Assembly (NCBI GenBank): GCA_017438975.1
Contig: JAFRUH010000019.1
Span: 12,656-76,655 of the forward strand
Direction of reading: 5' to 3'
DNA from: Bacteroidales bacterium
GTDB lineage: Bacteria; Bacteroidota; Bacteroidia; Bacteroidales; UBA932
Length of the DNA stretch: 64,000 bases
Below, piece after piece: positions 1 to 64,000 of this stretch (position 1 is its first letter; every line of letters begins with the position of its first letter). The position numbers were made by a program, and so were the translations under genes. Under the pieces are notes generated by a model that was not told the DNA's origin, did no database searches, and worked only from the letters and a program-made list of their open reading frames with translations.

Positions 1-8
1 GTCCGTTT

Positions 9-83
9 TGGTAGCCCGAAGAGGAATCGAACCTCTATTTAAAGTTTAGGAAACTTCCGTTCTATCCGTTGAACTATCGGGCC
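9..83 (-). tRNA. tRNA-Arg (anticodon CCT)
   Basis: Reverse complement GGCCCGA-TA-GTTCAACGGATAGAAC-G-GAAGT-TTCCTAA-ACTTT-...-GAGGTTCGATTCCTC-TTCGGGCT-ACCA folds as a cloverleaf; CCA encoded. Confidence 0.95.
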
Positions 84-120
84 AACAAAAAAGTCGTCGT
101 GCGACGACTTCTCGAAAGTC

Positions 121-303
121 TTATTCAGCGCTCTTGACGATGATCTGACGACCTCTGTAATAACCGCACTCAGGGCATACCCTGTGGTACATAACGGTAG
201 CACCGCAGTTCGGGCAGACACTGAGGGTCGGAACAGGAGCGAAGTCATGCGTTCTTCTCTTGTCCCTTCTCTGCTTGGAGAGTTTGTGTTTCGGATGTGC
301 CAT
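121..303 (-). CDS. rpmF: 50S ribosomal protein L32
   Basis: MAHPKHKLSKQRRDKRRTH...CPNCG...HRVCPECGYYRG, zinc-ribbon L32 signature; downstream of yceD. Confidence 0.97.
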   Translation of the reverse strand: MAHPKHKLSKQRRDKRRTHDFAPVPTLSVCPNCGATVMYHRVCPECGYYRGRQIIVKSAE

Positions 304-324
304 TGTCTTATATTTTAAATATTA

Positions 325-852
325 TCATTTTCCATCAAAAAGTCCTTTCAGGGAAGCGAAAGGGCTGTCCGAACCTTCCGTTTTCCTTTCATTCCGACCA
401 TTCAGATATTTCAGCGCCTCCGGATTGCACCCGCCATCTTCGTGAACCCGCTGCATCGGGAGGGAGATGTTGATGAAATCGTATACGATCTGGCCAAGGT
501 CCAGGTCTGCATTGGAATCAGGGAGCAAGATAATCTCGCGATCCCCTTCCTTGAGGTCCTCTTCGGATGCGGAAGCATCACCGCCGAACTTCACGCTGAA
601 TTTCGGAGATGCTTCCACGGGAAGATCGAGATCCTCCAGACACCTGTCGCAGGAGACAGTCACATGGCCCTTCAGATCCACGTCGACCCCGATGTAGCGG
701 TTCGATTTCTCGACCGTCACCAGGACATCGACATCGGAGCCGAGGATTTCCGTATTGTCGAATGATTCAAAGAACTCTTTCCCCACCTTCCGTCTGAACT
801 CCGTCCTTCCGGGGGTCAATCCATTCAGAGGTATTACAAAAGTATCTTTCAT
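325..852 (-). CDS. yceD: YceD/DUF177 family protein
   Basis: CDRCL motif, LPMQRVHEDGGCN and SPFASLKGL C-terminus; conserved position before rpmF. Confidence 0.9.
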   Translation of the reverse strand: MKDTFVIPLNGLTPGRTEFRRKVGKEFFESFDNTEILGSDVDVLVTVEKSNRYIGVDVDLKGHVTVSCDRCLEDLDLPVEASPKFSVKFGGDASASEEDLKEGDREIILLPDSNADLDLGQIVYDFINISLPMQRVHEDGGCNPEALKYLNGRNERKTEGSDSPFASLKGLFDGK

Positions 853-877
853 AACGGCCCAAACAGATTAAGGGATG

Positions 878-885
878 CAAAGGTA
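878..885 (-). promoter_or_regulatory. Bacteroidetes -7 promoter element for yceD-rpmF-tRNA-Arg
   Basis: TACCTTTG on minus strand matches TAnnTTTG, 25 nt upstream of the yceD ATG. Confidence 0.7.
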
Positions 886-903
886 ATCATTTTTTTCCGA
901 AAA

Positions 904-2706
904 TCAATCCTCCGAGGAAGAATTTCTCTTCCTGTCGAGCGGATCGAGCAGAATCTTGCGCATACGCATGTGATTCGGCGTGATTTCGACCAGTTCGTCG
1001 TCCTGGATATATTCCAACGCCTCTTCGAGGGAGAACTTGATCGCAGGAGGGAGAATGACTTTTTCGTCGCTTCCCGAAGCGCGGACATTGGTCAGCTTCT
1101 TCGTCTTGCATATATTGATGTTCAGGTCCCGGTCACGGGTATGTTCCCCGACGACCTGGCCACCGTAGATTTCCTCACCGGGTTCGACGAAGAAACGGCC
1201 GCGGTCCAGAAGCTTGTTCATCGAGTAGGCGACGGCCTCTCCTGTCTCGAGGGAGACCAGGGAACCGTTCGTTCGCATCTCGATCTCGCCCTTGAAAGGC
1301 TGGTACTCCTTGAAGCGGTGAGCGACGACCGCCTCTCCCTGGGTGGCGGTCAGCAGGTTGCTCCGCAGGCCCATCAGGCCACGTGTCGGGATCTCGAATT
1401 CCAGCAGGGTCCGGTCTCCTCTGGGTTCCATCCGCACGAGCGCTCCTTTCCGGCGGGTCGAGATCTCGATCGCCGCTCCGACGAACTGCTCGGGGACTTC
1501 GATGGAAAGGTCCTCGATCGGCTCGCAGCGCTGCCCGTTGATCGTCTTGTCCAGCACCTTCGGCTGGCCGACCTGCAACTCGAATCCCTCGCGCCGCATC
1601 GTCTCGATCAGGACCGAAAGGTGCAGGACGCCGCGTCCGTAAACGACGAACGAATCGGCGTTGATGCCCGGCTTGACCCGCAGGGCCAGGTTTTTCTCCA
1701 GTTCCTTGTCCAGACGCTCCTTGATATGACGGGAGGTCACGTATTTTCCATCCTTTCCGAAGAACGGGGAATTGTTGATCATGAAAAGCATCGACATCGT
1801 CGGTTCGTCGACCGCGATCGGCGGCAGAGCCTCAGGATGCTCGATATCGGCGATCGTATCCCCGATTTCAAATCCCTCGATGCCGACCACAGCGCAGATA
1901 TCGCCGCAACCGACCTCCTCGACATTCGACTTCCCGAGCCCTTCAAAGATCATCAGCTGTTTGATTTTGGACTTCTCGATGATGTCATACCGCTTGCAAA
2001 GGCTTACGGGCATGCCCGTCCGCAGCGTTCCACGGGTAATCCTTCCGACAGCGATCCGGCCGACATAGGGCGAGTACTCGAGGGACGAGACCAGCATCTG
2101 GGGCGTTCCCTCCACTTTCGCCGGGGCCGGAATCTCTTCGAGAATCGTATCGAGAAGGGCCGTGATGTCCCCCGTAGGTTGCTTCCAGTCATGGGACATC
2201 CAGCCCTGTTTCGCACTGCCGTAGATCGTTTTGAAATCCAGCTGCTCCTCCGTTGCGTTAAGGGCGAACATCAGGTCGAAGACCTCTTCCTGGACCTCAT
2301 CCGGCCTGCAGTTCGGCTTGTCGACCTTGTTGATCACGACGATCGGTTTCTTGCCCATCTCCAGGGCTTTCTGGAGCACAAAACGTGTCTGCGGCATACA
2401 GCCCTCGAAGGCGTCGACCAGCAGGAGGACGCCGTCCGCCATATTGAGGACACGCTCGACCTCGCCTCCGAAGTCACTGTGTCCGGGAGTATCTATAATA
2501 TTGATTTTCACGCCCTTATATGTCACTGAGACATTCTTGGCGAGAATGGTGATCCCCCTCTCCCTCTCAAGGTCATTGCTGTCTAGGATAAGGTTGCCCA
2601 GATCTTCGGGACGGCGCACCAGATTGGCCTGGTAAATCATCCGGTCGACGAGGGTCGTCTTGCCATGATCGACATGGGCAATGATCGCTATGTTCCTGAT
2701 TTCCAT
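904..2706 (-). CDS. typA: Translational GTPase TypA/BipA
   Basis: IRNIAIIAHVDHGKTTLVD, ERERGITI, DTPGHSDFGGEVER, NKVD, C-terminal EYIQDDELVEITP. Confidence 0.98.
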   Translation of the reverse strand: MEIRNIAIIAHVDHGKTTLVDRMIYQANLVRRPEDLGNLILDSNDLERERGITILAKNVSVTYKGVKINIIDTPGHSDFGGEVERVLNMADGVLLLVDAFEGCMPQTRFVLQKALEMGKKPIVVINKVDKPNCRPDEVQEEVFDLMFALNATEEQLDFKTIYGSAKQGWMSHDWKQPTGDITALLDTILEEIPAPAKVEGTPQMLVSSLEYSPYVGRIAVGRITRGTLRTGMPVSLCKRYDIIEKSKIKQLMIFEGLGKSNVEEVGCGDICAVVGIEGFEIGDTIADIEHPEALPPIAVDEPTMSMLFMINNSPFFGKDGKYVTSRHIKERLDKELEKNLALRVKPGINADSFVVYGRGVLHLSVLIETMRREGFELQVGQPKVLDKTINGQRCEPIEDLSIEVPEQFVGAAIEISTRRKGALVRMEPRGDRTLLEFEIPTRGLMGLRSNLLTATQGEAVVAHRFKEYQPFKGEIEMRTNGSLVSLETGEAVAYSMNKLLDRGRFFVEPGEEIYGGQVVGEHTRDRDLNINICKTKKLTNVRASGSDEKVILPPAIKFSLEEALEYIQDDELVEITPNHMRMRKILLDPLDRKRNSSSED

Positions 2707-2727
2707 ACACTAACTATTAAAAACTTG

Positions 2728-2777
2728 CAAAATTACGGAATTATCGCAAGAAATGCAGTATTTATTTTATATTTTTG
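2728..2777. promoter_or_regulatory. Divergent -7 elements for typA (minus) and guaA (plus)
   Basis: TAATTTTG on minus strand at 2728-2735 and TATTTTTG on plus strand at 2770-2777, in a 90-bp AT-rich intergenic region. Confidence 0.65.
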
Positions 2778-2796
2778 CATCCAGTTTTGAAATCGT

Positions 2797-4383
2797 ATGA
2801 CTGAGAAAATCATCATTCTGGATTGCGGTTCCCAGGTGACCATGCTGATCGGCCGCCGCCTCAGGGAAATCAACGTCTTCTGTGAAATCCATCCGTTCAA
2901 CAAGGTTCCGGTCCTCGACGGGGATGTCCGCGGGGTCATCATCTCCGGCAGTCCCTGCTCGGTCCGGGACGCCAACGCCCCCCGCATCGACCTGTCCGGG
3001 ATCAAGGGGCGTTTCCCTCTCCTCGGAATCTGCTACGGTGCCCAGTATCTGGCGCATACCTGCGGCGGCAGCGTCGAAGGGTCCCTCGCCCGGGAATACG
3101 GACGCGCCCAGCTCCGGGTTACGGATCCCGGCTCTCCCCTGCTGGAGGGCATCTCCGCAGAAAGCGTGGTCTGGATGTCCCACGGGGATACCATCGCCCG
3201 CCTTCCGGAAGGAGCCAGGTCCATCGCATCGACCGCCGACGTAGCCAACGCCGCCTTCAGTTTCGACGGGGAGAATACCTACGGCGTACAGTTCCACCCG
3301 GAAGTCTATCACACGGAAGAAGGGCTCCGGATGCTCTCCAACTTCGCCCTTGGCATCTGCGGATGCAAGGGCGACTGGACCCCGGACGCCTTCATCGAGA
3401 CGACCGTCCGTCACCTGAGGGAGCGCATCCCGTCAGGCGAAAAAGTCATCCTCGGCCTCAGCGGCGGAGTCGACTCGACCGTCGCCGCCGTCCTGATGAA
3501 CAAGGCGATCGGTTCCCAGCTTACCTGCATCTTCGTCAACAACGGTCTCCTCAGGAAAAACGAATTCAAGGATGTCCTCGCCTCATACAAGGACATGGGC
3601 CTCAACGTGATCGGCGCGGACGCCGCCCAGGACTTTCTCACCGCCCTTTCGGGCCTTTCCGAACCGGAAAGCAAGCGAAAGGCGATCGGAAGGGTCTTCG
3701 TCGAGACCTTCGAGAAATACGCCCGGCAGATCGAGGGGGCCCGCTGGCTCGCCCAGGGGACGATCTATCCCGATGTCATCGAATCCGCCGGGATCGAGGG
3801 CATCGCCTCCAAGATCAAATCCCACCACAACGTCGGCGGACTGCCCGAAAAAATGGACCTCAGGGTCGTCGAACCGCTCCGGACCCTTTTCAAGGACGAA
3901 GTTCGTCGGGTCGGCCGCGCCCTCGGCATCAAGGAAGAACTGATCGGACGCCACCCCTTCCCGGGGCCGTCCCTCGCCATCCGCATCATCGGGGAAGTAA
4001 CTGAAGATAAACTGGATATCCTCCGGGAAGCGGACGATATCTTCATCCGCGGGCTCCGCAGCTACGACTGTTCCGCCCTGCACCTTCCCTCCGCCGCGGA
4101 ACCCTCCCGCGAGGCCAGAAACCTCTATGAGGCCATCTGGCAGGCCGGCGTCATCCTCCTCCCGGTCCGAAGCGTCGGAGTGATGGGCGATGAAAGGACC
4201 TATGAGTTTCCGGTCGCCCTCCGCGCCGTCGTCTCGACCGACGCGATGACTGCCGACTGGTTCCATTTCCCCTATGATTTCCTCGCAGACATCAGCAACG
4301 AGATCATCAACAAGGTCCGCGGTGTGAACCGCGTCGTATACGACATCTCTTCCAAACCCCCGGCAACGATCGAGTGGGAGTAG
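2797..4383 (+). CDS. guaA: GMP synthase (glutamine-hydrolysing)
   Basis: [46 protein letters not shown]. Confidence 0.98.
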
Positions 4384-4388
4384 AAAAA

Positions 4389-4418
4389 CAGAGGCTGGCC
4401 CAAAAGGGTCAGCCTCTG
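4389..4418. terminator. Hairpin between convergent guaA and DUF1080 genes
   Basis: CAGAGGCTGGCCC-AAAA-GGGTCAGCCTCTG, 13-bp stem with one G-T pair, preceded by an A run (U tract on minus strand). Confidence 0.8.
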
Positions 4419-4439
4419 CTGTCAGAAACGGGCAGGACG

Positions 4440-5720
4440 CTACAGGGTCTTGAGCTTGATGTTTCTCCAGCGAACCTTGATGCCGCCTCCGTCATGGATC
4501 TGCAGGGCGATGCGGCCGTTGCCGGCACCGATCTTTTCGTCGGTGATGTCGACCATCTGCTGACCGTTGAGCCAGGTCTGGATCCGGTCTCCTTCGGCAA
4601 GGATGCGCATCGTGTTCCACTCCCCTTCCTTCAGGATCTCTTCCTTCTCGTCCGGGATCTGGATGAGCCAGCCGCGTCCATAGGACTCGTAGATACCGCC
4701 GGTATCATGTCCCTTCGGGGCGACTTCGACCTGCCAGCCGCGGACCTTGGTCCCGTTGACCGTCGAGCGAATGAAGACGCCGGAATTGCCGTTCGCCTCC
4801 TGCTTGAACTCCAGGCTGAGGTCGAAATTGTTGTAATACTCTTCCGTTCCCAGATAGCCGTAGGCCTTGTCCGGGCCGCTCTCGCAGACCAGGTTGCCCT
4901 CCTCGTCGACATACCAGAGCTCGGTTCCATAGGGCACCCAGCCGGTCAGGTCCTTTCCGTTGAAGAGAACGACTTCCTCGCTCTTGGCGGGGAGTTCCTT
5001 GATCTTGATGTTGCGAAACCAGGCCGGATAGCCGTGGTCCTGGAGGCAGATGACGCCGCGGCGGGCGAGGCCGTATTCCGGGGCGTTCTCCCACTTGCCG
5101 CTGTTCTTGCGAGCAAACCAGTCAGGGGTCCAGGCGTCGAATTCAACGGTAACCTTCCCGTTGAGAAGGTAGGTCACATGGCCGTTGTCGAAGATGATCT
5201 CGGACTGGTTCCATTCGCCTGCGGGCTTGAGGTCACGGGCCTCGAAATCAGGGACATACATTGCGTAGTCGACCGCGCAGCGCTGCCAGGGTTCGAGGAC
5301 GTAGCCGTCATTCATCTCCGTGAAATTCTCGTCGTCGATGATCTGGTACTCGGGACCGGTCACATACGGAACCTTGAAATCGGGACGCTCCACTACATGG
5401 TAGAGCATGCCGCTGTTGCCGCCTTTGGAGATCTTCCATTCCCACTTCAGGTCAAAGTTCTCGTAAGACTTGTCGGTAACGATGTAGCCGTGGCCGTCGT
5501 CGCCTTTCCCGGTCGCCTCGATAGTGCCGTCAACGACGGTCCAGGGACCGGTCAGTTCCGTTCCATTGTAGTCGCGCCATCCGTCGAGGGTTTTCCCGTC
5601 GAAGAGCAGCTGCCATCCGTCGGCCTCCTCGGCCTTTGTCAGCGTGTTGGCTTTCGGGCCGCAGCCGGAAAGAGCGGCGGCCGCTGCCGCAACACTCAGA
5701 ATGATCAAAACTCTTTTCAT
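4440..5720 (-). CDS. Tandem DUF1080 (3-keto-disaccharide hydrolase-like) lipoprotein
   Basis: Lipobox LSGC; two repeats each with LF(D/N)GK, (G/A)NSG and (C/A)LQ(D/I)H..FRNIK-like ends. Confidence 0.85.
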   Translation of the reverse strand: MKRVLIILSVAAAAAALSGCGPKANTLTKAEEADGWQLLFDGKTLDGWRDYNGTELTGPWTVVDGTIEATGKGDDGHGYIVTDKSYENFDLKWEWKISKGGNSGMLYHVVERPDFKVPYVTGPEYQIIDDENFTEMNDGYVLEPWQRCAVDYAMYVPDFEARDLKPAGEWNQSEIIFDNGHVTYLLNGKVTVEFDAWTPDWFARKNSGKWENAPEYGLARRGVICLQDHGYPAWFRNIKIKELPAKSEEVVLFNGKDLTGWVPYGTELWYVDEEGNLVCESGPDKAYGYLGTEEYYNNFDLSLEFKQEANGNSGVFIRSTVNGTKVRGWQVEVAPKGHDTGGIYESYGRGWLIQIPDEKEEILKEGEWNTMRILAEGDRIQTWLNGQQMVDITDEKIGAGNGRIALQIHDGGGIKVRWRNIKLKTL

Positions 5721-5752
5721 ATCTTAAACAATTAAAAGTTGATTTCCAGCCA

Positions 5753-5760
5753 CAAAGGTA
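5753..5760 (-). promoter_or_regulatory. -7 promoter element for the DUF1080 gene
   Basis: TACCTTTG on minus strand 32 nt upstream of the ATG. Confidence 0.65.
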
Positions 5761-5836
5761 ATTCTTTCCAAAGATAATCACTTTGCCATTGATTTGCAAC
5801 AAAGCCGACCCCCCGGAGGAATAATCCATATACGAA

Positions 5837-5863
5837 AAAACCGGAGAACGATTCTCCGGTTTT
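5837..5863 (-). terminator. Intrinsic terminator after tRNA-Pro
   Basis: AAAACCGGAGAA-CGA-TTCTCCGGTTTT perfect stem with T tracts on both strands. Confidence 0.85.
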
Positions 5864-5867
5864 CATG

Positions 5868-5940
5868 TCGGGATGACTCGACTCGAACGAGCGACCCCTA
5901 CGTCCCGAACGTAGTGCGCTACCAACTGCGCTACATCCCG
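5868..5940 (-). tRNA. tRNA-Pro (anticodon CGG)
   Basis: CGGGATGTAGCGCAGTTGGTAGCGCACTACG-TTCGGGA-CGTAGGGGTCGCTCGTTCGAGTCGAGTCATCCCGA; CCA not encoded (ends ACA). Confidence 0.95.
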
Positions 5941-5961
5941 ATTGTCAGTCTTGCGGGAAAC

Positions 5962-6216
5962 TTAGGAAAGTTTGTTGATATAGACTGCGAGACCGCTCTT
6001 GAGGTTGGCGGCTTTGTTCTTGTGGATCACACCGATCTTGGCAAGCTTGTCGATCATGGAGTAGACCTTCGGGGCATTCTCCTCAGCGGATTTCTTGTCA
6101 GTGGTGTTACGCAGGTCGCGGATCGCGTTCCTCGTCGTCTTTGCATAATACTTGTTATGCAATCTGTGCCTCTCGCTCTGTCGAGCGGCTTTCTGTGCAG
6201 ATTTTGTGTTTGCCAT
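5962..6216 (-). CDS. rpsT: 30S ribosomal protein S20
   Basis: MANTKSAQK...[20 protein letters not shown]. Confidence 0.97.
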
Positions 6217-6237
6217 TATGTTATTTTTTTATTTTTC

Positions 6238-6312
6238 TGGTAGTGGGTAGGAGAATCGAACTCCTATTGCGGGAATGAAAATCCCGAGTACTAGCCGTTA
6301 TACGAACCCACC
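6238..6312 (-). tRNA. tRNA-Glu (anticodon TTC)
   Basis: GGTGGGTTCGTATAACGGCTAGTACTCGGGA-TTTTCAT-TCCCGCAATAGGAGTTCGATTCTCCTACCCACTACCA; CCA encoded. Confidence 0.95.
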
Positions 6313-6327
6313 ATTAGTTAGGGAGTG

Positions 6328-6358
6328 CAAAGGTACGAAATTTTTTTTATTGACCAAA
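6328..6358 (-). promoter_or_regulatory. Promoter of the tRNA-Glu-rpsT-tRNA-Pro unit
   Basis: Minus strand TTTG (6355-6358), 19-nt spacer, TACCTTTG (6328-6335): canonical -33/-7 geometry. Confidence 0.8.
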
Positions 6359-6367
6359 TAAAAATCT

Positions 6368-7381
6368 TTATTTTTTCCCTTTCTTCCACTCAAACGAAAA
6401 AAGCAGCGATTCCACCTCCCTCAGATACCGGCGCTTGTCATATTTCGGAGCATAGACAAAAGCCTCAAGGACAATGATATCTTTCCCGTCCTTGCTGTAG
6501 AACGAGTGAGAGACGAAGGGGCCGCCCATATAATCGTTGTACACCTCCCAGAAACCGCGGGTCTCCATGAACTCGATACCATGGTACTTCTTCGACAGGG
6601 TCGTCGGCTCGATCGCCATCGAGGTCGTCATATAGGTATTCTCGAACATTCCCGGGACATTTTCCTGCATGATCTCGTTACGCTTGGCGATGATGTTCTC
6701 CAGCGTGAAAGGATCGGATACGGTCACCGGATAGCGGTAGATCAGGACGGTCTGGTTCGTATACTGTTTCTCATCGGCGATCCAGAGGAAATTGTCCGTC
6801 TCCTTCTTGAGCCGGTATCCGCTCGGGAAATGGATGATCCCGCCCGTCAGTTTCTCGACCGGCTGGCGCAGCGACAGTTCCTCGTATTTGATCGAATTGG
6901 CGATGATCCGGCCTCGCTCGGCCTGTTCGAAGAACTCCCGGACGACATCCCCGTTCTCGGATAGGATCTTCACGGCCGAGGCGCGGTCGAAAGCATTGAT
7001 CTGCGCTACGGACTGGGGACGTGCCCATTTATCCTGCTGGTAGACCATCCCCTCCTTCTGGAGCTGCGGATCGATATTGACGATCAGGATGTTCCGGTGG
7101 ATCTTGAACATATTGTTGAAATTGCCCTGGGGCACGTTCGCCAGGGAATAGAGCGGTTCCCGCTGGGCCAGGTACGGGCAATCCGACGCGAGAAGGTCGC
7201 GGATTCCGGTGCCGAGGTCGCCTTCCCAGGAATCCCGGTCGATCACGACGATGACCTCCCCCGCCTTTCCGCTCACATTCGGGAGCAGGGCGGTTCGGGA
7301 AGCCTTCTTACCCGCGCAACCAACGAGGGCAAGGAGGGCCGAAAGAATGGCCACTAATCTATATAAGTACTTCATAACCAT
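6368..7381 (-). CDS. DUF4837 family lipoprotein
   Basis: Lipobox LVGC; WARPQ, RGFW...MGGPFVSH, EAFVYAPKYDKR motifs. Confidence 0.8.
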   Translation of the reverse strand: MVMKYLYRLVAILSALLALVGCAGKKASRTALLPNVSGKAGEVIVVIDRDSWEGDLGTGIRDLLASDCPYLAQREPLYSLANVPQGNFNNMFKIHRNILIVNIDPQLQKEGMVYQQDKWARPQSVAQINAFDRASAVKILSENGDVVREFFEQAERGRIIANSIKYEELSLRQPVEKLTGGIIHFPSGYRLKKETDNFLWIADEKQYTNQTVLIYRYPVTVSDPFTLENIIAKRNEIMQENVPGMFENTYMTTSMAIEPTTLSKKYHGIEFMETRGFWEVYNDYMGGPFVSHSFYSKDGKDIIVLEAFVYAPKYDKRRYLREVESLLFSFEWKKGKK

Positions 7382-7385
7382 ATAT

Positions 7386-8723
7386 TTATCTTAACAATCT
7401 TCCAATATCGTTACCGAAGGCCAGCATCATCAGCAGAAGCAGGAGCAGCATCCCGATGACCTGTGCGACGGCCATAAACCGGTCGGACGGCTTCTTCCCG
7501 GTCAGCATCTCATAGAGACAGAACACGATGTGCCCCCCGTCAAGCGCCGGGATCGGGAGGAGGTTCATCACGCCCAGCATGATCGAGAGGATCGCGAGGA
7601 TGTTGAGGAACTGGTACCAGTCCCACGCCGAAGGAAAGACCTGACCGATGGCGATGAAACTACCGACCGACTTGTACGCCTCCGTCCGGGGCGTGAAGAC
7701 CAGTTTGAGGTCCCGCAGGTAGCCGCCGATCGTCGATCCGGTCAACTTCAACCCGGCCGGCACCGCCTGGGCGAGCGTATAGGAACGCCGCTCGATCCCC
7801 GGCATGACCGTATAGACGCCGATCATTCCGAGCGAATCGACCTGCAGGTCCATCGAGAGCGTATCGCTTCCCCTGAGGATACTGGCAGGGACTCTCCCAC
7901 CCGCATGCTCCCGCAGGATCTTTCGTGAATCCTGGACGAAGGGGACCTCCTCTCCGGCGAGGGTGAGGATCTGGTCTCCGTGGACAAGTCCCGCCCCTGC
8001 ATTCGGGGACGAAACCATCACGGTATCGATTACGAACGGAATGGCAAGCTCGAACATACCAGGGGTGTTGAGCACCGCCCCGATCATGGACTGGTCGATA
8101 TAGATATCGAGGGTATCTCCGTCCCGGAGCACCGTCGCCTTCCGCACGTCGCGCCGGGCAAGGTCGGCCTGCAGGCTCCCGAAGTCCTCGGGCACATAAT
8201 CGTCGAAAGCCAGGATCTGGTCTCCGGTCCGGAAGCCCATCTCGTAGGCCAACTCATTGACATAGATGCGGTTTCCTTCGTTCCGGATAAAGGCGCTCCC
8301 GTAGATCGCCATGATGGCGATGTAAAGAAGGATCGCGAAAATGAAGTTGTACAGGACCCCGCCCGCCATGACCAGCAGCCGCTGCCAGGACTTTTTCGTC
8401 CGGAACTCCCACGGCTGTGGTTCGGAGCGCATCGACTCCATGTCCATCGATTCGTCGATCATCCCGCTGATCTTGCAGTAGCCGCCGAGCGGAAGCCAGC
8501 CGATCCCGTATTCCGTCTCCCAGGAGGCGGCCTTCGGGAAAAGGCGGGTGAACCACTTCGAGCGGGTGCTGAAGAATTTCTTCCCCCCGATATCGAAGAA
8601 GAGGAAGAACTTGTCGACCCGGATCCCGAAGATCTTGGCAAAGGTAAAATGACCCGCCTCGTGAATGATGATCAGGAGGGAAAGGGCCAGGATGACCTGA
8701 AGAGTCTTTATGAGTGCAACCAT
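7386..8723 (-). CDS. rseP: RIP metalloprotease RseP (M50, PDZ)
   Basis: HEAGH zinc motif, WLPLGGY, NLLPIPALDGGH; follows dxr. Confidence 0.95.
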   Translation of the reverse strand: MVALIKTLQVILALSLLIIIHEAGHFTFAKIFGIRVDKFFLFFDIGGKKFFSTRSKWFTRLFPKAASWETEYGIGWLPLGGYCKISGMIDESMDMESMRSEPQPWEFRTKKSWQRLLVMAGGVLYNFIFAILLYIAIMAIYGSAFIRNEGNRIYVNELAYEMGFRTGDQILAFDDYVPEDFGSLQADLARRDVRKATVLRDGDTLDIYIDQSMIGAVLNTPGMFELAIPFVIDTVMVSSPNAGAGLVHGDQILTLAGEEVPFVQDSRKILREHAGGRVPASILRGSDTLSMDLQVDSLGMIGVYTVMPGIERRSYTLAQAVPAGLKLTGSTIGGYLRDLKLVFTPRTEAYKSVGSFIAIGQVFPSAWDWYQFLNILAILSIMLGVMNLLPIPALDGGHIVFCLYEMLTGKKPSDRFMAVAQVIGMLLLLLLMMLAFGNDIGRLLR

Positions 8724-9871
8724 CTGCGGATCAATTCGTCGGCACGGCGTAAAACGACATCATTCGTTGTGAAGATGTCTTCCGGCGACGGTTCCGCTAC
8801 AAAATCCACGCCATCGATACAGTCGGATACGATGCCTGAGATATCGTAGAATCCGATCCTGTCCTCCAGGTATGCGGCGACAGCCGCCTCGTTTGCGGCG
8901 TTCAGGGCCGCCGGGACGTTCCCTCCCCTTCCGATCGCATCGAAGGCAAGGCCGAGGCACGGGAACCGCTCGAGGTCGGGTTCCTGGAAAGAAAGGGATC
9001 CGAGGGCGGCGAAATCGAGTTTCTTATTGTTGAGATACAGGCGTTCCGGATAAGTCAGGGCGAGCTGGATCGGTTCCCGCATGTCGGGGCAGCCCAACTG
9101 GGCGATGACGGACCCGTCCCGGAATTCGACCATCGAGTGGATGATCGACTCGGGATGCACGACGACATGGATCTTCGCGGCAGGGGTTTCGAAAAGCCAT
9201 TTCGCCTCGATAAGTTCGAACCCTTTGTTCATCATCGTCGCGGAATCGATCGTGATCTTGGCACCCATGGACCAGTTCGGATGCTTCAGGGCCATATCCT
9301 TGGTCGCTGCGGCGATGCGTTCCCGGGGCCAAGTCCGGAAAGGCCCGCCGGAAGCGGTCAGATGTATCTTTTCGACCGGATTGCCGGCCGCTCCCTCGAG
9401 GCACTGCCAGATCGCGGAATGCTCCGAATCGACGGGGCGGATCCGGACGCCGGCTTTCTCCGCCCGGTCCATCACGATCGAACCGGCGGCGACGAGGGTT
9501 TCCTTGTTTGCGAGGGCGATGGTCTTCCCCGCCCCGATCGCAGCGAGGGTCGGACGGAGCCCGCTGAATCCCACCAGGGCGGAAAGGACGATATCGACAT
9601 CCCCGGTAACGAGTCCGCAGACGGAATCCATCCCCGCATGGACCTCTGTCGTCGTCCCGGAGAGGGCTCTCCGGACTTCCTCCCACTTTGAGGGATCGCA
9701 GATGACGACATCGTCAGGTTTGAACTCAAGAGCTTGTTTTATAAGTAGTTCCGAACTTGAACGGGCCGTCAGGAGCGCCACTTCGAAGCGGTCGGGATGC
9801 AGGCGGACCACATCAAGGGTCTGCCGCCCGATCGACCCTGTCGAACCCAATATCGCAATTCTGGTTTTCAT
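8708..9871 (-). CDS. dxr: 1-deoxy-D-xylulose-5-phosphate reductoisomerase
   Basis: LGSTGSIG, LANKETLV, PVDSEHSA, HPNWSMGAKITIDSATMMNKG. Confidence 0.98.
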   Translation of the reverse strand: MKTRIAILGSTGSIGRQTLDVVRLHPDRFEVALLTARSSSELLIKQALEFKPDDVVICDPSKWEEVRRALSGTTTEVHAGMDSVCGLVTGDVDIVLSALVGFSGLRPTLAAIGAGKTIALANKETLVAAGSIVMDRAEKAGVRIRPVDSEHSAIWQCLEGAAGNPVEKIHLTASGGPFRTWPRERIAAATKDMALKHPNWSMGAKITIDSATMMNKGFELIEAKWLFETPAAKIHVVVHPESIIHSMVEFRDGSVIAQLGCPDMREPIQLALTYPERLYLNNKKLDFAALGSLSFQEPDLERFPCLGLAFDAIGRGGNVPAALNAANEAAVAAYLEDRIGFYDISGIVSDCIDGVDFVAEPSPEDIFTTNDVVLRRADELIRRWLHS

Positions 9872-9872
9872 C

Positions 9873-10724
9873 TTAGAAACTAATGTATTTGGCCGGATCC
9901 ACGGCCGTCCCCCGGTACCAGAGTTCGAGATGGAGATGGTCTCCCGTGGTCAAGGAACCGGAATTCCCGACAAGGGCGACCGGCGTTCCCGCCTTGACGC
10001 TCTCCCCGGTAGCCTTGAGCAGCTTCTGGTTGCGCCTGTATACCGAAATGATATCCCCGTTATGCTGAAGCACGAGGGTATAGCCCGTATCCTCGTCCCA
10101 CCCCGCGAACACGACCGTCCCGTCCAGAACAGCCGTCACGACCGATCCGGCTGGAGCGGTAATGTCGAGATAGGGATGTTGTCTGGCATCATAACCCTGG
10201 GAAACGACACCCTTGACCGGTGTAAAGAAATGGACCCCTTCGATCGGCAGGTCGCGATGGATCCGGGGCACCTGGAACTGTTCTTCCTCCTGGACCCGGG
10301 CCCGCAGCAGGGAGTCCCTCGAAGCAAGGGTGGCGGAATCGGCGGTCTCGCGTTCCCGGCTGATCCGCCGGATCAGGCTGTCGAGCCTGACCGGCTCCTC
10401 GCCGGAGACGACCCGCTTGAGATTTTCCGTATAAAGTTCCCACTGGAGGATCTGTGTCTCCAGGGAATCGATCCGCATGGCGTTCTGGATGGCCTGACGC
10501 TTGGTCCGCGCATCCGGATAGCCCGGAATGAAGGTTCGGATCGGGGTGAAAGCGATGAGGCAGAAGATTCCGACGAGCAGGGCGACGACGGCGGCGACCG
10601 CCGCCACCATCATGCGCGCCCGCGAGAAGCGGCGGAACCAAAGGACCTTGTGGGTCGTATCGTCGACTAGGGAGAGCCTGAATTTCTCTACTTGATTATC
10701 CTTAGTGTTATTCGGTTTCTCCAT
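9873..10724 (-). CDS. M23 family peptidase with N-terminal membrane anchor
   Basis: TM segment, then H-x3-D (HPYLD) and HLH; start set at MEKPNN (10724) because the longer ORF overlaps ruvX. Confidence 0.85.
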   Translation of the reverse strand: MEKPNNTKDNQVEKFRLSLVDDTTHKVLWFRRFSRARMMVAAVAAVVALLVGIFCLIAFTPIRTFIPGYPDARTKRQAIQNAMRIDSLETQILQWELYTENLKRVVSGEEPVRLDSLIRRISRERETADSATLASRDSLLRARVQEEEQFQVPRIHRDLPIEGVHFFTPVKGVVSQGYDARQHPYLDITAPAGSVVTAVLDGTVVFAGWDEDTGYTLVLQHNGDIISVYRRNQKLLKATGESVKAGTPVALVGNSGSLTTGDHLHLELWYRGTAVDPAKYISF

Positions 10725-10746
10725 AAAAAATACTACATTTGCATTT

Positions 10747-11235
10747 ATGGACAGACTGATCGGAATAGATTTCGGGAAAAAGCGCACCGGCCTTGCCGTC
10801 AGCGACCCCCTGCATATCTTTTCATCCGCCCTTGATACGGTCGATACTGCAAAGTTAATAGATTATCTCAAAAATTACGCGCAAAAAGAGACAATCGAAC
10901 GCTTTGTCGTCGGATTTCCCGTGAACATGGACGGCAGTCCCTCGGAGGCGGCCTCCGGGGTCGAAACGTTCCTGAAACAACTGGAAAAGGCCTTCCCGGA
11001 CATCCCCGTCAGCCTGGAGGACGAACGGTTCACCTCCGTCCTCGCCCACCGCATCATGATCGACGGCGGGATGAAGGCTTCGGACCGGAAGGACAAGAAG
11101 TCCGTGGACCGGATCAGCGCCGCCCTGATCCTGCAAAGTTACCTGGACAGGACGCAAGGAGCGGTTTTTGCAGTAGACCCGGAGTCCGTTCCTGAATCAC
11201 GTTCCAGGAAGGTTACAAAACGAAAAAGGAGATAA
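10747..11235 (+). CDS. ruvX: Holliday junction resolvase RuvX/YqgF
   Basis: GIDFGKKRTGLAVSD, DERFTS, VDRISAALILQSYL; start at MDRLIG (10747). Confidence 0.95.
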   Translation: MDRLIGIDFGKKRTGLAVSDPLHIFSSALDTVDTAKLIDYLKNYAQKETIERFVVGFPVNMDGSPSEAASGVETFLKQLEKAFPDIPVSLEDERFTSVLAHRIMIDGGMKASDRKDKKSVDRISAALILQSYLDRTQGAVFAVDPESVPESRSRKVTKRKRR

Positions 11236-11236
11236 T

Positions 11237-11791
11237 ATGATACAACCGATCTACCTGTACGGTTCGCAGGTGCTGAGAGAGGTCGCCGAACCGGCCGACC
11301 TCAACGACAAGGAAGGGATTGCGACCCTCGTCCAGGACCTCAAAGATACCTTGAAAGCTTCCGAGGGCTGCGGTCTCGCCGCCCCCCAGATCGGAGTCAG
11401 CCGCCGGGTCGTCATCGTCGACGGCACCGAGATGACCGATGTCTACGACTACCTCAAAGACTTCCGGCGCACCCTGATCAACCCTGAAATCCTCGAAGAG
11501 AGCGAAGAACGCTGCACCTATTCCGAGGGCTGCCTCAGCATCCCCGGGATCTACGCCGACGTCGTCCGCCCCAAGCGGATCACGGTCCGTTACCGGGACG
11601 AATCCCTGCAGGAGGTCACCGAGACCTTCGACAATTTCGCCGCCAGGATGGTCCAGCACGAACTCTCCCACCTCGAAGGGGACCTGTTCACCGACCGGGT
11701 CGCCCCGATCCGGAAGAAGATCCTCGGGAAGAAGCTCGTCAGCATCGCCCACGGAAAAGTCCACCCGCATTATAACTCTAAAATCAAATAA
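11237..11791 (+). CDS. def: Peptide deformylase
   Basis: GLAAPQIG, EGCLS, QHELSH. Confidence 0.97.
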   Translation: MIQPIYLYGSQVLREVAEPADLNDKEGIATLVQDLKDTLKASEGCGLAAPQIGVSRRVVIVDGTEMTDVYDYLKDFRRTLINPEILEESEERCTYSEGCLSIPGIYADVVRPKRITVRYRDESLQEVTETFDNFAARMVQHELSHLEGDLFTDRVAPIRKKILGKKLVSIAHGKVHPHYNSKIK

Positions 11792-11795
11792 CACC

Positions 11796-13154
11796 ATGGG
11801 AGCATTTCACGCATATGACATAAGGGGAATCTACAATGTGGATTTCGACAAGGAGACTGCCTACAAGGTCGGGTATTTCCTTCCGATCCTCCTCGAAGCC
11901 GACAAGGTCCTTGTAGGACGCGACTGCCGGGTCTCTTCCGACGAGATCCACGACTACCTCATCCAGGGCATCACCGATTCCGGTGCAGACGTCTACGACA
12001 TCGGGCTTTCGACGACCCCGATGGTCTATTTCGGGACTGCCAACTATGGATTCAAGGCCTCTGTCCAAATCACCGCGTCCCACAATCCCGCCGAATACAA
12101 CGGAATGAAAGTCTCCCGGAACGACGCCCTTCCGGTCGGTCTCGAGACCGGTCTCGGGACGATCAAGGAATGGATCGAAGAGGGGCGCCCCATGCCTCCG
12201 GCGGAAAAGAAAGGCTCCGTCCATCCCAAGGACATCCGCGGTGACTATATGAACTTCCTCCTCCGCTACCGGGGGGACCTGACCGGCCTCAACATCGCCT
12301 TCGACCTCTCGAACGGCATGTCCTGCCTCTTCGCCCGCGAACTCTTCGGGGACGGCCCCGCCTACATCTTCGACGAGATGGACGGACGTTTCCCGAACCA
12401 TGAACCCAATCCGCTCATTCCCAAGAACGTGGAAGCTCTCCGCGCGCTCGTCCGCGAGAAAGGTTCCGACATCGGTGTCATCTACGACGGCGACGCGGAC
12501 CGCGTCATGTTCGTCGACGAGAAGGCCCGGTTCATCTCCCCGGACCTCATCATCGCCCTGATGGGCCATTATTTCATCGAAGACCGCGGTCTCAAGGGCA
12601 TCGTCCTCCAGGACATCCGCTCTTCCAAGGCCGTCGGCGAGTACCTCGCCCCGATGGGCGGAAAGATGCATACCTGGAAGGTCGGACGCGCCAACGCCGC
12701 CCTCAAACTCCGTGAACTCGACGGCGTCTGGGGCGGAGAACTGGCCGGCCACTACTATTTCCGGGAGTTCTTCTACTCCGACAGCGGTCTTCTCGCCTCG
12801 CTGATCGTGCTTTGGATCGTCGCCGAACTCAAAAAGAAAGGCACGACCCTCTCCGAGGCCATCGACCGGATCGCCCGCTACCAGAATTCGGGCGAGATCA
12901 ACTACCGCGTCGAGGACAAGAAGGGCGCGATGGAAGCCCTCCGCGAGCATTTCACCTCCAGGGAACAGGCGACCGCTTTCATGGACTTCGACGGATACCG
13001 CATCGAATTCCCCGACTGGTGGTTCAACATCCGTCCCTCCAATACCGAACCCTACCTGCGCTTCATCTGCGAAGCCACTTCGAAAGAACTTCTCGCTGAA
13101 AAGATCGCCGAAACGGACAAGATCCTCCGCGAGAAATTTAACGCAACTAGGTAA
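11796..13154 (+). CDS. Phosphomannomutase/phosphoglucomutase
   Basis: HAYDIRG, TASHNP phospho-Ser motif, DGDADR, GELAGH, RPSNTEP. Confidence 0.93.
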   Translation: MGAFHAYDIRGIYNVDFDKETAYKVGYFLPILLEADKVLVGRDCRVSSDEIHDYLIQGITDSGADVYDIGLSTTPMVYFGTANYGFKASVQITASHNPAEYNGMKVSRNDALPVGLETGLGTIKEWIEEGRPMPPAEKKGSVHPKDIRGDYMNFLLRYRGDLTGLNIAFDLSNGMSCLFARELFGDGPAYIFDEMDGRFPNHEPNPLIPKNVEALRALVREKGSDIGVIYDGDADRVMFVDEKARFISPDLIIALMGHYFIEDRGLKGIVLQDIRSSKAVGEYLAPMGGKMHTWKVGRANAALKLRELDGVWGGELAGHYYFREFFYSDSGLLASLIVLWIVAELKKKGTTLSEAIDRIARYQNSGEINYRVEDKKGAMEALREHFTSREQATAFMDFDGYRIEFPDWWFNIRPSNTEPYLRFICEATSKELLAEKIAETDKILREKFNATR

Positions 13155-13158
13155 TATA

Positions 13159-14193
13159 ATGAATTTCAAGACGTTACTAACATCCTTCCTAACCCTCTTC
13201 CTCCCCCTTGTTCCGACCCTCGCCCAGGAGCCGGCGGATTCTCTCCGCAAGGCTTTCGGGAAAGAGGCGGTCCCTTCCTCGAAAGGGACGGCCACGCCCG
13301 ACGCCGATACCCTGGACACGGGCAATCCCGGGGTGAAGGTCATCCTTTTCAGCAACCACACCTGGCGCTATATCAAGGACCCGAAACTGGTTTCCGACAG
13401 CAAGGTCTTCACGGAAGCCTGGGACTCCAAGTCTACGAACCCGTACCGGGAGGCGAATCCTCCGGAATCGGTCACGCTCTGGATCGTCGACACCCTCGAC
13501 TCCTACTGCTGTCCGAACCAGACGACCCCCTCCTCGAAGTTCGGATACCGGCACGGGCGTGCCCATACGGGCATCGACCTCCCCTATCCGAAAGGGACTC
13601 CGGTCTATGCCGCCTTTGACGGAAAGGTCCGTCTCTCCGACTATGTCGGGGGCTACGGCAACCTGGTCGTCCTCCGCCACGAAAACGGCTTGGAAACCTT
13701 CTACGGGCATCTTTCAGAGAGCAAGGTCTCCCCGGGCGAATGGGTCCATGCCGGAGACGTCATCGGACTCGGCGGCTCGACCGGCCGGTCTTCGGGCCCG
13801 CACCTGCATTTCGAGACCCGCTACAAGGGGCACGCCTTCGATCCTTCCTGGCTGATCGATTTCCAGACCGGCACCCTCCGCCACCGCCTTTTCCGCTTAA
13901 AGAGCAGCTACTTCAATCCCCACAGCCGCTATGTCCAGACGGAAGAAGACGAGGATGAGATCAACATCGCCGACGAGAAAGACCGCATCGAGGCTGAGGA
14001 GAAGGCCAAGAAGGAAGCCGCCGCCCGTGAAGCGGCCGCCCTTGCCGCGATCAAGTACCACACCGTCCGGAAGGGCGACACCCTCTCCGGCATCGCCGTG
14101 AAGTACCATACCTCCGTCAAGACTCTCTGCCGCCTCAACGGCATCAAAGAAACCAAGACCCTCCAGATCGGACAGAAGATCAGAGTTAAATAA
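13159..14193 (+). CDS. M23 peptidase with C-terminal LysM
   Basis: HTGID, YGHL, GPHLHFE; C-terminal YHTVRKGDTLSGIA LysM. Confidence 0.9.
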   Translation: MNFKTLLTSFLTLFLPLVPTLAQEPADSLRKAFGKEAVPSSKGTATPDADTLDTGNPGVKVILFSNHTWRYIKDPKLVSDSKVFTEAWDSKSTNPYREANPPESVTLWIVDTLDSYCCPNQTTPSSKFGYRHGRAHTGIDLPYPKGTPVYAAFDGKVRLSDYVGGYGNLVVLRHENGLETFYGHLSESKVSPGEWVHAGDVIGLGGSTGRSSGPHLHFETRYKGHAFDPSWLIDFQTGTLRHRLFRLKSSYFNPHSRYVQTEEDEDEINIADEKDRIEAEEKAKKEAAAREAAALAAIKYHTVRKGDTLSGIAVKYHTSVKTLCRLNGIKETKTLQIGQKIRVK

Positions 14194-14199
14194 TTGATC

Positions 14200-15336
14200 A
14201 TGAAACACTTCCTGACAACCCTTCTCGCTGCCCTGACAATCATGGCCGCAGCATCCGCCCAAACCGTTTATCCAAGAACCATCGAATCCGGCGCCTGGAA
14301 TTCCGGACATGTCCAGGGCATCGCCCTCGACAGGGACGGGTATATGTACTTTTCCTTTACGGACATGATTGTCAAAACCGACCTCTCGGGCAAGGTAATC
14401 GGGACCGTAACTGGCCTTCTCGGACATCTCGGCTGCCTTGACTACAACGAAGAAGACGGGCTGGTCTACGGCTCCCTCGAATACAAGGACGACGTGATCG
14501 GCCAGGGAATCCTCCGGCGGAACAATTCAGACCTTCAATACAGCAATACCTTCTACATCGCCATCATCGACGGCTCCAAAATCGTCCGGGAGAACATGGA
14601 CGCGCTCAAGGACAGGATCGTCCGCTGCGTCAACCTTCCTTCGGTCGTATCGGATTACGAGGCCACGGTCGAAGTCGGCGGCAAGACCCTGGAACACAGG
14701 CTCGGATGCAGCGGTATCGACGGGGTCAGCTTCGGGCCGAAATTCGGAAAGAAGGGTGGACGGAACTACCTGACCGTCGCCTACGGAATCTATGGAGACA
14801 ACGACCGTACGGACAACGACTACCAGGTCCTCCTCCAGTACGATGTACGGAAATGGGGGAAGAAATACGCCAAGCCCCTTGAAGTCGGGAACATGCATAA
14901 GGACGGCCCAGCCAGGCCCGACCGGATCTATTACGCCTTCACCGGGAACACCAACTGGGGCGTCCAGAACCTGGAATACGACCCCGCGACGGGATACTGG
15001 CTGATGTGCTGCTACAAGGGCAAGAAGCCGCAGTATCCGAACTTCTCGCTCTTCGCCGCAGACGGTTCCTCAAAACCCGTCCGGCAGGCGCTTCAGGGCG
15101 TTCCCTATGTCCGGAAAGGACTTGTCGTTCCCCTTGCAGACGCCGGCATGAAAGACGGGAAGAGCGGGGTGAGAGGCTGGCGGTTCAAATACGGATCTAC
15201 CGGCATCCTTTCTCTCGGCAACGGTCTCTTCTACATCTCCGAAAACAGCAAGACAAAGGAAGGCCTGCAGCAAACGGTCCTTCGCCTGTACCGCTGGACC
15301 GGTGACCCCGAGGGACCTTTCGTCCCGGAGAAATAA
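14200..15336 (+). CDS. Secreted conserved hypothetical protein (possibly beta-propeller)
   Basis: Signal peptide MKHFLTT...ASA; host-like codon usage; repeated short beta-strand motifs (HVQGIALD, HLGCLDY, GIDGVSF, GVQNLEY). Confidence 0.75.
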   Translation: MKHFLTTLLAALTIMAAASAQTVYPRTIESGAWNSGHVQGIALDRDGYMYFSFTDMIVKTDLSGKVIGTVTGLLGHLGCLDYNEEDGLVYGSLEYKDDVIGQGILRRNNSDLQYSNTFYIAIIDGSKIVRENMDALKDRIVRCVNLPSVVSDYEATVEVGGKTLEHRLGCSGIDGVSFGPKFGKKGGRNYLTVAYGIYGDNDRTDNDYQVLLQYDVRKWGKKYAKPLEVGNMHKDGPARPDRIYYAFTGNTNWGVQNLEYDPATGYWLMCCYKGKKPQYPNFSLFAADGSSKPVRQALQGVPYVRKGLVVPLADAGMKDGKSGVRGWRFKYGSTGILSLGNGLFYISENSKTKEGLQQTVLRLYRWTGDPEGPFVPEK

Positions 15337-15342
15337 CAAAAT

Positions 15343-15372
15343 AGAAGGGGCTGTTTTCAGCCAGCCCCTTCT
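15343..15372. terminator. Hairpin terminator between convergent genes
   Basis: AGAAGGGGCTG-N8-CAGCCCCTTCT perfect 11-bp stem. Confidence 0.8.
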
Positions 15373-15397
15373 CTAATCAACTTGGAAACGAACCGGA

Positions 15398-16444
15398 TCA
15401 GAACCGGATATAGGTCATGAACCAGAGTTCGTTGTAGCGGGCGTTCGTAAGCATCCGGTCGTTGTGCAGACGGTACTCGAGCTGGAAATTCAGGTTCTTG
15501 TGCAGACGGAAATTCGCACAGGCGGAGTACATGTCGTGGCTGCTCTCGCTATTCGCATGGGCACGGAACTCATCCCACTTCAGATAAAGCTTGAACCAAG
15601 GCTTGAACGGAATGCCGGCAGTAACGTACAAGGCATCCGCGGCACCGCTCTGCTCCTTCTCACCTCCGATGGCGGTGGCATATTCAGCCCGGAAGGTCCA
15701 GTTGTCGCGGTCATAGTTCACACCGGCGCTGATGCGCTCGCGCTTGAGTTCGACCTTGTTGGCATTGACCCAGTTCCCTTTCCATCCGAACACGCCGAGA
15801 CGCAGGCCCTGGATCGGCTGGACCTGGATGGTACCGATGATGTCCTTGGTGGAGTTGGCGTCGGCAAGGTTGATACCCTGGCCGTTGTACACGCCGAACT
15901 GGTAATGGAGCAGCCGGTAGCTGTCGTCATTGACCGGGAAAAGGTCGCCCTGGACCTGGAGACCCTGGTCACGCCCTCCCATGTTGGCTTCACCGAGGCG
16001 GTCGCCCATACCGGCCATCTTCTGGACCAGGAAAGAGAAATCACCGACTCCCACATCCCAGGGATTCATCGGGTTCTCAAAAGTAAAGGCACGCTTGAAC
16101 TGACCCAGCTTGACGGAGAACTCCTTATACTTGGCCCACTCGATATAGTAATCCTTTACATGGGGGTTCTGCCCGTTCATCTGGAGCTGGATGCGGTACT
16201 TGAAATCGGTGAAGATGCTGCCGTCCACATAGAGACGGATCAGCCGGCAGTTGAACCCAGGGCCGCCGTTGGCGCCTTCCTTGTCACTGTACTTATAGGA
16301 ACCGATGATGTATCCGCCGAACTTCGGAACGCTGGCAAATCCGGTCTGCTTGTAGCCATATTCCGGCGTTTCGCCATTCCCGGCGAATGCTGCGACGGAA
16401 AAAAGGGTCGCTGCGGAAAGGAGGGAAACGATAAACTTTTTCAT
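15398..16444 (-). CDS. OprO/OprP-like outer-membrane porin
   Basis: Signal peptide, RLIRLYVDG, VKLGQFKRAF, GRDQG, alternating beta strands, terminal Phe (YIRF); start taken at MKKFIV. Confidence 0.8.
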   Translation of the reverse strand: MKKFIVSLLSAATLFSVAAFAGNGETPEYGYKQTGFASVPKFGGYIIGSYKYSDKEGANGGPGFNCRLIRLYVDGSIFTDFKYRIQLQMNGQNPHVKDYYIEWAKYKEFSVKLGQFKRAFTFENPMNPWDVGVGDFSFLVQKMAGMGDRLGEANMGGRDQGLQVQGDLFPVNDDSYRLLHYQFGVYNGQGINLADANSTKDIIGTIQVQPIQGLRLGVFGWKGNWVNANKVELKRERISAGVNYDRDNWTFRAEYATAIGGEKEQSGAADALYVTAGIPFKPWFKLYLKWDEFRAHANSESSHDMYSACANFRLHKNLNFQLEYRLHNDRMLTNARYNELWFMTYIRF

Positions 16445-16445
16445 A

Positions 16446-17897
16446 TTATGCTCCAAAAGGGAAAATCTTGGTGAGCCAGAAGAAACCGAGGACGAAACCG
16501 ATTACGCCGACGATAATGCCGACCTTGGCCATCTCCTTGGTCTCGACGAGACCGGTAGATGCCGCGATGGCGTTCGGAGGGGTGGAAATCGGGAAGAGCA
16601 TCGCGATCGAAGCGCAGACAGCGATGAAGGAGATCATGGCCTGGGTACCGCCGAGAGCGACGAAGTTCGCGTTGTTGGCGGCTGCGGGATCGGCCATGCC
16701 TTCGGCCACGACGATCAGGATCGGGATCAGCAGGGCGGCTGTCGCACTGTTCGAGATGAAGTTCGACAGGAAGTAGCAGACGAGACCCGCGACGACCAGG
16801 ATCAGTACGACGCTCATCGATCCGAACGGAATCGCATTGATGAGGACCTTCGCAAGACCGGTTCCCTGGAGACAGGTTCCGAGGGCGAAACCGCCGGCGA
16901 CGAGCCAGAGGACCGTCCAGTTGATCTCCTTGATATCATCTTTCGTAAAGATACCGCAGGCGGTCAGGACGCCGAGCGGGATCAGGGCGACGACGTTGGA
17001 ATTGATCTTGGTCCACTGCTCGGTCGCCCAGAGAAGGATCGTTCCGATGAACGTGATCCAGACGACATAGGTCTTCCAGTCGGCCTTGCGCTTGTTCTCA
17101 GGGATTTCCAGGACAAGTTTCTTCGTCTTGAAGGGGAAGAAGAGCTGCAGGAGGAGCCAGGCGACAAAGAGCATGATCAGCACATAGGGGACCATCCTGA
17201 CGGCCCATTCCATGAAGGTCACCTCGCAGCCGGCCTCGGCCAGGAACTTGACGGCCGTGGCATTCGGAGGGGTACCGATCGGAGTGCCGATACCACCGAG
17301 GTTCGCAGCGACCGGGATCGACAGGGCGAGACCGATCTTGCCCTTGTCATCCGCGGGGAGGACGGCGAGAACCGGCGCCAGGAAGGCCAGCATCATCGCC
17401 GCCGTCGCGGTATTGGACATAAACATTGAGAAGATGGCAATGACGATCAGGAAACCCAGGAGGACCATCTTGGGGTTGGTGCCGAAGGGCTTCAGGAGGA
17501 ACCTGGCCAGCGTCACGTCAAGACCGTACTTCTCCGCCATGATGGCGAGGACGAAACCGCCGAGGAAGAGCATGACGACCGGATCCGCGAAGGCCGCCAT
17601 CAGGCTCTTGTAGCCGACAAGCTGACCGAGTTCGGGCTTGCAGAAGAAACCGATTCCCTTGTCGGAAACGGTCAGCAGGGAAATGACAATGACAAGGAGG
17701 GAAGTCGTCCAGTTCGGAATGATCTCGAAGATCCACATGAGCGCAGCGAAAACGAAGAGCGCGATGACCCGCTGCTGGACAACGGTGAGGGCCTCGATCC
17801 CGTAGAAACTGGTCGGTACGGCCCAGAGGAAGATTGTGATCAGCAGCACGATGGGCAGGAAGACACAATACTTCAGATTCAGTTTTTTGTTTGCCAT
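16446..17897 (-). CDS. SLC13/DASS family anion:sodium symporter
   Basis: Many TM helices; MSNTATAA, GTPIGTPPN, ISNSATAA, PISTPPNAI. Confidence 0.9.
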   Translation of the reverse strand: MANKKLNLKYCVFLPIVLLITIFLWAVPTSFYGIEALTVVQQRVIALFVFAALMWIFEIIPNWTTSLLVIVISLLTVSDKGIGFFCKPELGQLVGYKSLMAAFADPVVMLFLGGFVLAIMAEKYGLDVTLARFLLKPFGTNPKMVLLGFLIVIAIFSMFMSNTATAAMMLAFLAPVLAVLPADDKGKIGLALSIPVAANLGGIGTPIGTPPNATAVKFLAEAGCEVTFMEWAVRMVPYVLIMLFVAWLLLQLFFPFKTKKLVLEIPENKRKADWKTYVVWITFIGTILLWATEQWTKINSNVVALIPLGVLTACGIFTKDDIKEINWTVLWLVAGGFALGTCLQGTGLAKVLINAIPFGSMSVVLILVVAGLVCYFLSNFISNSATAALLIPILIVVAEGMADPAAANNANFVALGGTQAMISFIAVCASIAMLFPISTPPNAIAASTGLVETKEMAKVGIIVGVIGFVLGFFWLTKIFPFGA

Positions 17898-17933
17898 CTG
17901 TTATTGATATTATACTTACTTTCCTATAAAAAA

Positions 17934-17960
17934 TTGCGGTCCTTGCATTAAGGACCGCAA
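17934..17960 (-). terminator. Terminator downstream of gdh
   Basis: TTGCGGTCCTT-N5-AAGGACCGCAA perfect 11-bp stem followed by a T tract on the minus strand. Confidence 0.8.
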
Positions 17961-18004
17961 ATTTACTCAATAATTTGCAAATAGCAATTGAAATCCTCTA
18001 CAAA

Positions 18005-19348
18005 TTAGATGATTCCCTGCTCGAGCATCGCGGTGGCAACTTTCATGAAGCCGGCGATGTTCGCCCCCTTGACATAATCGACCGTTCCGTCCGGCTGGGT
18101 GCCGAACTTGACGCACTGCTCATGGATGGATTTCATGATGAAATGCAGTTTCTCGTCGACTTCCTTCGCATCCCAGGAGATATGCTCCGCATTCTGGGTC
18201 ATCTCCAGACCGGAAGTGGCGACGCCGCCGGCATTGACGGCCTTGCCCGGGGCAAAAAGGATCCCGTTGTGCTGGAAGTAGTGGATGGCGCCCGGCTGGC
18301 AGCCCATGTTGGACACCTCGCAGCAGCACCAGCAACCGTTGGCCACAAGTTCCTTCGCATCGTCTTCGGAGAGTTCGTTCTGGAACGCGCAAGGGAGAGC
18401 GATGTCGACCGGAATCGACCATGCCTTCTTATCAGGGGTGAAGATCGCCTTCCCGGGGAAACGGGTCGCCATATCCTCAACCCGGTTGCGGTTGGAAGCG
18501 CGCATTTCGAGCATGTAGTCGATCATCTCCTTGGTGATGCCGTCCGGAATCTCGCAGACCCCGTCCGGGCCGGAGATCGCGACGACCTTAGCACCGAGCT
18601 CGGTTGCCTTGGTGGCAGCGCCCCAAGCTACGTTTCCGAAGCCGGAGAGAGCCACTTTCTTGCCCTTGATGTCCTTGCCGGCCTTCTGGAGAAGGTGCTG
18701 GGTGAAATAGAGAGCGCCGAAGCCGGTCGCCTCCGGACGGAGGATCGAACCGCCCCATGTGCCGCCCTTTCCGGTCAGGACACCGGTATTGTACTCGCGG
18801 GCCAATTTCTTATACATACCATAGAGGAAGCCGATTTCGCGGCCGCCCACGCCGACGTCGCCCGCCGGAATGTCCTGGTCGGGACCGATGCAGTTCCAGA
18901 GCTCCAGCATGAAGGCCTGGCAGAACCGCATGATTTCAGCATTGGACTTGCCTACGGGATCGAAATCGGATCCACCCTTTGCACCGCCCATCGGCAGGGT
19001 CGTGAGGGCATTCTTGAAGGTCTGCTCGAAGCCGAGGAATTTCAGCATCGAAGGGGTGACCGCCCTATGGAAACGGAGACCGCCCTTGTAGGGACCGATG
19101 GCGCTATTGAACTGGATGCGGTAACCGGTATTGGTCTGAACCTTACCCTGGTCATCGATCCACGTTACGCGGAACGTAAAGATACGGTCCGGTTCGACGA
19201 TGCGCTCGACGATCTTCGCCGCCTCGAATTCGGGATGCTGGTTATAGACATCCTCGATCGATTCAAGAACTTCCTGCACGGCCTGGAGATATTCTTTCTC
19301 TCCAGGATACTTGGCCTGCAGACGGGCCATGATTTCTGTGGTTTTCAT
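18005..19348 (-). CDS. gdhB: Glutamate dehydrogenase (resembles the Bacteroides GdhB type)
   Basis: GPYKGGLRF, GGAKGG, DIPAGD, RPEATG; SGFGNVAWGAATKATELGAKV resembles GdhB rather than GdhA as I recall them. Cofactor specificity is inferred. Confidence 0.9.
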   Translation of the reverse strand: MKTTEIMARLQAKYPGEKEYLQAVQEVLESIEDVYNQHPEFEAAKIVERIVEPDRIFTFRVTWIDDQGKVQTNTGYRIQFNSAIGPYKGGLRFHRAVTPSMLKFLGFEQTFKNALTTLPMGGAKGGSDFDPVGKSNAEIMRFCQAFMLELWNCIGPDQDIPAGDVGVGGREIGFLYGMYKKLAREYNTGVLTGKGGTWGGSILRPEATGFGALYFTQHLLQKAGKDIKGKKVALSGFGNVAWGAATKATELGAKVVAISGPDGVCEIPDGITKEMIDYMLEMRASNRNRVEDMATRFPGKAIFTPDKKAWSIPVDIALPCAFQNELSEDDAKELVANGCWCCCEVSNMGCQPGAIHYFQHNGILFAPGKAVNAGGVATSGLEMTQNAEHISWDAKEVDEKLHFIMKSIHEQCVKFGTQPDGTVDYVKGANIAGFMKVATAMLEQGII

Positions 19349-19382
19349 TACAGTTTTATTGGTTATGATTTAGTAAGAAGTA

Positions 19383-19958
19383 TTACTTCTGGGGAGCGGG
19401 GGCCGCGGTGGCCTGCTGCTGGGCCTGGAGTTCCTCCTGGAGGGACTGGAGGGTACGGCCTTCCTTGATGCCGAGGGCCTTGCGGGCGGCGGCGGTCAGG
19501 TCGACGGTCGTCGCCGGATCGAAATAGACGGCGGAACCGCTGTCGAAGAGAACGGAGACGTTCTGCTCCTTGGCGAGTTTCTTGAGGGTCTCCTGGACTT
19601 TCTCATAGATCGGGGCCATCAGTTCATTCTGCTTGGCCTGAAGTTCCTGCTGGAAAGTCTGCTGGTTTTCCTGAAGACGCTGCTGGATCTCCATCAGTTC
19701 CTTCTCTTTGGCCTCCTTGATGGCTGGGGTCCAGGAACTCTGCTTCTGCTGATACTGGTTGACTTTGGTCTGATACTCGTCGTACATGCTCTGGAGAGTC
19801 TCGTCAGCCTCTTTGCTGACAACCTGGAGCGTAGCCCGGGCCTCGTCGGCCTCAGGAACGAGCTGGACAAGTTCGGTGAAATTGACATGCCCGATCTTCT
19901 GGGCGGATGCGGCGATGGTCATGAGAGCCATGGCGGCAATTGCGAAAATCTTTTTCAT
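19383..19958 (-). CDS. skp: OmpH/Skp periplasmic chaperone
   Basis: Signal peptide, KIGHVN, long Q/E/K-rich coiled coil; directly after bamA. Confidence 0.92.
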   Translation of the reverse strand: MKKIFAIAAMALMTIAASAQKIGHVNFTELVQLVPEADEARATLQVVSKEADETLQSMYDEYQTKVNQYQQKQSSWTPAIKEAKEKELMEIQQRLQENQQTFQQELQAKQNELMAPIYEKVQETLKKLAKEQNVSVLFDSGSAVYFDPATTVDLTAAARKALGIKEGRTLQSLQEELQAQQQATAAPAPQK

Positions 19959-19987
19959 ATTAGTGGTTACCATTAAATTATTATCGT

Positions 19988-22573
19988 TTAGAACTGTTGA
20001 CCGATCAGGAAGTGGAACTGGCTCTTTCCGTTGGTCGCGTCGTCGAAACCGTAGCCCCAGTCGATACCGAGCAGACCCAGCATCGGGAGGAAGACGCGGA
20101 CGCCGACACCGGCGGAGCGCTTGATCTGGAAAGGATTGAAATTGCGGATATCAGACCAGCAGTTACCTCCTTCCAGGAAGCCCAGGACGAAAATCGTCGA
20201 CTGCGGCTGGAGGATGACCGGATAACGGAGCTCGACCGTAAACTTGTCGTACACGTTACCCGCATAGCTGTACCCGTTGGAGCTGTAGGGAGTCAGTTCC
20301 ATCGGCGTCAGGGAGTAGTTGGCGTAGCCTCGGAGAGCGACGATTTCGGATCCGTAGGTATTGTAGCCCGTCATGCCGTCGCCGCCGACCTGGAAGCCCT
20401 CGAACGGGGAATAGCCCCATTTGCGGTTGTAGTAGCCGAGGTAGCCGAATTGCGCGCGGGTCATCAGGACGAGGTCGCCCACGAGCTTGGTATAGACGGC
20501 TCCGGAGAACTTCCACTTGTGGTACTCGATCCACTTGTAGCGCTGGTCGGAAGACCAGTTGTCGTAATTGACATCCTTCCAGCTCTTGACGTTGATCTTA
20601 TTCCCGCTCTCGTCATAGCTGTACTTGCGCAGCAAGGAGAACGGAGGCGTCAGCTGCAGGGAGAAGGAGAAATCCGACCCCTGCCGGGGATAGATCTGCT
20701 GGTCCGTCGAGTTGCGGTTCAGGGAGAGGGTATAACTGATATTGTGCGAGATACCGTTCTCGAACATGAAGTAGCTGTTCGTCCAGTTGGTCAGCTTATA
20801 GGTCTGCCAACTCAGACTGTTGTAGAGGACGAAGTAGTTGTCCGGCCACTTCAGCCGGTTACCGAGGCCGGCGTTGAAGCCGAATACCTCGAACACGTTC
20901 GAATCGTCGAGCCAGCCGATCGCGATGTACGAATTCGTCATACGCGTATAATAGCCCGAGAGGCTGAGGGAGGTCGGTTTCTTGCCGAAGAGCCAGGGCT
21001 CCATGAAACTGGCCGTGAGGGCCGTGTAATAGGTTCCGTTGGTCTGGAAACGGAGGGCCAGGTTCTGGGCGTCGCCGAGCGGGACCGGCCGCCAGGCGCT
21101 CTTGTCCAGGAACCGGTGCGTCGAGAAGTTGTTGAAACTCACGCCCGCCGTCGCCACGAAGGTATTGCCGCCCCAACCTCCGGAGAGTTCCAGCTGGCTG
21201 GAGGGCTTCTCCGTAACGTTGTAGACCAGGTCGACCGTATTGTTGAGCTGGTTCGGGATGATCGAATACCCCTTGGCCGGGTCCATGATCGCCTCCGGGT
21301 CGAACTGGCCGAGGGACGCGATTTCACGGATGGAACGTTCGAAATCCGTCTGGCGGAACAGGTAACCCGGACGGGTCATGACCTGCCGGCGGACCACCTT
21401 CTCGTTCGTCAGGTCGTTTCCGTTGATGACGATGTTGTTAAGCGTAGCAGGTTTCCCTTCGGAAATCCGCATCTCGACATCGACGGAGTCGTTCTGGATA
21501 TTCATTTCGACCGGCGTGATCTGGAAGAACAGGTATCCGTTGTCGCGGTAGAGCTTCGAAACGTCATAGTCGCTCTGCTTGCCGCCGCCGAAAAGGCGCT
21601 TGTTCATCGTCACGACATCGTAGACGTCTCCCTTTTCAATCTGCAGGATCTTGTTCAGGGTCTCGGTCGGATAGACCGAATTGCCGGTCCACGTAATGTT
21701 CCGGAAATAGTACTTCTTGCCCTCGTCGAACACAAGGTCGATCCCGAGCCGGTTCGGCTCGACGTAATAGATCGAATCCCGGATCAGGCGCGCGTCGCGG
21801 TAACCCGCCTCGTTGAACGCTTCGACCGCCGACTTTTTGTCGTTCACGTACTCCTTCTCGTTGAACTTCTTGCTGCTGAAGAAGTTATAGATCTTGTTCG
21901 ACTTGGTTTTCTTCATCGAACGGGCCAGCTTGAATTCCTTGACGTGCTCATTGCCGATGAAGTTGATATCCTTGATCTTGACCTTCTCACCCTTGTTGAT
22001 GGCGAAATTGACCCGGATAGCGCTTTTGATGATCGTATCCTTGATGACCTGGGGGTCGACTTCGCAAAGGATGAATCCCTTTTCCTTATAGTAGCGCTTG
22101 ATGATATCGACAGAGGTCGTCTTGACATACTCGGAGAACTCACGGCCCGGACGGAGCCCGAGACGCTCCATCAGTTCCTTCTTGTCTCCGTTCTTGACGC
22201 CGGAGATCGTCCAGCGGGACACCCTCGGACGCTCCCGGATGCAGATCTTGAGCCATACGGAATCCTGCGCCGCATTGAGCGAGTCGACGACGATCCCGAC
22301 ATCTTCGAAGAACCGCTGGGCCCAGACACGGTCGACGATCGAAGACATCTCGTCACTCGGGATCGTCACCTCCATCCCTTTCTGCAGGCCAGTCAGGTTG
22401 ACGATCTGCTGGGAACCGAAATAGGTATTCCCTTCCACGTCGACCCCGGCCACGGTATACTTCTTCGGGTTCGTATAATCGATCTCTATCCCGCTCCTTC
22501 CCGTCTGTGCGAATCCCGAAAGGGATACGAGGGAAAGCAGCATCGCAGAGCATATATGTCTCAATCTCATCAT
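19988..22573 (-). CDS. bamA: Outer membrane protein assembly factor BamA
   Basis: POTRA repeats, GGDG..VALRGY, terminal WGYGFD...FHFLIGQQF; start at MMRLRH downstream of the promoter at 22591. Confidence 0.95.
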   Translation of the reverse strand: MMRLRHICSAMLLSLVSLSGFAQTGRSGIEIDYTNPKKYTVAGVDVEGNTYFGSQQIVNLTGLQKGMEVTIPSDEMSSIVDRVWAQRFFEDVGIVVDSLNAAQDSVWLKICIRERPRVSRWTISGVKNGDKKELMERLGLRPGREFSEYVKTTSVDIIKRYYKEKGFILCEVDPQVIKDTIIKSAIRVNFAINKGEKVKIKDINFIGNEHVKEFKLARSMKKTKSNKIYNFFSSKKFNEKEYVNDKKSAVEAFNEAGYRDARLIRDSIYYVEPNRLGIDLVFDEGKKYYFRNITWTGNSVYPTETLNKILQIEKGDVYDVVTMNKRLFGGGKQSDYDVSKLYRDNGYLFFQITPVEMNIQNDSVDVEMRISEGKPATLNNIVINGNDLTNEKVVRRQVMTRPGYLFRQTDFERSIREIASLGQFDPEAIMDPAKGYSIIPNQLNNTVDLVYNVTEKPSSQLELSGGWGGNTFVATAGVSFNNFSTHRFLDKSAWRPVPLGDAQNLALRFQTNGTYYTALTASFMEPWLFGKKPTSLSLSGYYTRMTNSYIAIGWLDDSNVFEVFGFNAGLGNRLKWPDNYFVLYNSLSWQTYKLTNWTNSYFMFENGISHNISYTLSLNRNSTDQQIYPRQGSDFSFSLQLTPPFSLLRKYSYDESGNKINVKSWKDVNYDNWSSDQRYKWIEYHKWKFSGAVYTKLVGDLVLMTRAQFGYLGYYNRKWGYSPFEGFQVGGDGMTGYNTYGSEIVALRGYANYSLTPMELTPYSSNGYSYAGNVYDKFTVELRYPVILQPQSTIFVLGFLEGGNCWSDIRNFNPFQIKRSAGVGVRVFLPMLGLLGIDWGYGFDDATNGKSQFHFLIGQQF

Positions 22574-22590
22574 TTCGTCATTTGAATTTG

Positions 22591-22598
22591 CAAATATA
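22591..22598 (-). promoter_or_regulatory. Internal -7 promoter element upstream of bamA
   Basis: TATATTTG on minus strand in the AT-rich uppS-bamA gap. Confidence 0.6.
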
Positions 22599-22604
22599 AT
22601 AGAA

Positions 22605-23315
22605 TTATTTGACTTTCCCATATCTGCGGTCCCGCTTGGAATAGGCGCGGAGCGCTTTCCGGAACTCTTTCTTGCGGAAATCGGGCCAAAGGACGTCGGA
22701 GAAATAAAATTCAGTATAAGCGGTCTGCCAAAGCAGGTAATTGCTGATGCGCTGCTCCCCCGAAGTCCGGATCAGAAGGTCCGGATCCGGGATGCCGGCC
22801 GTGACGAGATAGGAATCGAAATCGGAGATCCCGACCCGCTCGAGTCCCTCCGGATCGGCGGCGTACCGCTTCGCAAGGGCCTTCGCGGCCTGGAGGATGT
22901 CCCATTTCCCGCTGTAGCTCAGGAAGATGATCAGGGTCATGCGCTCGTTTCCGGCCGTCTCTTCCATCAAAGCGTCGATCGAAGCATTGAGCCTTTCCGA
23001 CAGACGGGAGCGGTTCCCGAGGACGACGAAACGGACTCCGTTGTCCATCAGGGTCCGGACTTCTTTCCGGATCGACACCATCATCAGGTCCATCAGCGCG
23101 CTGACCTCGCTTTCGGGGCGGCTCCAGTTCTCCTCGGAGAATGCGAAAAGCGAGAGGTACCGGACCCCCTCTTCAACGGCCGCCTCCGTGCAGGCACGGA
23201 CGCTCTTGACTCCGTTGAGATGGCCGAAGACCCTCTCTTTTCCCCTTTCTTTCGCCCAGCGGCCGTTGCCGTCCATAATGATCGACACGTGCCTCGGGAC
23301 TGTCGTATTATCCAT
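22605..23315 (-). CDS. uppS: Undecaprenyl diphosphate synthase
   Basis: HVSIIMDGNGRW, FSEENW, DLLIRTSGEQRISNYLLWQ, RDRRYG. Confidence 0.97.
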   Translation of the reverse strand: MDNTTVPRHVSIIMDGNGRWAKERGKERVFGHLNGVKSVRACTEAAVEEGVRYLSLFAFSEENWSRPESEVSALMDLMMVSIRKEVRTLMDNGVRFVVLGNRSRLSERLNASIDALMEETAGNERMTLIIFLSYSGKWDILQAAKALAKRYAADPEGLERVGISDFDSYLVTAGIPDPDLLIRTSGEQRISNYLLWQTAYTEFYFSDVLWPDFRKKEFRKALRAYSKRDRRYGKVK

Positions 23316-23323
23316 TGCGTCAA

Positions 23324-24133
23324 TTATTTAACGTTCCGGACGTCTTCGCCCCAGAACAATTTGCTGGTCAAAGCCTTCACGAAACTCGAGTTCGGAAGCC
23401 GCACTCTTCTAAGCGAAAACTGTGCCATAGATACCGTCAAATGGACCGAAGTATCGACAAGGGCGTTCAGGTTGTCCATCATGACCATGACGTTCCTCTC
23501 GCGGGACGTCACCTCGATTTCGATGGTCGCCGTCTGGGGGATGACAAGCGGTCGCACGTTCAGGTTGTGCGAAGCGATCGGAGCGATGATCAGCACCTTG
23601 GCGTCCGGCATGCAGATCGGGCCGCCGACGCTGAGGCTGTAAGCCGTCGAACCCGCGCTCGTTGCGACGAGCAGTCCGTCCGCCCAATACTCCGGCAGCC
23701 GGTTCCCGTCGACCGTGACCGAAACCCCAAGGATCGAGGATCCGTAGCGATGGACCGCGACCTCATTGACCGGATAGGGATAGATCAGGTCCGGATCGAT
23801 ACCCTTGACCGACAGAAGCGGGAGGTCGTCGATCACGTAATTCCCTGTCAGGAGCGGTTCCGCAACCTCTTCCGGGGCGCTCCCGGAGAGGAAGCCCATG
23901 CGCCCGAAGTTGACGCCGAGAAGCGGAATGCCCCGCTGGCCGATGCGGTTGGACGCCGACAGGAAGGTCCCATCACCGCCGATGCTGAGGACCAGGTCCG
24001 TCCCTTCCTGCAATTCCCGCTGCCGGGAAAAACGGTATACGTCCACTCCCCCTTCGGAGAGCTGCTCTTCGAGCCGGTACAACCTGGGATCATCCTCCCA
24101 GTTGTGGTCCTTGATGAAAACGCCGATATTCAT
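23324..24133 (-). CDS. nadK: NAD(+) kinase
   Basis: GGDGT, GVNFGRMGFL, NE, ADGLLVATSAGSTAYSLSVGGP. Confidence 0.95.
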   Translation of the reverse strand: MNIGVFIKDHNWEDDPRLYRLEEQLSEGGVDVYRFSRQRELQEGTDLVLSIGGDGTFLSASNRIGQRGIPLLGVNFGRMGFLSGSAPEEVAEPLLTGNYVIDDLPLLSVKGIDPDLIYPYPVNEVAVHRYGSSILGVSVTVDGNRLPEYWADGLLVATSAGSTAYSLSVGGPICMPDAKVLIIAPIASHNLNVRPLVIPQTATIEIEVTSRERNVMVMMDNLNALVDTSVHLTVSMAQFSLRRVRLPNSSFVKALTSKLFWGEDVRNVK

Positions 24134-24155
24134 ATTGGATGGGTTTGATGGATTC

Positions 24156-25298
24156 CTATTTCTGGCGGATCCTCTTCAGTCCGCCGCGGAGTTTATGGAC
24201 ATGGGTCCGGAGGACGCCCTTCGGGAAGATCCGGAAAAGTCGCGCGTGCTGGCGGGACATCTCCCCGAACGAGGTCAGCTTTCTCAGAAGAAGTTTCCGT
24301 TCCGTCTTCCCCGGGGTGATGAAATTCACGCCGAAATTGCCCCCGTCGAGGACGACTCGGCAAAGCCGCGCGCCCCGCTTTCCGTATTTCGGGTCATAAA
24401 GCGGTACCTTTTCTGCCGGAACGCCGAGGAAAGAGACCACGAAGGCCGCGCACCCTTTCCATTCTTCCAGGATTCCGAGATCTTCCAGGTCCTTCAGCAG
24501 CGCTCCCCGGTCGATTTCCAAGCCGAAACGGTCCAGATGGACAGCCCAGTCGCAGAACTGGCGGAGGCCGATCCCCTCATAATAGAGGTGCTGGAGACAG
24601 TGCAGAAGGATATATTCCGCATCGAAAAGGGGCGAGGGAGACAGCACTTCGACTCCCGCACATTCCCAGCGCCGGAAGTCCCCTTTTTGGAAAAGATCCG
24701 CCTGCAGCCGGTCCTGGACCGCATTGATCCGCCGGTTCAGGCCTGCATGGAGCGTCCCGTGGAGTTCCACGGTCCATTTACCGAGTTGCATTCCAAGGTG
24801 CAGACTATCCTCTCCCTCGCTTTCGGTTTTAGTCGCTTTCTTAGAGAGGAAGTCCTTGGCTTTCTGATAGTTCTGTTCGTCTAAGAAGAGGTCGATATCG
24901 CCAGCCTGACGGACGGAGGGATTGGCATAGAGATGACCGACGGCCTGGCCTTTGACGACAAGGGCGGTAATTCCCTCTTCGCGGAGTTTTGTCATCAGTT
25001 TCGCCAGGAAGGCGTCCATTTCGGCATTCCGCCGCTCTGTCCGATATGCCTGGACGATCATGGGTTGAAGTGCTTCCTGAAGAAGATTCCATTCTTCGGT
25101 TGCCGTTTTCTGTGGAAGGCTCCCCATGCCTTCGCCGACGAGACCGACGACCGTCTGGGCCTCCGCGAGCTTCGAGATCACCTTCCAGTCAGGCACGAAA
25201 TCCCCGTCGGATGTAACGGGATATGCCAACTCCCCTCCCCACAGCCCGCTCCGGACCAGGGAAAGGAAAAACAGCTCTTGCAAAGAAAACTTTGACAT
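24156..25298 (-). CDS. Uncharacterised nucleotidyltransferase (NTP_transf_5-like)
   Basis: VKGQAV..LY..PSVRQAGDIDLF, VELH, GIGLRQFCDW pattern. Confidence 0.8.
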   Translation of the reverse strand: MSKFSLQELFFLSLVRSGLWGGELAYPVTSDGDFVPDWKVISKLAEAQTVVGLVGEGMGSLPQKTATEEWNLLQEALQPMIVQAYRTERRNAEMDAFLAKLMTKLREEGITALVVKGQAVGHLYANPSVRQAGDIDLFLDEQNYQKAKDFLSKKATKTESEGEDSLHLGMQLGKWTVELHGTLHAGLNRRINAVQDRLQADLFQKGDFRRWECAGVEVLSPSPLFDAEYILLHCLQHLYYEGIGLRQFCDWAVHLDRFGLEIDRGALLKDLEDLGILEEWKGCAAFVVSFLGVPAEKVPLYDPKYGKRGARLCRVVLDGGNFGVNFITPGKTERKLLLRKLTSFGEMSRQHARLFRIFPKGVLRTHVHKLRGGLKRIRQK

Positions 25299-25304
25299 AG
25301 CTTA

Positions 25305-25344
25305 CAAAGATAGCAACGTTTTTCAAGATATTCTTTTATCTTTG
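25305..25344. promoter_or_regulatory. Back-to-back -7 elements (nucleotidyltransferase minus; PepSY-like plus)
   Basis: TATCTTTG on minus strand at 25305-25312 and on plus strand at 25337-25344. Confidence 0.7.
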
Positions 25345-25364
25345 CAAAAATAGCATCATGCACC

Positions 25365-25793
25365 ATGAAACAGTTTAAACTTATCCTCCTCTCCGTGCTG
25401 GCGCTGACACTGGGTTTCTCATCCCGCGCCGACGAACGTCCGATTTCCTATGATCAGCTCCCGCAGGCCGCCAAGGCCTTCCTTGCGCAGCATTTCCCTG
25501 ACCGTACTCCCCTGCTGGTCCAGGCCGACTGGGAAGACTATGAAGTCATCTATGACAACGGGGAGAAAGTTGAATTTACCAAGAAAGGCGACTGGAAGGA
25601 AATCGACTGCCGGATGTCCGCAGTCCCCGATGTTCTCGTCCCCGAACAGATCAAGGCCCAGGTAAATGCCCGTTATCCGGGAGCCGTCATCGTCAAGCTG
25701 AAAAAAGACCGGATCGGCTATGATATCAAGCTCAGCAACGGCCTCGATATCGAATTCAACAAGCGCTTCGTCATCACCGACATCGACGACTGA
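25365..25793 (+). CDS. PepSY-like (BLIP-like) periplasmic protein
   Basis: Signal peptide; LPQAAKAFLAQHF, KVEFTKKGDWKEID, YDIKLSNGLDIEFN two-repeat pattern. Confidence 0.85.
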   Translation: MKQFKLILLSVLALTLGFSSRADERPISYDQLPQAAKAFLAQHFPDRTPLLVQADWEDYEVIYDNGEKVEFTKKGDWKEIDCRMSAVPDVLVPEQIKAQVNARYPGAVIVKLKKDRIGYDIKLSNGLDIEFNKRFVITDIDD

Positions 25794-25889
25794 TTCCTTT
25801 GACAGTCTTCAAACAAAACGGGCCCCGCGATGCGGAGCTCGTTAATTCGTTCCAATCGACAGGTAAAAAATTGAATAAATCTTCAGGAC

Positions 25890-27287
25890 ATGAAAAAGAC
25901 TTTATATCTGATTTGCCTGATCGGCCTTCTCTGCTGCCTTCCGCAGACCGGTTCAGCCGATGTCGTGACCGTCACGGTCAAACCCGGAGAGACAACCGGC
26001 GCGGTCCGTCCGCTCCATGGTGTCAACTCCCCGCCTACCAAGCGGATTGTCAAGTGGTTCAAGGCCGCCGGGATCCCGTTCATGCGCGGCCATGATACGG
26101 AGGAGACGCCGGGGACCTACGGATACCATACCTTTGACGTCGCCGCCATCTTCGGCGATTTTTCCGCCGACGTGAACGATCCCGCCTCCTATGACTTTCA
26201 TTCGACGGACGAACTGATCGGGCGGACGCTCAGCGCCGGGACCAAGGTTTTCTTCCGTCTTGGGGAGACTATCGAACACGGCACGAAAAAATACGATATC
26301 TACCCGCCCAAGGACTATCTGAAATGGGCACAGATCTGCGAACACATCATCCGTCACTACAATGAAGGATGGGCTGAGGGGTTCCGCTATGGGATCGAAT
26401 ACTGGGAAATCTGGAACGAGGCCGATGCAGACAAGAATGGCCGCTGGGAGGAGAATCCCCGGACATGGGGCGGTCCGGAAGAGGAGTTCTACGCGTTCTA
26501 CGCGACGGTCTCCAAACACCTGAAAAAATGTTTCCCCCATCTGAAAATCGGAGGCCCCGCGATGGCCAATCCGACGGATGAGAAGTGGCTCAATGGATTC
26601 CTGTCTACTGCGGCGAAGGCCAAGGCGCCCATCGATTTCTTCTCCTGGCATGCCTACCGCAGCAAACCCGAACTGGTGGTCGAATGCTCGGACATCGTGG
26701 ACAAAGCCCTGAAACGCTATGGTTACGGCGATGCGGAGACCATTCTCTCGGAATGGAACTACGTCATCCAATGGAAGGGGGAAACGTTCTACGAAAGCGC
26801 GCAGGCCCGCTATTCGGGAAAGGGGGCGGCTTATATCGCGTCAACCCTGATCTCCTGTCAGAATTCCACCAGTCTCCAGAAGATGATGTACTATGAATTC
26901 CGTCCGGACTGGAACAAATACTGCCAGGCATTCGATTGGATGACCAACCGTCCGATAGCCGGGTACTATCCTTTTTACATCTGGAACAAACTGTCCCAAT
27001 ACGGGACGACGGTCCGGGTGGAGGAAAACGATCCGGAGATCTATGCGGTCGCCGCAAAGGGTCCCTCCGGAAAACTCCGTATCTTCATCTGCCGCTATAC
27101 CGACGACAGCAATGAAGTGTACAGTTCAGAGGTCAGAATCAAGATCGAGGGGATGTCCGGAGAAGATGCGACGGTCCATCTGACCGATACGCATTATCTG
27201 TACACGGAATGGCCGCCTACCATCGATAACGACGGTGCCGTTCATATCCTGCTGGAACCGCGTTCTTTTGCCCTGATCGAGCTATAG
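25890..27287 (+). CDS. Secreted glycoside hydrolase, GH39-like (clan GH-A)
   Basis: Signal peptide; YWEIWNEAD (acid/base), KIGGPA, DFFSWHAY, LSEWN (nucleophile). Confidence 0.8.
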   Translation: MKKTLYLICLIGLLCCLPQTGSADVVTVTVKPGETTGAVRPLHGVNSPPTKRIVKWFKAAGIPFMRGHDTEETPGTYGYHTFDVAAIFGDFSADVNDPASYDFHSTDELIGRTLSAGTKVFFRLGETIEHGTKKYDIYPPKDYLKWAQICEHIIRHYNEGWAEGFRYGIEYWEIWNEADADKNGRWEENPRTWGGPEEEFYAFYATVSKHLKKCFPHLKIGGPAMANPTDEKWLNGFLSTAAKAKAPIDFFSWHAYRSKPELVVECSDIVDKALKRYGYGDAETILSEWNYVIQWKGETFYESAQARYSGKGAAYIASTLISCQNSTSLQKMMYYEFRPDWNKYCQAFDWMTNRPIAGYYPFYIWNKLSQYGTTVRVEENDPEIYAVAAKGPSGKLRIFICRYTDDSNEVYSSEVRIKIEGMSGEDATVHLTDTHYLYTEWPPTIDNDGAVHILLEPRSFALIEL

Positions 27288-29201
27288 AAGAGAAGGTCCT
27301 CAGGTCATTCTCGTAAAAGACGGTCTGACCGAAAGAGAGCACCGGGGAAGCGGAAGAATCCAAAGGTTCGCGGAGCAGATGCCAGGGAGACAGGTCAGGG
27401 GCATCCGGGTTCGCTACGACATGGATGTCGCAGGCGGGGGTGCTCCCCTGGATGAGAAGGACAGCCTTCCGGCCTGAAGCCGGGTCCACGGCGACCTTTG
27501 CAACCATCACGGCATGTCCATATTTCTTGCCTTCACGGGCATCTTCGTCATAAACGAAAACATCTCCAGGGACGATCTGATTCAAGGGGCGGACGGGCAT
27601 GGACGCGCACATGGACTTTGTACTGCTCCAGCCAAACACTTTCTTGAGATACCGGTCAAACAAGGGACGGCAGGCCCCGAAACGGTATCGGAGTTCCTTG
27701 CCCCTCGTGTCCGCGAACCGGATCTTCCGGAAACGGTTCCGCCCGTAGAGATACTCCGCCTCCAGGCGCATGCAGACATCGGCGCACTGCTCGTTCTTGT
27801 CGATCAGCGGGAAATCCACCACACGATAGCACAGCCTGGCCATCGAGTCGCGGGAAGTCCCGTCATAACCGGTCACGACAGAATCGGGACGGGCGAGCGG
27901 AAGACTCCCCACAAAGCCCGGGAACCCGTCCGGGACGGATGCCGCCGGGATGAACCCATCCGGGCACGGGATCTCCCCTACCCTTCCGTACGGAGCCGGC
28001 GGGACCCGGTGCGGATGCCATGGCATGAACACATACAGCGCGGCTCCCAGGGCGAAGGCGATAGAAACGGCATCGGCCGCTTTCCTGCTCTCCGGAGCGA
28101 ATTCGTCCACAAGCGACATGTACAGGAGCGGCAGGAAAGAATAGTACATATTGAACGGGACCGACTCCATCGTGCCCGAAATGGCGATGCAGCAGGCTAC
28201 GGCGGAAAGAAGCGCGTCTCCCCTCCTACCTATCAGATACATTAAATGAGTGAAGAAGCCCATGACCACAAGACCCGTGACGACACCTCCGCAGATGAAT
28301 AGATTCAGATAGCCGTTATCGATGTCAAGGTTGTACGGCCACTCCCCTTTGAACCATCCTGCCAGGCCACAATTCTGGCCAAACAAACTTAACCCGAACT
28401 TCTGGAAAATGAGTGCCGCTATCGAAAACCTGCTCTCAAAGGTATTCGATCCATATCCGGGTCCATACCCGTATGCCAAAAGGACGGACACGGCAAGGCA
28501 CAAGGTAGGGACGAGTGCCAGCATACAGGATTTCGGCGTTTTCCTCTGAAACAGCAGGAAGAATACCGGCAGAGCCAGCATCAGCAGGGTAAAGGTCCGG
28601 TTCAGGGTGAGTACGGCTGTTAGGGCTGTCGCGGCCAGGCAGACAAGCCCGATCAACCATGGACGTCGGCATTTTGAGAAATAGAATCCGAGGGAAAGTG
28701 ATAGCATCAGAAAAGCAGCCAGGGTATTCGGATTGACCAGCCCGTACGAACCCGCCTTGTATTGCCCAATATGCTTGACGACATTGCCGGCCCAGCCTAC
28801 GGCATAGAAAAACGGACAGGTGATGAGGTTGAACGCCAGGTAGGCAAAGAATATTTTCAGCGCCACTTTGGGTTCCGCACCCCGGGATGCCGCCGCGACC
28901 AGGACGATATGATACAGATTCAGCGTCCCGTAGCCCGCCAGCGTATATGAAAACTTGAGTACTGCCAACAGGCAGAAGCAGGAAATCGTAAATCGCGGAT
29001 CCAAGGAAACAGGGTCAGGACCCTCAGCACGAGTAGCCACAGGCCAATACGGTTCAGGATGAACTGAACCTGCCATACGGCCGGCGGTGTCAGTCCCGAC
29101 GGCTTGATTTTAAGCCCCGCAAAGAGCAGCAGGGCCAGCCCGGCATAGAACAGCCAGAGCGATGCCTGCTGGAATACAGTATTTCGAAAGTCTCTTATCA
29201 A
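27217..29201 (-). pseudogene. Wzy-like polytopic membrane domain fused to DUF4846-like domain, with one frameshift near 29005
   Basis: ORF 28920-29201 gives two TM helices that continue in the frame of ORF 27217-29076 (NPNTL, SRF, LFGQ, DIDNGY); C-terminal part has EQCADVCMRLEAEY and YGHAVMV. May be a sequencing error rather than true decay. Confidence 0.7.
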
Positions 29202-29216
29202 AAAATAATCGCTCGT

Positions 29217-30218
29217 TCACTTATACTTGATTCTGCTCTTCATAAGACGGTAGGCAGCTTTGTAAACCAAATAGAAAGCAGGACAATATGATAAAGAATT
29301 AGAGAAAAAATAAAACCAATACTTTGAGCATTCTCGCCTAGGGACTGGAAGGATAAAAAAGGAGTTAAGAATATCTATCATCTGTTTACCTTCCCGATAA
29401 TTAATGTCCGATCCTATTAATCTAAATAATAACCACTTAAGAGTATTCTTCCGAATTGATATTGTTATTGATTCACGAACTACTCTATTTTCATTTTGAG
29501 AAAGAAGGCTTATCTGTTTTACAATGTCCATATGCGATCTTACACATTTACTCATATGAGCTAGCTCACGGTTTTTTGTAACCGCACTATTTCTTTTAAC
29601 GTAGGCATATACTTCATTAGAAACAGTTGCAATTATAGGATTTGCCAATAGGACTTTACACATAAACAATTCATCTTCCGCAAAAAAATGATGTGAGAAC
29701 AGAATCTTATTATCTAGTAAAAATGATTTCTTAATAATTACTAAAGTACTGTAAACATCTATACCAAACTTCATTAGATAATTCAAACCTGTTCCATGAT
29801 AAATGATTGATCCTCCTCTTCTTCCTTCTTCCAACAGGTGATTGTCTGGGACAGTCTTTTTTTGGAATCTTAGAACTTGAAGATTCGATAGATTATTTGA
29901 TAAGATATCAGAAAAAGCCCCTTCAAAATAGTAATCGTCTGAATCAATAAAAGTTAACCATTCCCCGGAAGATAACTCAATTCCTTTATTACGTGCGGCT
30001 CCAACGCCCTGATTATCTTGATGGAATACCTTAATATTATGATTTGATCTTGCAATTTCCAGACAAATATCCAAAGACGAGTCAGTGCTACCATCATCGA
30101 CTATGATGACTTCATACTCTTCCTCCTTTAAAAACTGGCTCTGAATGGATTTAACGCAATTATCAATGTATAATTCCATATTATACATAGGGATAATAAA
30201 CGAAATTAAGGAATCCAT
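29217..30218 (-). CDS. Glycosyltransferase family 2
   Basis: SFIIPMYN, VDDGSTD, NQGVGAARNKG, FIDSDD; start taken at MDSLIS. Confidence 0.9.
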   Translation of the reverse strand: MDSLISFIIPMYNMELYIDNCVKSIQSQFLKEEEYEVIIVDDGSTDSSLDICLEIARSNHNIKVFHQDNQGVGAARNKGIELSSGEWLTFIDSDDYYFEGAFSDILSNNLSNLQVLRFQKKTVPDNHLLEEGRRGGSIIYHGTGLNYLMKFGIDVYSTLVIIKKSFLLDNKILFSHHFFAEDELFMCKVLLANPIIATVSNEVYAYVKRNSAVTKNRELAHMSKCVRSHMDIVKQISLLSQNENRVVRESITISIRKNTLKWLLFRLIGSDINYREGKQMIDILNSFFILPVPRRECSKYWFYFFSNSLSYCPAFYLVYKAAYRLMKSRIKYK

Positions 30219-30724
30219 CTGAGATAAAGGCGGTCTTAAGAATTGATAACTATTAGGAAAAATCAATATCCCTTACCTAATATAGAAACTATATATCACA
30301 TCACTACTTATGTCAGACAATATAAATACTTCAGTAATCCTCTTCGAATTCTCCATCTTTGAATATAATTACTCAAATACAGCATCTATTATCTCAATTA
30401 ATGTCCACCACTGACAGCGTAAGCATCTCCTTTTTCAGATAGTTTAAAAGTTTACTCTGACATTAGAGTATGCTTATACCATTGTGTCGATTCAATCTTA
30501 TTATCTTACTCACCTCAATTATACATAAATCGCCCAGAGAACCATGTCTGAAACAAGGGGAATCTATGAAAATAAAACAACTGTTGTCTTCTTGAATCGT
30601 TCTTCACCTTTCAATCTGGTGTTAAACAGACTGTCATCAAGAGTATGGTATCTTAAGAATTAAAGATAATCGATACAATATATCCCAACCGCAAAGAATT
30701 ATATTAAATCTCACCACAAAAAGA

Positions 30725-31690
30725 TTATAATCCAAACTTCAACCAATTAAAATGTGGCCTCTCTGACAGTTTTAGAAAAACAAACGAAACAAGAGTAGCG
30801 CATGTAAGCACAACTAAAAACCTCAGAACACTATTATCTAATATAGGAAATCTGCATGCCAAAAATGTATAAAGAAACACAAAAACAAAATGAGTAATAA
30901 AGATAAGTATACTTAATCGTCTTAATGTAATCCAAACTAAACTCTGTTTTAGTTGTGCGTTCTTAAATAATATGAACAAAACGGAAACGAATGCTGGCAA
31001 TACAAGCAAGCAGGGCAGTGTAAGCATTGATAAGTATAATAAGCACAAAAGAACCATAGTAAAATAATGATTATGATATAATGGTGCAGACGATGCTAAT
31101 AAAGCACCTAGAGCGATCCAAAAAATATTTGGAAGGAACGAAAAACCAAACAATGTATTAATATACTGCGGGACATTAAACAATTCCGGATTTTTTATAA
31201 TCAAGAAAAAAACAAAAGAAATAAACGTCAATACTATGGTATGGATATACTTTTTACCCCAAAAAACAATAGGGACACCAATTATTAGTGCTGTGATAAA
31301 ATATGATCCTCGGAAAGTTGAACCTAAAAAGAAAGATCTAATAATCTCTAAATAATTGAAATCATACCATTTTCTTATCACTATCGTTAAAGGTAACATA
31401 ATGATAAACCAAAAAAGATAAAAAACCAGTAGCCTACTAATATAGCGCCTCAATAATTCAAAATCTTTGGTGTTGTTACCATCAAGATGAGAGACTTCAA
31501 TCTTGTTAAAAAAAAGGTATGAAGAGATGACAAAAAAAATAGGGACCGCACTCTTTTTCAGTGGGAGCGTAATATTATACAACCAGTCTATTTCACTGAA
31601 AAGGTTTGTATGTATTGAAACCACTACTACCGCCATAATAAACTTAAGCAAGTCTAACCCATGTATTATCTTTGTATTATTGCTTTCCAT
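30725..31690 (-). CDS. Acyltransferase_3 family membrane O-acyltransferase
   Basis: GLDLLKFIMAVVVVSIH, AVPIFFVISSY, multiple TM segments. Confidence 0.85.
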   Translation of the reverse strand: MESNNTKIIHGLDLLKFIMAVVVVSIHTNLFSEIDWLYNITLPLKKSAVPIFFVISSYLFFNKIEVSHLDGNNTKDFELLRRYISRLLVFYLFWFIIMLPLTIVIRKWYDFNYLEIIRSFFLGSTFRGSYFITALIIGVPIVFWGKKYIHTIVLTFISFVFFLIIKNPELFNVPQYINTLFGFSFLPNIFWIALGALLASSAPLYHNHYFTMVLLCLLYLSMLTLPCLLVLPAFVSVLFILFKNAQLKQSLVWITLRRLSILIFITHFVFVFLYTFLACRFPILDNSVLRFLVVLTCATLVSFVFLKLSERPHFNWLKFGL

Positions 31691-31718
31691 ACTAATATAA
31701 TGAGATTATATCATAAAA

Positions 31719-32624
31719 TTATAACTTATTATTGATTTCTTTAAATACTTTTGACCAATACTTTTTGTCTTGTAATGTTTGCTTTATCAGAATATCTGGA
31801 CAATCCGTAATAACATACGAGAAACCATATTCAAAAAACTCATCATAATCCTTAGAAGAATTGAGTGTCCATGTTGATAATGTCATTCCTAAACGATGTG
31901 CATCCTCAACGACGGAATGATTACTCCTGTAAAGGCTGATATAATATGCGAGTCCGGAATAACCTGCTGAAAACAATGAATCTGCAGGAATAAGCGTACC
32001 AGAACTCTGTAATAATTCAACATGAGCATCTGGCAGTTTTTCCATAACTAGTTTACAAGCTGCTTGGGAAAAAGAGATAAAGACTCTCGGGTTCTCTATC
32101 TGCTCTTCTTCCAGCATTTGAACTGTGGGAATAGCGGCTTGTGCTGTTTTCAATTCGACAAAAAGGATTAGATGAGGATATTCTTTTATCTTTCGAAGGT
32201 ACTCTCTTAATGTCGGTATCTTTTCTCCATTAGGAAGAGGGGTCTGAACTAAATCCGAGTATAAAGACCCTGCGATAGAATGCCCGGCATATGTTGAATT
32301 ATGATGTACAATTATAGTATCATCTTTTGTTTTCCATAAATCGAATTCAATCCCATCCACCCCTAATTCTGCCGCAGAAACAATAGACGAAATTGAGTTT
32401 TCATATGATCCTCGCACATCCCAATACCCTCTATGAGCAATAATACGACAATCTCGCTGCTTCCCTTCTGTAGATATCATACCCCCGGAAATACGATTTG
32501 GATGAACGAGTATTAAATCGTTGTTCTTTTCTCGAACAGTGTCTACATCTTGTAGACGTTCGCAGCAACTAACGAATAAAGACAAAGCAAAAAAAACCAG
32601 AATACTGAGTATACTTCGTTTCAC
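31719..32624 (-). CDS. Glycerophosphodiester phosphodiesterase family lipoprotein
   Basis: Lipobox-like FVSC; IAHRG, ENS, EFD, VHH, IPTLRE, VELK, WTLN, ITD. Confidence 0.88.
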   Translation of the reverse strand: MKRSILSILVFFALSLFVSCCERLQDVDTVREKNNDLILVHPNRISGGMISTEGKQRDCRIIAHRGYWDVRGSYENSISSIVSAAELGVDGIEFDLWKTKDDTIIVHHNSTYAGHSIAGSLYSDLVQTPLPNGEKIPTLREYLRKIKEYPHLILFVELKTAQAAIPTVQMLEEEQIENPRVFISFSQAACKLVMEKLPDAHVELLQSSGTLIPADSLFSAGYSGLAYYISLYRSNHSVVEDAHRLGMTLSTWTLNSSKDYDEFFEYGFSYVITDCPDILIKQTLQDKKYWSKVFKEINNKL

Positions 32625-32627
32625 GGG

Positions 32628-33368
32628 TTATTCCTTCAATCTTCCACTATTCATTTTATACTCATAACTATGTTGCCCTTCTCTACGAAAGTCAGCATGA
32701 TATCGCTCCAAAACATCTTTAAAGACATCTTCATACTGAGGGATGAAAAGATCATCTTTTCGCTCTAAATGATAAATAATATCTTGCGCTAAACTCTTCG
32801 TCAATTGTATATCTGTTTTACCGCCATTAAAACTTGTCCCTTTAATACTACCTGGAGAAACATTTAAAATACAATTCTGACTTCCATCTTTTAGAAGTTC
32901 AACATTGACACTCTCGATAAACACTTTAATTGCGGCTTTTGTTGCCGCATACACAGCTAATAGTGGAGAGGACATCCAACCCGCAATACTATCCATCACA
33001 CCACAATAGAAATCCGAAGGACTATCTATTCTGTGATAAAAGCGTTTAATTAATCGAATCACGGGAATTGCATTCACATTAAAAGAGTCTATTATATATT
33101 GTTCTGGGATATCTTTAAACCGAGACAAACGGCCAAATCCTGCTGTTATCATCATAGAATCAATATCATCGAACCGATCAAAGAATGTATAATCCTCTCT
33201 CGCCAAATCAAATTGAAATGATTCTATCTTATTATGCGATAATTCTTTTGGAAATGGAGCTTTATCGACTATATAAACTTTTTGTGTCTTTTCTCGAGTG
33301 ACCATTTCCATAGCGATAGAAAGACCTATTCCACTGGCCCCTCCCACTATAAGAATACGCTTTATCAT
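32628..33368 (-). CDS. SDR family oxidoreductase
   Basis: GGASGIG, TAGFG, YAATK, VSPG. Confidence 0.9.
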   Translation of the reverse strand: MIKRILIVGGASGIGLSIAMEMVTREKTQKVYIVDKAPFPKELSHNKIESFQFDLAREDYTFFDRFDDIDSMMITAGFGRLSRFKDIPEQYIIDSFNVNAIPVIRLIKRFYHRIDSPSDFYCGVMDSIAGWMSSPLLAVYAATKAAIKVFIESVNVELLKDGSQNCILNVSPGSIKGTSFNGGKTDIQLTKSLAQDIIYHLERKDDLFIPQYEDVFKDVLERYHADFRREGQHSYEYKMNSGRLKE

Positions 33369-33538
33369 ATTACTTAAACCTTATTACTTTTATTAAACAA
33401 ATCGATAGAAATCAACTTATCTTTTAATACTTAATAATCGAATACACAGCCGTAATAAAGACTGATAATACTAAGGGCAAGAATTCAAACCATGAAAGGA
33501 AATAGATTCCGCCATAAGCAAGAAACAATAAAACCATA

Positions 33539-34174
33539 TTAGATTATTTCTCCTGCATACTCCAATTGTTTGCCCAATACAGTCGCGAGGATAAGTCGAA
33601 TATCTGTGAAGAAGCTGTAATGATGCAGATAATACCGATTCAAACGGACCTTGTCCGGAAAGATGACTTCATCATTATATTTGACCGGGTCCATATATCC
33701 TTCCATACCTTCGGCCGCGATCCTCGCAAGTAACTCCTCTTCGTCCCGGTACTTCAGGCTGGCAGGTCCCGTAATCCCAGGCCGAAGCAGCAATACCTCA
33801 CGATCCTCTCCTGTTAATGAATCAGCATATCCTGGCACATCCGGACGGGGACCGACAAAACTCATATCCCCTCTCAGAACGTTCCAAAGCTCGGGTAGTT
33901 CATCCAGTTTGTATCGACGCAACTTTGCACCCAACGGAGTAATCCGAGATTCACCGGCAATACTGACCGAACTGCCCGAATGACTGACCGCCATGGAACG
34001 GAACTTAACCATTGTGAACAAACGCCCGTTTCGTCCTACCCTCTTTTGTTTGAAAAGGACAGGACCCCCAGGCATCTTCACTCGAATCAATACAGCAACG
34101 ATCAGGAAAACCGGGGACAACAAAACCAGCCCGACAAAAGAAACGGACCGGTCAAAGAGATATTTCAGCCACAT
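33539..34174 (-). CDS. Priming phosphoglycosyltransferase (Bac_transf family)
   Basis: KFRSM, RITPLG, KLDELP, GDMSFVGPRP, PGITG. Confidence 0.93.
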   Translation of the reverse strand: MWLKYLFDRSVSFVGLVLLSPVFLIVAVLIRVKMPGGPVLFKQKRVGRNGRLFTMVKFRSMAVSHSGSSVSIAGESRITPLGAKLRRYKLDELPELWNVLRGDMSFVGPRPDVPGYADSLTGEDREVLLLRPGITGPASLKYRDEEELLARIAAEGMEGYMDPVKYNDEVIFPDKVRLNRYYLHHYSFFTDIRLILATVLGKQLEYAGEII

Positions 34175-34179
34175 TAATC

Positions 34180-34773
34180 TTAGATCTCAGATCTCTTTCG
34201 GATATCCTCGATATACAGATATCCATTGCTCATCTCTTCCAGCACATTAACCTCCAAAACCTTCTGGGAAGAATATAGCGAAGCCAGATTTTCCTTAGAG
34301 ATCGTCTCATACATACGCAGACCAAGAGACGATGCCAAATCCATCGCACAAAGGCACATTTGTTGTCCAATCCCATGCCCCTGATTACCTATGTCAACCA
34401 TCTTTCCGAGGTAACTCTTACCAATAAAAAAACTGCGCAGGAAGAAATACCCGACGATCTCGCGCTCTCTCAGATAGACATACATCAGGAAAGACGGATT
34501 CTGGGAAAGCCTCTCCAATGATCGCTTATCAAAAGAATGCGGTCGGAAAAACTCAAAAGCTTCTGTTGGCTGCTTAGCAAAGAATGATTCTAAGGCATCA
34601 ATATCCGCTTCTTGAACTCTTCTCACTTTCGGATATTCAGACAGAACTATTCGCTCACTTTTCTCCAGTTTTCTATCATATCGAATCTTGAAAAGAACTC
34701 CATTCCCCCATTCGACTACTTGCCAAATCGGTCTGACATGGAATTGAAGGAAATGTGCAATCTTGTACAGCAA
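34180..34773 (-). CDS. GNAT-like protein
   Basis: LGKMVD...QGHGIG acetyl-CoA-binding-like motif; TISKENLASL. Confidence 0.65.
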   Translation of the reverse strand: MLYKIAHFLQFHVRPIWQVVEWGNGVLFKIRYDRKLEKSERIVLSEYPKVRRVQEADIDALESFFAKQPTEAFEFFRPHSFDKRSLERLSQNPSFLMYVYLREREIVGYFFLRSFFIGKSYLGKMVDIGNQGHGIGQQMCLCAMDLASSLGLRMYETISKENLASLYSSQKVLEVNVLEEMSNGYLYIEDIRKRSEI

Positions 34774-34778
34774 TGCTT

Positions 34779-36263
34779 TTACAAAGCAAATGAAATATCC
34801 TCTCCTCTTCCAACTCTAAATATACTCAATTTGTGATTATGATAATCAGCAATGACTATCGATACAGCTTGCTCTGAAATGGAACCAGATTTAGCTATCT
34901 CCCCATTTATTGTTTGCCAACTATCCGTTGTAAGTATAACGATTGGTATCATGCCTTCTGAAATGACAACGCCATCTCGATGATTATGTCCACCGATACA
35001 AAACTCTATCGTTCCTTTTCCGCCAGAAAAATCATAATAAACACTTTCATTAAGATACTTAAAGACGCCACTTGTTCGCGAATTATAATCGTCAAGGACA
35101 GCGATTATCGGTTTTACATATGACGAAACGACACATTTCTTCTCTCCATCTTCATTTTGTAGACCACACCATATATGACTCGCCATAATAATATGCCACC
35201 CGCTTGGAACAGAATCTAAAGTCTCAATTAAAAACTGTGCAGTCCTAATACTGGCATCGCGAAACTGCGAATAATACAAGCGTCCAGTATCCAAACAAAT
35301 ATATCGCGTTTTTGAAACAGTATCATCAAAATAATAATTATAATAATCCCCATAATAGACATCGTCCATTTGGCTTTGCAAATAAGAATAGACTTGTTGT
35401 TCTGTTAAATGAAGATCTACATTATTGGGCTGTTCATCAGAATTATTATCATGATTACCATAGAGACAATACAATTTATTTCCCAAAAAACTAAAAGACT
35501 TTTTAAAACTCTCCCCTATTTCTATTGCCTCTTGAACAGTTGATGTTTTAGTCGTAATGACATCACCACCAAATAACACTTTACGGACACTTGTGTTGTC
35601 AAGGATATGTTGAATTAAAGCTGGCGAATGCTGTGAATTCTGTCCCCAATGAGCATCCGTAAAAAAAACGAAACTTGCTTGATCCTTGCCTGCCTCCAAA
35701 ATAGCGGCATTCGCATAATCTTCTTTTTGGCACAGTTGAGAGATAAAGTAATCCGGAACTATGAGATTAGGGTCTAAAATGATTGACAAGTCATTGAACG
35801 AGCCATCAGCATAAACTATTGTTATAGTTTTCCCTCTATATATTATGTATGATATATCAGATTGTTGATGGTTATGAGTTTTTTTTGCTTTGATCCCTGA
35901 ATCAACGCCATCTAATAACCAAGTATTATCATCACTTATGGTCAAAACTGGAGTCCTGGGGGATAGATCATTTAAATAGTCCACAACAATTGTTGTCCTT
36001 CCCCCGTTTATTGCCCAACAATTATCTATTATAGATAAAACTGGAGTAAAATCACCAGAAAGATGATAAGTTTGTCCATCTCCTAAAACAATCGATATAT
36101 CTCCACCGGAACAAGAAAAACTTGACACCTGAACTCTTGATTGAATCTCGCTAATTAGTTCTCTTTGCCGAACTAATTGACTTTGAAAGCTTGATAATAA
36201 TTCACGGTAAGTACAGCAGTGAATTATGGATAAACTAAAAACAATCAGAAGTATTCTTTTCAT
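34779..36263 (-). CDS. Calcineurin-like metallophosphoesterase, probable lipoprotein with DUF4988-like N-terminus
   Basis: TDAHW, GGDVI, GNHD, SH, GGHNH complete metallophosphoesterase set; N-terminal TPVLTISDDNTWLLDGVDSGIKA; signal ending HCC. Confidence 0.82.
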   Translation of the reverse strand: MKRILLIVFSLSIIHCCTYRELLSSFQSQLVRQRELISEIQSRVQVSSFSCSGGDISIVLGDGQTYHLSGDFTPVLSIIDNCWAINGGRTTIVVDYLNDLSPRTPVLTISDDNTWLLDGVDSGIKAKKTHNHQQSDISYIIYRGKTITIVYADGSFNDLSIILDPNLIVPDYFISQLCQKEDYANAAILEAGKDQASFVFFTDAHWGQNSQHSPALIQHILDNTSVRKVLFGGDVITTKTSTVQEAIEIGESFKKSFSFLGNKLYCLYGNHDNNSDEQPNNVDLHLTEQQVYSYLQSQMDDVYYGDYYNYYFDDTVSKTRYICLDTGRLYYSQFRDASIRTAQFLIETLDSVPSGWHIIMASHIWCGLQNEDGEKKCVVSSYVKPIIAVLDDYNSRTSGVFKYLNESVYYDFSGGKGTIEFCIGGHNHRDGVVISEGMIPIVILTTDSWQTINGEIAKSGSISEQAVSIVIADYHNHKLSIFRVGRGEDISFAL

Positions 36264-37095
36264 TATGATTCTCTTTCCAAAAAAAAGACAGATACTTAGA
36301 TTCTTTGGGGACCCTTTGATCACTTGGAGGCAGTTTCATATAATCACCATAAATATTGCGTAGGATGCGATCATATCCTTTAGGAATAAAAAAATCATGC
36401 CCTTGAAAAGTAGTTAATTCTAATTGAGAAATATCTTCAATTCTTTGATAGTTCTTTACATGATCATCTGCACAACCTGCCTGAGTCCAATGATTAGATG
36501 AACCGAATTCACATTTTGCGATCTCTGCCTGAATACTATTCTTAATTCTGGACAAGATCTTCTCATTATAAAAGAGACCCCTAAGTACCTTCATCTTAAT
36601 TCTTCTCATAAAAGAGTCGGCCAACTCAACATCTCCTCTTGACTGACGTATTTGACATTGAATAAGCCATAAAAAATGGATCCTTCTAATCCGAGATTTG
36701 AATAATTTGTAATTATCTTCCGCACCATCTATAGGGAATATATCAATCCAAATCCCTCCTGGGTCATCTAATGAATGATAGGGACTGATCGTCTTTACTA
36801 TTGTTCTTTTATCATCATATACTCTACAAAAATTAATGTAGCTATGCTGATCGTATTCAGAAATGATGGAGAAGTTATCAGATTTAAATGACTCACAAAA
36901 TCGGCGATAATCATTTCTTGTCATTACAATATCAATATCATCATCCCAAGGGATAAAGCCGCGGTGGCGAATCGCTCCAAGCAAGGTACCATATGCTAGA
37001 GAATAATGAATTAGGTTTTTTTGGCAAAAAGAGTGAACTTCCAACAATATCTCTAAACAAATATTCTGAATCTCGTTTAATGATAATTTTGACAT
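36235..37095 (-). CDS. LicD family phosphotransferase
   Basis: YGTLLGAIRHRGFIPWDDDID, WIDIFPID, YGDYMKLPP. Confidence 0.92.
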   Translation of the reverse strand: MSKLSLNEIQNICLEILLEVHSFCQKNLIHYSLAYGTLLGAIRHRGFIPWDDDIDIVMTRNDYRRFCESFKSDNFSIISEYDQHSYINFCRVYDDKRTIVKTISPYHSLDDPGGIWIDIFPIDGAEDNYKLFKSRIRRIHFLWLIQCQIRQSRGDVELADSFMRRIKMKVLRGLFYNEKILSRIKNSIQAEIAKCEFGSSNHWTQAGCADDHVKNYQRIEDISQLELTTFQGHDFFIPKGYDRILRNIYGDYMKLPPSDQRVPKESKYLSFFWKENHNEKNTSDCF

Positions 37096-37129
37096 AATGA
37101 ACTATTCCTAATTGACAATAAACTATAAA

Positions 37130-38305
37130 TCATCGACGTCCTAGTCCAAAAAATGAGGGAAATAGGGTCAATCGAGTTTTAAGTGCCCTAAGAAAATACG
37201 CAAAAACAAAAAAATAATCTTTCTGATCCCAAAGATAGTAACTATCCGAAGTAACGAAGTCCTTAAGCCATTTAAACAATGAGATCTGTTTGGTCAAAAC
37301 ATATGTCCTAAAATCCTTTATTTCATTGATAACGATCAATGGACTTTTAAGGATCTGTGTGGGTGCAAAACGTCGCATAGTTATTGATCTAATCCAATCC
37401 ATCATCAAATTTGCTCCCATATCAGTTAACGCATGATTATATTGAGTATGCCTAAAATTGATTTCCAAAAAAAATAACTTCCCACTTTTATCTCTCATAA
37501 ACTCTATTTCAAATATCCCCGAATATCCAATATGTTGAAGCATTTTTTTTACTCTCACAAGAATCTCTTCACCTAAAGAATAGCTTTCTAGTTTTTTGTA
37601 TGAGCCAAAACCATCTTTGGGACAACGAAGGTATTCTCCTTGAACTGGAATAATAACTGTATTACCAGAATCTAATGACACACCTTCTAAAGCAATTTCA
37701 TTATCTTTTTCAATAAATGATTGCAATAAGACAGAAGAAGAGCTACACGATTTATAAAAATCCAGTAAATCATTTTCATCCATACAGATAGATGTATCTT
37801 TCTTCCAATAGGGATCAAAAGAATCTATGGACTTGGTAAAAATAGGATAAGAAACTCTTCGGGGCAATTCGCCGACATTGACTTGTTCAGTTTTTGGCAC
37901 ATTGAATCCAACCGATTCTGCTAATGTACATTGTTCAACTTTTGAGAGGAATGCTGACAATCTTTCGTCTTTCCCGGCATTAAAGAAGAAATAATAATCT
38001 TTTAATAAAGAGTAATGTTTGTCTAGTAATGAAATGAACGAGTCACTATCTGATGAAATAATAGCTTTATTATCGAAATTCCTCTTTGAAACAATTAAAT
38101 CAAATGCTTCGAGACTATCGCGGACAGAATAATAATTCCCAATATATTTACACTTTTGAGGATTATGTGAAGAGTTATACTCCATCCATATAACAGTTGG
38201 ATGAATTCCACTTTCCCCTAATGTTCTTATTTGTCCAAGTGTATTAAGAAGGTGTTGCCCTACAACTATAACCTCGATACTATTCAAACGATTGTCTGTG
38301 ACCAT
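37130..38305 (-). CDS. ATP-grasp ligase
   Basis: LSKVEQCTLA..GFNVPKT, YPIFTKS, LLQSFIE, GIFEIEF, FLEINFR. Confidence 0.8.
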   Translation of the reverse strand: MVTDNRLNSIEVIVVGQHLLNTLGQIRTLGESGIHPTVIWMEYNSSHNPQKCKYIGNYYSVRDSLEAFDLIVSKRNFDNKAIISSDSDSFISLLDKHYSLLKDYYFFFNAGKDERLSAFLSKVEQCTLAESVGFNVPKTEQVNVGELPRRVSYPIFTKSIDSFDPYWKKDTSICMDENDLLDFYKSCSSSSVLLQSFIEKDNEIALEGVSLDSGNTVIIPVQGEYLRCPKDGFGSYKKLESYSLGEEILVRVKKMLQHIGYSGIFEIEFMRDKSGKLFFLEINFRHTQYNHALTDMGANLMMDWIRSITMRRFAPTQILKSPLIVINEIKDFRTYVLTKQISLFKWLKDFVTSDSYYLWDQKDYFFVFAYFLRALKTRLTLFPSFFGLGRR

Positions 38306-38909
38306 TTATTCCCGCCATTTTTCTTATTACTCGTGCAATTGTAGTATAGCTACCATTTGGCCTTTTATATAGTTTAATCAACAATATACTACAGACATAG
38401 CGGCATTTATAATACAAGGTATTCCTGAACCCTTGAATATCTTTCTTAAATAGAACAGAATAATAGTTATTTGTCTTAAATGAATCAACGCCAATTTTAA
38501 CAAATCCGCTTTTTAGATGTAAACGAATCGACCAATAAGCGCCTACCGCTGTATCACTAAGAATATAATCACAATGAGTTCTCCTTGCCTCTTCAAAGCA
38601 ATGGTTGATTAACAATGTGCCAATCCCTAAATGCCTTGCTCTTTTACTTACAGCGAGATATGCGATTTTTGCATATCTTCTATCTTTACCCAAAATGAAG
38701 AAAGTGATTGTTCCTAGAAGATTCCCATTCTCATCCATACTGACAAAGATGGTCCCTTCTTTAGTACGGGCCATAAACTCCTCCTGTGTTAATTGCAAAA
38801 GTGATGAGAGAAGCCCATGATCTTTCCACAACTGGAATGAATCAACAATGAGTTGAACGATTTCTTTTATTTCAACTTCCGTATCAATTAATCTTTTGAT
38901 TTCTACCAT
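38280..38909 (-). CDS. GNAT family N-acyltransferase
   Basis: LAVSKRARHLGIGTLLI motif A; SIRLHLKSGF. Confidence 0.85.
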   Translation of the reverse strand: MVEIKRLIDTEVEIKEIVQLIVDSFQLWKDHGLLSSLLQLTQEEFMARTKEGTIFVSMDENGNLLGTITFFILGKDRRYAKIAYLAVSKRARHLGIGTLLINHCFEEARRTHCDYILSDTAVGAYWSIRLHLKSGFVKIGVDSFKTNNYYSVLFKKDIQGFRNTLYYKCRYVCSILLIKLYKRPNGSYTTIARVIRKMAGINGHRQSFE

Positions 38910-40258
38910 TATTGGGAATCAATGAATACTACAGAATGTCTTTTATAATAATCTTCTAGGATTGATGTCATTGCAAAATACTCTTTTTTTGACAATTTAG
39001 AGTACAACAATCTATCTGACAAAACAATACTTGCGAACTCTTTAATCTCATACCTCAACCCCTCTCCCGAATAAGGGTAGAAATACTTCTTATTTTGGTT
39101 TTGGTCTTCATATCTGATCTCGAAGTAATCCGTTTTCCACCATGGCGCCGGGACATAGGCATATCCTTTTGTTCCAGAAATGACCATATTACCTTCTGAT
39201 TTGACTCCCAATCCGACCTGGAAGGAGGCAATCGCAGATTGATACTGAATAACTGCTTTAGTATAGATATCAACACCATTTCGCATCTTTGAATAGAATC
39301 GAATATCCTTATAGTCAGTTCCCAACAATTTAAAGATTGGAAGCAAAGGGAAACATGCATTCTCACTCATACTTCCGCCTAAAAACGCCTTATCTAACTT
39401 TTGAGAAGACTCATCTGTCAATGTCGTAACAGAGGCATTGACATCGACGATTTCACCTATCATCCCAGACTTGAGAAGAGTGATCAGGTGGCCAAATGCC
39501 GGGCAATATGCAGTCTTCAGAGCGACCATCATTACAAGGTTATTCTCTTCAGCAATCTTAAATAACTCTTCCGCCTCTGATCGCTTGAATACAAAAGGAG
39601 TTTCGCACAAGACATGTTTCCCTGCAATTAAAGCCCTGTTTGAATAATCATAATGCGTAATATGAGGAGAAGCGATATATACCGCAGTACAATTCTCCAA
39701 TAATTCCTCAAATGAAGAGGCGACTGTGGGAATTGAAAACTCCTGACAGAAAGACCGGCATTCATCCTGATTAGGATTAAAAGCACCTGTGATCTCTACA
39801 CTATTAACAAAACCAGCCTCTGGAACAAATCTTCTGGCAATACTGCCCGTCCCGACGATCCCAATTTTTACAGATGGCCTCTCTTGTCGAAGTTGCGTGC
39901 TTGATATGCCCTCTGTTCTAGGAAGATATACCACCTCACAGAACTCTTTCAGATAATCGAAATAACCGACCCAATCAGAGCCTATCGCAAAAATGTCAAC
40001 ACCATACTTTTGGATATCATCGATCTTCTGCCCCTTATATTCCTCAATGATAATCTGGTCAGCTAAACCGGTTGAGCGAACGGCTTCTATCCGCTCCATT
40101 ACGTTATTACAGGTATTCAGTTTGCCTCGTTCTAAGTCAAAGTTATCTGTCGTCACCCCGACAATCAGCCAGTTTCCCAGCTCTTTCGCTCTCTTCAGCA
40201 GGTTTAAATGTCCCTGATGAAAGAGATCAAACGTTCCGTATGTGATTACTTTCTTCAT
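38909..40258 (-). CDS. TagD-type cytidylyltransferase fused to Gfo/Idh/MocA oxidoreductase
   Basis: N-term YGTFDLFHQGH, GSDW, RTEGISST; then GIVGTGSIA, ASPH, HVLCETP. Confidence 0.9.
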   Translation of the reverse strand: MKKVITYGTFDLFHQGHLNLLKRAKELGNWLIVGVTTDNFDLERGKLNTCNNVMERIEAVRSTGLADQIIIEEYKGQKIDDIQKYGVDIFAIGSDWVGYFDYLKEFCEVVYLPRTEGISSTQLRQERPSVKIGIVGTGSIARRFVPEAGFVNSVEITGAFNPNQDECRSFCQEFSIPTVASSFEELLENCTAVYIASPHITHYDYSNRALIAGKHVLCETPFVFKRSEAEELFKIAEENNLVMMVALKTAYCPAFGHLITLLKSGMIGEIVDVNASVTTLTDESSQKLDKAFLGGSMSENACFPLLPIFKLLGTDYKDIRFYSKMRNGVDIYTKAVIQYQSAIASFQVGLGVKSEGNMVISGTKGYAYVPAPWWKTDYFEIRYEDQNQNKKYFYPYSGEGLRYEIKEFASIVLSDRLLYSKLSKKEYFAMTSILEDYYKRHSVVFIDSQ

Positions 40259-41301
40259 GCTTCCTCAAATTCTCTAATTCGAGCGGCTAATTCAATCAGT
40301 TCCTCATCAGATTGTAAGCCCATATGTGACACCCTATAAAACCCAGGAATGGATCCAGGCATAATAAACGTCTGATACTTTTCGATTAATCCACGGAAGA
40401 TCTTTCGTTCTTTTGTATCCTTCGTCTGGAAGCCAGTAATGGCATAGGATGGCACTTCAGCAGGTATCGGCCAACCATATCCCTGACACAATTTGCGAAA
40501 TACTCCTGCGCGATGACGGACCGAAGAAATATTCACATACTCTCCCCCTTCTTCCTTTAATTGAATAAGGCGTTCGTGAAGTTGTAAATAGAGAATCGTG
40601 GCTGGACTGAAAGGAGTCTGACCTCTGGTAAGATTGGATAGATTATCGTTGAAATCCCAGTAATAACCATTATGCGCGAATGGGTAGCCATCCACGTTCT
40701 TGCTTAGGAAAAGGATAGACAATCCTGGTGGAATGTTAAGCCCTTTTTGAGTGCTGGTAATACAAATATCAATGCCCAAATCATCCATATTCAACTCTTC
40801 CGCCAAAAAGGTGCTGATTACATCTACGACTATGGAGACTCTATTCTTATGACAAATATCACTAATCCGTTGAAGATCAAACAATTGTCCAGATGAAGTT
40901 TCATGGTGCTGGCATAGGAAAACATCCGGCTTTTCGTCTGCAACAACTCTCTCTAGATCATCATAATCAATATCCTTGGCAAATGGGACCTGGTAATGGA
41001 CTACAGGAACAGAATAATACTGACATAGATCAAACCAACGATGTCCAAATGACCCGCCATCTATGACAATAGCTTTATTTTTTGTCTTAACGTAGTTTTC
41101 CACAACTGCACTCATCGCGCCAGTTCCAGATCCGGTATAGATGATAGTTCGGCCTTGGGAGCAATGGATCAAATCAAGCAAAATCCTCTCTGATTCTTTA
41201 TTGATCTCAGAGAACTCATCTGTTCTCATGTACATAAACGGCTGAGAGCCAATCGACATGATTCGCTCATCAATATCGCCAGGGAATGCGTAGGATCTCA
41301 T
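40255..41301 (-). CDS. Class V PLP-dependent aminotransferase-like enzyme
   Basis: GSGTGAM, HHETSSG, VDVIS, TSTQKGLNIPPG (PLP lysine), RVSHMG. Confidence 0.88.
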   Translation of the reverse strand: MRSYAFPGDIDERIMSIGSQPFMYMRTDEFSEINKESERILLDLIHCSQGRTIIYTGSGTGAMSAVVENYVKTKNKAIVIDGGSFGHRWFDLCQYYSVPVVHYQVPFAKDIDYDDLERVVADEKPDVFLCQHHETSSGQLFDLQRISDICHKNRVSIVVDVISTFLAEELNMDDLGIDICITSTQKGLNIPPGLSILFLSKNVDGYPFAHNGYYWDFNDNLSNLTRGQTPFSPATILYLQLHERLIQLKEEGGEYVNISSVRHRAGVFRKLCQGYGWPIPAEVPSYAITGFQTKDTKERKIFRGLIEKYQTFIMPGSIPGFYRVSHMGLQSDEELIELAARIREFEEA

Positions 41302-41309
41302 ACAATATA

Positions 41310-42212
41310 TTAATTATCCAACTCGATTAAACGTAAAGGGTGTCGCCATCTTTTCTCAATAGGCGGCAAAGACATATAATCAGGCCCAAATTCTGTTTCC
41401 AAATACAATTCTATCTTCCCCGGAACCGGACAACTTACCCCTTCATACTTGTTATACGCAACAGGAAGATACATATCTTTGCTCCTTGGAGTCCATCCAT
41501 AATCCCCTGTCGGAGAGTGCAGCATACCTGTTTCTTTTTTAAGAGACACAAAAGAATCGAAAATCTGCCCCCATTTATCCAATGAAAAGAATGAGAAAAA
41601 AAAGCCAATTGATCGCCTAAGGTAATAGTTGATTTTCAAATCAGGTTTACTCGTCATAAAAGAACGATAAATCTTTGACTTGTTCCTATACATAAGGACA
41701 CATCCGAAAATAAAAATCAATGCAAGAGAACTATATTTCATATAGAACCTCTTCATCCTCCCCTGTGGCATATTCTCCAAAGGAAATATATCGATATATG
41801 CACCACAATACTCATTATCTTGGGCATCGATTGACAAGAACTTGCTTCGCTTATCTATTACTTTTCCAAATAAGCATGTTGTATAACCTCCAAGTAAAGG
41901 AGATGTAACATAATACTTATCTCCATATTCAGAAGGAAACAAGTGAATAAACTTGAGATAATCATCTTTAGGCATAAAAACATCAATATCATCATCCCAT
42001 GGTATGAACCCTTGATGACGATATGCTCCTAAAGCAGAACCATACGCAAGCATCACAGTTAAATCATGCTTCTCACAAAAGGCCTTAATATCCAACCAAA
42101 TGCAAGTAAGATACTTGTGTAAATCAGATAATTCTTTATCAGAAAGAGCGTGAAGATATTCTGATTCATAAGAATACTTCATTATCAGCGTCCTTGTTCT
42201 TAACAGTGCCAT
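41310..42212 (-). CDS. LicD family phosphotransferase
   Basis: YGSALGAYRHQGFIPWDDDID, IDIFPLE, FGPDYMSLPP. Confidence 0.92.
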   Translation of the reverse strand: MALLRTRTLIMKYSYESEYLHALSDKELSDLHKYLTCIWLDIKAFCEKHDLTVMLAYGSALGAYRHQGFIPWDDDIDVFMPKDDYLKFIHLFPSEYGDKYYVTSPLLGGYTTCLFGKVIDKRSKFLSIDAQDNEYCGAYIDIFPLENMPQGRMKRFYMKYSSLALIFIFGCVLMYRNKSKIYRSFMTSKPDLKINYYLRRSIGFFFSFFSLDKWGQIFDSFVSLKKETGMLHSPTGDYGWTPRSKDMYLPVAYNKYEGVSCPVPGKIELYLETEFGPDYMSLPPIEKRWRHPLRLIELDN

Positions 42213-42220
42213 TACTTCAT

Positions 42221-43111
42221 TTATCTATTGACATACCTGATATAAAGATTGAGTAAGGCCCCAAAAGGTAGAGCAAAAATAACCAATAGTTTTCGTGATG
42301 CCTTTCTAATAAACTGTGAATCTTTTGCAAAGATTGCACTTGAAACATAATGGATTGCCTGGCGGAATCTTCGCGAAAAACTGGGAAGAATGTCCATATA
42401 TACATTTCTCGTATACATAAAGCTCTTGGGACTTTTAATATATTGTCGAAAAATCCCAGCAGATAATCCATCTGATTGATATTCTACGACACAATAACAA
42501 TCATTTGTGCATAACAGCAAATAGTCCATTGAAATCTGATAATACACATAATTTACAGTCATATTCTTCTCTCCTGGGAATTCAGGATAAGGAAGGTATT
42601 TTTTTATTATATCCGTCTTGAATACGTATTTCTTATCACCTCTTATCCGATATAATCCCCAAAGATCTTGAACTCGACACTCTTTAAGATCATTTGGGAA
42701 GGGAGTCCCGACGATTTCACCATTCTCATACCTATCAATCCCAATAATACCAGCATACTTACTATCATTTCCAAACTCTCGCCATCTATTAATAATACTT
42801 TCAACAGCATTGTCTGGCAAATAGTCATCAGAATCAATACATACGGCTAATTCTGTTTCAATATGCTGATACGCACAGTTATGAGCAGTATGCATTCCTC
42901 CATTATTTTTATAGTAGTATTCAATGGTTATTATAGCCTGATCTATCCATTCGGCGACAAGTTCTCTAGTATTATCTGTTGATCCATCATCAACGACAAT
43001 CCACTTGAAATCATCAGAAGTCTGTCGACATAAACTGGCATATGTTCGTCCAATTGTATGTGCTCGATTGTACGCAGGAGTAAAAACAGTAAGCGTCTTA
43101 TTCATCATCAA
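42221..43111 (-). CDS. Glycosyltransferase family 2
   Basis: TVFTPAYNR, VDDGSTD, NGGMHTAHN, CIDSDD. Confidence 0.92.
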   Translation of the reverse strand: MMMNKTLTVFTPAYNRAHTIGRTYASLCRQTSDDFKWIVVDDGSTDNTRELVAEWIDQAIITIEYYYKNNGGMHTAHNCAYQHIETELAVCIDSDDYLPDNAVESIINRWREFGNDSKYAGIIGIDRYENGEIVGTPFPNDLKECRVQDLWGLYRIRGDKKYVFKTDIIKKYLPYPEFPGEKNMTVNYVYYQISMDYLLLCTNDCYCVVEYQSDGLSAGIFRQYIKSPKSFMYTRNVYMDILPSFSRRFRQAIHYVSSAIFAKDSQFIRKASRKLLVIFALPFGALLNLYIRYVNR

Positions 43112-43120
43112 AAAACTATG

Positions 43121-44275
43121 CTAAAGAGAATTATAGAAGGAAAGAATTAAAGGCCAAATAATACTATAGTCATATTTTTGAATAACATCTTGACGGCCTG
43201 ATTCCCCATATTTATTTGTCACTCGGGCATTATTAATGAATTGATTTATTTTTGCACATATCGCATCTGAAGAAATATCTACATACTCGCCCGTCTTATA
43301 TTCGACAATAGAATCAATACACCCATGCGACTTAGAAACAATCACTGGTATTCTCATAGACGAAGCCTCGATTACACTTATCCCAAACCCTTCACGATAT
43401 GAGGGGAAAACAAACACATCCATTAATGAGTAATAATACTGCAAATTATGATCAATAAAACCAGTCACAATGATCGAAGAATCATTTCTTATCTGATTCA
43501 TTGTTCTATCTGGTAAAACGTCTCTTTCATCATAAGGCCCTACTAATAGTAACTTTAAAGCTTTTGACTCATTACGCTTTTTTAACAACTGATAGCCTTC
43601 TACAAGTTCACATATCCCTTTATCTGGACATAGTCTTCCGCAAAATCCTATCACATAGTCACTTTCATGAATACCAATCCATTCTGCTATACTCCGTCTT
43701 GTCAAATCATCAATTAAGTCTGGATTAAACTTCCCATGAGTATCAATCCCTCCGCAGGTCCCATGGCCAAGACAGCATTGTTTTTCTGCCCTATTGATGC
43801 TTTCTTTTATAGCGATCTCTCCGATGGATGGACTAACATTTACAATTTTCGTTGCCAAACTGGAAACAAGTTTTTCCTCATTTTTAAAAAGAGTCCTCGT
43901 TAATCCGTGCATGGTTGTATAAATATAGCCATGCCTATAATAAATCCGAGTTCTGACATGCGCAATTTTTGCCGCTATCATTGAGAGTAATGCTCCTTTA
44001 GGAGAATGACCAACAACTATCTGAAAATCATATTGTTTAATATATTTATAGATAATAAATAGAGCCTTGAGATCATTCAGGAAATTGATAGAGCGACTGA
44101 TTGATACGTTTTTAAAAATTAGTTTATTATCCTCAATAAAAGAGCCCTCACTCACGTTCTTATGTGCCAAAACATGTATTTGAAAACCATTGTCGCTCAA
44201 ATAGCGGAATTGACCATCAAAAAATGTTTCCGCCATTGATAGAAGAGTAAAGACATGCAGTATCTTTTTCCCCAT
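43121..44275 (-). CDS. Glycosyltransferase family 4
   Basis: HSPKG, GRLCPDKG, FPSYREGFG...EAS. Confidence 0.92.
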   Translation of the reverse strand: MGKKILHVFTLLSMAETFFDGQFRYLSDNGFQIHVLAHKNVSEGSFIEDNKLIFKNVSISRSINFLNDLKALFIIYKYIKQYDFQIVVGHSPKGALLSMIAAKIAHVRTRIYYRHGYIYTTMHGLTRTLFKNEEKLVSSLATKIVNVSPSIGEIAIKESINRAEKQCCLGHGTCGGIDTHGKFNPDLIDDLTRRSIAEWIGIHESDYVIGFCGRLCPDKGICELVEGYQLLKKRNESKALKLLLVGPYDERDVLPDRTMNQIRNDSSIIVTGFIDHNLQYYYSLMDVFVFPSYREGFGISVIEASSMRIPVIVSKSHGCIDSIVEYKTGEYVDISSDAICAKINQFINNARVTNKYGESGRQDVIQKYDYSIIWPLILSFYNSL

Positions 44276-44277
44276 GT

Positions 44278-44982
44278 TTAGAATTTCGTTCCAAGCAATC
44301 TGTTAATTCTATTCTTGATCAAATGAATTTGGAATCGAAAAGTATAATGATTTAACCAAGAACAATCATAATGATGAATTGATACCGTATTATTTGTCTT
44401 CTTAATAATCCCCGTTGTTGAATCCATTGGACAAAAATAATCTGAAGGGAATATATTAATACCGTCTATCTGCTGAAAGACATCTTCCCTAATCAAACCA
44501 TAATTCATCAAAAGATCAGTAGTATAGTTTACGATCGTTGTTTGGTTAAATGAACTGTCTTCATTAAAAAAATGAATTCCACTATAGTATTCTAATACTT
44601 CTTTATAAAAACCGTGACCCGCCGATACAGCCATGCCCAATCCTGGAGCAACTTTTCCATCAGTCCCAGCTTCCCTGCCAAAGAATGCTCCTTTTTTCAG
44701 TATTGAAGAAAACGACTTGATAACCTCCACATCTGTATCGAAATAAACACCCCCATAATTGAATAATATCCAATATCTCGCGAAGTCACTCACAAAGGCA
44801 TATTTTTTTGCTTCATAAGCTTCCTTTGTATATGGAGTCATATTAATATCAAAGTTATCTTCATTCCATTCTTGTATCTCAAAATCTGGAAAGAACTCTC
44901 TCCAGCTACTGATACATCTCATTGCTGATTTCGGTAGAGGATTTCGACCGAACCAACAGTAATGAATAATCTTAGGGAACAT
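44278..44982 (-). CDS. GT32/Gly_transf_sug (DxD) glycosyltransferase
   Basis: PKIIHYCWFG, AFVSDFARY, GGVYFDTDV; start at MFPKII, just after the EpsG stop. Confidence 0.9.
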   Translation of the reverse strand: MFPKIIHYCWFGRNPLPKSAMRCISSWREFFPDFEIQEWNEDNFDINMTPYTKEAYEAKKYAFVSDFARYWILFNYGGVYFDTDVEVIKSFSSILKKGAFFGREAGTDGKVAPGLGMAVSAGHGFYKEVLEYYSGIHFFNEDSSFNQTTIVNYTTDLLMNYGLIREDVFQQIDGINIFPSDYFCPMDSTTGIIKKTNNTVSIHHYDCSWLNHYTFRFQIHLIKNRINRLLGTKF

Positions 44983-44984
44983 AA

Positions 44985-46100
44985 TTACCAATAAATCAGT
45001 GCCATGAACATTGTAAAAGCCAAATGCGCAACCATGATATTTGCCGTTTTTCTTGGTTGAGTTTTTGGCCATATATTCAGCTTTAATATAGGATAAGCAA
45101 TTATAATCGGATACAAGAACCAAGATAGGTATGCGAAACGATTGGAAAAATCAGATCTGATAACCATTATCCAAAAAGAATTAGCATATATATAAGTCCC
45201 AAGCAAAAAGAGATACGTTCTATCAAAAACTCTTTTTTTGAATATAAAAAAATAACCCAAGAGAACTGGGGCCGAACTATATAACAAGAAATCCCACCGA
45301 AAGCCTGTATATGAAAACAGATCACTATACTCATCACTCTCTATATACTCGGTTAATCTCTCATCGACTCCAAGATTCGCAAAGAAACTAGAGATAAGGT
45401 CTCCTGCTATTAGACTTAATACTATAGACAAGAACCAAAAATAGAACATTATTTTCGGAGATTTGATTAAGAAAGCGACGAACATACAAAGAACCGGTAA
45501 TGCTGCAGATCGATGAAAGAAAATAGCGATAAATGAAAGAATAATACACAACAGTTTATATTCTTTTTTTTCTCCAATCAAGAAAGACATTGCAAGCATA
45601 ACTATACTACATGCGGCTCCATTTCTAATCCCATTAACTGAATATGAATAAAAGGATAGAGCTGCGAAACACATCAAAATACCTATATCATAATTATTAG
45701 TAAGAAAACGATAACAGGATAAAACGATTGGGATGATATACAAAAACTCAATAATTAAAAAAAACCACCTAACATCAAGAGATTGAGCACAATAGTACAT
45801 TATAAGATAGAAGAGAGAATCCTCTGATCCAACAACAGTTATTGGGGCACCATACATACCCTCATAAATTCGCGCATAATTAACAGTATCACCAAATACA
45901 AATGAAACTGGTCGCAAACCAACAACAATAATAAAAGCCACGACATAAGAAAACAATAACAGATGATGTCGTTGAGGTCGCGCCAATAGTTTATAAGAAC
46001 TCAAATATGAACGATTAATTCGAATATAATAAATTAGCGTAAGAAAAAAAACACAAAGTAGATGTATTTTCTCGTACAAATAGGGATTAAACAGTCTCAT
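44985..46100 (-). CDS. EpsG-family Wzy polysaccharide polymerase
   Basis: About 10 TM; GLR....GDT..Y, NGIRNG, FHRSA, NRFAYL. Confidence 0.85.
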   Translation of the reverse strand: MRLFNPYLYEKIHLLCVFFLTLIYYIRINRSYLSSYKLLARPQRHHLLLFSYVVAFIIVVGLRPVSFVFGDTVNYARIYEGMYGAPITVVGSEDSLFYLIMYYCAQSLDVRWFFLIIEFLYIIPIVLSCYRFLTNNYDIGILMCFAALSFYSYSVNGIRNGAACSIVMLAMSFLIGEKKEYKLLCIILSFIAIFFHRSAALPVLCMFVAFLIKSPKIMFYFWFLSIVLSLIAGDLISSFFANLGVDERLTEYIESDEYSDLFSYTGFRWDFLLYSSAPVLLGYFFIFKKRVFDRTYLFLLGTYIYANSFWIMVIRSDFSNRFAYLSWFLYPIIIAYPILKLNIWPKTQPRKTANIMVAHLAFTMFMALIYW

Positions 46101-46140
46101 AGGCTAAAAGAATATCCGATATCATTTCTCTTATCGACAA

Positions 46141-46531
46141 TTAAGTAGAGAACCATATATTAAACAAACTACAATCACCTGGAAAGAGACGCATCATCAA
46201 TAGTTTTGTGATCAACTGCAATCCAATAATCTCGTGAGTAAAAAAATCGATCAGCAAAAATATTATCGACCTAATGACCATCGGGAGAATAATCCTGGAA
46301 AGACGTACTTTAAAAAAAGAAATGATAGGTTTCTCCTTTTACATAATCATAGAACCCGATATCATAAAAAAAAGAATCGACGCACCTGCTACAGAAAAAT
46401 AGTTAGTAACAGCGATGAGTAATTCTCCGCCTCCCGTTCCATTGGGGATCGGCGCATGCGTTATTATCACATAAAGACAGGCGAATGAGCGAACCGCATC
46501 TATCCAGAATTCTCTTTGAGTTTTTTTCCAT
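46141..46531 (-). pseudogene. Truncated Acyltransferase_3 pseudogene (absent from ORF track)
   Basis: Hand translation: ATG overlapping the upstream TAA, extra A in an A7 run, then QREFWIDAVRSFACLYVIITHAPIPNG...LFFMISGSMIM*KEK...RLSRIILP...; in-frame TAA at 46339-46341; ends after about 130 codons. Confidence 0.85.
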
Positions 46532-47742
46532 TAGTCGAGAAGATCTATAATCTTATCTACCTCAGAATCATTTCCATAATCATGAGTAGACAGATACTTC
46601 ATAATCGTACATTGAGTTTGATTATTCTCTGCTAAGGCAATAATCCCCTCCGCACACCCCCGATTATCCTTTGGTACGATGACGCCATCAATCCCGTCCT
46701 TCACCTGATCCTTCGCTGTCGGATAATCAGTAACAATCACCGGTTTGCATAACATCTGGGCTTCTCGGACTGTAACGGAATTCCCTTCATAGCGAGATGG
46801 CTGAACATAGATATCGCACGCCTTAATGTAGGGATAGGGATTACTCTTTTTGCCAAGGATGATCACGTTCTTCTCCATCCCTACTTCCGCAATCTTTTGA
46901 CGAATTAAAGCTTCATCTCCGCCATATCCTATAAGATACCAGGTTACTCGACAATCCATCTCTATTATCCGTCTGCAGATATCCGGGACATTATCGAAGT
47001 TTTTTTGATAATGGAATCTACCAATAGATAGAAAGTTTACATTTCCATCACGTTTCGGCATCTCCTTCTCGATTTCTTCTGATGGGATGAGTTCTGCACG
47101 TTTGCGAACAAACTCTGCGGATAGAATATTATCTATTCTGATTATCCGGTCTTTTAAAGAAGGAAAAACTCTCACGAAACAATCGGTAACCGCATCTGAG
47201 ATAGAGGCGATATAATCATACGATGACCAAACCGGTAGCTCAAGGATAGCATTCACATCAATCTTTGAATAATCCGTATGGATCCACGCTACTTTTTTCT
47301 TAGCCCTTACCTTATCTGAAACGATATTATGAGGTGTCAGGAAACTGATCGCAAGGTCATACTCTCCAAACTTTTCAAGCGAAGGAAGGATCGGTGTAAC
47401 AGAATCAGCGATGTACCCTAACACAGCACTTCCGTCAATAGGATGAGATCTCTTCTTATATCGTCTAAAACGAACCTTTGCCAACAATCGTCTCCATGCA
47501 ATTCGGAAATATCCATCCTTGATGACATCCTTTAGCGGTCTCTCAATCTGCGCATATTCAGGAATCTCAGGATGAAGATGAACCTCCTTAGGGATGAACT
47601 CCATCAACTCTCCCCGATGGCTCCACAAAAACAGATCAACCTCATATTTGCTATAATCTATCGATTGAAGCAAACCGATCAGACTGATCTCGGCTCCGCC
47701 GAGTTCGAGATAATGAATAATAAAAAAGAGTTTCTTTTTCAC
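46531..47742 (-). CDS. Glycosyltransferase family 4-like
   Basis: GGAE, WIHTD, GRFHYQKNF, NPYPY, PSRYEG. Confidence 0.9.
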   Translation of the reverse strand: MKKKLFFIIHYLELGGAEISLIGLLQSIDYSKYEVDLFLWSHRGELMEFIPKEVHLHPEIPEYAQIERPLKDVIKDGYFRIAWRRLLAKVRFRRYKKRSHPIDGSAVLGYIADSVTPILPSLEKFGEYDLAISFLTPHNIVSDKVRAKKKVAWIHTDYSKIDVNAILELPVWSSYDYIASISDAVTDCFVRVFPSLKDRIIRIDNILSAEFVRKRAELIPSEEIEKEMPKRDGNVNFLSIGRFHYQKNFDNVPDICRRIIEMDCRVTWYLIGYGGDEALIRQKIAEVGMEKNVIILGKKSNPYPYIKACDIYVQPSRYEGNSVTVREAQMLCKPVIVTDYPTAKDQVKDGIDGVIVPKDNRGCAEGIIALAENNQTQCTIMKYLSTHDYGNDSEVDKIIDLLD

Positions 47743-47751
47743 TACGAAGAA

Positions 47752-49278
47752 TCAGTAACTCGGCATTAATGATTTAATATAATTCATAAAATCCTTATAT
47801 TGCTCAGAACGGTGAAACGCGAACCAATATAACAGGCATGTCAAGCAAAATGTTATCAGCCCTTTTACTATCATAGACATGAATAATGAACGAATATGAA
47901 TAGTAGAGCAAAGTGAGTAAGAAACAAATAAGCAAATGGCGAAGACGAATGAATAGACAAGTAAGTGCTTAAAATAGTTCCAAAGGCTCTTTTTAAAAAT
48001 GTATTTATAACATAGATTTGGGAATTGCCAAAAACCTATTGATAATATACTGATAGAAGTCGCTAAAAGGACCCCCGTTATACCCAGTTTCTTTACAAAT
48101 AATAGAGATAACACGACATTTATAACTCCCTGCAAAAATGGAGTCCATCGATCTTTTACGAAAATACCCGCCTTTGTTTTAAAAGTTAACGCTGTACTAC
48201 GAATACAATCCAAATAGAAGTTTAGCAGTATCAAACAAACAACTGTATCAGCCATTCTATATTCTGGTCCCAACCACCAATCTATTAATGGAGTAAGGAC
48301 ATTAAAAAGAAGGATTACTGGTATTGATACAAGAAGAAAATTAACGAAAAAACACGTCTTAAAAACAGCGTAAACTTTCTCAGTAGATTCTGAGGCTATA
48401 AGGTTTCCAACACTTGCCGAAAAACTGTCCAAACATTGATTCACCAATGATTTCACCAGACCTGTTATAAGAGTATAATTAGAGAATAAACCTGTAGCTG
48501 CCAAACTTACGAATGATGATATGATGATATTATCAGTTTGGTGCATGAAAAAACCACCAAGTTTATTGATAAAAAGGGCCTTGATATTTGTTATGATATT
48601 TGATTTCGTATTATTGTCGACAGTGTAACGTTCATGAGTTTTAACGTAGGGGAATAGTTGATCTGCCTTGTGAACAACCGCTATATTATATGCTACATTG
48701 AATAGAGACTCAACGACAAGAAATAAAATATAATTCTTTGTGAAATACAAAATCGCCAGTTTTGATATACTAAGCCCAACTTGATAAATAAGATTAATCA
48801 TTGTTAGCTTATATACCTTCTGACTTGCGTTTATCAATGACCACTTATATGCACTGAAATAATTGATAACAGAATTAAAAAGAAAAAGAAAATATACGAC
48901 GCCAACATATCTCAGATTGTTCGCGCCTTTCATAAAATACCCAATAAAAGGATACAAACCAATACCGAGAATGGTGATCCCTATTGCTATCCAAATATAA
49001 ACTCTTCGAAATAACTGTAACAATGCCAGTATCTTTGGACGATTATCTTCTGCCAGTGGTTTATACATATTGTATACGACACTAGTAGCAAAACCACCTT
49101 CCACCAAAGACATTATCCCTAAAATATTGGACAACAGTCCATTAAGGCCAAGATATTCGACACCGACATTATCCACAAATACTTTTCTCGTAACGAAACC
49201 GAGCAACACCATAATTATGGAAACACTCAGTTTGGATATCAGATTCTTTGCAGAATTTTTCGTCCGTGAAGATGACAT
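47752..49278 (-). CDS. wzx: Wzx/MATE-like polysaccharide flippase
   Basis: 12-14 TM; YLGLNGLLSNIL, LYKP-like MYKPLA, TDNIII, WLGPEY. Confidence 0.9.
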   Translation of the reverse strand: MSSSRTKNSAKNLISKLSVSIIMVLLGFVTRKVFVDNVGVEYLGLNGLLSNILGIMSLVEGGFATSVVYNMYKPLAEDNRPKILALLQLFRRVYIWIAIGITILGIGLYPFIGYFMKGANNLRYVGVVYFLFLFNSVINYFSAYKWSLINASQKVYKLTMINLIYQVGLSISKLAILYFTKNYILFLVVESLFNVAYNIAVVHKADQLFPYVKTHERYTVDNNTKSNIITNIKALFINKLGGFFMHQTDNIIISSFVSLAATGLFSNYTLITGLVKSLVNQCLDSFSASVGNLIASESTEKVYAVFKTCFFVNFLLVSIPVILLFNVLTPLIDWWLGPEYRMADTVVCLILLNFYLDCIRSTALTFKTKAGIFVKDRWTPFLQGVINVVLSLLFVKKLGITGVLLATSISILSIGFWQFPNLCYKYIFKKSLWNYFKHLLVYSFVFAICLFVSYSLCSTIHIRSLFMSMIVKGLITFCLTCLLYWFAFHRSEQYKDFMNYIKSLMPSY

Positions 49279-49291
49279 GTTACTTAATAGA

Positions 49292-50443
49292 TCAAATGTT
49301 GTTGGTATTGTTTAGCAACATCCCTAGCATTCCTTGCGCAAAAGGAAGGTACCCTAATTGTGCGGAATAAGAACCTATTGCCTTTGTATCTCCCTGGCAA
49401 AAATCAAGTTTGCCATTCCTCTGCGTCATTTTTTTTAATCTTACTAATAGCCTGTTAAGAGATTCTTGATACCGGCTATCTTTGGTAATATTGTAAGCTT
49501 CATTTATCAATAAACCGCACAAAACAGTTGAAGATCCTTCTGAAGGTCTTCCTTTAATAAAGAGTTGAGAGCCAAATCCACCATCATCATGCTGACATAA
49601 AAGAACATTATCAGCCAAACGAATAATTCTATTGCTGAATTCTAACTTAGATGGATCTTTTTTATCTGTTTCTTTATACAAACAAATCAAAGCAATGATG
49701 TACCATCCTAAACCTCTTCCCCAATCATATATTCCTAAAGGAGCCTTTAGAGAAATACTATATGCATGACTTGGAAATCCCCAATTAGCCAAACAATAAG
49801 AGTCATAATCAAAGAATACTCTCTTTGCTAATTGAGCAGCTTCTAAACATTCATATGCCACAGCATACTTCGCAAGAAAGGGGCAGACAAAACCAAGAGT
49901 ATCGACAAAACGAGTATCAAATTGTCCTTTTTTATATGGAATTGTATCGTTTACTCCTTTTAACTCCACGATATATGAAAATGTTTCATCCATTGATACT
50001 TTTACTGAAACTGGAGAAACATGGCATAGAACAGCATATGATAATAAACCAATCTCTACCGAATTAGGCTTCCGCCTCCAAGAGCCGTGGTCATTAAATA
50101 AAGAAGATAATAAACTATTGATAGAGTTCTCATCATTACAACCTAACAATAGCCCCGCCAACTGCCAATACTGAATATCGGAACTCCGATTCCTCTTGAA
50201 GATCCGGTCAAACAATAAAAGCCTATCTCTATCTTGCCGTTGAACGATCGGCACATGTAACAACCAATGATTAATAACTCTATCAACAGATTTCTTCCAT
50301 TCATCATCTGAAACCCATTGTCCAATATGTATTCTTGCAAACCACTTGGAAAATGCGATAAAAATATCATAAAGAATAATGATTATCGCAACTAAACCAA
50401 AAACAACAAAAAAATATACTAGAAAATTATTCATTGGAAACAA
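49292..50443 (-). CDS. GH88/GH105-like (alpha/alpha)6 protein with N-terminal TM anchor
   Basis: FVDTLG, WGRGLGWY, QHDDGGF, EGSST. Confidence 0.75.
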   Translation of the reverse strand: MFPMNNFLVYFFVVFGLVAIIIILYDIFIAFSKWFARIHIGQWVSDDEWKKSVDRVINHWLLHVPIVQRQDRDRLLLFDRIFKRNRSSDIQYWQLAGLLLGCNDENSINSLLSSLFNDHGSWRRKPNSVEIGLLSYAVLCHVSPVSVKVSMDETFSYIVELKGVNDTIPYKKGQFDTRFVDTLGFVCPFLAKYAVAYECLEAAQLAKRVFFDYDSYCLANWGFPSHAYSISLKAPLGIYDWGRGLGWYIIALICLYKETDKKDPSKLEFSNRIIRLADNVLLCQHDDGGFGSQLFIKGRPSEGSSTVLCGLLINEAYNITKDSRYQESLNRLLVRLKKMTQRNGKLDFCQGDTKAIGSYSAQLGYLPFAQGMLGMLLNNTNNI

Positions 50444-50520
50444 GAATAATTATCAATTCACAAGTCCAACGGATTTACTAGAATTCGGGAATCAAATAAA
50501 CCGTGACCAGGAGGAGAAAA

Positions 50521-51348
50521 CTAGTCAAAAATCTCAAGTTCAATTGAATGCCCTCCCCGCAGAGATTCAGAGGGCAAATCCCTCCAGCGTTCACCGAACT
50601 TCTGTACCAGATACTGCTCAGGATTGTTTGGGGCCAGTAACAGCAGACCTTCAAAAGGAATACGCCGAAGCGGAAAAACCACATCTTTTGTATGAATATC
50701 CTTGAAAGGGACTCCATAACTATAACTCAGTACCCCATTTGATCGATGCCACGACAATAAATGTGCAACAGGGATTAGCATTGTTTTTATTAAGAAACGA
50801 AATGGCCGTGCCATAAATGAGAGGTGATTCCAGAAGCCATTATTCTCGAAGAAAGGGTATAAGACGAAATGCTTGAACATCCATGTTATGGAATTTGAAA
50901 AACATTGAACATTACCTTCATCAATAGGAAAGATATCTATAGCAAGTCCCTTATAAATAAGACGATCCTGAATATAAGAAGAAGCATTATTCTTACTTTT
51001 CAAATCTCTAATCTTATCCCAAAACATGAGATACCATGGGTCGTTATCATGATTCTGAAGAATATAACCGGAATTCACATTCTTATCTAAAAGAATACGA
51101 TGTAGTTTTTCAGCATCTGCTCTCATCATGCAAACGTCGACATCATCATCCCACGGAATGAAACCTTCATGTCGAACTGCACCTAAAAGTGTTCCTGCAT
51201 CCATCCAATACTTAAGATTATTCTTTGTACAGATATCATCAAACCATTCTAACATCTCAACCATTCGGTATTGAGCAAGACGAAGAACAGAGCCCTCGGG
51301 ATTATACTGTTGATGCAGTAAGATATTTATTTCAGAATCTATCTTCAT
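50521..51348 (-). CDS. LicD family phosphotransferase
   Basis: AGTLLGAVRHEGFIPWDDDVD, IDIFPID, FGERWRDLP. Confidence 0.92.
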   Translation of the reverse strand: MKIDSEINILLHQQYNPEGSVLRLAQYRMVEMLEWFDDICTKNNLKYWMDAGTLLGAVRHEGFIPWDDDVDVCMMRADAEKLHRILLDKNVNSGYILQNHDNDPWYLMFWDKIRDLKSKNNASSYIQDRLIYKGLAIDIFPIDEGNVQCFSNSITWMFKHFVLYPFFENNGFWNHLSFMARPFRFLIKTMLIPVAHLLSWHRSNGVLSYSYGVPFKDIHTKDVVFPLRRIPFEGLLLLAPNNPEQYLVQKFGERWRDLPSESLRGGHSIELEIFD

Positions 51349-51350
51349 AT

Positions 51351-52493
51351 TTAGATAATAGATTTGATCGAACGTATAGCTTGCAGGTAAACTGGAATCA
51401 TAGAAACAAGATGATTCCTAATGATGCTTTCATTATCTGTCAACCATAGAAAATCATCTAACAATTGAGTTTCAGACATTATTGATTTGACCGAAATAAC
51501 ATAGTGTTTATCAGTGCCAAATAAATCAATCGCAATACCTCTTGCTTTGATAGAGTAACCTAATACTATCGTTGGAACCATAGTAGAATATGCTGCAATT
51601 GAAGCATGAGTACGAGCCGTAATCATATAACGGCAGTTTGATATTATACTTTTCAAACTTACAGCATTATTATCGGCAATATAGACGATTCGACTGTTTC
51701 CTTTATAATGATTATATATTTCATTTAGTGATTTGCGATCATCACTACTCCCCCAAACCACATGAGGAATAAGAGCTATTTGCATATCAGTATTATTCAA
51801 GACATAATCAATAAGCCTATAGTAATTATTTAATACTATTCCTTTGATTGTTTCATGTTTGATAATCATGGGACTAACATTAATTCCCAAAGTATTACCT
51901 TTAACGAATCCTTTAGGCAATGCGACATCACTTTTTTCCAGTAAGAAAGCAGGATCTGGGACAAGAGAAACATTCTGAAGTCCTCTTTGAATTAATGCCC
52001 GATATGTAAGACTCTCACGTGCATATATATGAGAATAGCGATGCAAATCTAACAGCATTTGATTATCAATAGCATCAGGCTCAATAGAACATCCCCAGAG
52101 AACTATAGGGACATGCATTTTGCTTAATTGCTCATTTATTAAATAAATATAATTCGGTTTTCCATAACAATAGTTATCACCACCAATTGATAATGCGACA
52201 TCACAAGTCTTTGCCGCCTCAAATACTGGACTAAAATGTAATAAATCTAGAGCATTATCCTTATTAAAGAACTGTCTCTGAAAAAAAGCGAGATAGAACT
52301 TTGGGTTTCTATGCGATAACTGGACTCTATCAGGAATACAATTTACTATTTTCCCTAAACCATAGCGAATATCCTCCTCTTGACAAGATGTCATTAAGGA
52401 AAACTCTCCTCCTAGAATAGTCTTCGTAGAGCGAACGATTGCCTCACACCCGTGATTACCACTACCCCCATGCGGATATAATAAAAACTTCAT
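51351..52493 (-). CDS. Polysaccharide pyruvyl transferase
   Basis: GSGNHGCEAI, IGGDNY, ARES, DPAF, RTHASI, YSIKA. Confidence 0.9.
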   Translation of the reverse strand: MKFLLYPHGGSGNHGCEAIVRSTKTILGGEFSLMTSCQEEDIRYGLGKIVNCIPDRVQLSHRNPKFYLAFFQRQFFNKDNALDLLHFSPVFEAAKTCDVALSIGGDNYCYGKPNYIYLINEQLSKMHVPIVLWGCSIEPDAIDNQMLLDLHRYSHIYARESLTYRALIQRGLQNVSLVPDPAFLLEKSDVALPKGFVKGNTLGINVSPMIIKHETIKGIVLNNYYRLIDYVLNNTDMQIALIPHVVWGSSDDRKSLNEIYNHYKGNSRIVYIADNNAVSLKSIISNCRYMITARTHASIAAYSTMVPTIVLGYSIKARGIAIDLFGTDKHYVISVKSIMSETQLLDDFLWLTDNESIIRNHLVSMIPVYLQAIRSIKSII

Positions 52494-53467
52494 TTCTCTA
52501 TAATTCTAAAATACAGATAAAAAAGCCACCACATTCTAAAATGTATTCCAAACTTTATCCATCTTGCACATGAAAAAACATAAGAATAAAGTGTTAGATC
52601 GGCTATTTCATCTATTTGAAGAATTCTTTTAATATAATCGGACGACTGGTTTTTCAATTTGGGGAACAAAAAGATCCCGTCAAATACTATTCCCCACAAA
52701 CGTTGAAAAAGGTATTCGTTCGACACTATACCAGATAATTTTTTTTGAGAATAGAAACTTCTCAAGAGTTTCCACTGGTAATAGTCAATGTCAAATCTAT
52801 CATCACGTATTTTCCCAGATAATGATTGAGGCCCGACAATTCGATAATGATAAAGAACAGTATCGATTGTCGTAATTGATGTAACATGGTTCAGATATGA
52901 GATATTGAACATCAAATCCTCTCCATAGGAACTTGTAATATCAAAACAGATCTTCCACTTACGTATTATTTCCCTTCTATACAACTTGACAACAGGGCCG
53001 AAAAGTAAGTAACTCCTATTCAAGTCAGTAAATAATTCAACAGTATCAGGTGATAGAATAAATGATGATCTATTACAAGAAAATAAAGTTTGATGGCCAT
53101 CTGAAAACTCCTGGGCTAAGCCACAAACTGATAAATCTGATTGGCGATCAGTCAATGCAAATAATAATTCCTTAAGATAATCTGGATCGACCCAATCATC
53201 ACTATCTATAAATGCTATATACTCACCACGAGCAACCTGAATTCCTTTGTTTCGAGCCGAAGATACACCCAAATTATCTTGATGAATAATAACAAAACGG
53301 GGATCTCTATGAGAATACTCTTTACAAATCTCAAGAGATTCATCATCAGATCCATCATCAACCAATATGCATTCAAAATCCTCATAGCTCTGAGAAATGA
53401 TAGAGTCTAAACAGTCTCGAAGAAATTGAGCAGCATTATAAATAGGTACTATTACTGATACGATCAT
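52490..53467 (-). CDS. Glycosyltransferase family 2
   Basis: SVIVPIYN, VDDGSDD, GVSSARNKG, FIDSDD. Confidence 0.92.
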   Translation of the reverse strand: MIVSVIVPIYNAAQFLRDCLDSIISQSYEDFECILVDDGSDDESLEICKEYSHRDPRFVIIHQDNLGVSSARNKGIQVARGEYIAFIDSDDWVDPDYLKELLFALTDRQSDLSVCGLAQEFSDGHQTLFSCNRSSFILSPDTVELFTDLNRSYLLFGPVVKLYRREIIRKWKICFDITSSYGEDLMFNISYLNHVTSITTIDTVLYHYRIVGPQSLSGKIRDDRFDIDYYQWKLLRSFYSQKKLSGIVSNEYLFQRLWGIVFDGIFLFPKLKNQSSDYIKRILQIDEIADLTLYSYVFSCARWIKFGIHFRMWWLFYLYFRIIEK

Positions 53468-54021
53468 ACTATATAACCAATACTATTCTCAAGTTCCTGT
53501 TTCATCCTCTCTTTTTTCTCCTCTGTAATAGAACTTATTAAATAATCCGATTCATATTTAATTCCTTCCTGCAACTGTCTTTTACGTTTTTGCATATAAT
53601 CTTCGTATGTGCATAGTACATGACATGGATTCCCTGCTGCTACCATGCCATCTGGAATTGAATGAGTAACAATAGAACCGGCTCCAATGATACAATCATT
53701 ACCTATTTTTACTCCAGGGAGAACGATAGATCCTGCCCCAATAAAAACATTATTTCCAATGGTTGTTTTTCTTATTACAGTATATCCAAGAGTATTTTTA
53801 GTACTAGCATCATGAGCGAGTATATGAACTCTAGGGGCTAGAGTAACTCGATCTCCTATTGATATTAACCAGGCATGACTAATATCCAATAAAACTCCAG
53901 ACTGTATATTACAATCTGCTCCAATCTTCATTCCTGAATCAATCGCTCGTTCTAAAACTGACCGATCATCTATTCCGGCCAACTTTCGAAGCCATTTAAT
54001 AAACTTATTAATGATAATCAT
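53464..54021 (-). CDS. Hexapeptide-repeat O-acetyltransferase
   Basis: IGDRV, HDAS, IGNNVFIGAGSIVLPGVKIG, AAGNP; ATGA overlap with the upstream stop. Confidence 0.9.
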   Translation of the reverse strand: MIIINKFIKWLRKLAGIDDRSVLERAIDSGMKIGADCNIQSGVLLDISHAWLISIGDRVTLAPRVHILAHDASTKNTLGYTVIRKTTIGNNVFIGAGSIVLPGVKIGNDCIIGAGSIVTHSIPDGMVAAGNPCHVLCTYEDYMQKRKRQLQEGIKYESDYLISSITEEKKERMKQELENSIGYIV

Positions 54022-55154
54022 AATATAGACTGAAACTTTGTGATGAGTTCCGATAGCTTTATCGAATCTCCTCTCCAAACTGCTTTCTTCCTCAATAACA
54101 ATAACTTGCCTCGATTTTGTAATAATTCCTCCAACCCTCGCTCTAAAGAATTGCTATCGTTATCGACAATCATTCCACATTCTCCTCCATTCAATAATTC
54201 GTTAACTCCCGAGCACTTTGTTGTTATCACTGGGACTCCCAGTATCATAGCTTCTGTTAATACGGTACTGTAACCTTCCGATCTTGAAGAGCAAATAAAT
54301 AGATCTGATTCTAATAAGTCGGGATATGGATTCTCAAGATAGCCAAGAAGATGAACATAGTCAGACATATTATGACTATCAATATAAGACTGCAAATTCC
54401 GTAATTGGGGACCTTCTCCAATGATAATTAAATCAAACTGGTAACCTTTTTCAAATAGATGTTTTGCAATGGGTAATAAACGATCATACCCTTTCTGCTC
54501 AACAAGCCTCCCTATACTGATTAATTTAATTCTTCTATGCCGAAAAACTGGATCTGCAGCTGTCGAGAGTTTCCTAATTGACTGATCATCAATTGGATTA
54601 TAAAGGACCATGAGACTATCGAGTTCACCATACACTTTAAGCATCGACTCTTTTACATTCTCGGAAACACATACAATACGATCGTATTTCTGATATGATT
54701 GCTTTTCTTCCTCATAACTCTTATATGCTACACTTGACCAATGATTACGATCCATATCAATGTGTACCCAGGCAATCTTGCGGCAAATAGATCTACAGCC
54801 ACTTACGATACGAGTCGCATACCCTTCAATAAATGCAATTACTGTATCATATCGTCCATGAACGAATAAAGAATAAAACAAAGCAGGAGATGCATGTTGA
54901 TACAGAAATAACTTTATTTTATTCTCTACTCTTATCAATAAATTCCCGATTCTCGATGTATTCCTACCTCTTGTGCTATTATAAATATACGAATAATTAA
55001 TCCCCTTCGGATATAGTTCATTCAGTTGATCCCTGACAACACTGCATAGAGTAACTTCATATCGGGATAGATCTATATTATTTAGAATTGTTTGAAGAAC
55101 TTTTTCTGCTCCTCCCCCATATAAACTATTGCTCAAAAAAAGAACTCTCTTCAT
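54018..55154 (-). CDS. Glycosyltransferase family 4-like
   Basis: GGGAEK, WVHID, GRLVEQKG, SSRSEG. Confidence 0.9.
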   Translation of the reverse strand: MKRVLFLSNSLYGGGAEKVLQTILNNIDLSRYEVTLCSVVRDQLNELYPKGINYSYIYNSTRGRNTSRIGNLLIRVENKIKLFLYQHASPALFYSLFVHGRYDTVIAFIEGYATRIVSGCRSICRKIAWVHIDMDRNHWSSVAYKSYEEEKQSYQKYDRIVCVSENVKESMLKVYGELDSLMVLYNPIDDQSIRKLSTAADPVFRHRRIKLISIGRLVEQKGYDRLLPIAKHLFEKGYQFDLIIIGEGPQLRNLQSYIDSHNMSDYVHLLGYLENPYPDLLESDLFICSSRSEGYSTVLTEAMILGVPVITTKCSGVNELLNGGECGMIVDNDSNSLERGLEELLQNRGKLLLLRKKAVWRGDSIKLSELITKFQSIL

Positions 55155-56278
55155 GATAATACAAACTCTATCAACTGCATAATCCTTTCAATAGAAAACT
55201 CTTTCCCCCTCTCTTCTGCTTTCTTCGAATAATACTCTAACTCATTCGAAGATAATAATTGCTTGATTCCTTCATACAATGCTTCTTCACTATTAGATGT
55301 TATAAGACCATATTGGCCGTCCTGTAATAACTCATTCATGCCGGAACAATTAGTCGTTATCACAGGAACTCCAAGAATTAGAGCTTCAGTCACAGCAGTA
55401 CTATATCCCTCACTTCTGGAGGAACAAATAAAAAGATCAGATACCTTAAGATATGGATAGGGATTAGGACAAAAGCCCATCAAACTGATATATTTTTGCA
55501 TGTTATTCTCCTCTATCATCCGATTTAGTTTTGAATGATCTGGACCTTCTCCTAAAATATTCAACACAAAATCATATCCCTCATCATGTAATCGTTTTAG
55601 TATTGGAATAAGTCGATCATATCCTTTTTGATGAACAAGCCTACCAATTGATATAAGATTGATATTACCTGTTAGAAAATGACTCCTCTCACAGTTCTTC
55701 CCACTTAGATTTAATATTTCGTCAGAATCAATCGGATTATATAAAACCCCAATGTTATCAAAACCCTTACAAAACTCACTCATTGAATCTTTAACAGATT
55801 TCGAAACACAAATAATTTTGTCGAATTTTTGATACGCCCTTATTTCTTCTTCGCGCGAATGGTAAACTAAATCTGTCCAATGGTTAATCATTAAATCAAT
55901 ATGGACCCATGCTATTTTTTTTGAATGGCGATTCGTGCTATGAGATAGCAATTTCGTAGAAAAACCTTCAATAAAAGCGACCTCAATATCATTCCGCTTT
56001 GGAACAAAAAGAAGGTATACCAGTTTCAATGGCAAAATATTATAAACCAGTTTATATTTAACCTTCCCAAACAGCGTATTCGTTTTATTAAGGATATATT
56101 TATAATTAACACAGGACTTTACCTCACATATATATTCTCCAGTATTTACAATACTACAGACTGTCACATTATATTTTTCCTGATTAATATTCCTCACTAA
56201 TGTTGTGAGTACTTTTTCTGCCCCACCTCCACTGAGTGATTCAATAATAAAAAGAACTTTCTTTTTGTTATAACTCAT
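55151..56278 (-). CDS. Glycosyltransferase family 4-like (paralogue of 54018-55154)
   Basis: GGGAEK, WVHID, GRLVHQKG, SSRSEG; start at MSYNKK. Confidence 0.9.
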   Translation of the reverse strand: MSYNKKKVLFIIESLSGGGAEKVLTTLVRNINQEKYNVTVCSIVNTGEYICEVKSCVNYKYILNKTNTLFGKVKYKLVYNILPLKLVYLLFVPKRNDIEVAFIEGFSTKLLSHSTNRHSKKIAWVHIDLMINHWTDLVYHSREEEIRAYQKFDKIICVSKSVKDSMSEFCKGFDNIGVLYNPIDSDEILNLSGKNCERSHFLTGNINLISIGRLVHQKGYDRLIPILKRLHDEGYDFVLNILGEGPDHSKLNRMIEENNMQKYISLMGFCPNPYPYLKVSDLFICSSRSEGYSTAVTEALILGVPVITTNCSGMNELLQDGQYGLITSNSEEALYEGIKQLLSSNELEYYSKKAEERGKEFSIERIMQLIEFVLS

Positions 56279-58655
56279 TGTCGAATTGATAAATAAATGT
56301 TCTATAATGCTCCTTAAAACTGGCCTTTTGTCCACACTTATTATCATGAAAATTCACTACCCGAGTTAAGTAATGAAACCCATAACGCTTTAAAACATCA
56401 TCATTGGAAGAGTGTCTCCAATCAGCAATACCAAAACCTGCCGTTTTGAAAGTATTACTAAGCACGTCACTATTTATATTATTGTAAATCACGACTCCAG
56501 CATCAGTCATATTGTCATAAAAAAACAACGTATAAACGCCAAAAAATAGCCGCCCTATTGATGTATTTGTTCGCGAAAAATGACAATGATTGATAACTAG
56601 GTCTTTAGCAAAACTATCTTCATAATTTATATGATAGTTCGTGGCTCCAACCATAAAAACAGGGATAACTGTACCACGATAGTTTTTCGAAATATTGCTT
56701 TTACTAAACGAACAATTCCTAATGGTATTATAATTACTGCCTCCGGAAATCCCTCCTCTATGATTATCATGAATTTGGCAATTCTCAATAATACAATGAC
56801 TAGATATCAGATCTGAAATAGTTGCACTATGCTGGATTCCCTCTTCTGGAACTACCTCATCGTACCACGACTGTATTTTAACGCCTGTTTCATTAGGCAA
56901 TAATGAGAAATAATCCAAATATGATGAATGAATGATTCTTAATGGTTGTTCTGTGGACTCTTTCTCATTAAAAGTCAGAATATCAATATTGTGGTAATTA
57001 TTGATAAGTCTCGTGTAACCAAGATTATTATTAATAGAAAACACTCTTTTTTCTGCAATTCTTTCAATAGTCTGGAGACCTTTTCTATAATGGTTTGTAA
57101 GTTTCAAATAATTGGAAATAGTACATCTCTCTTTATTCTCATTGTCTTTTACTATCTGACCTTCCTTTTCGACGAATTTTCCATATTGAGCTTTACCACT
57201 CCAGGTCATCACTGGTGTAGAATAGTTCGAGTCATAACTCCGATACCAATTCCCAAATTGAGAAACGGAGATTCCATCGGCCATAAAGCCGCTAAGATCA
57301 AGATGATGTATACGAATATTCTGACAATACGCAGACAAAGCAAACGCTCTGCTATTCTCAAGGTTCCTTTCTGCTCCTTCATCATAATCACGTAAAGCCC
57401 TATCACCGACCATCTTGGCATCATGAATCTGTAAATTTATGCAAGCAGCGATAAAGAAAAGCGTTCCGCCTTGAGCATAAGGCTTATCAAGATTGAGCGT
57501 ATAATACTTTGATTTCTTCTTACTATCTAAGATGAGATAATAAGTGGCGCCACCAAAATCAATATCGAATTTATCGAGGTCTTGAATCAGTACAATCGGC
57601 CCCTCCTGAGGTTTCTCATTTTTTGTCGTCCTCGGGGTGAAACAGTAGTCGTTCTTCGGAAATCTTATGCCGTCGTAGCCGTTGCGGTAGGCCCACTGGA
57701 TGGCTTCGGTGAAGCCGACGCCGTTCTGGTACATCAGGTCGTACTGGCGGTCGGTGTAGTGCCCGTCTGCACCCTTTTTCTGGTAGCCGGGAGTAATGCC
57801 AAACTTCTTCAGATCAACAACATAGACCTTCTTCGGAGCGGAGGTATCCCAGGGAAAGACCGGGTCTTCATGGACCCCCCAGAGATCGACGAGGGTCTCA
57901 TAATACTCGCCCGTGACCTTGACCTTGCTGATGCGCGTCTCTTTCGAAATTCCGTAGATCGGCGTCATCCGCGTCTGGCCCATCACGAGCGTCCCGTTCC
58001 GGAGCTCGCCGTTTTCGAGGTCCAGGACGGACCCGTACGGCATCGTGACGGCCTTGCCGGCAAGGTCGAAGGTGCCTTCGATGATGTACCTGCGGCACCG
58101 CTGATTCATCATCGCCTGGGTCAGGACCTTCCCGTTTCCGCCCTTCAGGACGACCCGCTCGAGTCCTGTGATATCCTTCGTCACCCCGAGGTCCGGACCG
58201 ACGCCCCTCGCAGAGGTCCGGGATACTCCGGTTGAGCTTTCTGAGCCCGGGACCGTTGTCCTGGGAGCCGGGACGGACATCCCGGAAGAATTCGCCGCCG
58301 CTCCCGAGGACCTCGTGGCAGTTCCCGCCGTTCCGGAGGTTGCAGCGCCTTGTGGGAGAGGCCTCGCAACTTTCCCGGAAGTGGTTCCCGTTCCGGAAGC
58401 CGTTCCCTTAGTGGAAGCCTTATTCATCGCCGACAGCTCCGCCAGGGATATCTCCTTCACCACCCCTGTCGAGTTCTGGTTCCCGGACTCGGCCCGGGGC
58501 TGGGTCTGCGCCTTTACCGTCTCCCCCGCCTCCTGCGCACTTCGCAGCGCCGCCCCCTGCCCGCAGGCGAGGACGAAAAGAGCCCCTGCGGCGCATACTG
58601 CGATGCGTCGTAGAAGAATGGATCCAACTTGAAAAATCAAAATGCTAAACCTCAA
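56268..58655 (-). CDS. Large probable lipoprotein with right-handed beta-helix (pectate-lyase-like) repeats
   Basis: VLAC lipobox-like site, S/T/G/A-rich linker, YDGIRFPKNDY, NLQIHD, FMADGI, IENCQIHDNHRGG. Start uncertain (TTG 58655 or 58640; no ATG). Confidence 0.7.
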   Translation of the reverse strand: MRFSILIFQVGSILLRRIAVCAAGALFVLACGQGAALRSAQEAGETVKAQTQPRAESGNQNSTGVVKEISLAELSAMNKASTKGTASGTGTTSGKVARPLPQGAATSGTAGTATRSSGAAANSSGMSVPAPRTTVPGSESSTGVSRTSARGVGPDLGVTKDITGLERVVLKGGNGKVLTQAMMNQRCRRYIIEGTFDLAGKAVTMPYGSVLDLENGELRNGTLVMGQTRMTPIYGISKETRISKVKVTGEYYETLVDLWGVHEDPVFPWDTSAPKKVYVVDLKKFGITPGYQKKGADGHYTDRQYDLMYQNGVGFTEAIQWAYRNGYDGIRFPKNDYCFTPRTTKNEKPQEGPIVLIQDLDKFDIDFGGATYYLILDSKKKSKYYTLNLDKPYAQGGTLFFIAACINLQIHDAKMVGDRALRDYDEGAERNLENSRAFALSAYCQNIRIHHLDLSGFMADGISVSQFGNWYRSYDSNYSTPVMTWSGKAQYGKFVEKEGQIVKDNENKERCTISNYLKLTNHYRKGLQTIERIAEKRVFSINNNLGYTRLINNYHNIDILTFNEKESTEQPLRIIHSSYLDYFSLLPNETGVKIQSWYDEVVPEEGIQHSATISDLISSHCIIENCQIHDNHRGGISGGSNYNTIRNCSFSKSNISKNYRGTVIPVFMVGATNYHINYEDSFAKDLVINHCHFSRTNTSIGRLFFGVYTLFFYDNMTDAGVVIYNNINSDVLSNTFKTAGFGIADWRHSSNDDVLKRYGFHYLTRVVNFHDNKCGQKASFKEHYRTFIYQFDNEL

Positions 58656-59127
58656 CGGCCTCGAGAAAATGCAATTCTCTCAGCGATGCTGTGCTATGGA
58701 AAGACAATTGGTCAAACAGCTTATATGCCTTCAACTGAATGATGGTCGCTTCCTCGGACAATTCTCCGTTCTCGTACATGTTGATGGTCAGATAGAGCCG
58801 GTCATTCGCGACCGGACCCATAACCAGGTTATAATCATGGTCCCGACGGAGTTTTCTGCATCCGACGATGAATTGAAGCCACTCCCGGTCCACTCCGTTG
58901 AACCGGCGAACTTTATATTTCGGGTTATCCAACAAGGACTCATCGAATTCAAAAACGGATACAACAGCCCGTTCCGACCCGCTTCGTTCTTTCCGGATAT
59001 GGGCCCATCGCTCGGCCTGTTCGAAACTGGTCGTAGCATAGAAACCCTTTCCGAAATCCGTGTTGGGACGTCCTCTTGAAATCAAGGGACGCCGAACTGC
59101 AACCGTGGAACCGTGATACAGTTTCAT
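58645..59127 (-). CDS. DUF3990 family protein (ADP-ribosyltransferase-like fold)
   Basis: LYHGS, DFGKGFY, A..WA, DLVMGPVANDR-like, QLSFHS. Confidence 0.82.
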   Translation of the reverse strand: MKLYHGSTVAVRRPLISRGRPNTDFGKGFYATTSFEQAERWAHIRKERSGSERAVVSVFEFDESLLDNPKYKVRRFNGVDREWLQFIVGCRKLRRDHDYNLVMGPVANDRLYLTINMYENGELSEEATIIQLKAYKLFDQLSFHSTASLRELHFLEAVEV

Positions 59128-59546
59128 CGCCTTTTCTCTATGAAATGGACGATATCCTGCAGGACGAAGTCAAGATCCTGCGTATGGAGGAAATCATAAT
59201 TATCGAGGACGAAATCATCTGCATGGTATCTTTCAAAAAGGGCCATTGCTTGCAAGGACGTCATTCCGACCTTCTCCGCATACCTTTCAAGGCAGAACAC
59301 ATAGAACTCGAATGCGGCGAATCCAACTACTCTGTCACTCTCCTTCCGCTTTTTTTCGAACTCCTCGTATAGCGATTCGGTATCGAGATACCACCATTTT
59401 GCTTTTTCGTTATACAGTTCTGCCGCCATAGGATTGATGTAGATATAAGTCAATGCCTCTTGCAGAGAAATGCGTTTTCTCTTCGAGATGAAAACAGCCA
59501 GGTGGGCTATCTTGATGGGAACGATGTTCTGCTCGATTTTGGCCAT
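59124..59546 (-). CDS. Tandem DUF3791-like protein
   Basis: C-terminal half FYVFCLERYA..G...MALFERY...YDFLHTQD..FV..DI is DUF3791-like; N-terminal half shows a similar helical pattern; 4-nt overlap with DUF3990. Confidence 0.72.
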   Translation of the reverse strand: MAKIEQNIVPIKIAHLAVFISKRKRISLQEALTYIYINPMAAELYNEKAKWWYLDTESLYEEFEKKRKESDRVVGFAAFEFYVFCLERYAEKVGMTSLQAMALFERYHADDFVLDNYDFLHTQDLDFVLQDIVHFIEKRR

Positions 59547-59549
59547 GAC

Positions 59550-59700
59550 ATGGATCTAAACAATTACTACTAAATCCATTCCTCGGCCCATTCAGCACAG
59601 ACCAAGGGAAGGACAGGCTACGACAGTTTATCTGTCTCGACGGGAATCCGCTATCCAGCGCACCCCCGGCAGCCCGGTAATGATCCTTCGCGCACGCGCG
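59550..59700 (-). ncRNA. Candidate structured 5' leader RNA (three-way junction plus two hairpins)
   Basis: Hand-folded stems GAAGGA/UCCUUC, CGGGCUGC/GUAGCCUG, CGGGGGU-CGCU/AGCG-AUUCCCG, GACAG/CUGUC, CCUUGGUCU/GGGCCGAGG, AUGGAUUUAG/UUAGAUCCAU. Confidence 0.6.
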
Positions 59701-59712
59701 ATGATTAACAAG

Positions 59713-59744
59713 CAAATATACAGTAAATATCTGGAATATTCAAA
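59713..59744 (-). promoter_or_regulatory. Canonical promoter heading the DUF3791-DUF3990-polysaccharide run
   Basis: TTTG (59741-59744), 20-nt spacer, TATATTTG (59713-59720). Confidence 0.8.
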
Positions 59745-59800
59745 TATCTTCCAACCAAAGCCCTTCCCGGTGAAGAAACCGCAGAAGGTAACTGTCACAT

Positions 59801-60886
59801 TTACGCGCGCCCGCCTGTGAGAACAGCAAGGGTTCTCGGGGTCCATTTCCGCATCAGCGAGTAGCAGGCGAGGATAGCCAGGACCGTTAGAAGGGGCGCA
59901 GCAAAGTACTTGAGAATCAGGGCAGCCTGCGAGGAAGAAGGGAATATCCGATTAAGATAAATGACGATACGGGGCAGCACAATCGTCGCATGCATCGCAA
60001 AGACCATAAAAACGCTGCCGGACAGCAGTTCCCGCTCCCGGATCCGGTTGCTTCTGATCAGATGGGCCGCCGTACCGACGACAGAGGGGCAGGCGAACAG
60101 GGCGAAGCAACGGTGCATGATCCCAAAAAGCCGGTAATCGTTACCGAAAGAGAGGACCATGACGACCCAAAAGGGTATGGACACCAGCGCAAGGGGGATT
60201 CTAACCTTCTCGAAGGATTCGGAAAAGTCCATCCTCCGGATCGTGAAAAGGGCCCCTGCCGCAAAGAACAACAGACCGGAAATCTCGAATCCCGGGACCT
60301 TGATCCACCAGTCCGGGACATAGAGCACGGTCAAAGCAAGCAGACCGACCACTCCCGATTTTCTGACGAGAAGAAAAATCAGAGGAGCAAAGATTGCCAG
60401 AAGCATCAGGTTCCGGATGAACCAGAGCGGAGCGTTGTGAGGCAGCCCAAGGCTTCCCGTACCCCAGAAAACACGCCAGCCGCCGATCCCCTGGAACCAG
60501 GCACCGATATCGGGAAACGCTCCCCAGAGAAGTGCCGCTCTGTTTTCGGAAAGGAACTGGACAAGGATTGACAGGATATTCCAGATCAGATAGGGAACGA
60601 GCAGAGTCCGCACCCGTTTCTTGAGTTTCCCGATCCATACGGAAGTATTCCATTCTTCAAGGCCCCTGAAGAAAAGAAAGCCTGAGATAAAAAAGAAAAT
60701 GGGCACTGCGACAACGCAGATACCTTCGGAGACTGAAATCCTGACGGTGTCGTAGAATCCGTTCTGCCAGACTACCCGTTCAAGCCCTTGGAGCGGCTTT
60801 CCGAATGCATGGACAAACACGACGAGAACCACGCAGAAAAAGCGCAGCCACTCGATGGTCCTGGACGAAACGGAACTGTCTTTCAT
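59801..60886 (-). CDS. Acyltransferase_3 family membrane O-acyltransferase
   Basis: IEWLRFFCVVLVVFVH, AVPIFFFISG, KRVRTLLVPYLIWN, LWFIRNL; start at MKDSSV since the longer TTG start overlaps the -7 element at 60911-60918. Confidence 0.88.
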   Translation of the reverse strand: MKDSSVSSRTIEWLRFFCVVLVVFVHAFGKPLQGLERVVWQNGFYDTVRISVSEGICVVAVPIFFFISGFLFFRGLEEWNTSVWIGKLKKRVRTLLVPYLIWNILSILVQFLSENRAALLWGAFPDIGAWFQGIGGWRVFWGTGSLGLPHNAPLWFIRNLMLLAIFAPLIFLLVRKSGVVGLLALTVLYVPDWWIKVPGFEISGLLFFAAGALFTIRRMDFSESFEKVRIPLALVSIPFWVVMVLSFGNDYRLFGIMHRCFALFACPSVVGTAAHLIRSNRIRERELLSGSVFMVFAMHATIVLPRIVIYLNRIFPSSSQAALILKYFAAPLLTVLAILACYSLMRKWTPRTLAVLTGGRA

Positions 60887-60927
60887 TTCCTTCAGCGATA
60901 CTCGTTCATACAAATATAGCTTCGATG

Positions 60928-60955
60928 TACCTCTGGTGTTTATTAACCAGAGGTA
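60928..60955. repeat. Perfect 10-bp inverted repeat
   Basis: TACCTCTGGT-N8-ACCAGAGGTA. Confidence 0.85.
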
Positions 60956-61005
60956 AATTAATTAACCCGCTGATTATCGGGATGATAGCCTCCATGAGAC
61001 ACTGT

Positions 61006-62175
61006 TCACTTCGCGAGCATGTCGCGGGAATCGAGGATGTCTTTCTTGAGGGCGAGGACACGGGCGGCGCTTTCTTCAATGCGGGAGACGGGAATGGTAC
61101 CGGCCTTGACCGCGGCTTCTACATTGTCATAGGCGGCTTCATAGTTTTCGGGAGTGAGCAGGATGTCCACGCCGGCGAGAATCGCCTGGATCGCCGCGTC
61201 GCCGGGACCGTATTCCTGGGTGATGGCGCCCATCCCGAGAGCGTCGGTGATGATGAGCCCCTTATACCCGAGTTCTCCCCGGAGCTTTTCGGTCAGCATC
61301 AGTGGGGAAAGCGTTGACGGAACGGAACTTCCGGTAACGTTCGGAGCACTGATATGGGCCGTCATGATCAGGCGTGCGCCCTCTTCTATCCCCTTTCGGA
61401 AGGGGACCATCTCGCAGGCTGCAATCTCCTCCCAGGTCTTCAGGGTCTCGGCATAGCCGTAGTGGCTGTCCGCCTTGGTGTCGCCATGGCCCGGAAAATG
61501 CTTGAGGCATCCTTCGACCTTAGAATCCTGGAGTCCGTTCAGGAATTCCCCGACCATGTCCGCGACAAGCCCCGGATCGCTCCCGAACGAACGGTTTCCG
61601 ATCACGACGTTCTCCGGATTGGTGTTGACATCGGCGACCGGAGCGAGGTCTACATCGAACCTGTACCGGTATAGATAACTCCCGATCGTCGAGCCGGCAT
61701 TGAAGGCGTTCCGCTTGTCCCCGGTCGCTCCGACCGCTCCCATGCTGGAATACTTGATGACGGAGAAATTGCTGTTGTTCGCGATGCGGGCTACCGACCC
61801 GCCTTCTTCGTCTACGCAGATGAAAGGATAGTTCCCGAGCTCATGGAGATAACGGTTGAACTGCTGTATCTGGCTGGGATTCTTGATGTTGCCGGCGAGG
61901 AGGATGAACCCGCCGCAAGGGTATTTTTCAAATCGCTCCCTGAACTCGGGATAGCCTGCCGTCACATAGCCGGTCGCGTCTGTGACAGACTCGGGAGCGA
62001 TGCAGAAAAGCTGGCCGATCTTCTCGTGGAGGGTCATGGACGCAAGGTCCTTGAGTTCATAGAGTTCCGGTTCTTCGACGACGGGGACGGGCTTCGGGAC
62101 CGGGACCGGATCCGGTTTCTGGCAGGCCGTCCACAAAAGGAGGACGGCGGAAAAGAGATAAATGAAACGTTTCAT
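61006..62175 (-). CDS. GH3 beta-N-acetylhexosaminidase (NagZ-like) lipoprotein
   Basis: Lipobox WTAC, Pro-rich linker, VDEEGG.V.R, APVAD, KHFPGHGDTKADSH, ITDALGM. Confidence 0.88.
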   Translation of the reverse strand: MKRFIYLFSAVLLLWTACQKPDPVPVPKPVPVVEEPELYELKDLASMTLHEKIGQLFCIAPESVTDATGYVTAGYPEFRERFEKYPCGGFILLAGNIKNPSQIQQFNRYLHELGNYPFICVDEEGGSVARIANNSNFSVIKYSSMGAVGATGDKRNAFNAGSTIGSYLYRYRFDVDLAPVADVNTNPENVVIGNRSFGSDPGLVADMVGEFLNGLQDSKVEGCLKHFPGHGDTKADSHYGYAETLKTWEEIAACEMVPFRKGIEEGARLIMTAHISAPNVTGSSVPSTLSPLMLTEKLRGELGYKGLIITDALGMGAITQEYGPGDAAIQAILAGVDILLTPENYEAAYDNVEAAVKAGTIPVSRIEESAARVLALKKDILDSRDMLAK

Positions 62176-62180
62176 GGACC

Positions 62181-63431
62181 TTAATCGCGCTCGAAAAGAT
62201 CGCGGGTATAGACCTTGTCCCGGACGTCGTCGAGGATGGGGTCATATCGATTGACGATGATGCAGCCGCTGCGACGCTTGAAATCCGCGAGGTCATTGAC
62301 GACCTCGGATCCGAAGAAGGTCGATCCGTCGGGAAGGGTGGGTTCATAGACAATGACCCGAGCGCCCTTGGCCTTGATCCGCTTCATGATGCCCTGGATC
62401 GCGCTCTGGCGGAAATTGTCGGAGCCGGTTTTCATGGTCAGGCGGTAGACTCCGACGGTGACCTCACGCTCGCTCCCCCGGTCGAAAGCGTTCCGGGCGG
62501 AATAGCCGTAATACCCGGCTTTTTCAAGGACACGGTCCGCGATGAAATCTTTCCGGGTCCGGTTGCTCTCGACGATCGCACCGATCAGATTCTCAGGCAC
62601 ATCCTTGTAGTTCGCGAGGAGCTGCTTGGTGTCTTTCGGAAGACAGTAGCCGCCGTAACCGAAGGATGGGTTGTTGTAATGGGCACCGATGCGGGGGTCC
62701 AGGCAGACACCCTCGATGATCGAACGGGTGTCGAGCCCCTTGACTTCGGCGTAGGTATCGAGTTCATTGAAATAGCTCACGCGAAGGGCAAGGTAGGTAT
62801 TGGCGAAGAGCTTGACGGCCTCCGCTTCGGTCGCGCCCATATAGAGGACCGGGATGTCTTCCTTGAGGGCCCCTTCGACGAGAAGGCCGGCGAAGATCCG
62901 GGCTTTTTCCGCAAGGCGTCCTTCATCCCCTTTCGGGATTCCGACGATGATCCGGCTCGGGAACAAATTGTCATACAGGGCTTTGGATTCGCGGAGAAAC
63001 TCCGGGGCGAAGAGGATATTCCGGCTGCCGGTCTCGGCGCTGATCCGCTCGGTGAATCCGACCGGGATGGTCGACTTGATGACCATCACGGCGTCCGGAT
63101 CCGCCGCGATGACGGTCCGGATAACGGTTTCGACGGCAGATGTGTCGAAGTAGTTCCTGACGGGGTCATAGTTCGTCGGGGCCGCGATGATGACAAAATC
63201 GGCACCGCGGTAAGCTTCGGAGGCGTCGAGGGTCGCACGAAGATGCAAGTCCTTCTCTGCCAGGTATTTCTCGATATACTCGTCCTGGATCGGAGACTGC
63301 TTCCGGTTGACCGTTTCCACCCGTTCCGGGACGATATCGACCGCCACGACGTCATGGTGTTGAGACAACAGCGTCGCAAGACTCATCCCGACATATCCCG
63401 TTCCGGCAACTGCGATTTTCATATTCTTCAA
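62181..63431 (-). CDS. ugd: UDP-glucose 6-dehydrogenase
   Basis: [37 protein letters not shown]. Confidence 0.96.
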
Positions 63432-63445
63432 AACCTAATTACTTT

Positions 63446-63476
63446 CAAAGGTACAACTTTCCCCCCGAAACGCAAA
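63446..63476 (-). promoter_or_regulatory. Promoter of ugd-GH3
   Basis: TTTG (63473-63476), 19-nt spacer, TACCTTTG (63446-63453). Confidence 0.75.
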
Positions 63477-63489
63477 ATCCCTGCCCTGA

Positions 63490-64000
63490 TCAAGGCTGCT
63501 TCTTCAGGGTAAAGTCGAAACGGAGACCGGAAGGAACCGCGTTCCGCGCGGAGATCGTACCGCCGTGGACCAGCACTGAATTCTTTACGATGGCAAGGCC
63601 GAGTCCCGTCCCGCCAAGCCGGCGGTTGCGTCCTCCATCGAGCCGGTAGAAACGCTCGAAAAGACGGGGCAGATCCTCCTTTGAAACGCCCGGTCCGTTA
63701 TCCTCGAAGACAACGGCCCATTCCTTTCCGCGGTCCGTCACCGAAATCCGGACCTCCGTTCCCTCTCCGGCGTAGAAGAACGCATTGTCGAGGAGATTCC
63801 GGAAGATCCCGTACAAGAGAACGGTGTTCCCGTTCAAGGGAATGGTTTCCGGCACGGAGAGTACGAGACGCATCCGTTTCGACTCAAAAGACGGAGCGGT
63901 CTCCGCAGAGAGCGTGCGGAGGATTCCGGACAGGTCCACGGGTTCGAAAACAGGTTTTTGCGGGGCGCCGTCCAGTTTGTTCAGGGTCGAGATGTCTTCC
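63490..64000 (-). CDS. Sensor histidine kinase, C-terminal HATPase_c part (runs off window)
   Basis: NLLDNA (N box), DNGPG (G1), FERFYR (F), GGTGLGLAIVK (G2); frame stays open to the window edge. Confidence 0.9.
   Translation of the reverse strand, partial: EDISTLNKLDGAPQKPVFEPVDLSGILRTLSAETAPSFESKRMRLVLSVPETIPLNGNTVLLYGIFRNLLDNAFFYAGEGTEVRISVTDRGKEWAVVFEDNGPGVSKEDLPRLFERFYRLDGGRNRRLGGTGLGLAIVKNSVLVHGGTISARNAVPSGLRFDFTLKKQP

What the first reader, a model, noticed from the sequence alone, without database searches (positions are those of the whole stretch)
58645..59546. DUF3791x2-DUF3990 (ART-like) pair as the first cistrons of the polysaccharide run
Seen: two small overlapping genes (4-nt overlap) between the promoter/leader and the glycan genes, with the second overlapping or abutting the next start and no terminator evident. 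Known, from recall: DUF3990 is grouped with the ADP-ribosyltransferase fold (HGS...GFY resembles the H-Y motifs of PARP/diphtheria-like ARTs); its target is unknown. Inference: an antitoxin-first toxin-antitoxin or anti-phage module wired into capsule expression. It could stabilise the swappable cassette, trigger abortive infection when capsule-targeting phage shut off transcription, or regulate the operon by ADP-ribosylation. The fused double DUF3791 is itself unusual.
Basis: partly seen in the sequence, partly recalled or inferred. Interest (0 to 1): 0.7.

Follow-up and report, generated by a model that had tools for sequence, protein, structure and literature searches.

The report
ART-like toxin–antitoxin cassette heading polysaccharide operon
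Two small overlapping genes at the start of a rumen Bacteroidales polysaccharide operon belong to a widespread, catalogued but untested mobile cassette (PADLOC candidate PDC-M13) that most likely pairs an ADP-ribosyltransferase-fold toxin with its helical neutraliser, and its closest relatives also sit inside polysaccharide loci.

Summary
A 140-aa gene (59546..59124) and a 160-aa DUF3990 gene (59127..58645) overlap by ATGA. They lie behind a full Bacteroidetes promoter (59744..59713) and a ~165-nt structured leader. A 790-aa lipoprotein gene starts 4 nt downstream and opens a long glycosyltransferase run.

DUF3990 models as a compact ADP-ribosyltransferase (ART) fold. Its nearest solved neighbours are the RES and ParT toxins, and H5, Y30 and Q140 are near-invariant family-wide.

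The 140-aa protein is not an oddity. It joins the two small helical proteins that flank DUF3990 in three-gene relatives, and this fused form is found in 52 of 71 species-level loci.

The cassette matches PADLOC's untested candidate PDC-M13. It also sits on about 90 plasmids, including pMMCAT next to a HipA module, and is abundant in rumen genomes.

What is new here is the context. In the closest clade, 17 of 25 loci are embedded co-directionally in polysaccharide loci, against 5 of 46 more distant loci. They usually lie at the junction between the conserved and the variable part, often just after UDP-glucose dehydrogenase.

Best reading: a mobile toxin–neutraliser or abortive-infection cassette riding in the operon. 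A functional link to the capsule is not shown. I rate it a new member of a known, uncharacterised kind, of moderate interest.

The parts
59713..59744 (-). Bacteroidetes-type promoter: -33 TTTG (59744-59741), 20-nt spacer, -7 TATATTTG (59720-59713). The predicted transcription start is near 59706.
   Evidence: Read. The full pattern occurs 3 times in the window against 0.49 expected. Homology with the sister lineage L092 starts exactly here, at 59750. RNA-type contigs reach up to 59687 and none goes beyond the predicted start.
59547..59712 (-). 5' leader of about 165 nt, GC-rich and strongly structured.
   Evidence: RNA fold of -70.1 kcal/mol, z = -3.47 against shuffles. About 88% conserved in L092 and L096. 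No Rfam match.
59124..59546 (-). Gene for the 140-aa two-domain helical partner, the putative antitoxin or neutraliser, here called 'DUF3791 x2'.
   Evidence: The AF2 model is all-helical with pLDDT 72.9 and has no solved fold neighbour. dN/dS is 0.084 against L092.
59346..59525 (-). N-terminal domain (residues 8-67). A divergent DUF3791-like domain, equivalent to the separate small gene that lies downstream of DUF3990 in three-gene systems.
   Evidence: PADLOC PDLC04441, E 1.4e-12. A profile of this half hits the downstream small ORFs of L075 (2.5e-15), L074 and L076. Those ORFs give sub-threshold DUF3791 hits.
59130..59309 (-). C-terminal domain (residues 80-139): canonical DUF3791.
   Evidence: Pfam PF12668, E 1.4e-14, profile positions 1-60 of 60. 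Equivalent to the upstream 70-78-aa gene of split systems.
59124..59127 (-). ATGA overlap: the stop codon of the partner gene overlaps the start codon of DUF3990, which implies translational coupling.
   Evidence: Sequence. The same 4-nt overlap occurs in 35 of 52 fused loci.
58645..59127 (-). Gene for the 160-aa DUF3990 protein, a compact ART fold and the putative toxin or effector. Candidate catalytic residues are H5, Y30 and Q140.
   Evidence: Pfam E 2.3e-46. PADLOC PDC-M13B and M13A at 1e-49 to 1e-51. AF2 pLDDT 88.7. Foldseek hits to RES, ParT and PARP-2 and to ART-PolyVal. Family-wide invariants. dN/dS is 0.117.
56268..58640 (-). Next cistron: a 790-aa lipoprotein-like protein with a signal peptide and lipobox, a Ser/Thr/Gly-rich linker and a beta-helix C-terminal part. 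It starts 4 nt after the DUF3990 stop. It is compositionally chimeric, with a GC junction near 57400-57600.
   Evidence: Conserved together with the pair in the sister lineage. RNA-type contigs cross the junction at 58475-58656 and 58521-58671.
29000..57500 (-). Low-GC (32-42%) glycan biosynthesis cassette downstream of the pair, all on the same strand.
   Evidence: for composition. for gene content: GT4, GT2 and GT1 glycosyltransferases, EpsG, LicD, pyruvyl transferase, Bac_transf and others.

Best explanation
The two genes are a mobile cassette with three domains carried in two genes, of the family PADLOC lists as candidate PDC-M13.

Shown:
- The second gene encodes a 160-aa protein with a minimal ART fold. 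Its closest solved neighbours are the NAD+-using toxins RES and ParT. It has an H5 / Y30 / Q140 set that is near-invariant across the family.
- The first gene encodes two small helical DUF3791-type domains. In other phyla these are separate genes flanking DUF3990, and they also occur covalently fused to it.
- The two genes are translationally coupled through ATGA, and both are under purifying selection.
- Here they are the first two cistrons behind a canonical Bacteroidetes promoter and a structured leader. The glycan genes follow without a gap.

Inferred:
- DUF3990 is a growth-arresting NAD+-dependent enzyme, acting either by ADP-ribosylating an essential target or by destroying NAD+.
- The DUF3791 domains bind it and keep it off.
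- Loss of the cassette, or a stop in its transcription (for example phage-induced shut-off of host transcription), frees the enzyme.
- The cassette has no terminator. In most relatives embedded in polysaccharide loci it also has no recognisable promoter of its own. It therefore lives nested inside long operons, namely polysaccharide loci, type I restriction systems and operons in front of housekeeping genes.
- In this window it sits at the seam between the host-like head of the locus and a 28-kb low-GC replaceable glycan cassette. Its expression is therefore slaved to the polysaccharide promoter.
- The most economical reason for that position is hitch-hiking and addiction at a recombination hot spot, possibly with an abortive-infection benefit, rather than a role in making or regulating the polysaccharide.
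For: Identity.

Fold:
- AF2 pLDDT 88.7.
- Foldseek against PDB gives RES toxin 9r35_D (prob 0.99, TM 0.47-0.51), VPA0770, ParT 6d0i_C, PARP-2, exotoxin A, pertussis S1 and diphtheria toxin.
- Foldseek against BFVD gives a viral homologue at E 2.8e-12 and an ART-PolyVal-like protein at 1.4e-4.
- Pfam places DUF3990 in its ART clan (PMC7955679).

Family-wide invariants: H5 in 67 of 68 sequences, Y30 in 66 of 68, Q140 in 68 of 68, plus a GPVAND motif.

Toxin precedent: DUF3990 is the variable C-terminal domain of the type VI secretion Rhs proteins Rhs5 and RhsA, and in Serratia it is followed by a predicted immunity gene (PMC4524185, PMC10763514).

Partnership of the components:
- The fused partner lies upstream in 52 of 71 loci, with a 4-nt overlap in 35 of those 52.
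- Split A-B-C gene layouts exist.
- Fusion proteins exist in both orientations: DUF3791-DUF3990 and DUF3990-N-half.

Selection: dN/dS is 0.08 for the partner and 0.12 for DUF3990. Against L007 the partner is more diverged than the enzyme (69% against 78% identity).

Mobility:
- About 90 plasmids carry the pair. On pMMCAT it sits beside a HipA/HTH pair, a PRTase-SLOG pair and an IS4 element.
- The pMMCAT paper counts five addiction modules on that plasmid but does not name them.
- The family is patchily spread over Bacteroidota, Spirochaetota, Synergistota, Verrucomicrobiota, Planctomycetota and Fibrobacterota.
- The pair's GC is usually lower than that of the flank upstream of it, and in the window it lies between the GC of the two flanks.

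PDC-M13 comes from a screen for genes embedded in BREX, DISARM and type I restriction-modification systems.

Operon geometry.

RNA-type contigs cross both gene junctions.
Against: - No experiment exists for any DUF3791/DUF3990 pair. PDC-M13 is one of 145 untested candidates.
- The Foldseek E-values against solved structures are weak (3e-3 to 1e-2, TM about 0.5).
- There is no sequence-level link to any solved ART.
- The third catalytic position is Q, not the E of the classical H-Y-E transferases. The chemistry could therefore be NAD+ hydrolysis, nucleic-acid modification or something else.
- The partner has no recognisable fold, so neutralisation by binding is only inferred.
- Covalent fusions of partner and enzyme are unusual for classical type II TA pairs. 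They would also fit a regulatory or adaptor subunit.
- The RNA evidence comes from low-depth assembled contigs, and DNA carry-over cannot be excluded.
Confidence: 0.55

Rival explanations
1. It is a genuine anti-phage abortive-infection system, that is, PDC-M13 is a real defence system. A phage cue, either host transcription shut-off that depletes the partner or a phage protein sensed by the DUF3791 domains, releases the ART-like effector. The infected cell is then arrested or killed. This overlaps with the best explanation and differs only in the selected benefit.
For: - Strong matches to the PADLOC PDC-M13 models, and also to M10 and M42.
- The family was found by embedding in BREX, DISARM and type I restriction-modification loci.
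- HsdS-DUF3990 merged ORFs exist.
- PDC-M13 has 3,324 hits in 6,530 rumen genomes, a phage-rich habitat.
- Downstream neighbours in relatives include AAA_21, AAA_15 and KAP NTPase genes, and SocA_Panacea, RES and PBECR3 genes.
- Fused effector-sensor polypeptides exist.
Against: - The system is untested.
- Many copies sit in housekeeping or polysaccharide contexts rather than defence islands.
- A few phage-labelled records carry homologues.
- There is no PHROGs match.
Confidence: 0.3
2. It is a device specific to polysaccharide loci. It either regulates the operon by ADP-ribosylating a transcription or export factor, in the way UpxY/UpxZ act as first cistrons of Bacteroides capsule operons, or it enforces retention or expression of the adjacent glycan cassette.
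For: - It occupies the first-cistron position behind the promoter and a long structured leader.
- In the closest clade 17 of 25 loci have at least 2 co-oriented polysaccharide genes within the flanks, against 5 of 46 in more distant loci (Fisher p = 1.3e-6).
- Across at least a dozen different immediate neighbours it recurs at the seam between conserved and variable parts.
- UDP-glucose dehydrogenase lies directly upstream in three unrelated lineages.
- The 78%-identical homologue lies between Wza-Wzc-CpsB and an MBOAT gene.
Against: - Members of the same family at 53-57% identity sit on plasmids next to TA pairs and in front of ABC-F and thioesterase genes, with no polysaccharide genes nearby.
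- There is no NusG/KOW or other regulator domain.
- Other obviously selfish small genes occupy the same loci: HigBA, PDDEXK_3, 23S_rRNA_IVP, Panacea and RES. This points to a permissive landing site.
- The loci in the closest clade are not fully independent phylogenetically.
Confidence: 0.1
3. It is a non-toxic enzyme complex. DUF3990 would be an NAD+-dependent modifying or repair enzyme, for example a Tpt1-like or Arr-like enzyme that detoxifies a small molecule or processes nucleic-acid ends. The DUF3791 domains would be its adaptor subunits.
For: - Covalent fusions of the helical domains to the enzyme, in the same order as the split genes, are typical of subunits of one enzyme.
- Q rather than E occupies the third catalytic position.
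- Arr (rifampin ADP-ribosyltransferase) and DarT appear among the weak fold matches.
Against: - DUF3990 is used as an Rhs C-terminal toxin domain.
- The best fold neighbours are TA toxins.
- The family is mobile and patchily distributed, and it has TA neighbours on plasmids.
Confidence: 0.08

Closest known systems
PADLOC phage defence candidate PDC-M13 (Payne et al., bioRxiv 10.1101/2024.01.29.577857)
   Same: Both proteins hit the PDC-M13 A, B and C models at 1e-12 to 1e-51. The components are the same: two small DUF3791-type proteins plus DUF3990. The habit of nesting inside larger operons is also the same.
   Different: Here the A and C components are fused in permuted order (C-A) upstream of B, making two genes instead of three. 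The host operon is a polysaccharide locus, not a restriction or BREX system. PDC-M13 itself has never been tested.
Xre-RES and ParS-ParT toxin-antitoxin systems (RES-domain NADase; ParT ADP-ribosylates Prs)
   Same: They give the best solved fold matches to the DUF3990 model (9r35_D, 8gug_A, 6d0i_C; prob 0.90-0.99; TM 0.47-0.51 for 9r35_D and 6d0i_C, 0.39-0.40 for 8gug_A). They are also compact toxins of about 150-160 aa with an ART fold, encoded after a helical antitoxin in a two-gene operon.
   Different: There is no sequence similarity and no Pfam RES hit. The conserved set is H-Y-Q rather than R-E-S. The partner is not an Xre or DUF2384 HTH protein.
DUF3990 C-terminal domains of type VI secretion Rhs effectors (Serratia marcescens Rhs5; Enterobacter bugandensis RhsA)
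   Same: The Pfam domain is the same. It occupies the variable toxin position, and in Serratia it is followed by a predicted immunity gene (PMC4524185, PMC10763514).
   Different: Those are secreted polymorphic toxins with unrelated immunity proteins. Here the domain stands alone, acts inside the cell and is paired with DUF3791. The activity of the Rhs domains is also unknown.
ART-PolyVal domains of phage and conjugative-element polyvalent proteins
   Same: They share the fold (Salmonella phage Mutine protein, Foldseek E 1.4e-4, TM 0.52).
   Different: The similarity is at fold level only. Those domains are parts of very large multi-domain proteins delivered by phages.
UpxY/UpxZ first cistrons of Bacteroides capsule operons (my own knowledge of the system)
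   Same: Two small genes lie directly behind the promoter and a long leader of a polysaccharide operon.
   Different: There is no NusG/KOW domain and no homology. The same cassette also occurs outside polysaccharide loci.

Membership tests
Pfam DUF3990 (PF13151) | Whole-protein score above the curated cut-off, with a full-length match. | tested here: met
   157.7 bits against 32.2. Residues 1-154 match profile positions 1-152 of 152.
Pfam DUF3791 (PF12668) | Score above the curated cut-off, C-terminal domain. | tested here: met
   54.2 bits against 25. Residues 80-139 match profile positions 1-60 of 60.
Pfam DUF3791 (PF12668) | A second copy in the N-terminal half, as implied by the label 'x2'. 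| tested here: inconclusive
   No Pfam hit even at E = 10. hhalign of the N half against the C half gives E 0.16. However, the N half matches the downstream small proteins of split systems, and these reach 16-23 bits on DUF3791, just under the cut-off.
PADLOC PDC-M13 | Adjacent genes matching the A/C (small helical) and B (DUF3990) models. | tested here: met
   PDLC04433, 04434, 04445 and 04441 at 1e-12 to 1e-15. PDLC04438 and 04436 at 1e-49 to 1e-51. The architecture here is a fused two-gene variant.
PADLOC PDC-M13 | Protection against phage. | not testable with these tools
   The source lists it among 145 untested candidates.
ADP-ribosyltransferase superfamily (H-Y-[E/D/Q] branch) | The split beta-sheet ART fold. 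| tested here: met
   AF2 model with pLDDT 88.7. The coherent top Foldseek hits are all ARTs (RES, ParT, PARP-2, ExoA, PT-S1, DT, Arr, CT; ART-PolyVal, DarT), although E-values against PDB are only 3e-3 to 1e-2. Pfam clan assignment from PMC7955679.
ADP-ribosyltransferase superfamily (H-Y-[E/D/Q] branch) | Conserved His on strand 1, Tyr on strand 2 and an acidic or amide residue on a late strand. | tested here: inconclusive
   H5 (67 of 68 sequences), Y30 (66 of 68) and Q140 (68 of 68) sit on predicted strands 2-7, 29-32 and 137-143.
ADP-ribosyltransferase superfamily (H-Y-[E/D/Q] branch) | NAD+ binding and ADP-ribose transfer or NAD+ hydrolysis. | not testable with these tools
   Needs biochemistry.
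Type II toxin-antitoxin system | Two small co-oriented, translationally coupled genes that are mobile and patchily distributed. | tested here: met
Type II toxin-antitoxin system | The toxin arrests growth, and the antitoxin binds and neutralises it. | not testable with these tools
   Only indirect support: use as an Rhs toxin domain and fusion proteins that imply interaction.
Xre-RES / ParST | RES-domain sequence signature and an Xre or DUF2384 antitoxin. | tested here: not met
   No Pfam RES or HTH hit. No sequence match to solved RES or ParT. The similarity is at fold level only.
UpxY/UpxZ capsule regulators | A NusG-like (NGN/KOW) first cistron. | tested here: not met
   No such Pfam domain in either protein.

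The most novel reading that the evidence does not exclude
The cassette is not a passive passenger. It would be a device that couples cell survival to continued transcription or retention of the polysaccharide locus it heads. Because the partner and the ART-like enzyme are the first cistrons of the operon, or are embedded mid-operon, silencing or deleting the locus, or phage-induced shut-off of it, would release the enzyme. This would explain why, in more than 20 rumen Bacteroidales species and in single Verrucomicrobia and Planctomycetota genomes, it sits at the seam between the conserved and variable parts, often directly after the NAD+-dependent UDP-glucose dehydrogenase.
Probability: 0.12. 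Interest if true: 0.75.

Novelty: new member of a known kind. Interest (0 to 1): 0.45.

Why it matters
DUF3990/DUF3791 is one of the most abundant uncharacterised candidate defence cassettes in rumen and gut Bacteroidales. It has 3,324 PADLOC hits in 6,530 rumen genomes, about 5,500 protein clusters at 50% identity, and it is carried by the pervasive pMMCAT plasmid. Its biochemistry is entirely unknown.

This analysis gives concrete handles for experiments:
- A predicted H5/Y30/Q140 active site.
- The finding that the system has three interacting modules, with natural split, permuted and fused forms.
- A defined native context in which the cassette's expression is tied to a polysaccharide promoter.

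If the enzyme turns out to be a new ADP-ribosylating or NAD+-consuming toxin, it would add a fourth ART-type TA family beside DarTG, ParST and Xre-RES. If the link to polysaccharide loci is functional, it would be a new way of stabilising or policing surface-glycan diversity, which governs phage susceptibility and host interaction in gut bacteria.

Tried and rejected
- Sequence searches of both proteins, and of the DUF3990 profile, against PDB found only chance-level hits.
- A fold search with the DUF3791 x2 model found nothing (best E 1.8). The HTH-like hints (XRE, sigma, UBA) are not significant, so I do not claim DNA binding.
- NCBIfam and PHROGs gave no family for either protein.
- hhalign of the N half against the C half was not significant. 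The internal-duplication claim rests only on transitive evidence.
- I looked for an invertible promoter. Only 10-13-nt imperfect inverted repeats at chance level were found, and none flanks the promoter. Phase variation by inversion is rejected.
- The leader has no Rfam match, even at E = 1.
- Six public contigs encoding the identical DUF3990 at first seemed to show different neighbours. BLAST showed they are all the same locus with different gene calls, so they were rejected as evidence of variable context.
- Pfam counts of the two nearest neighbours on each side across 53 loci were too heterogeneous, at 80-97 families, to support a universal polysaccharide link. The association appeared only after splitting by clade.
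- The sigma-70 style promoter and terminator scan is not suited to Bacteroidetes. I used it only to note that no intergenic terminator-like sites are present.
- A literature search for toxin-antitoxin modules in Bacteroides capsule loci returned nothing.

Full report
**1. What is in the sequence**

The finding's coordinates hold two minus-strand ORFs, 59546..59124 (140 aa) and 59127..58645 (160 aa). On the minus strand bases 59127-59124 read ATGA, so the stop of the first gene overlaps the start of the second.

Pfam results:
- The second protein matches DUF3990 end to end (E 2.3e-46, 157.7 bits against a 32.2 cut-off).
- Residues 80-139 of the first protein match DUF3791 (E 1.4e-14).

The plus-strand ORFs listed over the same stretch have no family support and are antisense artefacts.

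The next minus-strand ORF is a 790-795-aa protein. It has a lipoprotein-type signal (…GALFVLAC|GQ), a Ser/Thr/Gly-rich linker and a weak beta-helix signature. It starts at TTG 58640, 4 nt after the DUF3990 stop, which is the start used by public gene callers. TTG 58655 would overlap by 11 nt.

After it comes an uninterrupted same-strand run of glycan genes:
- GT4, GT4, hexapeptide acyltransferase, GT2 and pyruvyl transferase;
- LicD, GH88-like, GT1, EpsG and further GT4 and GT2 genes;
- a second LicD, an aminotransferase, a cytidylyltransferase-oxidoreductase fusion and a GNAT;
- a third LicD and Bac_transf, among others.

**2. Promoter, leader and operon geometry**

The 254-nt gap upstream of the pair contains TTTG (59744-59741), a 20-nt spacer and TATATTTG (59720-59713). 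From my own knowledge, this is the Bacteroidetes primary-sigma consensus, TTTG-N19-21-TAnnTTTG. The complete pattern occurs only three times in the 64-kb window, where 0.49 is expected and 0 of 100 shuffles reach 3. The other two copies lie directly before a tRNA gene and before the UDP-glucose dehydrogenase gene, which serve as positive controls.

The implied leader of about 165 nt folds to -70 kcal/mol (z = -3.5) and matches no Rfam family.

No full-consensus promoter and no intergenic terminator-like site separates the pair from the glycan genes. The first sizeable minus-strand gap downstream is 46100-46531.

Assembled contigs from RNA-type rumen and gut libraries cover both gene junctions (58851-59192; 58475-58656; 58521-58671). 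They also cover the leader up to 59687, and none extends beyond the predicted start near 59706. Depth is low and DNA carry-over cannot be excluded, so this evidence is supportive, not conclusive.

UDP-glucose dehydrogenase, a GH3 hydrolase and an acyltransferase lie upstream on the same strand behind their own promoter.

**3. Where the window comes from, and the seam**

The identical locus is present on a 188-kb scaffold from a ruminant gut metagenome. The closest genomes are rumen Bacteroidales MAGs.

Composition by region:
- The flanks are 55-60% GC.
- The stretch 29.0-57.5 kb is 32-42% GC.
- The pair is 45-50% GC.
- The switch falls inside the lipoprotein gene, near 57400-57600.

A sister lineage (L092-L097) has a partner protein 94% identical and a DUF3990 92% identical. 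It is homologous to the window from exactly 59750, the -33 element, down to 56478. Identity is about 90% down to 57627 and drops after that. Upstream of the promoter the sister lineage carries a HigB/HTH_3 pair where the window has the acyltransferase. After the lipoprotein gene the sequence differs again.

The unit promoter-leader-pair-lipoprotein head is thus a conserved block sitting between variable neighbours, and the low-GC glycan cassette is replaceable.

**4. The DUF3990 protein**

The AlphaFold2 model is confident (pLDDT 88.7, pTM 0.83).

Against solved structures, all the coherent top hits are ART-fold proteins: RES toxin of Xre-RES (9r35_D, prob 0.99), VPA0770, ParT (6d0i_C), PARP-2, exotoxin A, pertussis S1, diphtheria toxin, Arr and cholera toxin. 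TM is about 0.5 to RES and ParT, and E-values are modest at 3e-3 to 1e-2.

Against predicted viral structures there is one clear homologue (E 2.8e-12, TM 0.70). It is followed by ART-PolyVal-like, PARP-like and DarT entries.

Pfam places DUF3990 in its ART clan (PMC7955679). Sequence searches against PDB find nothing.

I aligned 68 proteins from 75 species-level loci, reaching down to about 26% identity. The near-invariant positions are:
- H5-G6-S/T7;
- D24-F25-G26-x-G28-F29-Y30-x-T32;
- W41, W83, R91 and D100;
- G104-P-V-A-N108-D109;
- Q140 (68 of 68) and F143.

H5, Y30 and Q140 lie on predicted strands 2-7, 29-32 and 137-143. I read them as an H-Y-Q version of the H-Y-[E/D/Q] ART signature. 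This is an inference, because I could not inspect model coordinates.

**5. The partner protein**

The model is all-helical with two domains. pLDDT is 72.9 overall and is high for residues 76-139. It has no significant fold neighbour.

Only the C-terminal half is DUF3791 by Pfam. The N-terminal half matches a different PADLOC model (PDLC04441 'PDC-M13C', E 1.4e-12).

In more distant relatives (Treponema, other Spirochaetia, Synergistaceae, Verrucomicrobia and one Bacteroidales MAG) the system has three genes. A 70-78-aa DUF3791 gene comes first, then DUF3990, then a 70-82-aa gene. A profile of the window's C half hits the upstream gene (1e-9 to 1e-20). A profile of the N half hits the downstream gene (L075 2.5e-15, L074 1.2e-13, L076 2.3e-8, others about 1e-3). 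Several of those downstream proteins score just under the DUF3791 cut-off.

The 140-aa protein is therefore a permuted fusion (C-A) of the two small components, both of which are DUF3791-type domains.

This fused form is the rule, not the exception:
- It is present in 52 of 71 loci.
- The 4-nt overlap is present in 35 of those 52.

Natural single-chain fusions exist in the order of the split genes: DUF3791-DUF3990 (P0236, P0256, P0298) and DUF3990-N-half (P0290, P0263). This argues that all three modules act as one complex.

**6. How the family behaves**

The profile finds 5,473 clusters at 50% identity. Almost all are stand-alone proteins of about 160 aa.

PADLOC models PDC-M13B and M13A match at 1e-49 to 1e-51. 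PDC systems are 145 untested candidates. They were derived from genes embedded inside BREX, DISARM and type I restriction-modification operons (bioRxiv 10.1101/2024.01.29.577857). Consistent with this, some database proteins are HsdS-DUF3990 merged ORFs. PDC-M13 is among the commonest PADLOC hits in rumen genomes, with 3,324 hits in 6,530 genomes (PMC13356809).

About 90 plasmids carry the pair at about 54% identity. They include an 8.6-kb record annotated as a Parabacteroides plasmid and the roughly 98-kb pMMCAT plasmid. On pMMCAT the pair is free-standing, next to a HipA/HTH toxin-antitoxin pair, a PRTase-SLOG pair, an IS4 element and an SSB gene. The pMMCAT preprint mentions five addiction modules but does not name them.

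DUF3990 is also the variable C-terminal domain of type VI secretion Rhs proteins. In Serratia it is followed by a predicted immunity gene (PMC4524185, PMC10763514).

Between the window and its sister lineage both genes are under purifying selection, with dN/dS of 0.084 and 0.117. Against L007 the partner is more diverged than the enzyme, at 69% against 78% identity.

**7. Association with polysaccharide loci**

The 78%-identical homologue lies between Wza-Wzc-CpsB, overlapping CpsB, and an MBOAT gene. SocA_Panacea, RES or PBECR3 modules lie further down the same locus.

I scanned the 75 loci with a conservative local panel of polysaccharide genes. The table gives the number of loci with co-oriented panel genes within the held flanks.

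| Group | At least 1 panel gene | At least 2 panel genes |
|---|---|---|
| Closest clade (L017-L041, 57% identity or more) | 21 of 25 | 17 of 25 |
| Next Bacteroidota group | not quoted | 3 of 27 |
| Remaining, more distant loci (mostly split three-gene systems) | not quoted | 2 of 19 |

Fisher's test of the closest clade against the rest gives p = 1.3e-6.

Further points:
- The two loci with 2 or more panel genes in the most distant group are a Thermoguttaceae locus flanked by glycosyltransferases and a Verrucomicrobia locus directly after UDP-glucose dehydrogenase.
- Pfam scans added RmlA, RmlC, PMI, WecG and CapE-like genes, and confirmed UDP-glucose dehydrogenase as the most frequent upstream family, in 6 of 87 neighbours.
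- Immediate neighbours are mostly unique, with at least a dozen different contexts.
- GC typically steps down from the upstream flank through the pair to the downstream flank. The cassette therefore tends to mark the seam between conserved and variable parts.
- In this clade most copies have no -7 box within 300 nt upstream and so appear to be read through from upstream genes. More distant copies often have a -7 box 25-45 nt before the start.
- The same polysaccharide loci also hold other small selfish-looking genes: PDDEXK_3, 23S_rRNA_IVP and HigBA.
- The next clade lies in front of ABC-F and acyl-ACP thioesterase genes, with no polysaccharide genes nearby.

The association is real but clade-limited. 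The loci are not fully independent, and the simplest reading is a permissive, recombination-prone landing site.

**8. Mechanism proposed**

The points in sections 1 to 7 are shown. Inferred: DUF3990 is an NAD+-using, growth-arresting enzyme held inactive by the DUF3791 domains. Interrupting cassette expression or losing the cassette releases it. This gives addiction to the carrying DNA, abortive infection after phage shut-off, or both.

In this window the cassette's transcription depends on the polysaccharide promoter. I put 0.55 on the toxin-neutraliser reading and 0.3 on a genuine defence benefit, which overlaps with it. I put about 0.1 on a role specific to polysaccharide loci and about 0.08 on a non-toxic enzyme complex.

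**9. Novelty and verdict**

The cassette is already catalogued as PDC-M13, annotated in RefSeq as DUF3791 and DUF3990 proteins, and abundant. It is therefore a new member of a known but uncharacterised kind.

The new points from this analysis are:
- the permuted-fusion origin of the partner;
- the fusion-protein evidence for a three-module complex;
- the H5/Y30/Q140 prediction;
- the clade-specific embedding at the seam of polysaccharide loci, often next to UDP-glucose dehydrogenase.

Interest is moderate at 0.45. The target and chemistry are open, and the system is common enough in gut ecosystems to be worth an experiment.

Noticed in passing
window 29000-57500: A 28.5-kb low-GC island (32-42% GC against 55-60% in the flanks). 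It holds a complete glycan cassette on the minus strand: several GT4, GT2 and GT1 genes, EpsG, three LicD genes, a pyruvyl transferase, Bac_transf and a cytidylyltransferase-oxidoreductase fusion. It looks horizontally acquired and replaceable.
   Followed up: partly
window 56268-58640 (minus strand): The 790-aa lipoprotein-like beta-helix gene is compositionally chimeric. Its first ~1.1 kb is 56-66% GC and the rest is 31-37%. Against the sister lineage it is about 90% identical down to 57627 and only 66-76% beyond. A recombination junction seems to lie inside the gene. It has no Pfam family above threshold and no PDB sequence match.
   Followed up: partly
L092 8926-9597, against window 59801-60913: The sister lineage carries a HigB-like toxin and HTH_3 pair on the opposite strand exactly where the window has an Acyl_transf_3 gene. 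Homology resumes at the -33 promoter element.
   Followed up: yes
window 59547-59712 (minus strand): The ~165-nt leader is unusually stable as RNA (-70 kcal/mol, z = -3.5). It is conserved in the sister lineage and matches no Rfam family. It may be a regulatory element of the polysaccharide operon.
   Followed up: partly
L044, L067 and L073; also L030, L032, L038 and L039: UDP-glucose 6-dehydrogenase is the gene directly upstream of the cassette in three unrelated lineages, one of them a Verrucomicrobia MAG. It lies within 2 kb in four more loci, and three genes upstream in the window. This is far more than expected for a gene present once or twice per genome, and it is unexplained.
   Followed up: partly
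L007-L012, L019-L040: Polysaccharide loci of rumen Bacteroidales are peppered with small selfish-looking or defence-type genes on the operon strand. They include SocA_Panacea, RES, PBECR3, Phage_P4_cII, PDDEXK_3, 23S_rRNA_IVP, AAA_21, AAA_15 and KAP NTPase.
   Followed up: partly
P0206, P0283, P0296: Database proteins in which a type I restriction specificity subunit (HsdS) C-terminus runs directly into a full DUF3990 domain. These are either true fusions or read-through gene calls of cassettes embedded in restriction-modification operons.
   Followed up: no
window 46100-46531 (minus strand): This is the only sizeable intergenic gap inside the glycan run. It contains a -7-type box (46255-46262) and may be an internal promoter that splits the run into two transcription units.
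   Followed up: no
window 59096-59127 (run X27, record 8): One RNA-library contig matches only the first 32 nt of the DUF3990 gene and then continues into 246 nt of unrelated sequence upstream. It probably comes from a related cassette with a different partner gene or context in the same community.
   Followed up: no

Follow-up and report, generated by a model that had tools for sequence, protein, structure and literature searches.

On the minus strand of the 64,000-nt stretch of Bacteroidales DNA analysed here (the window), a promoter and a strongly folded leader RNA precede two adjacent genes that encode DUF3791 and DUF3990 proteins. Our preferred explanation, which we place just short of probable, is that this leader is a lineage-specific structural 5' untranslated region (UTR) that sets the mRNA stability or the translation of the DUF3791/DUF3990 cassette. 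The main value of the analysis is corrective. The leader is part of a small recombining cassette inside a glycan locus, and not of a polysaccharide operon. In addition, the two features that look most regulatory, an occluded start and a long bulged stem, are predicted for the window haplotype only, among the three haplotypes that were folded.

The first gene after the leader (59124-59546, minus strand) encodes a DUF3791 protein of 140 aa (Pfam PF12668, E 1.4e-14). The second (58645-59127, minus strand), which overlaps the first by 4 nt at the DUF3791 stop codon, encodes a DUF3990 protein of 160 aa (PF13151, E 2.3e-46). We take DUF3990 to be ART-like, and a study of ADP-ribosyltransferase-like families reportedly mentions it. 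PADLOC assigns DUF3791 to PDC-M13A/C and DUF3990 to PDC-M13B/A and PDC-M10A. With adjacent genes matching profiles PDLC04433 (E 1.7e-15) and PDLC04438 (E 8.7e-51), the pair matches the PADLOC candidate defence system PDC-M13 at the level of protein profiles. The AlphaFold model of the DUF3791 protein (pLDDT 73) is all-alpha, and neither a profile search of PDB sequences nor a Foldseek search with this model (best E 1.8) found a similar solved structure. Residues 8-67 and 79-139 each match PDC-M13 profiles of about 70-80 residues; the protein may have arisen by tandem duplication of a single small helical domain.

The cassette lies in a region of glycan synthesis. Upstream on the same strand are genes for a UDP-glucose dehydrogenase, a GH3 hydrolase and an acyltransferase (59801-60913). 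Downstream there is an ORF of 795 aa (56268-58655, minus strand) whose start overlaps the DUF3990 stop codon. Its product has a lipoprotein-type signal peptide (…GALFVLAC, followed by GQG), a long linker rich in Ser, Thr, Gly and Ala, and weak matches to parallel beta-helix proteins (NosD, TIGR03804). Gene callers disagree on the start and length of this lipoprotein gene in related contigs (670-791 aa). Further downstream are glycosyltransferases, an acetyltransferase-like hexapeptide protein, a pyruvyl transferase and others. The overlap of the next gene with DUF3990 makes it probable that the polysaccharide genes are co-transcribed with the cassette in the window.

By blastn, the leader was found only upstream of DUF3791 genes whose products are at least 87% identical. 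Eleven haplotypes from ruminant gut metagenomes are known, all with the leader directly upstream of such a gene, and the genes around it vary. A divergent HigB/HTH pair lies upstream of the cassette in L081. L108 and L116 lack the upstream acyltransferase, so that GH3 abuts the promoter. On the other side, L108 and L111 carry an AbiH gene and an acyltransferase between DUF3990 and the lipoprotein gene. Homology between contexts starts 10-35 nt upstream of the -33 box (window 59755-59778) and ends shortly after the DUF3990 stop codon (window 58550-58619). The L111 contig has another match to a 31-nt stretch, 58544-58574, at its distal end, past the insertion. In L094-L096 the downstream gene seemed to differ, but this was an artefact of gene calling: their DNA is 99.95% identical to the window. 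Since promoter, leader, DUF3791 and DUF3990 remain linked between differing neighbours, the leader is part of the two-gene cassette. A reading made earlier from the sequence alone had the leader control entry to the ART-like pair and to a polysaccharide operon; the assignment to the pair stands and that to the operon does not, given the changing flanks. We infer that the polysaccharide genes are replaceable neighbours of the leader and not its regulatory target. In a yak-rumen Bacteroidales MAG (L018:3451-4420), a DUF3791 gene with 64% identity begins 8 nt after a gene of the UpxY antiterminator family (NF033644, 104.5 bits). L018 has no similar leader, and the position of its cassette directly behind the UpxY-family gene, at the very head of a glycan locus, indicates a preference of such cassettes for this kind of site.

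The promoter of the cassette is of the Bacteroidetes type, with a consensus of TTTG near -33 and TAnnTTTG near -7 (PMC7366714). Read from the sequence, the -33 element TTTG is at 59741-59744 (minus strand) and, after a spacer of 20 nt, the -7 element TATATTTG (TAnnTTTG) is at 59713-59720, together giving a sigma-ABfr promoter at 59744-59713. A generic sigma-70 scan also flagged 59743-59715. Both boxes are constant in the three upstream flank types, the spacer differing at 8 of its 20 positions, and the transcript is predicted to start at about 59704-59709. The leader is covered by contigs from RNA libraries (X30 at 59536-59687, as well as X31, X32, X33 and X43), as are both cassette genes, so the leader is present in RNA preparations. 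These data consist of low-depth assembled contigs only, without strand direction. They do not confirm the predicted start, and some cross the promoter: X32, X33 and X43 extend further upstream than that start, as far as about 59733, 59737 and 59810. The overrun (59708-59810) takes in the promoter and the last part of the acyltransferase gene, and may be due to read-through from the upstream gene or to DNA carry-over in the RNA preparations.

The non-coding stretch of the minus strand measures 254 nt, from the end of the acyltransferase gene (59801) to the ATG at 59546. RNA from 59544-59707 has a minimum free energy of -68.0 kcal/mol (z -4.14), which none of 200 dinucleotide shuffles equalled; the complementary plus strand of the leader gives -42.9 kcal/mol (z -1.09). 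According to the sequence-only reading, the leader is extensively paired, specific to one strand and preceded by a canonical promoter, and these values agree with it, both in the comparison of the strands (z -4.14 on the minus, -1.09 on the plus) and in that with the dinucleotide-shuffled controls (z -4.14, 0 of 200). All the helices that it listed were recovered at their positions and make up the minimum-free-energy structure. It had counted some nine strand-specific G-U pairs; the pair table gives about ten, and it is because of these that the folding is asymmetric between strands.

The fold begins with an outer helix, GAAGGA/UCCUUC (59684-59689 with 59608-59613), which carries a 7-nt bulge and closes a structure spanning 59608-59689. 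Inside it is the core of a three-way junction (59614-59676, z -3.7 alone), formed in the minimum-free-energy structure by a junction stem (59669-59676 with 59614-59621), a long hairpin with an invariant GGAU loop (59641-59668) and a short hairpin as the third arm (59622-59636). Junction and outer helix together have a z of -4.8 on the minus strand and -1.8 on the plus strand. Next comes an 11-bp hairpin, CCUUGGUCUGU/AUGGGCCGAGG (59581-59607, -14.4 kcal/mol), with a z of -4.2 on the minus strand against +0.5 on the plus strand. The last element is a start-proximal hairpin of 10 bp (59550-59579, -7.8 kcal/mol, z -3.5), 3 nt from the AUG at 59546. The 11-bp hairpin is followed by AAUGGAUUUAG, with no U run, and a terminator scan of 59000-60200 found no terminator-like hairpin with a U run in 59547-59707. 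The leader thus does not have the G+C-rich hairpin and immediate U run of an intrinsic terminator or attenuator. A uORF of 7 codons (AUG GAU UUA GUA GUA AUU GUU UAG, 59555-59578, minus strand) lies inside the start-proximal hairpin and ends 8 nt ahead of the main AUG. It is intact in 10 of the 11 haplotypes, with non-synonymous changes, and in L097 it loses its stop codon to a 1-nt insertion. The uORF is probably a coincidence. A protein-coding role of the leader itself was ruled out, since haplotypes are separated by 1-nt indels within it and it is therefore not a reading frame.

The leader was also set against every 164-nt segment of the 64-kb window on either strand, with regression on G+C and G+U content. 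After this correction it lies at -2.95 sd and ranks about 26th of 6384, and roughly ten other places are as strong. The leader is among the most structured spots of the window, but not uniquely so. Two other highly structured sites, 17930-17964 and 4389-4418, are inverted repeats of 13-15 nt directly after genes and look like ordinary intrinsic terminators.

Helix probabilities were predicted for three haplotypes (the window, L081 and L097). The junction stem has probabilities of 0.96, 0.81 and 0.64 respectively, the long junction hairpin 0.98, 0.87 and 0.37, the short junction hairpin 1.0, 1.0 and 0.48, and the hairpin at 59581-59607 0.99, 0.82 and 0.86. The diverged haplotypes still fold well (z -3.50 for L081 and -2.53 for L097), with two junction arms rearranged in the predicted best fold of L097. 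The junction core (59614-59676) and the adjacent hairpin (59581-59607) are therefore predicted to be kept in the closest relatives. The peripheral helices behave differently. The outer helix falls from 0.79 in the window to 0 in both relatives, where its 5' strand pairs instead with the palindrome region at the 5' end; of the 14-bp bulged stem described earlier, the window has the whole and the relatives lose the outer 6 bp. The start-proximal hairpin, which had been said to bury the initiation region, has a probability of 0.95 in the window, but of 0.03 in L081, which has mismatches in it, and 0.01 in L097, which has a 1-nt insertion; that description fails for these two nearest diverged relatives. 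For the last 15 nt, the mean probability of being unpaired is 0.33 in the window, 0.62 in L081 and 0.54 in L097. The occluded start and the long bulged stem are thus predicted for the window haplotype alone, among the three folded.

Loops and junction strands vary more freely. One junction strand reads UCGA, UCAU or UUG, differing in sequence and in length, and a hairpin loop reads GCUGA, CGAAAA, GCAAA or GCUAA. The hairpin at 59581-59607 has a variable loop as well, and its variants change G-U pairs to A-U or G-C. Junction strands and most loops differ even among relatives that are at least 83% identical. The sole invariant loop is GGAU, which is the same, together with its stem, in all 11 haplotypes. 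The variable junction and loops argue against a conserved ligand pocket. Several haplotypes, among them L107, L108 and L114, are mosaics; in L107 the 5' half resembles L097, and the 3' half and the coding sequence resemble the window. Recombination therefore occurs inside the leader.

Several comparisons bear on selection for the fold, all of them resting on few, non-independent and recombining haplotypes. As a null model, the substitutions of each relative were redistributed at random over positions that carry the same base. Compared with this null, natural variants better preserve the energy of the reference fold (P 0.002 for L081, 0.025 for L097 and 0.03 for L107), and L097 breaks 3 pairs where 7.3 are expected (P 0.02). 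A hand tally over all haplotypes counted 18 transitions at paired positions, of which 15 leave a standard pair in place (about 60% would be expected to do so), and 7 transversions, each of which breaks one; in the core helices, 7 of about 16 substitution events break a pair. Divergence from L081 amounts to 25/167 positions in the leader, 28/108 four-fold degenerate sites of the two genes and 8/20 positions of the promoter spacer. The leader thus changes at about half the rate of four-fold sites (Fisher P 0.029, or 0.009 when the spacer is included). The sequence-only reading had looked to covariation in homologous leaders; no true compensatory double-sided changes were found, either in a four-sequence alignment or in hand-corrected comparisons, in which a 1-nt register error of the MAFFT alignment in the small hairpin was corrected. 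In the four-sequence alignment one pair had changed on both sides, by way of G-U, and the shuffle control equalled this. As only near relatives exist, and these have no compensatory double changes, such a test cannot be passed. Overall there is modest evidence from sequence variation that the stems are constrained, weakened by the non-independence of the haplotypes, and the indications of a regulatory RNA are weak.

The distribution of the leader is narrow. A large protein collection contains 31 relatives of the DUF3791 protein, of which the closest are P0001 (94% identity) and P0002 (87%), followed by one at 69%. We collected 80 DUF3791 loci from species-representative genomes by protein alignment, together with 5 metagenome contigs, and also fetched the contigs of the closer DUF3791 proteins. 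No homologue of the leader was found by blastn at the more distant loci of this set (80 loci and 5 metagenome contigs). A covariance model of the core (the junction and the next hairpin), run on 661 kb made up of 84 other DUF3791 loci and the rest of the window, matched only the window itself. An exact-pattern scan with 23 nt of the core gave one match in metagenome contigs (L107) and none in viral contigs, and blastn with promoter and leader gave none in phage and plasmid collections. The DNA runs that hold the sequence are gut metagenomes and, where the host is named, it is bovine or sheep. In these searches, the leader was found in a single narrow clade of Bacteroidales from the ruminant gut only. 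For 30 other DUF3791 genes, the 164 nt upstream have a mean z of -0.53 (minimum -2.8). These other loci have no such leader and their upstream regions fold like shuffles, so a structured leader is not a property of the gene family, nor is the structure needed for the gene pair as such. Two other DUF3791 loci, L003:950-1103 and L006:3850-4000, share an almost identical upstream region of about 150 nt, one being binned as Lachnospiraceae and the other as Prevotellaceae. This likeness suggests either a second mobile cassette that carries a leader of its own or mistaken binning.

Much of this distribution could also be expected if the structure were incidental, a young spacer that is rich in G+C and skewed in G and U, whose seeming conservation comes from recent, recombining relatives. 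We consider this unlikely, though it is the strongest of the rival explanations. It would account for a leader confined to one protein cluster at 90% identity plus one relative at 87%, for the lack of covariance-model matches in 661 kb of other DUF3791 loci, for the absence of compensatory changes and the loss of the peripheral helices in relatives, for the roughly ten other places of the window that fold as well after composition correction, and for the recombination inside the leader seen in the mosaics L107, L108 and L114. It is harder to reconcile with a substitution frequency about half that of four-fold sites and promoter spacer (P 0.009-0.03), or with natural variants that hold the folding energy better than random placement of the same changes. 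Also against it are three separate sub-structures with z of -3.5 to -4.8, two of which have plus strands at -1.8 and +0.5.

Distinctly less probable is an autoregulatory site, at which DUF3791, DUF3990 or a host factor would bind either DNA at the palindrome TCGCGCGTGCGCGA or the junction RNA, with feedback on expression as in toxin-antitoxin modules. The palindrome (6+6, 59688-59701, minus strand) lies where the transcript starts, at about +5 to +20, and could form a small 5' hairpin or, possibly, serve as an operator. Ten of the 11 haplotypes retain it, L081 having a single change, and its hairpin has a predicted probability of 0.74-0.98. By a rough estimate, not computed, it is not significant alone given the CG-rich stretch in which it lies, which speaks against this explanation. 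The two-gene layout resembling toxin-antitoxin or defence modules, with its PDC-M13 match, and the GGAU loop and stem invariant in all haplotypes are in its favour, but homologous cassettes elsewhere have unrelated upstream sequences, and the all-alpha DUF3791 model matched no solved DNA- or RNA-binding fold (best Foldseek E 1.8). A role of DUF3791 as a DNA-binding antitoxin on TCGCGCGTGCGCGA was considered and is unsupported, no significant PDB-profile or Foldseek match having been obtained.

We regard as very improbable a related possibility, that the junction RNA is a dedicated RNA component of the ART-like cassette, be it a cis-encoded sensor, a decoy substrate or an antitoxin-like partner. 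With no direct repeats found within the leader, and no terminator, it does not have the features of a type III toxin-antitoxin RNA. If true, DUF3791 and DUF3990 would bind or modify the junction RNA, and the cassette would be an undescribed kind of protein-RNA defence or toxin module.

An antitermination or pausing leader of the UpxY/ops type, with the NusG paralogue encoded elsewhere and a pause after an RNA hairpin, is a shade more doubtful again. In opsX leaders, the best studied among those of Bacteroides glycan operons, a UpxY paralogue is recruited to polymerase paused at a YGCGNAGCR non-template hairpin. This site follows an RNA pause hairpin, the pause occurs 9-16 nt after it under the influence of the cognate UpxY, and upxY and upxZ head the operon (PMC11685472). 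The location of our leader within a glycan-synthesis region fits such a model, as do the capsular leaders of B. fragilis, which differ between loci and contain pause hairpins (PMC11685472), and the DUF3791 gene of L018 directly behind a UpxY-family gene. However, the first gene here is not upxY, and a tblastn search of the window with the NF033644 UpxY-family protein found no homologue (best E 0.84), as the sequence-only reading had supposed. The Class 1 motif YGCGNAGCR has nine matches in the window and none between 59547 and 59720, which is not decisive, because Class-2 sites lack the motif (PMC11685472). A repeat search found no inverted repeats flanking the promoter, and an invertible promoter was rejected. 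The leader, moreover, travels with the DUF3791/DUF3990 pair and not with glycan genes. Lacking upxY, YGCGNAGCR and a terminator-like hairpin with a U run, the leader gives no footing to the antitermination or pausing role once proposed for it.

No known RNA family was recognized in the leader, as had been claimed for it. Rfam 15 at gathering thresholds found three tRNAs only in the whole window, and a search of 59400-59900 at E up to 10 gave three matches at chance level, with E 4-5 and 14-18 bits where the cut-offs are 40-55; all of them lie on the plus strand and none on that of the leader. The leader is unclassified, yet on present evidence not an RNA of a new kind. Least probable of all is a ligand-sensing riboswitch or thermosensor controlling DUF3791 translation: three-way junctions are common among riboswitches and a weak hairpin covers positions -4 to -33 in the window haplotype, but Rfam has no match even at E up to 10, the junction strands (UCGA, UCAU, UUG) and the loops other than GGAU vary, stems without compensatory changes in a single clade, absent from all more distant DUF3791 loci, are not those of a generic riboswitch, there is neither a terminator-like expression platform nor a conserved start-sequestering hairpin of the kind used in translational occlusion or RNA thermometers, the start-proximal hairpin of the window being lost in relatives, and the temperature of the rumen is nearly constant.

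Under the preferred explanation, a lineage-specific structural 5' UTR, the leader would act through structure as such and not through a specific ligand pocket. As a constitutive 5' module it could protect the 5' end of the transcript, and it could set a low, insulated translation of a potentially toxic gene pair. Downstream genes co-transcribed from the cassette promoter, including the polysaccharide genes, would then probably be incidental passengers. Bacteroidales lack Shine-Dalgarno-guided initiation. If functional, the leader would be a structure that fixes the expression of a potentially toxic ART-like pair in bacteria of this kind, and an RNA element tied to the candidate defence system PDC-M13. 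Translation in Bacteroidetes is tuned by mRNA structure (PMC6847099). In B. thetaiotaomicron, 13.5% of UTRs exceed 100 nt, which places a leader of 160 nt in the tail of the distribution (PMC7366714); leaders of this length are uncommon in the phylum, but not rare.

Among known systems, the UpxY/opsX capsular leaders share with this one a position in a glycan region, a locus-specific sequence and stable RNA hairpins. They differ in their first genes, which here are DUF3791 and DUF3990 and not upxY and upxZ, and in having YGCGNAGCR and an invertible promoter, both absent from this leader, which is linked instead to DUF3791/DUF3990. The cassette resembles PDC-M13, both of its proteins matching PADLOC profiles of that system with E of 1.7e-15 and 8.7e-51. 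The definition of PDC-M13 uses proteins alone, with no RNA component described, and 30 other loci have no structured leader. The E. coli ompA leader is a 5' stem-loop that stabilizes its mRNA. The present leader is like it in having stable structures near the 5' end and stems more constrained than loops; its three-way junction and hairpin are more elaborate, and the RNase repertoire of Bacteroidales differs. Compared with the long 5' UTRs of Bacteroides (PMC7366714), our leader is unclassified, has an unusually strong z and was seen in uncultured rumen Bacteroidales only. It shares with them a sigma-ABfr promoter, a long non-coding leader without a Shine-Dalgarno sequence, and an expected dependence of expression on RNA structure near the start codon (PMC6847099).
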